From: Ignisphaera sp. | GTDB lineage: Archaea; Thermoproteota; Thermoprotei_A; Sulfolobales; Ignisphaeraceae | Reading direction: 5' to 3' | Assembly: GCA_038821645.1 (NCBI GenBank) | Contig: JAWBDT010000025.1 | Location: 1 to 15,126 of the forward strand | DNA length: 15,126 nt | Part shown: positions 1-15,126 of the stretch, piece by piece | How positions within the stretch are numbered: the stretch's first letter is position 1 | How the letters are laid out: the number at the start of each line of letters is the position of its first letter | Translations under genes and position numbers: made by a program | The notes under the pieces: model-generated | Database searches by the model: none | Told to the model about the DNA's origin: nothing | What the model saw: only the letters and a program-made list of their open reading frames with translations

Positions 1-237
1 TATTTTTTCAATTGCTAGGGGAATGTCTGTGACATCTATATCTACTCTCTCAACATTTACGTTAATCATGTTAGCGAATTGTTTAAGCATTGTATAGGCT
101 GTTTCAGCTCTTTGATCTACTTCACCTCTGATGTTGCCTACGAGAGCCACGATTTTTACTGGTTTTACGCTACTCTTTGTTAGTACAAGTAGTGTGTGAG
201 ATATATCGAAACCTAGTGTTGTTACTAGTGTGTACAT
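1..237 (-). CDS. csa3: Csa3-family CARF-domain transcriptional regulator, 5' part (runs off the window edge)
   Basis: Not in ORF track; translated by hand. ATG at 237 with GGTGAG RBS just upstream gives MYTLVTTLGFDISHTLLVLTKSSVKPVKIVALVGNIRGEVDQRAETAYTMLKQFANMINVNVERVDIDVTDIPLAIEKI, open to position 1. TLGFD is the typical Csa3 CARF N-terminal motif; the gene is divergent from the Cascade operon. Confidence 0.85.
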   Translation of the reverse strand, partial: MYTLVTTLGFDISHTLLVLTKSSVKPVKIVALVGNIRGEVDQRAETAYTMLKQFANMINVNVERVDIDVTDIPLAIEKI

Positions 238-280
238 AGATTTCTCACCGGGATACACACATAGACTCTGAAGAGGTAAT

Positions 281-356
281 CGCTTTAAAAATTGTTTTGA
301 ATGCTTAAGAATTTTTGGTACACTAATGGATTTGGATAATAGAAAAATATATATGC
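281..356. promoter_or_regulatory. Divergent promoter region csa3 / csa5-cas7 operon
   Basis: + strand GAAAAATATATAT (~342-354; BRE/TATA-like) about 25 nt before the csa5 GTG at 379. - strand TTTTTAAA box at ~284-291. Imperfect palindrome at 287-316. Confidence 0.55.
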
Positions 357-372
357 GAGAGAATATATTTAG

Positions 373-672
373 TTGTTGGTGATAAACCTGTCTGTTGTTC
401 AAAGATATCCTGGAATAGTTGAATTATTCAAGAAGTTAGCTGAGAACAAAAGGTATGGCCCTATAGATAGACTTGCTAGAGCCTTGAGTTCTGAAATGGT
501 TAGAGTAGCTCTATACGAAGCTCTTAGGATCGGTGTCACCGAGGGATGGAGTATACCGTCTGATGCCGAAGTTGATGGATTTCTAGCAGAAGTAGAGAAG
601 AACCTAGGAATAGCTCAGAAGATTGCGGTTATAGCACTTACATCAGCACCAAAGCAAGTGTCTATGGGGTGA
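373..672 (+). CDS. csa5: Type I-A Cascade small subunit Csa5 (Cas11); true start probably GTG 379 or TTG 376
   Basis: ~97-99 aa helical protein immediately upstream of cas7; YGPIDRLARALSSEMVRVALYEALR matches the Csa5 pattern. Confidence 0.85.
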   Translation: MLVINLSVVQRYPGIVELFKKLAENKRYGPIDRLARALSSEMVRVALYEALRIGVTEGWSIPSDAEVDGFLAEVEKNLGIAQKIAVIALTSAPKQVSMG

Positions 673-676
673 GTCT

Positions 677-1651
677 ATGTTCCTCTCCATGAGCTTTAGG
701 CTAAAGGTTGAAGTAGAAGCCCTTAATATGGTTGAAGCAATGGGTGCATACAGTAGACATAGAACAGTATCTCTACTTAAGCCCAGGGGTGAGGGAAAGG
801 GATATAGACTCGTTATAGCTCCCGCAGTCTCCGGGCAAGCAGTAGCCTACGGCTACATGAAGAGCTTAGTAGAGTTAGCAACAAGAAAGAATCTACCTCT
901 ATGCGATCAATGTAGAAACTATGAGAGTATAGGGGGATTCATAAAGCATGGCACAGACAGTACAGGTAATCAAGGGCAGATTATTAGGATGTGTGTAGTT
1001 GATGATATAACAGGCTTTATGATTGCCAAAGCAAATGTTAGAAGAACATCACCAATACAGTTCAGCTACATGGTTCCAGATATAGATAGCTCTGATGTAT
1101 CAATAGAACCTCAATTCCATGTAAGAGCGCCAATGCCTGGACAAAAACCTCAGCCTTTCCAAGTAGAAGCTGGGACAGCTATATACGTGCTAGGTGTTGC
1201 ACTAGATATAGACAAGATAGGTGTAGTAGCTGGAGATGGAGGTGTACCGGAGAAAGTTGTAGGCAGTAGGGTAGATAGAATTAGGATAGCTATCCAAGCA
1301 CTAGCAAATCTAATCGAGGGACTGAGTTTCGGAGCTAAGAAAGCTAGATATCTACCGATATACGATGTTGTAGGAGCTATAGCAGCTCTATCACATCCAG
1401 TACCATTCATGGTGTCTCCAGCTAGAGTAGGTAGAGATGGTAGCAACTATATATCGAAGACATTATCTAGAGCTTCAAACTATGTAGATCTATTCAAGGA
1501 TGTAAATGAAGAGATAGAAATTGTGTATATGGATAATGAAGGTCTTAGTATAGAAACAAACATCAAAAATGTAAATATTGAAAAGGCCAACAATGTCTCA
1601 GATCTTATAGCAAAGATACTGAAAAAAGTTGAGGAAAAGGTTAGGGATTAG
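677..1651 (+). CDS. cas7: Type I-A Cas7 (Csa2)
   Basis: EALNMVE, PAVSGQ, DDITGFM, VRRTS, QFHVR, FGAKKARYLP motifs; 324 aa. Confidence 0.95.
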   Translation: MFLSMSFRLKVEVEALNMVEAMGAYSRHRTVSLLKPRGEGKGYRLVIAPAVSGQAVAYGYMKSLVELATRKNLPLCDQCRNYESIGGFIKHGTDSTGNQGQIIRMCVVDDITGFMIAKANVRRTSPIQFSYMVPDIDSSDVSIEPQFHVRAPMPGQKPQPFQVEAGTAIYVLGVALDIDKIGVVAGDGGVPEKVVGSRVDRIRIAIQALANLIEGLSFGAKKARYLPIYDVVGAIAALSHPVPFMVSPARVGRDGSNYISKTLSRASNYVDLFKDVNEEIEIVYMDNEGLSIETNIKNVNIEKANNVSDLIAKILKKVEEKVRD

Positions 1652-1653
1652 AT

Positions 1654-2436
1654 GTGGCTAGAAAGCTCTATGCTGTACTAGCAGAAGTATCGACATATGG
1701 CACTCTAGCTATCTATACCCCCTATGCATCTATATCTGCTGACACATATCTTCTACCACCACCAACAACAATAGTTGGAGCACTAGCATACTCTTACTAC
1801 AGATCATTGAATGACTTGAGAGAGTTAACAGAAAATGGATCTTCACCAGCTGTAGAACTGATTGACAAGAAAAAAGTTCTCTATGCAGCTGCAGGAATAG
1901 TGAAGCCTATTGGGCTCTCGAAATCTATAGAGAGGTTATACCAACATATATATCTAAAGAAGCCGCACTGGAAAAGACAGGAAATGGCTTATACGATAGG
2001 TGTTCGCCCTATATCTGTAGTTGATAGACTACAGATATTCTTTATTTTAAGTGATGAAGAATTGGTGAAGTATTGCTACGGAATAACGAGACTTGGTAGA
2101 AAAGAGTCTCTAGTTGCTGTAGATAATGTAGTTTCGATACCTTTAGAAAATGCTTTAACAGATTCAAAATACTGTGAAACAAGTTTCTATTTTCCATTAA
2201 GTATAGCTAAAGATTATTCACCAAGAGGGATGTGGATAGAGATCAATATGCCTATACTTGATAAACAAAACTATGCCAAGAAGACAACTGTTCTAGAGCG
2301 ATACGTAGTACCTAAACCTTTTACCGATGCAAAAGCCACAGTAGAGCTGAATGAAGAGGGTGTAGTGCTCAAGATGAATATAGGAGATAGAGAAATAGTT
2401 GAAGTTCCTGTACCAAAACAGGCTATAGAAATATAG
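1654..2436 (+). CDS. cas5: Type I-A Cas5
   Basis: TYLLPPPTTIVGALAY and ITRLGRKESLV motifs; directly follows cas7. Confidence 0.93.
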   Translation: MARKLYAVLAEVSTYGTLAIYTPYASISADTYLLPPPTTIVGALAYSYYRSLNDLRELTENGSSPAVELIDKKKVLYAAAGIVKPIGLSKSIERLYQHIYLKKPHWKRQEMAYTIGVRPISVVDRLQIFFILSDEELVKYCYGITRLGRKESLVAVDNVVSIPLENALTDSKYCETSFYFPLSIAKDYSPRGMWIEINMPILDKQNYAKKTTVLERYVVPKPFTDAKATVELNEEGVVLKMNIGDREIVEVPVPKQAIEI

Positions 2437-2450
2437 AGAAGGTGTAGAGA

Positions 2451-3527
2451 ATGTCTAGACATGCGAAGTCATCTACACTTCAACCAAAGATAACAGTACT
2501 GGATCTTATAAAATATAGGAACTATGCATTTGCTTGGTTCTCTGAGATAGCTATAAAGCTATGTACTGGTAGAGATCTCGAGGAACTAAATCAGAACAAC
2601 ATAAGTAGCATTCTATCTGATGTAGCTAAATGCTCTAACGATCTAATAAACAAGATGCATAAAGCTAATAAAGATCCCTGTACTTCTAGTCCTATACCTC
2701 TAACCGGAAACGATCCTAAGGAGAAGATGAATCTCTGTTACGCAAACACAGTCCTCAATAACTTGCTATCCATGTCTAAAATAGAATCTCTACCACTTCC
2801 TCCAGCACTTTCTCTAGAATTTGCAGAGTTCACAAGATCATTCATGGGTATTGGTAGAGAGAAGAGAAACGTATTTGTGATAGCTGAAGATGTTCTTGCG
2901 CTATCGATTATAGGGGCAAGACTAACTCAATCATATGTAGCTAACCGTGAATATGGCTACGTATACGTAGAAGTTGTACCGTACATTCTTTCCCTAGATA
3001 AGCTTAGAGACCTAAACTCTTTAGCCAAGAGAATTACAGAGAAAGTTCAGAAGAATGAGGGTAGCATAAACGTTGTCTTCATTGGTATAGCGACAGCGAT
3101 TAGTATCGTAGCCAAAGAGTTTCTAAGAGATATCCTGAAACGCGATGGACATACAATAGCAAACTACTTAAGGATAACTAGAACTGGGAACAAGATCATG
3201 GTTAAGGGCTTTGATTCTATAGATCTTGTACATCTAGCCAAGATAGTTAAGGCTGGTGGCATCGCTGGTGCACTATACAGTATACTGAACAGATATCCAT
3301 CCAAGGAGTATAACTCGTTGAGGAGATTCATAGAGTTAGTTGCAACAAACTTGATAAAGTATCAGAGCTTTAGAAAGCCTCAATACATATATGAGATCCT
3401 TAGGTACCTAACATCACCTGAGCTAAATACTGAAGGAGTTGAATGGTACACAAAGAAGAATACTAGAGGGCTTGACTGGAGTGAGATTGTAGAGAGATTC
3501 ACAAGACTTTCTAGACTCATAAACTAG
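2451..3527 (+). CDS. cas8a: Type I-A large subunit, Cas8a-like (Csa4/CsaX size class)
   Basis: Position between cas5 and cas3'; 358 aa; PLPPALSLEFAEFTRSF segment. The family assignment rests mostly on context. Confidence 0.7.
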   Translation: MSRHAKSSTLQPKITVLDLIKYRNYAFAWFSEIAIKLCTGRDLEELNQNNISSILSDVAKCSNDLINKMHKANKDPCTSSPIPLTGNDPKEKMNLCYANTVLNNLLSMSKIESLPLPPALSLEFAEFTRSFMGIGREKRNVFVIAEDVLALSIIGARLTQSYVANREYGYVYVEVVPYILSLDKLRDLNSLAKRITEKVQKNEGSINVVFIGIATAISIVAKEFLRDILKRDGHTIANYLRITRTGNKIMVKGFDSIDLVHLAKIVKAGGIAGALYSILNRYPSKEYNSLRRFIELVATNLIKYQSFRKPQYIYEILRYLTSPELNTEGVEWYTKKNTRGLDWSEIVERFTRLSRLIN

Positions 3528-3555
3528 TCAGCTGATTCTCCGAGGAAGCTAAAGC

Positions 3556-5325
3556 ATGTCTCATTTGTGCAGCAAATTTTCAAGTGGTAGAGCACTTATA
3601 GATACTCTCTCAAACTATATATACAGTCTCAATAAATTTGATCGAGTTATAGTCGTAGAAGCTCCTACAGGTTATGGCAAATCTGTTGGAGCACCTATTG
3701 TAGGTGCATTAAACTATACAAAAAATTTTTCTTATAACTTCATCCATGTGTTACCTCTAAGAGCTATAGTTGAGGATCTCTACTTATGTAAGTATTTAGC
3801 AGCTGTAACCAGCTGTAAATCAACTAAATGTAGAGCATTACCGCCAAATGTGTTTATCGAGGCTCTGAAGACAATGGAGATAGGTGAAGGTGATATAGCT
3901 TACCAGATGGGTCTAGACCATATGATTAGAGGTGTAGGAGTGAAGGAGCCTACCTACGACGCTAAAGTGATGGTATCTACACTAGATTCCTTTGCCTACA
4001 CCTTCTTCAGAATACCAGTAACAGAAATGTTTAGAGAAGTAAAACATTATGCTATTCCTAGGGCCCGGATATTTACATCAACTGTATTTCTTGATGAAGT
4101 TCATATGCTTAAGAGATTCGATGACGAGTCGTCTGAGAGAGCTTTAGCTTTCTTAAAGATACTTCTTGAGTTCTCTATAAAGACATCGACACCTGTTGTA
4201 TTAGCAACAGCAACTCTATGGAGTAGATTTAGAGAAATTCTAGCAAATTGGTGTGAAGGTAAAATAATGTTCTTCACTCTATCGAATAGAGATGAGAAAA
4301 GCGGTTCAACTGTTTATGTAAGAGACCGGGAATTCGAAGATGCTGCAAAATCGATAAAGTGGGTCACGAGTATCGTAGAAGAGAAAGATCTTGTGGCAAA
4401 AATCAATGAACATAGTAAATGTGATGAGAGGGTTCTTGTGGTAAGAGACACTATACGTCTTGCTGTAGACACATACAATAAAATTGATGTTGATTCTAAT
4501 GAGAAGGTTCTTATCCATAGCAGGCTATGTCTAAAGGATAGAGAAGATGCTGTAAATAGGGCTAGGACTGCAAAAGTTGTTGTAGCAACACCTATTATTG
4601 AAGCAGGTGTTGATTGGGATTTTGATGTAGGTTTTAGAGATGCTACAAACACACCTTCAGCAATACAAGTCTTTGGCAGGATTTGTAGAAGTAGAAGAGA
4701 TTGTGAAGCTTCTGTCTATCTAGTCAAGGTAAAGAACAGCCTAAGAGAGCTGATTGAGTACATAAACATGAATAGATACATCGACTGGAGAATACCGTAC
4801 AGCTATACTAGAAACGGAGTAGAGTTCAAAGGCTATAGCGAAGTATTAGAGAAATCAGCTACCATAACCATAGGTGTAGACAAAAATGCGGAAGAAATCT
4901 TCAGAGCATTAACAGCACCAATCTTCCTTCCATCAAAATACATAGAATCTGTACTAGAGATTACGAACTACAGCATACTTAAAGAACCTCTAACACAATT
5001 TTATGTATATGGATACAACAAACTTGAAAACTCGAGGAATTCAGATGAAATTATATCTGGAACCTTCACATATTCCTTAGAATTAGTGCGAAAACAATTG
5101 CGATGCATTGACTATTTCGTATGTGTTGTTGATAGAGAAGGTGAGCTGATTACGAGCTTCAGAAAAAATGTTTTACACACTACCATCAATTCTGTAGAGT
5201 ATGCAAAACTGTACAAGGAATGTATTAAGTCTTCCTCGGAAAGTAGAGGTAGACCTATTTTCATAGGATTTGTTTTAAAGGAGAACTGCTACAGAAATGG
5301 GCTTGGTTTCGTAGGTGATGAGTAG
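3556..5325 (+). CDS. cas3: Cas3' SF2 helicase
   Basis: Walker A APTGYGKS, LPLRAIVE, DEVH, ATAT, LIHSR, VATPIIEAGVD, QVFGRICR. Confidence 0.95.
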   Translation: MSHLCSKFSSGRALIDTLSNYIYSLNKFDRVIVVEAPTGYGKSVGAPIVGALNYTKNFSYNFIHVLPLRAIVEDLYLCKYLAAVTSCKSTKCRALPPNVFIEALKTMEIGEGDIAYQMGLDHMIRGVGVKEPTYDAKVMVSTLDSFAYTFFRIPVTEMFREVKHYAIPRARIFTSTVFLDEVHMLKRFDDESSERALAFLKILLEFSIKTSTPVVLATATLWSRFREILANWCEGKIMFFTLSNRDEKSGSTVYVRDREFEDAAKSIKWVTSIVEEKDLVAKINEHSKCDERVLVVRDTIRLAVDTYNKIDVDSNEKVLIHSRLCLKDREDAVNRARTAKVVVATPIIEAGVDWDFDVGFRDATNTPSAIQVFGRICRSRRDCEASVYLVKVKNSLRELIEYINMNRYIDWRIPYSYTRNGVEFKGYSEVLEKSATITIGVDKNAEEIFRALTAPIFLPSKYIESVLEITNYSILKEPLTQFYVYGYNKLENSRNSDEIISGTFTYSLELVRKQLRCIDYFVCVVDREGELITSFRKNVLHTTINSVEYAKLYKECIKSSSESRGRPIFIGFVLKENCYRNGLGFVGDE

Positions 5326-6107
5326 TGTGTTACGCTTATAGAGATAGAGGATCAGAAGAGTTTTTACTAAACCACTTAGTGGGTGTAGAGAAGTGTTGTG
5401 AGGAGAGGTGGGAGCTTAACGCATTATCATGTAAGATCTCCAGAGTGCTAGGGATACCTATAGATGATGTGAAAAACGCTATACTCTTGAGCTCGTTGCT
5501 ACACGATCTAGGTAAAGTTGCGCAAAAGTTTCAAAAAGAATGTGATCAAGGGATATGTAGAGAGTTTCCGGGACACTACATGATATCGGCGTTCTTGGTA
5601 CACCTAGGGCTAAGTGCTATGGAAATTGTAGTAGAAAGGGAAGATGTTAGCAATTTTATGGAGGATAGATTTGATAAGATTGATAAAAATAAGGTTACAG
5701 GTATTCTAATTCTATTCCCTATAGCGTTTCACCACTATCACCAAGTTAGAGGCTATAGAAGTTACTCTTTTAGCGAGTATTTGAAGGAGTTTGTTGAAAA
5801 GCCTAGAATTTGGGATAGATGTATTGAATGTCTAAAATCAATACATGAATATATAGACAATAACAACATACTTAATATAGCTAAAAAGTTGCTCGATTTT
5901 TTGTTGAATCTAGATAAGCTAAGGAACAGCGATGTGTATAGGAATAGTAAATTATTTATCGAGAATTTCTATAACAATGTAGTGGATGAATATGTGAAAT
6001 TGCAATCAATAACATTATCGAGTGTTGTTATAGAATCGATTACAGGTTTGATTAATTTATGTGATGGTTATGTAGCTCATAGAGCACGAGGTGTTGGTAG
6101 GAAATGA
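5325..6107 (+). CDS. cas3'': Cas3'' HD nuclease (stand-alone)
   Basis: LLNHL, LLHDLGK, GH, AFHH, LCDGYVA motifs; split Cas3 is diagnostic of type I-A; start overlaps the cas3' stop. Confidence 0.93.
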   Translation: MCYAYRDRGSEEFLLNHLVGVEKCCEERWELNALSCKISRVLGIPIDDVKNAILLSSLLHDLGKVAQKFQKECDQGICREFPGHYMISAFLVHLGLSAMEIVVEREDVSNFMEDRFDKIDKNKVTGILILFPIAFHHYHQVRGYRSYSFSEYLKEFVEKPRIWDRCIECLKSIHEYIDNNNILNIAKKLLDFLLNLDKLRNSDVYRNSKLFIENFYNNVVDEYVKLQSITLSSVVIESITGLINLCDGYVAHRARGVGRK

Positions 6108-6895
6108 TATCGGTGTTTAATATCAAGGCTACTGTTGTTAGGTCTGTTCCTCTTATTGGTTGGAGTGGTTCTTTTGTGGCTAAGGTTGTTAAGTCTTGTT
6201 TTCCTAGAGAGGTTCTTGATTGTGGTTTCTCTATTTCTCCTTTGCTTCAGAATGGTAGGATTGTTTTGAGTGGTGTTAATGGTTCTCATGTTGTTTTAGA
6301 TGATGGTTCTAGTTTTTGGTTTAGGTTTACTTCTTATTGTAGAGATGGGTCTGTTGTTGCTAGAGTTGTTGATGTTGTATCTAATGATGTTCTTGATGTT
6401 TTTAGGGCTTCTGAGGTTGAGTTTCGTGTATATGAGTCGTCTATTGATTTGCTTAATGACTGCGATTTTTGTGGTGAGGATAAGCTTGTTAAGTTTATTG
6501 ATTCTAGGGGTAGAGCTATGGTTGAGGTTTTCTTTGGTCCAACAATGCTTATGTTTAGGGGTTGGAGAGTGTTGTATCCTTCTCCTCAGAGGCTTGTATA
6601 TACCTTGGCTAAGTCTAGTGTTGATTTCTTGAGTGTTGATCCTAGGGTTGCTAGGAAAAGAGCTAGAACTCTATCTAGGAATATTGAGATAGTTGGTTAC
6701 GGAACCAAGGTTGTAGATATATATATAGGTAGGAATAGAAAGGTTAAGGCATTCATGGGGAAAACCGTCTTCGGGGTTCAGAGGCTGGAGAACCTTAGGG
6801 ATTTTGTTGAGCTACTTGAGGTCGGTAGACTGGTTGGTGTTGGTAGGTCTAGGGGTATAGGTTTTGGCTATATAAGCTATAGAGTATTGTCTTGA
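6104..6895 (+). CDS. cas6: Cas6 crRNA-processing endoribonuclease
   Basis: C-terminal G-rich loop GVGRSRGIGFG; LYPSP motif; ATGA overlap with cas3''. Confidence 0.92.
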   Translation: MISVFNIKATVVRSVPLIGWSGSFVAKVVKSCFPREVLDCGFSISPLLQNGRIVLSGVNGSHVVLDDGSSFWFRFTSYCRDGSVVARVVDVVSNDVLDVFRASEVEFRVYESSIDLLNDCDFCGEDKLVKFIDSRGRAMVEVFFGPTMLMFRGWRVLYPSPQRLVYTLAKSSVDFLSVDPRVARKRARTLSRNIEIVGYGTKVVDIYIGRNRKVKAFMGKTVFGVQRLENLRDFVELLEVGRLVGVGRSRGIGFGYISYRVLS

Positions 6896-6914
6896 ATTGG
6901 TGGATATAGTTTTG

Positions 6915-7520
6915 ATGAAGCTCTACATAGTTTCAAAACCTTTAAATAGTTCTATAGATGATATGCTTAAGGTAGTAGGTTTCGATAGAAAAACAGCTAT
7001 AGCTATTGTTGGCTCTAATCTAGCTGAAGAAGACTACTGTAGTAGGTATCTATGTCTAGATACATTAAATGGTTTCGAGGAATTAGCAAAAAACGTAGTC
7101 GAGATTATTAAGAGAAGAGGTATTCGTTATGTAAAGCTTGTGCTAGGAGATACAGATGGTCTTACTTCAACAGCTATCTATACTATGTACATGGTTTTTA
7201 ACACAATTGAGCTAGCTATAGATCTAGAGATTGATCCTCTAAACATAGTCTATGATGAAGAACTTATTAAGCTAGACTTCAAGCCTAGGCTTTGGCTAGA
7301 TCTTAGAGATCTAGAGATACTGACTAGACTAGATAGCTGTAGAGCTAGTAGAGATATAGCGGATATACTCAACATCCCTAGCTCTAGCTCAAGACGAAGA
7401 CTATTCAACATGATGAGGAAAGGATTAATAGATATAATGTATAGAGGTAGGAAAAAGATATATTGTCCAACAACTCTAGCCAAGATCTTTTCCTACACAT
7501 TGATGCAGATGTTTCTATAG
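6915..7520 (+). CDS. Divergent Csa3-like regulator (degenerate CARF-like N-domain + C-terminal winged HTH)
   Basis: C-terminal LEILTRL..ASRDIADILNIPSSSSRRRLFNMMRKGLI..GRKKIY is a wHTH; ~200 aa; cas context. ATG 6915 follows a GGTGG RBS (ORF track start 6897). Confidence 0.7.
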   Translation: MKLYIVSKPLNSSIDDMLKVVGFDRKTAIAIVGSNLAEEDYCSRYLCLDTLNGFEELAKNVVEIIKRRGIRYVKLVLGDTDGLTSTAIYTMYMVFNTIELAIDLEIDPLNIVYDEELIKLDFKPRLWLDLRDLEILTRLDSCRASRDIADILNIPSSSSRRRLFNMMRKGLIDIMYRGRKKIYCPTTLAKIFSYTLMQMFL

Positions 7521-8065
7521 AAACAAATACTGCATCTAGTCTTAGATGGAGTTGATCTAGGAAGCTTCTCTTCAGCAATCATCTTGTGGATCTCTTTTAC
7601 AGATCTATAGACTATTTCCCTAATATTGGGCGATATAGCTATCTCGAATACAGATCTAGGTTCGAGGGAGAGAATAATTGCTCTATAGACAGGTTTATTG
7701 ATTGTTTCTTCAACAGCTATAGCATAGCTTACTAACTGTACTACATGGTGTAGAGCATATCTTTTAATAGCTTTAGGAGAGCTTCTGAGCTTAATCTCTA
7801 TAGGTATAGCTTCTTTATCGCATATAGCGAGAGCATCTACATAGCCATGTATACCTAGTCTACTGGAGTAGACATATCTATCAACCTCTATACAGCATCT
7901 ATCGCTAAGCTTATGCTTAATAGCTTCATATATGTTTTGAAGTGAAGGTCTAGATTCTCTAGCATACATCATGGACTCTGTAGGAGGTTCAAGTATAGTG
8001 AATATCTTGAAGTAGGCTATCCTCGGACAGTAGGTGTATTCCTTGATTATTGTTATAGGTATCAT
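7493..8065 (-). CDS. cas4: Cas4 RecB-like nuclease with Fe-S cysteines
   Basis: YTYCPR, GYVDAL, IEIKL, QLVSYA, CSICFYRNIC. Confidence 0.95.
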   Translation of the reverse strand: MIPITIIKEYTYCPRIAYFKIFTILEPPTESMMYARESRPSLQNIYEAIKHKLSDRCCIEVDRYVYSSRLGIHGYVDALAICDKEAIPIEIKLRSSPKAIKRYALHHVVQLVSYAIAVEETINKPVYRAIILSLEPRSVFEIAISPNIREIVYRSVKEIHKMIAEEKLPRSTPSKTRCSICFYRNICINV

Positions 8066-8343
8066 AGAACTTCTAATGATTTCTCACCCACCTTAGCCTG
8101 AGAATTAAAGAACATAGCTTTATCCATGTACTCCTTAGGCACAACTATAACACCTATAGAATCTGTAGATCTATCTATAACTCTTAGAAGAGCTCTAAAA
8201 GCTTCTTTAGCTAGACTAGTGTTTCCTTTAGCTATATATACACTTCTCTGAACCCTTTGGAAACCAAGTCCCTGAAGCTTTTCAGCAGCTATAAGTCTTC
8301 TACTATTGTCAGATATATCATAGAAAGCAACTATATAGCTCAA
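8062..8343 (-). CDS. cas2: Cas2
   Basis: FYDISDNSRR and FQRVQRSVY motifs; 93 aa; between cas1 and cas4. Confidence 0.95.
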   Translation of the reverse strand: MSYIVAFYDISDNSRRLIAAEKLQGLGFQRVQRSVYIAKGNTSLAKEAFRALLRVIDRSTDSIGVIVVPKEYMDKAMFFNSQAKVGEKSLEVL

Positions 8344-8344
8344 A

Positions 8345-9331
8345 CTATATCACCAGTCTAGCTCCTCTATACTCTAGACCTTCTCTAATGCAGTAAGCTA
8401 GATCCCATGCATCTCTCTTTATAATTTCAGAAAGCTCTTCTCTTTTACTAGTTTTAATGTATAGATATCTCTGTCTAAGGTTTTCGAGAACAATAGATGC
8501 TACAGATTTTCTAGAATCTGTGTCTAGTCTATCTTGTTGAATAGCTAGCTTAATCTTCTTAACGTTTATCACAAGAGGTTTATCTACCGCAATAGCTCTA
8601 AACATCTCGACAAAGTCTAGCGTTAGAGAAGGCTTTCCACTTTTAGGGGTATGGAGAACACCTAGATATGGATCTAGACCAGCAAAAAGAAGAGATCTTT
8701 CACATACGCTATAGAGAATCCCGTAGCCATAGTTTAAAGCCATATTGAATAGATCTCTAGACTCGTGGTCTCTACCCCTAAACCCTAGGCTATCTGGGAG
8801 TAGAGAGGCTATGGTTTGCCAATAGGCTTTAGCTGCTCTAGACTCAAACGACATGAGGATATCTCTATCAAGAATCTTTGGATCTAATGCTCTAAGCTCT
8901 GTAGCTATAGAGTCTATCTGGTAAGCAACTTCTCTTAAGCTTGGCTCTCTATAGTTTTTCGCTAGATACCTTACGAGCTCTACTTGGTTAACTATCTTGG
9001 TATAGACAATCTCTTTAGCCAGCTTCCTACCGTAGTCTCCTTGAAACAACATGTACTGGGAAACTCTTACAGCAACAGTTTTGTTTATATATGGTGGATA
9101 TAGGCGTGCTATAGGCATCCCGTTAAAATCTAGGAAAACAAAGTCAATACCTCTTCTAGCAGCAACTCTAATAGCTTTAGAGGATATACTAACCCTTGAA
9201 GAAGCTACAACTACACAATCTATATCTGGAGGTATAAGGATTTTCTCCTTAGAATCTCCTTTAACAACATATATACCTCCTCTCCTACACACCACTCTAG
9301 AGCCAGGAGAAACTATGGTGAAAATCTTCAT
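8345..9331 (-). CDS. cas1: Cas1 integrase (start reassigned to ATG 9331, 328 aa)
   Basis: FESRAAKAYW, NMALNYGYGIL, GLDPYLGVLH, LDFVEMFR. ATG 9331 overlaps the TGA of the csa1 C-terminal fragment (ATGA). Confidence 0.95.
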   Translation of the reverse strand: MKIFTIVSPGSRVVCRRGGIYVVKGDSKEKILIPPDIDCVVVASSRVSISSKAIRVAARRGIDFVFLDFNGMPIARLYPPYINKTVAVRVSQYMLFQGDYGRKLAKEIVYTKIVNQVELVRYLAKNYREPSLREVAYQIDSIATELRALDPKILDRDILMSFESRAAKAYWQTIASLLPDSLGFRGRDHESRDLFNMALNYGYGILYSVCERSLLFAGLDPYLGVLHTPKSGKPSLTLDFVEMFRAIAVDKPLVINVKKIKLAIQQDRLDTDSRKSVASIVLENLRQRYLYIKTSKREELSEIIKRDAWDLAYCIREGLEYRGARLVI

Positions 9332-9442
9332 CTCTTTCCACCACAAAAAACAGAATAGGGACAACTAGAGTAACAGTTATCTGGTATAGGTGGCTCTTCA
9401 CCATGCTCTAAGATCATTGCCACTCTATCTCTAGCCTCTAGA
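9328..9442 (-). pseudogene. csa1: Csa1 (Cas4-like) C-terminal fragment
   Basis: Manual translation 9441-9328: LEARDRVAMILEHGEEPPIPDNCYSSCPYSVFCGGKR*. It carries the three C-terminal Cys missing from the 14206-15051 ORF and has no upstream coding continuation of its own. Confidence 0.88.
9437..9442. repeat. TCTAGA, left junction repeat of the insertion
   Basis: Identical hexamer at 14216-14221; coincides exactly with both the csa1 break and the ATPase truncation. Confidence 0.8.
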
Positions 9443-10202
9443 GCATTTCGATGTTGGAAAAGCCTTGTTTGCATCATACAAAGAGGTCTTTGAATTTATA
9501 CAGGATCTAATTTCAATACCGCTGGGAGCTTCAATAGCTAGGGCTATTATGTCTGTTGTCAGCAGATTTGCTCAGAGAATTGGGTTGGAGGGCAAGTCCG
9601 TGGTTGTTGTTCTCGATGATGTGTATAGAGCTATAGGTTTGGATGAGGTGGATAGATATACAAAGTCTCTCTATGAATGGATTGGCTATCTACATGAAAG
9701 ATACAAGGCATCGAACGTAGCCATAGTTCTAACAACCTCTGAGGGCATGTCAAAGAGGATTCTATCCAAACACACATATGTATCCATATACATGATGTGG
9801 AACCTGCCTAAGAAAAGCTTTGAAGAGTTCGTCGAGCAGCTGAATCCACATATAGATGCCGAAGCCATTTGGATGCACACCGGAGGCAATCCACGGGCAA
9901 CCATAGACCTGGCAAGACATGGCTGGAGCATCGACAAGTGGCTTAGCAAAATCTACGAGGATAGAATCAGAAGAGCTGTACACATAATCGGAAGAGACAA
10001 AATCCTCCAACTTGCAGAAAATCCAGACTTTGATTGGGCAATAGCCGAGAAACTCGAAGAGCTAAACCTTATGATAGAACTTAGAAGAAGTTCCGCCATA
10101 AGCCAAATACCTAAGAAAGACCTTGACCTCGGCATAGGCGAGGAGTGGGCATGGCAAATACCGGCATACAGATATGCAATCACACGATTCGCAAAAAGCT
10201 AA
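9438..10202 (+). pseudogene. 5'-truncated archaeal AAA-type ATPase (crenarchaeal multicopy ATP-binding protein family)
   Basis: Has Walker B VVLDDV, TTSEG, TGGNPR and AWQIPAY but no Walker A. The frame is open upstream of TTG 9465 up to the TCTAGA junction (LEHFDVGKA-LFASYK). Confidence 0.8.
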
Positions 10203-10612
10203 ACACAGCATTGAACAAGCATTTATTAGAGGCTTTTAGCTTTGAAAGCCATGGCTATTGCTTAATACCATTGCAAAACCTCTTTTCAGAGATGCTGAAC
10301 CAGGGAAGGCATCGATGTATAAATTTTTAGATTAGACAATATGCTAAACACAATGTAGTTATGATTTTGGATGATACAACCGCTGAAAAGAATTTGGACA
10401 CCATTGCCAAGTGTCCTGTCAGAGAAGGTATGGGTAACAACATCAAAAGAGATATATTTAAACACAATATCAAAGGCTATTAGCAGATATGGTGCCATAG
10501 ATGCTGTATCCAGCAATGTCTCAATCTATGTAGTCAAACCTGGATTCAACGAAAAAGCGAAGAGGAGTTTCACAGCATATATTGAGATGTCCTCAACTCC
10601 ATAGAGATTGTG

Positions 10613-10652
10613 TGGCGGGCCCGGAGGATTCGAACCTCCGACCACCGACTTC
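10613..10652 (-). other. tRNA 3'-half remnant (att-like site; Arg- or Lys-type acceptor end)
   Basis: Reverse complement GAAGTCGGTGGTCGGAGGTTCGAATCCTCCGGGCCCGCCA: T-arm GGAGG-TTCGAAT-CCTCC, GGGCCC-G-CCA end. No 5' half or D-arm adjacent; the acceptor strand appears one C short. Confidence 0.85.
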
Positions 10653-10794
10653 AGTGGCTTTGCTTCTCTGCTTTTCGTATGTATTCGCTACATAGTTCTA
10701 GTATTCCCTTGTAGTCGTCTGATGAGATATCGTCTCCTACTCTAAGCTCTAGGAGGCTTCTACACTCTTCTTCGCCGAGCCTGAGCCTGGCCAT
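10651..10794 (-). CDS. Small hypothetical protein (47 aa, MARLRLGEEECR...)
   Basis: GGTGA RBS directly before ATG 10794; charged helical composition; stop abuts the tRNA remnant. Confidence 0.45.
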   Translation of the reverse strand: MARLRLGEEECRSLLELRVGDDISSDDYKGILELCSEYIRKAEKQSH

Positions 10795-10855
10795 GGGTTC
10801 ACCACTTACTTGTTTACTGTTGCTCACATAATTATGCCTTGCCGGCTCTTGGTTA

Positions 10856-11146
10856 GTGGGGAGCGCAGTGTCTCTTGTTGTGGAGAGTGATAGGAGCGTT
10901 GAAGCAGGGGTGAAGCAGAGGTACACAGTGTACGTAAAGCCATCGAAGAAGGTAGTCGTTACCAGACCGGGTTCAGAAGCAAGCGTATCATTACATGTAG
11001 AGTCGAACACCAGTCTAGAAGTCCACTTATTCGTCGAGGGACTAGAGCCGACCATAGCAACCTACACTCTTTCACCGCAGAGGGAATATATACCGTTCAC
11101 TTCGAGCCTGGAGCTCCTAGTGTCGCATAACGTTATAATAAACTAA
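10856..11146 (+). CDS. Hypothetical beta-rich protein, probably a gene remnant
   Basis: 96-aa ORF. In-frame upstream ATG 10793 encodes a hydrophobic leader (MGSPLTCLLLLT*LCLAGSWLV) broken by TAA at 10829-10831. Confidence 0.4.
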   Translation: MGSAVSLVVESDRSVEAGVKQRYTVYVKPSKKVVVTRPGSEASVSLHVESNTSLEVHLFVEGLEPTIATYTLSPQREYIPFTSSLELLVSHNVIIN

Positions 11147-11174
11147 TAATAAAAATAACTAGATATATGGTCTT

Positions 11175-11197
11175 GAAAATTGGGAAAAAATAGAAAA
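11175..11197 (-). terminator. T-rich archaeal terminator of the two-gene unit
   Basis: - strand TTTTCTATTTTTTCCCAATTTTC begins about 12 nt after the stop at 11210. Confidence 0.45.
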
Positions 11198-11209
11198 TGA
11201 GTTGGGATA

Positions 11210-12019
11210 TTAGCTGTTGCTAAAGCTTATTGTTACTGGGATATTCCAATGAACCGAGTAATCCCACTCCCACCAACACCAGAACAAGAAACAACTCTGG
11301 TACCAATGTCTGAATCCAGCAGCAGGGCCAAGTTCTATTGTATACGTTTGAGTGCCTGGATATGTTGGATATGTTTTGATATAAGCTACTGTAATTTCAA
11401 ATGTCCATGCAGCTCCTAGTTCTGCAGAACTTGGTGGAGGTTCGTTGCAGTGCCAGAACTCCCAATGGCTCTTGGGGTAAACGTCTGTTAGAGACCATGA
11501 TACACCATTTGCGCGCCATGATGTTGACTGAGTATAGCTCGCAGTGATGGCTGGCCCATTCTTAGATATTGAAGCTGATACGCTAAACGTTTCACTCCAA
11601 CTTTGTGCACAACTTGTTTGAGATGACTGCGGAATCAAGTTGTAAATGCCAAAGACACCATATTTATCATAGATATATGGGCCAACGCCTCCACCAGTAG
11701 CACTTTGACCTGCTTTTCCAGCAACAGTAAATCCATCATTATTGCTTGAGGGATTTACAGGATCGACAATATCTCTCAAATACACTGCATACCATTCATG
11801 ATATCCAGCCTGTGTATATCCAGCGAATTTATATACTTCATAGTAATAATATATGTTACCATAAGAACTACTTTGATAGCCATAACCAATCAATATCAAA
11901 TTCCAATTTTGTTGTGTCACACCAGCATTTACATCAGGCAAGCATAGTATTGCTAACAGGCCTAAAAGAGCTAGCAGAACCGACAGATGCGCTCTGCCTA
12001 TCGCCCTCATCATACTCAC
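11210..12019 (-). CDS. Secreted Tyr/Trp/Ser/Thr-rich protein, possible beta-pore-forming-toxin-like fold
   Basis: N-terminal signal peptide (basic residues, LSVLLALLGLLAILCL, VNA cleavage-like site); central alternating Ser/Thr hairpin SWSETFSVSASISKNGPAITASYTQSTSW; Trp-rich C-terminus. The CDS is well supported; the function is inference. Confidence 0.75.
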   Translation of the reverse strand: MSMMRAIGRAHLSVLLALLGLLAILCLPDVNAGVTQQNWNLILIGYGYQSSSYGNIYYYYEVYKFAGYTQAGYHEWYAVYLRDIVDPVNPSSNNDGFTVAGKAGQSATGGGVGPYIYDKYGVFGIYNLIPQSSQTSCAQSWSETFSVSASISKNGPAITASYTQSTSWRANGVSWSLTDVYPKSHWEFWHCNEPPPSSAELGAAWTFEITVAYIKTYPTYPGTQTYTIELGPAAGFRHWYQSCFLFWCWWEWDYSVHWNIPVTISFSNS

Positions 12020-12023
12020 CCCT

Positions 12024-12758
12024 TCACCTCCCAGGTACTAAATCATTTTCTGCTTTTACAACTAACATTAGGGTATTAAGCAATGCCTTTTGGATTGCAT
12101 CATCTATGTTGTTGAAGTCGTCGATATGCACTGTGCCTGTAAAATCGATTGGAACTAGCCGCCCATCTATGTTCCTATATGTCCTGCCTACAACGATTAA
12201 CAAATTCTGTGATATGGTTTCGGCTCTTCCATCTTTATACTGTTTTGTGATTGTAACTCTAGATTCGCTAATGTAGCTGAGTGGTGGGTCAAATAATTTA
12301 CTAATACTCTGAATTACTCTTGAATCATTTGCTACAAAAAGTATGTAGTTGCTGCCTCGTGCAAGTCCACGAAGAACATCGATGTTTCTAGCAGAAGAAT
12401 TTATCTCTTTCAACACCTCCTCGTCTAACAGATTCAATATGACTATAGACGGCTTCCAAAGTTCGCTACCAGCAAGCGTGGATACACTACCACATCTTGT
12501 TGTCGAAGCGTTAATGTTCTTATAAGTCAAGATTTTCTGCAGGTTTTTGTACAGCACACTGCTATTGTGTTCTACAACTATGAAGCTCCATTTATTAAGG
12601 AGTTGCAAATCAATACCAGCTTCAACGTCGCTTTTCGGGATTACACTATTTTCCTTGCTTACAATTGCAGATGAATATATCAAACCACCAATTATTGACA
12701 AGCCTATGACAATCAACACTATGCTAACCTTATTATTTAGCCTAATCATAGAGAACAA
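12024..12758 (-). CDS. Hypothetical protein with N-terminal membrane anchor
   Basis: 244 aa; single hydrophobic helix VSIVLIVIGLSIIGGLIY; GGGGTG RBS before TTG 12758; stop lies 4 nt before the next gene. Confidence 0.8.
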   Translation of the reverse strand: MFSMIRLNNKVSIVLIVIGLSIIGGLIYSSAIVSKENSVIPKSDVEAGIDLQLLNKWSFIVVEHNSSVLYKNLQKILTYKNINASTTRCGSVSTLAGSELWKPSIVILNLLDEEVLKEINSSARNIDVLRGLARGSNYILFVANDSRVIQSISKLFDPPLSYISESRVTITKQYKDGRAETISQNLLIVVGRTYRNIDGRLVPIDFTGTVHIDDFNNIDDAIQKALLNTLMLVVKAENDLVPGR

Positions 12759-13019
12759 CTTTACACCCCAAGTTATAAAGTTAAGATAAGAAAGTTAAAA
12801 AACTTTTATGACAGTATTTGTTTTCCCTCTATAGCAATGCTTTTTACTACAGGCCTTCGTATGCCTATTATATTTACTTCCCTCTCCACTCCTCATAGCC
12901 TACACCACTGGTTTCCACAGATTTGAATGTTGGAGTGTTGCTTGAAATGAATATTTATACGATATAGCTATGGGTGTGATGGTCTTGTGTTTTTCCGCTG
13001 AGAGAATAGCTCTCGGGGT

Positions 13020-14056
13020 TTACCGCTGGTACTTGAAGTAGGTGTTGTCGTTCTTCTTGTTCACGTGTTCTTCGGGCACAACGAGGTGTTTGGTAATTGC
13101 ACGTGCTTGTGCGGGGTTGTAGTTTACCTCTGCTACTAACTCTCCATAGATGGTTTCTAGCCTAAATCCCCCGGTGTTATCGGGGTAGACAGCTATATAT
13201 AGTATTAGTGGCGATCCCTAAGCTAGCCGTCCCATGGTTTTAAGTATGTAGTGTATTTTCCTCGCTTCTCTGTAACTGTCATGGAAGCACGCCTTTATTA
13301 GGCCGCCTACTGGCTGCACGTGTACGAACTCCTGCCTGAAGCCCATATCCCGAAGTATTTCCGCTAGCCTTTCGGAGCGGAAGTAGTGGTAGTTGGGTTT
13401 AGCCTTCTTCTCCCAGTAGATGAATATGTCGTCAATCCACAGTACCCATCTTCCATTCTCCCGCGTGCCTACGAGGGTGTGCTGTATTAGCCCCAGCGCT
13501 CTTCGTGTCTGACCCTGCTCTACTAGCCTTTCAGCAATGCGAAGCACCCTCTTGACAGCTAGTGGAATGGTCTTCTCCCTTGCGGTGCCTCTGCCTTCTG
13601 CTTCCGAATCCGTGGCAAGTGTCTCTAGCAATTGTTTGGCACCCTTCCGGCCGCTTCTAACCCGTTTAGCATCTATTAGCTCTAGGATTAGCTCCTCATC
13701 GTCTACAGCGGTGTAGTACCTGCCCTGCCTCTTCACGATTATTCCCTTGTTCGCCATCATCTCGATGAGGTCTCCGACCGTGCCGTTGCTCACCTCCCTG
13801 CGTTTGAAGAACTCGTAGATGGCCTTTATGTCGATGAAGCTCATTCCTCTATCTCGTAGAAAGCTGCTTAGGAGGAACCAGATGACGTACTGTATCCCAT
13901 TGATGAAAGTCTAAATATATTATAGTAGCTTAGCAGTATGTGCAGGTAATTCACTACCTCTACTGGGAGGCTATGCGGCATTATGACGAGCACTAGGTTT
14001 ATGGTGCCGAGAACCTCGTTGAACGTACTCCTAGCGATAACTTGGAATGGGTACAT
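13020..14056 (-). pseudogene. Decayed ~345-codon gene with a winged-helix-like segment (one frameshift, one nonsense codon)
   Basis: The frame of ORF 13218-13844 is open upstream to 13910 and overlaps ORF 13868-14056 (frameshift near 13905). After TAG 13218-13220 the same frame continues 65 sense codons (GSPLILYIAVYPDNTGG...NTYFKYQR) to TAA 13020-13022. Confidence 0.65.
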
Positions 14057-14080
14057 CCCTAGTTTGTTTTGTTTTCTAGG

Positions 14081-14099
14081 AACCCCCTATACGGGGGTT
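14081..14099. repeat. Inverted repeat AACCCCC-N5-GGGGGTT
   Basis: Perfect 7-bp arms; a second CGGGGGTT copy at 14115-14122; lies just upstream of the decayed gene. Confidence 0.6.
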
Positions 14100-14215
14100 A
14101 TGTTCCTCTCTTGCCGGGGGTTGATACGGCATAAGCATCAACAGCATAATAATTATCATCAACAACGGTATCAATAATGCTTGGTAATGTTTTAGAGCTA
14201 ATAACCTATAACCCT

Positions 14216-14221
14216 TCTAGA
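14216..14221. repeat. TCTAGA, right junction repeat of the insertion
   Basis: Csa1 similarity ends here (RAFLE, then GL*). Confidence 0.8.
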
Positions 14222-14907
14222 AAAGCTCTTCTAAGGTTATCATCAATTCTTACAATTCTCCAACTCAAAACAGGATTATCACCATCAACAATACCTATAT
14301 AGAGAGCTACAGCAAAATCAACTGGATGACCAATCCAACTCTCTATAGCTAGAGCATATCCAGCTAAAGCTATCTCCTTCCTCTCAAAAACCCTCTCGCT
14401 CACAGACGCAAGAGAAATATCAACAGGTAGAAAACCAACAAGAAGATCAGGTTTAACAAAATCAGATAAACCAATAGCTGCTCCAGGAATCATAGGCTCA
14501 ACAGATATAGGGACACCATCCTCATTAGAGTACATAGCTAGCGACAAAGCCTTCCTAAACAACTTCCTAAAGAAACTCCTATAACCTCTAAGCATTGGAT
14601 CAAAACCATGAAACATTTTCTCAAAACCTCTAACAATATCAACAACATCTCTATCCCTAAACCTAAAAGGATAGAGAAAAACATCATGAACAGCTCTACC
14701 AAAAACAAAAACACCTCCATCAACCCTAACCCTAACAACCCTCCTAAGCCAAACATCCCTCTTACTAGGACAAGGACTAGAAACATCAGAGATACTGGGC
14801 CTAGCCAAAAACCTAGAACCAACAACATCAAACCTCCAACCCCTAACATCAGCAACAACCTCACCACCAACAGACCTAACATAATCCCAAACCCACCTAG
14901 GAAACAC
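14216..14907 (-). pseudogene. csa1: Csa1 (type I-A Cas4-like), N-terminal ~230 codons, truncated by the insertion
   Basis: VRGWRF, PSISDV..CPSKRDVWLRRV, GRAVH, KPDLL, LAGYALAIES..PVDF, IDDNLRRAFLE motifs. Probable GTG start at 14907 with GGGTG RBS. Lacks the C-terminal Cys cluster, which is found at 9328-9441. Confidence 0.88.
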
Positions 14908-15022
14908 AACAACCACCCAAACAAAAACAACACAAAAAACCAGATAAACATAACCCCGAACACAAAACCACTCACACCCAACTACAAAAAACAAACAATA
15001 CAAAATCCAAAACAAAAACAAA
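14908..15022. other. Low-complexity A/C-rich tract upstream of csa1
   Basis: The + strand is almost only A and C (CAAAA/CCAAA-type runs) with no regular period. Confidence 0.6.
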
Positions 15023-15126
15023 CATCTATTCTTTGCAAGTAATACTTTCAATACTTACTCATTAGAACATATAAATTCAATTCTTTTCATTACATCATCA
15101 GAACAGTTAAATAAACTCAACTCTTA

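Follow-up and report, generated by a model that had tools for sequence, protein, structure and literature searches.

Interruption of csa1 in a hyperthermophilic archaeon by an apparently foreign chromosome segment bounded by TCTAGA

The csa1 gene of Ignisphaera sp. genome G000, a gene needed for CRISPR memory-making in this hot-spring archaeon, is split by DNA that appears to derive from another species of the same genus and that runs from one TCTAGA to another. The explanation we favour, with modest confidence, is a recent knock-out by a foreign fragment that was joined in through cutting and rejoining at TCTAGA, most likely restriction-type cleavage and ligation, and not a switch. The features of the window (the whole 15,126-nucleotide stretch of DNA that was analysed) are collected in Table 1.

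Table 1. Features of the window, with the comparisons on which each assignment rests.
Feature	Position	Strand	Basis
cas1 (ATG near 9331), cas2 and cas4, all intact	7493..9364	-	Pfam matches
csa1 3' tail, 37 codons + stop overlapping the cas1 start, three Cys	9328..9442	-	profile match; 37/37 identical to G004 tail
Left junction TCTAGA, common to target and donor	9437..9442		G007:C1/G011:C31 identity from 9436; G004 identity to 9442
Apparently foreign inserted DNA, 4779 bp including one TCTAGA	9443..14215		cross-species identity; G+C
5'-truncated ATPase_2 gene, PF01637 profile positions 72-223 of 225	9443..10202	+	open from junction; Walker A part absent
Remnant of tRNA gene 3' part (attL-like)	10607..10651	-	89% like tRNA-Arg(CCT)
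Most of a small, decayed tRNA-Arg-integrated element	10652..14221		comparison with G006 and G007
Displaced, inverted N-terminal (Ig-like) part of recombinase-like gene	10856..11146	+	homologue comparison
269-aa ORF, hydrophobic N-terminus, no family	11210..12019	-	ORF list and family searches
244-aa ORF, N-terminal hydrophobic stretch, no family	12024..12758	-	ORF list and family searches
Pseudogene, wHTH + putative tyrosine-recombinase-fold protein	13020..14056	-	ORF and homologue comparison; predicted fold
csa1 5' part	14206..15051	-	PF06023 and TIGR01896 matches; 99% identical to uninterrupted G004 gene
Right junction TCTAGA; also a boundary in G042, G043 and one X10 contig	14216..14221		cross-genome alignment

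csa1 is split, and the empty site is present in relatives

A sequence-only reading of the window had proposed that an insertion of about 4.8 kb splits csa1, and this account held up when profiles and related genomes were brought to bear on it. The 281-aa ORF that it took for Csa1 terminating in ..RAFLEGL* matched Pfam family PF06023 (E = 8.1e-37, best stretch up to profile position 258 of 292) and TIGR01896 (Cas4/Csa1; E = 6.5e-40), the Csa1 match beginning near residue 60; the last two residues of this ORF (GL) and its stop are read from insert DNA as a fusion tail. The detached 37-aa tail (9331-9441, minus strand) matched PF06023 positions 257-291 of 292 (E = 5.8e-6), its 26.3 bits falling slightly below the 27-bit cut-off for what is a very short piece, and the two halves thus abut on the profile. 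Both breakpoints lie, as had been claimed, in copies of TCTAGA 4779 bp apart; joining the halves there restores the reading frame, and the stop of the tail overlaps the cas1 ATG. The same locus in genome G004 (contig C2; 97.1% identity over window positions 1-9442 and 99.0% over 14214-15126) has a single TCTAGA and an uninterrupted, open 315-aa Csa1 that covers PF06023 to position 291 of 292 (E = 2.2e-48), and its C-terminal 37 residues are those of the window tail without exception. Relative to G004 neither half has a further lesion, also as had been read, and the frame was open in all eight csa1 loci retrieved from relatives (G000's own excluded). Because TCTAGA is common here (the window has 21 copies where 10.7 are expected; the genome has 2185, or 1 per 719 bp, which places the word 23rd among 4096 hexamers), the hexamer alone is weak evidence, and the case for the split is carried by the exact abutment of the halves together with the empty site in G004.

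Pfam matches to Cas1, Cas2, Cas4 and Csa1 all lie on the minus strand in the window and are contiguous in G004, in agreement with the earlier assignment of csa1-cas1-cas2-cas4 to a type I-A adaptation operon. Csa1 is a Cas4-family nuclease of type I-A systems, for which four cysteines are required for the Fe-S cluster. Of these, the cysteine of ..SPCPSK.. is in the N-terminal part, and the other three belong to the detached tail; the ORF as now present ends before these three, and the four are no longer in one polypeptide. In addition, 4.8 kb now separate cas1-cas2-cas4 from the 5' part of csa1 and the region upstream of it. Since G000 has one cas1 and one csa1 in all, i.e., the set in this window, its spacer uptake (adaptation) is probably impaired by the csa1 lesion.

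The csa1 junctions are real, as Logan contigs show. In run X1, from what may be the source study, contigs cover 8500-12086 and 12942-15006 at a depth of 54-56; in run X5, from a different study, they cover 8500-12074 and 13653-15006 at a depth of 37-42. These independently built contigs bridge both junctions at even depth. A chimera from assembly, binning or library preparation, e.g., in-vitro ligation of XbaI-cut DNA, is highly improbable even though the pattern is just like restriction cloning and every genome involved is metagenome-assembled: assemblers do not join at 6-bp overlaps (the 127-base overlaps between G000 contig ends point to k = 127), the bridging contigs come from another pipeline and match their flanks in depth, ligation in vitro would yield scarce and heterogeneous products, the window contig (C25) belongs to the G000 lineage by its synteny with G004:C2, and a comparable block in genome G042 (described below) is identical in two assemblies that differ in contig structure and coverage. 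The aside in the sequence-only reading that TCTAGA is an XbaI site turned out to be key as a signature of DNA joining, but not as a sign of a cloning artefact. Contigs of runs X7 and X10, from two further studies, hold the empty site, and the allele is therefore polymorphic in nature (filled in X1 and X5; empty in G004, X7 and X10); the contigs of X1 and X5, which drop rare variants, contained no empty-site or circle form. This polymorphism, the near identity of the insert to DNA of another species and the loss of three cysteines support the view that csa1 was recently knocked out by insertion.

The insert resembles a chromosome segment of another species

Measured over 400 bp at a time, the G+C content of the insert rises as high as 0.54, whereas the genome value is 0.35. 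It is 100% identical to G007:C1 over 2328 bp, 99.3% identical to G007:C3, 99.7% to G006 and 99.8% to a locus of G042 (L025); housekeeping genes common to G000 and G007 are just 72-78% alike. To judge from these identities, the insert is a TCTAGA-to-TCTAGA chromosome segment of another, G007-like species of the same genus (99-100% identical). In the donor this segment spans from a TCTAGA inside an ATPase gene to a TCTAGA 53 bp short of a tRNA-Arg gene; its left edge cuts the ATPase gene, of which the insert keeps two thirds (the whole G007 gene encodes 331 aa at L021 8406-9401, beside pyridoxal-synthesis-like genes). We considered an insertion sequence or transposon and rejected it: family profile searches found no transposase family among the insert ORFs, none of the 28 inverted-repeat pairs found is a terminal inverted repeat of the insert, and the flanking 6-bp repeat is not a target-site duplication because in G007, G006 and G011 TCTAGA already bounds the segment on either side. 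The insert has no mobility functions and no ends of its own.

These properties bear on a second, more speculative suggestion of the sequence-only reading, that the insert is an excisable element acting as a programmed, reversible switch of spacer acquisition in the manner of skin in sigK. Precise excision between the two copies of TCTAGA would give back csa1 in its reading frame, the gene halves being otherwise undamaged, and reversal is chemically possible if a TCTAGA cut-and-join activity exists. Nevertheless, we find a switch barely credible, since the insert is a random foreign chromosome piece with a truncated gene, lacks an intact recombinase and dedicated ends, and has a circle junction that restores no gene, the truncated ATPase gene included; moreover, none of the eight csa1 loci retrieved from relatives has the insertion, and the comparable block of G042 is situated in a different gene.

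A decayed tRNA-integrated element within the insert

The region 10652-14221 represents a tRNA-integrated element: in G006 and G007 it lies between a tRNA gene and a direct copy of part of that gene's 3' portion, with the remnant at the left and an intact tRNA-Arg(CCT) 53 bp past the right TCTAGA. In the comparison of G006 with G007, the true att boundary falls at the tRNA remnant. The attR/tRNA side of the element was left behind, the window carrying the remnant only, and ARAGORN found no whole tRNA in the window.

The only recombinase-like gene of the insert is a pseudogene made up of a 208-aa ORF (13218-13844), an in-frame TAG and then 65 codons (13020-13217) with a C-terminal Tyr motif; a frameshift lies upstream, near 13850-13870. 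The same TAG is present in 5/5 copies. The recipients G000 and G042 have no intact copy, and an intact paralogue is found in donor-like G007 (G007:C4). When the C-domain model was compared with known structures (VIA-align), the top 26 rows were all tyrosine recombinases, topoisomerase IB or protelomerases, the best match being XerA (Z = 6.4, rmsd 3.5 over 123 residues, moderate at Z <8). The family of the 208-aa ORF has a nearly invariant R, E-x-K and R, with the Tyr motif conserved in the consensus; Foldseek returned no match for the C-domain, and there was no Pfam integrase match for the family.

TCTAGA recurs at junctions in other genomes

In G042, four G007-like fragments (5.73 kb, 0.9 kb, 163 bp and 1.94 kb) from dispersed G007 loci lie head to tail with TCTAGA at 5/5 boundaries and carry truncated genes, and three of the four hold no element DNA at all. 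This block adjoins G042's own type I-A cas genes, sits in a gene other than csa1, and is 100% identical over 16624 bp between two assemblies (L025 and L078). In G043, the element runs precisely to its usual right-hand TCTAGA and passes there into a fifth right-hand context, and its left junction, at window position 11637, is not TCTAGA. Across the three assembled genomes TCTAGA was thus found at 8/9 such junctions (2/2 here, 5/5 in G042, 1/2 in G043). By comparison, among 16 structural differences between G000 and G004 in 331 kb, TCTAGA stands at both edges of one, the csa1 insertion itself, and it does so in 0/22 intragenomic repeats.

Sequence-unspecific illegitimate (microhomology-mediated) joining, with TCTAGA present by chance as a very common word, is accordingly very unlikely. 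The high rank of the hexamer would favour it, as would the shared stretch at the right junction, which extends to 9-10 bp, but even with weighting by the cube of word frequency the chance of TCTAGA is 0.8% for one event, which is hard to square with eight of nine junctions. Further, the target retains the word at either edge of the insert and has lost no bases, which fits cohesive ends or a single crossover and not end joining, and ordinary differences between G000 and G004 lack TCTAGA edges.

Proposed mechanism

Because a non-mobile piece runs from TCTAGA to TCTAGA and sits in TCTAGA, we infer that it was joined by something that cuts and rejoins at this word; only 23% of the CTAG sites here are TCTAGA, and the specificity is therefore for six bases. 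The joins are those expected of an XbaI-like enzyme, one 6-bp palindrome that is native in donor and target recurring at the junctions. Under the cut-and-join reading, a type II restriction-like activity would have made staggered cuts at TCTAGA in both recipient DNA and the chromosome of a G007-like donor of a different species of the genus, and cohesive-end ligation would have followed as a natural counterpart of cloning. The product is a Csa1 without its last 37 residues, with cas1-cas2-cas4 severed from the csa1 start region, and the outcome a fixed lesion in carrier populations.

Four methylase families were searched in G000, G004, G006 and G007, and no candidate endonuclease/methylase pair for TCTAGA was found: PF01555 gave no match above cut-off, PF02086 gave none, G000 and G004 passed the PF02384 cut-off just with a short frame of 207 aa (24.7 bits), and the only C5 methylase has housekeeping surroundings in each of the four. 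G006 and G007 also carry 1221-aa PglX-like proteins. Restriction enzymes are often missed by family searches. Avoidance of the recognition word is common, although not universal, in enzyme-hosting genomes; TCTAGA is not avoided (observed/expected 0.94 in G000 and G004:C2, 1.19-1.34 in samples of G006, G007 and G042), and this speaks against a restriction system of that kind having been resident for long.

TCTAGA sites inside the joined DNA escaped cutting (two in the csa1 insert, five in the G042 block); these and the left junction in G043 count against a restriction-ligation reading.

At least five contexts share the right-hand TCTAGA, but the left end differs among them (9437; L021 7692; 11014 in X7 and X10 contigs). 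With ~2000 sites per genome, such repeated use is not predicted by random fragment capture, and it hints at an element-linked or site-preferring process. One such process would be a site-specific recombinase, e.g., a tyrosine recombinase with TCTAGA as its 6-bp crossover region, the right-hand copy serving as preferred partner and other copies as secondary sites, and aberrant excision taking flanking chromosome as in specialised transduction. The crossover regions of tyrosine recombinases usually measure six to eight bases, which the word fits, and the constant right end, the element-encoded protein with its nearly invariant Arg, Lys and Arg, its C-terminal Tyr motif and its recombinase-like C-domain model, and the intact paralogue in G007 all speak for this possibility. 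We still consider it rather unlikely, because the gene is a pseudogene with a shared TAG and the recipients have no intact copy, ten native TCTAGA sites that we compared share no sequence (no arms) outside the word, most G042 fragments are free of element DNA, the fold match is moderate with nothing from Foldseek, and recombination at so frequent a word would be expected to rearrange genomes heavily, whereas collinearity between G000 and G004 is broken by ordinary differences alone.

More generally, and more tentatively than for csa1 itself, we suggest that co-resident hyperthermophilic archaea of hot springs may pass chromosome pieces between species by TCTAGA-specific cut-and-join, a natural restriction cloning in which DNA would be cut at TCTAGA, chained and ligated into TCTAGA sites of other genomes, persisting in dispensable defence loci (type I-A cas). 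If this is true, the repeated use of one TCTAGA next to a decayed integrated element might be the mark of a previously unrecognised means of mobilising DNA that needs neither transposase nor att sites.

Comparison with known systems

Like skin in Bacillus subtilis sigK, the csa1 insert splits a gene by a few kb, and precise removal would restore the frame; however, skin has its own recombinase, specific attachment sites and programmed excision, whereas the csa1 insert is foreign chromosomal DNA with neither recombinase nor attachment sites and no excised form among the contigs. In Sulfolobales, cas genes are also inactivated by insertion sequences. Those knock-outs likewise break a CRISPR-Cas gene with inserted DNA and are polymorphic among strains, but the csa1 insert has no transposase or inverted repeats. 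Aberrant excision and secondary-site integration of the lambda type and one-ended transposition of the IS91 type share with our case one constant and one variable end, the carriage of flanking chromosome, and a short word common to the variable end and the target; they differ in that the fragment here has no active recombinase or HUH protein and that G042 fragments without element DNA are joined alike.

Chang and Cohen (1977) are said to have described recombination driven in vivo by the type II restriction enzyme EcoRI in E. coli, and restriction-enzyme-mediated integration occurs in yeast and Dictyostelium. Those are laboratory systems with a known enzyme, whereas here the four genomes searched yielded no enzyme or matching methylase, the donor belongs to a different species from the recipients, and the joined DNA has become fixed in archaeal populations in the wild. 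What the two have in common is that unrelated DNA is joined exactly at a 6-bp palindromic recognition site, with the site regenerated at both junctions, joining in either orientation, fragments joined in chains, and internal sites that may stay uncut.

csa1 is interrupted by a real and polymorphic insertion

A minus-strand ORF that the sequence-only reading had identified as most of Csa1 terminates at RAFLEGL, and a 37-codon tail, the stop of which overlaps the cas1 ATG, lies on the other side of a 4779-bp insert. The two pieces abut on the Csa1 profile (see the table of features), and the same locus in the sister genome G004 (97.1% identity over window 1-9442 and 99.0% over 14214-15126) has a single TCTAGA and an open Csa1 of 315 residues that covers the Pfam profile to position 291. 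Since the profile matches abut and the G004 gene is uninterrupted, we conclude that csa1 is indeed split, as that reading had proposed; its assignment of the tail to the Csa1 C-terminus is likewise supported, as the last 37 residues of G004 Csa1 are identical to it (37/37). The remaining parts of the proposal, that both breakpoints fall in TCTAGA and that joining them gives an in-frame csa1, also held, and G004 provides the empty site in a related genome. TCTAGA alone is weak evidence, as it is among the commonest hexamers of the host genome G000 (23rd, with 2185 copies, observed/expected 0.94).

The window is the whole of contig C25 of a metagenome-assembled genome of 31 contigs; because G004:C2 passes from G000 contig C22 via the CRISPR array into C25, the contig belongs to the G000 lineage. 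Twenty public hot-spring/subsurface runs from nine studies contain at least half of the sampled words of window 8900-14800, and contigs of four runs (X1, X5, X7, and X10) were placed on the window as a junction check. Contigs of X1, possibly from the source study, cover 8500-12086 and 12942-15006 at depth 54-56, and those of X5, from another study, cover 8500-12074 and 13653-15006 at depth 37-42, so that the junctions expected by the sequence-only reading are both crossed in runs of two studies. No joints, empty-site ends, or circle ends were among the contig ends listed for X1 and X5, where contigs cannot reveal rare forms. In X7 and X10, from two further studies, contigs end at the junctions and no bridging contig was among those listed; their loose ends represent the empty site, with the 12 letters after 9442 equal to window 14222-14233 and, in X10, the 12 letters before 14216 equal to window 9425-9436. 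The X7 loose ends before 9436 also continue into the donor's native ATPase context. Because contigs span the insertion in X1 and X5 and empty-site ends occur in X7 and X10, the insertion is a real, polymorphic allele; that an assembly artefact made it is very unlikely, given the spanning of both junctions in the two studies.

Coordinates of features in the window and in the genomes compared
Feature	Location	Detail
csa1, larger piece	14206-15051 (-)	Pfam Csa1 match to profile position 258/292 (E 8.1e-37); TIGR01896 Cas4/Csa1 match (E 6.5e-40)
csa1, 37-codon tail	9331-9441 (-)	Csa1 profile positions 257-291 (E 5.8e-6)
TCTAGA, left junction	9437-9442	
TCTAGA, right junction	14216-14221	
Partial copy of tRNA 3' part	10607-10651	
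tRNA-integrated element (most of it)	10652-14221	
208-aa ORF	13218-13844	longer relatives, 330-450 aa
Window copy of the 208-aa ORF's family	13020-14056 (-) and 10856-11146 (+)	
cas6	6104-6895 (+)	AT skew to -0.44, GC skew to +0.44
csa1, 5' third	14400-15051 (-)	AT skew to +0.57, GC skew to -0.68
G+T-rich stretch upstream of csa1 in G042	L025 2123-2716	
CRISPR array, G000	G000:C22 1-814	
CRISPR array, G004	G004:C2 (L022 7967-8708)	
G042 block	within L079 (G042:C7:58300-78299)	
G043 segment	L077 / G043:C22 (5157-bp scaffold)	window 11637-14221 at 99.9%
BREX-like island L088	G007:C4:238000-257999	adjoins tRNA-Arg(CCG)
29-kb inversion	G000:C4 16285-45362; G004:C2 127735-156915	no TCTAGA pair at ends

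The insert is a piece of foreign chromosome

The left 760 bp of the insert are an ATPase_2 gene without its first ~70 profile positions, the frame being open up to the junction. G007:C1, from a donor-like genome of another species of the genus, is 100% identical to window 9436-11763 and has this gene whole (331 aa, with Walker A) beside pyridoxal-synthesis-like genes, and the archaeal genome G011 has the same native left context. On the right, G007:C3 (99.3%) and a further genome, G006 (99.7%), match the window up to 14224 and reach an intact tRNA-Arg(CCT) gene 53 bp further on; a partial copy of the 3' part of the tRNA lies within the insert, and G006 shares DNA only from there rightwards. 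As there is a tRNA remnant on the left and the intact tRNA-Arg(CCT) beyond the right end in G006 and G007, the intervening sequence represents most of a small tRNA-integrated element, without the right attachment side. The insert thus consists of this truncated element together with a tRNA remnant and an ATPase gene of which two thirds are present. It is near-identical to G007, whereas housekeeping genes common to G000 and G007 are only 72-78% identical, from which it follows that it is recently acquired foreign chromosome. Each end of the segment has a native TCTAGA in the donor.

We found no terminal inverted repeats in the insert and, by family searches, no transposase among its ORFs. PHROGs and NCBIfam searches of these ORFs gave nothing usable, PDB searches by sequence gave nothing, and single-protein scans identified no viral relatives. 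A self-contained element was considered and rejected, as an in-silico circle junction leaves the ATPase gene unrestored, with stops before the junction. An SSV-type split integrase was also rejected: the small ORF by the tRNA remnant stops at the remnant's edge, and beyond the donor tRNA the DNA has a promoter-like, noncoding appearance. Contigs of X1 and X7 branch at window 12971, which is not at TCTAGA, into a paralogue of the 3' region of the element that is 80% like G006:C12 and G007:C4:742506.

The element carries a decayed recombinase-like gene

The family of the 208-aa ORF is unannotated (60 representatives at E up to 0.001); Pfam searches of it matched a winged helix only, with no integrase model match. 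The model of a 427-aa member (pLDDT 88.9) has an Ig-like N-domain, a winged helix, and a C-domain. Foldseek with the whole model gave only Ig-like matches, to the N-domain, and with the C-domain nothing. When the C-domain was modelled alone (pLDDT 91.9) and compared against 48,161 chains, the top 26 rows were tyrosine recombinases, topoisomerase IB, and protelomerases, the best match being to XerA (Z 6.4, rmsd 3.5 over 123 residues), with SSV1 integrase at Z 3.1. This evidence is coherent and gives moderate support for a tyrosine-recombinase-like fold in the predicted C-domain. A PD-(D/E)xK nuclease had been a candidate for the ORF and was rejected, as the D is unconserved in the wider family and the fold search led to tyrosine recombinases. 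Three lesions mark the window copy: the last 65 codons, with the conserved Tyr motif, are cut off by an in-frame TAG; there is a frameshift upstream; and the N-terminal part (the plus-strand portion in the table) is inverted. The TAG is common to all five copies (G000, G006, G007, G042, and G043), and intact paralogues occur in G007 (G007:C4:247867-248787) and G043 (G043:C4:150746-151690) only. Island L088 of G007 contains an SSV-type integrase (PF16795), an intact member of this family, a 1221-aa PglX-like methylase, and BrxL, which mark it as a BREX-like defence island carried by an integrated element.

The same signature occurs in two other genomes

Metagenome contig L025 holds window 9436-14222 at 99.8% and is identical over 16,624 bp to L078 of genome G042, another assembly. 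When set against G007, the G042 block resolves into four fragments, of 5.73 kb, 0.9 kb, 163 bp (in inverted orientation), and 1.94 kb, that come from scattered G007 loci and are joined in a chain; all five boundaries are exactly at TCTAGA, and five internal TCTAGA sites are unused. Genes on the fragments are cut short: a radical SAM gene is without its start, MoeA has only the N-domain, and a glycosyltransferase is truncated. G042 has no second copy of the block. Beyond the block, similarity to the genus of G000 is no more than 66-75%, which makes the block foreign DNA in G042 too. On one side of it are the type I-A cas genes of G042 and on the other an AAA_5 (McrB-like) gene of 621 aa, which places the block within a defence island. 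The frame of the interrupted host ORF (182 + 109 codons, matching no family) continues open for 109 codons on crossing the block, a pattern suggestive of clean insertion into a single TCTAGA. We found no relative with an uninterrupted copy of this gene, the G003 homologue covering residues 10-160 only.

In G043 the segment meets a different host ORF at the same right-hand TCTAGA, this ORF also ending in LEGL. The left boundary of the segment, at 11637, does not coincide with a TCTAGA, and an IS200-like Y1 transposase is found ~0.6 kb away. Branching is also seen in contigs of both X7 and X10 at 11014, where an internal TCTAGA begins, and in a single X10 contig at 14222, where it leads into a further context. 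In the assembled genomes eight of nine junctions are at TCTAGA, and ten native sites, when printed, had nothing in common beyond it. The specificity is hexameric, since only 23% of CTAG words here are TCTAGA. As controls, comparison of G004:C2 (331 kb) with G000 gave 16 structural differences, of which the csa1 insertion alone is bounded by TCTAGA on each side; none of 22 intragenomic repeats (self-BLAST of G000) is so bounded; and the element boundary in G006/G007 is at the tRNA remnant. A 29-kb inversion separates G000 from G004 (see table).

How the DNA was joined

The insert is foreign, its junctions are exactly at TCTAGA, it has no ends or enzymes of its own, and the pattern recurs in other genomes; these junction features are most simply explained by a staggered cut at the 6-bp palindrome in both donor and recipient DNA, followed by ligation, the enzyme being one we infer. 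Such cutting and ligation would regenerate the site on both sides with no target bases lost, and would give chains of unrelated fragments in either orientation with internal sites unused. We identified no candidate methylase/endonuclease pair in G000, G004, G006, or G007 and no avoidance of TCTAGA in any genome sampled, both of which argue against a resident enzyme. The PglX/BrxL genes beside the intact G007 paralogue were set aside, as a BREX-like island would not explain palindrome cuts. The right-hand TCTAGA is reused in at least five contexts, which random fragment capture does not predict; this reuse keeps alive a recombinase-based or element-linked mechanism for the joins. Against that mechanism, the recombinase-like gene of the element is defunct, no intact copy of it is present in the recipients G000 and G042, and three of the G042 fragments are without element DNA. 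That pure microhomology made the joins is very unlikely (0.8% per event under frequency-cubed weighting). We saw no link to the chemistry of spacer integration, as the CRISPR repeat is without TCTAGA.

Consequences for the CRISPR locus and comparison with known processes

G000 has one cas1 and one csa1; its broken Csa1 is without three Cys residues, and the distance from cas1-cas2-cas4 to the start region of csa1 is now 4.8 kb. Given the known properties of Cas4-family proteins, it is reasonable to infer that spacer uptake may be impaired or altered in G000. The sequence-only reading had offered either a knock-out of csa1 or an excisable on/off switch: the foreign insert and the missing Cys residues favor the knock-out, and the lack of own ends or enzymes speaks against the switch. 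The arrays of G000 and G004 have a common repeat and no spacer region that aligned, and therefore spacer content has turned over since the lineages split, a turnover that cannot be timed against the insertion. The coding strands of cas6 and of the 5' third of csa1 are extremely G+T-rich, resulting in long shadow ORFs in other frames; G042 has a similar stretch upstream of csa1.

DNA from a fourth lineage is thus present in near-identical form in three archaeal genomes, with a single hexamer at its junctions; in shared genes, about a third of the bases differ between the donor genus and at least one of the recipients. The interest lies in this TCTAGA cut-and-join signature common to the three recipients. 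Our search of the open literature, supplementary files apart, gave no instance of foreign fragments that are bounded by restriction sites and have become fixed in wild prokaryotes, and ligation wording was not found in a restriction-modification review (PMC12707154). The insertion shows a natural route by which CRISPR adaptation may be lost and, for annotators, that a split gene with a clean insert is not necessarily due to a mobile element or a switch. Insertional knock-out of a gene is commonplace; what is unusual here is the kind of DNA inserted and the manner of joining. Restriction enzymes are usually regarded as barriers to gene flow, yet restriction-enzyme-mediated integration is a known process, and the stitching of foreign DNA into genomes by these enzymes has been demonstrated in the laboratory, where Chang and Cohen reportedly obtained restriction-promoted recombination in vivo in 1977. 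The csa1 allele of G000 is a knock-out by insertion, probably via an unusual route described only in the laboratory.
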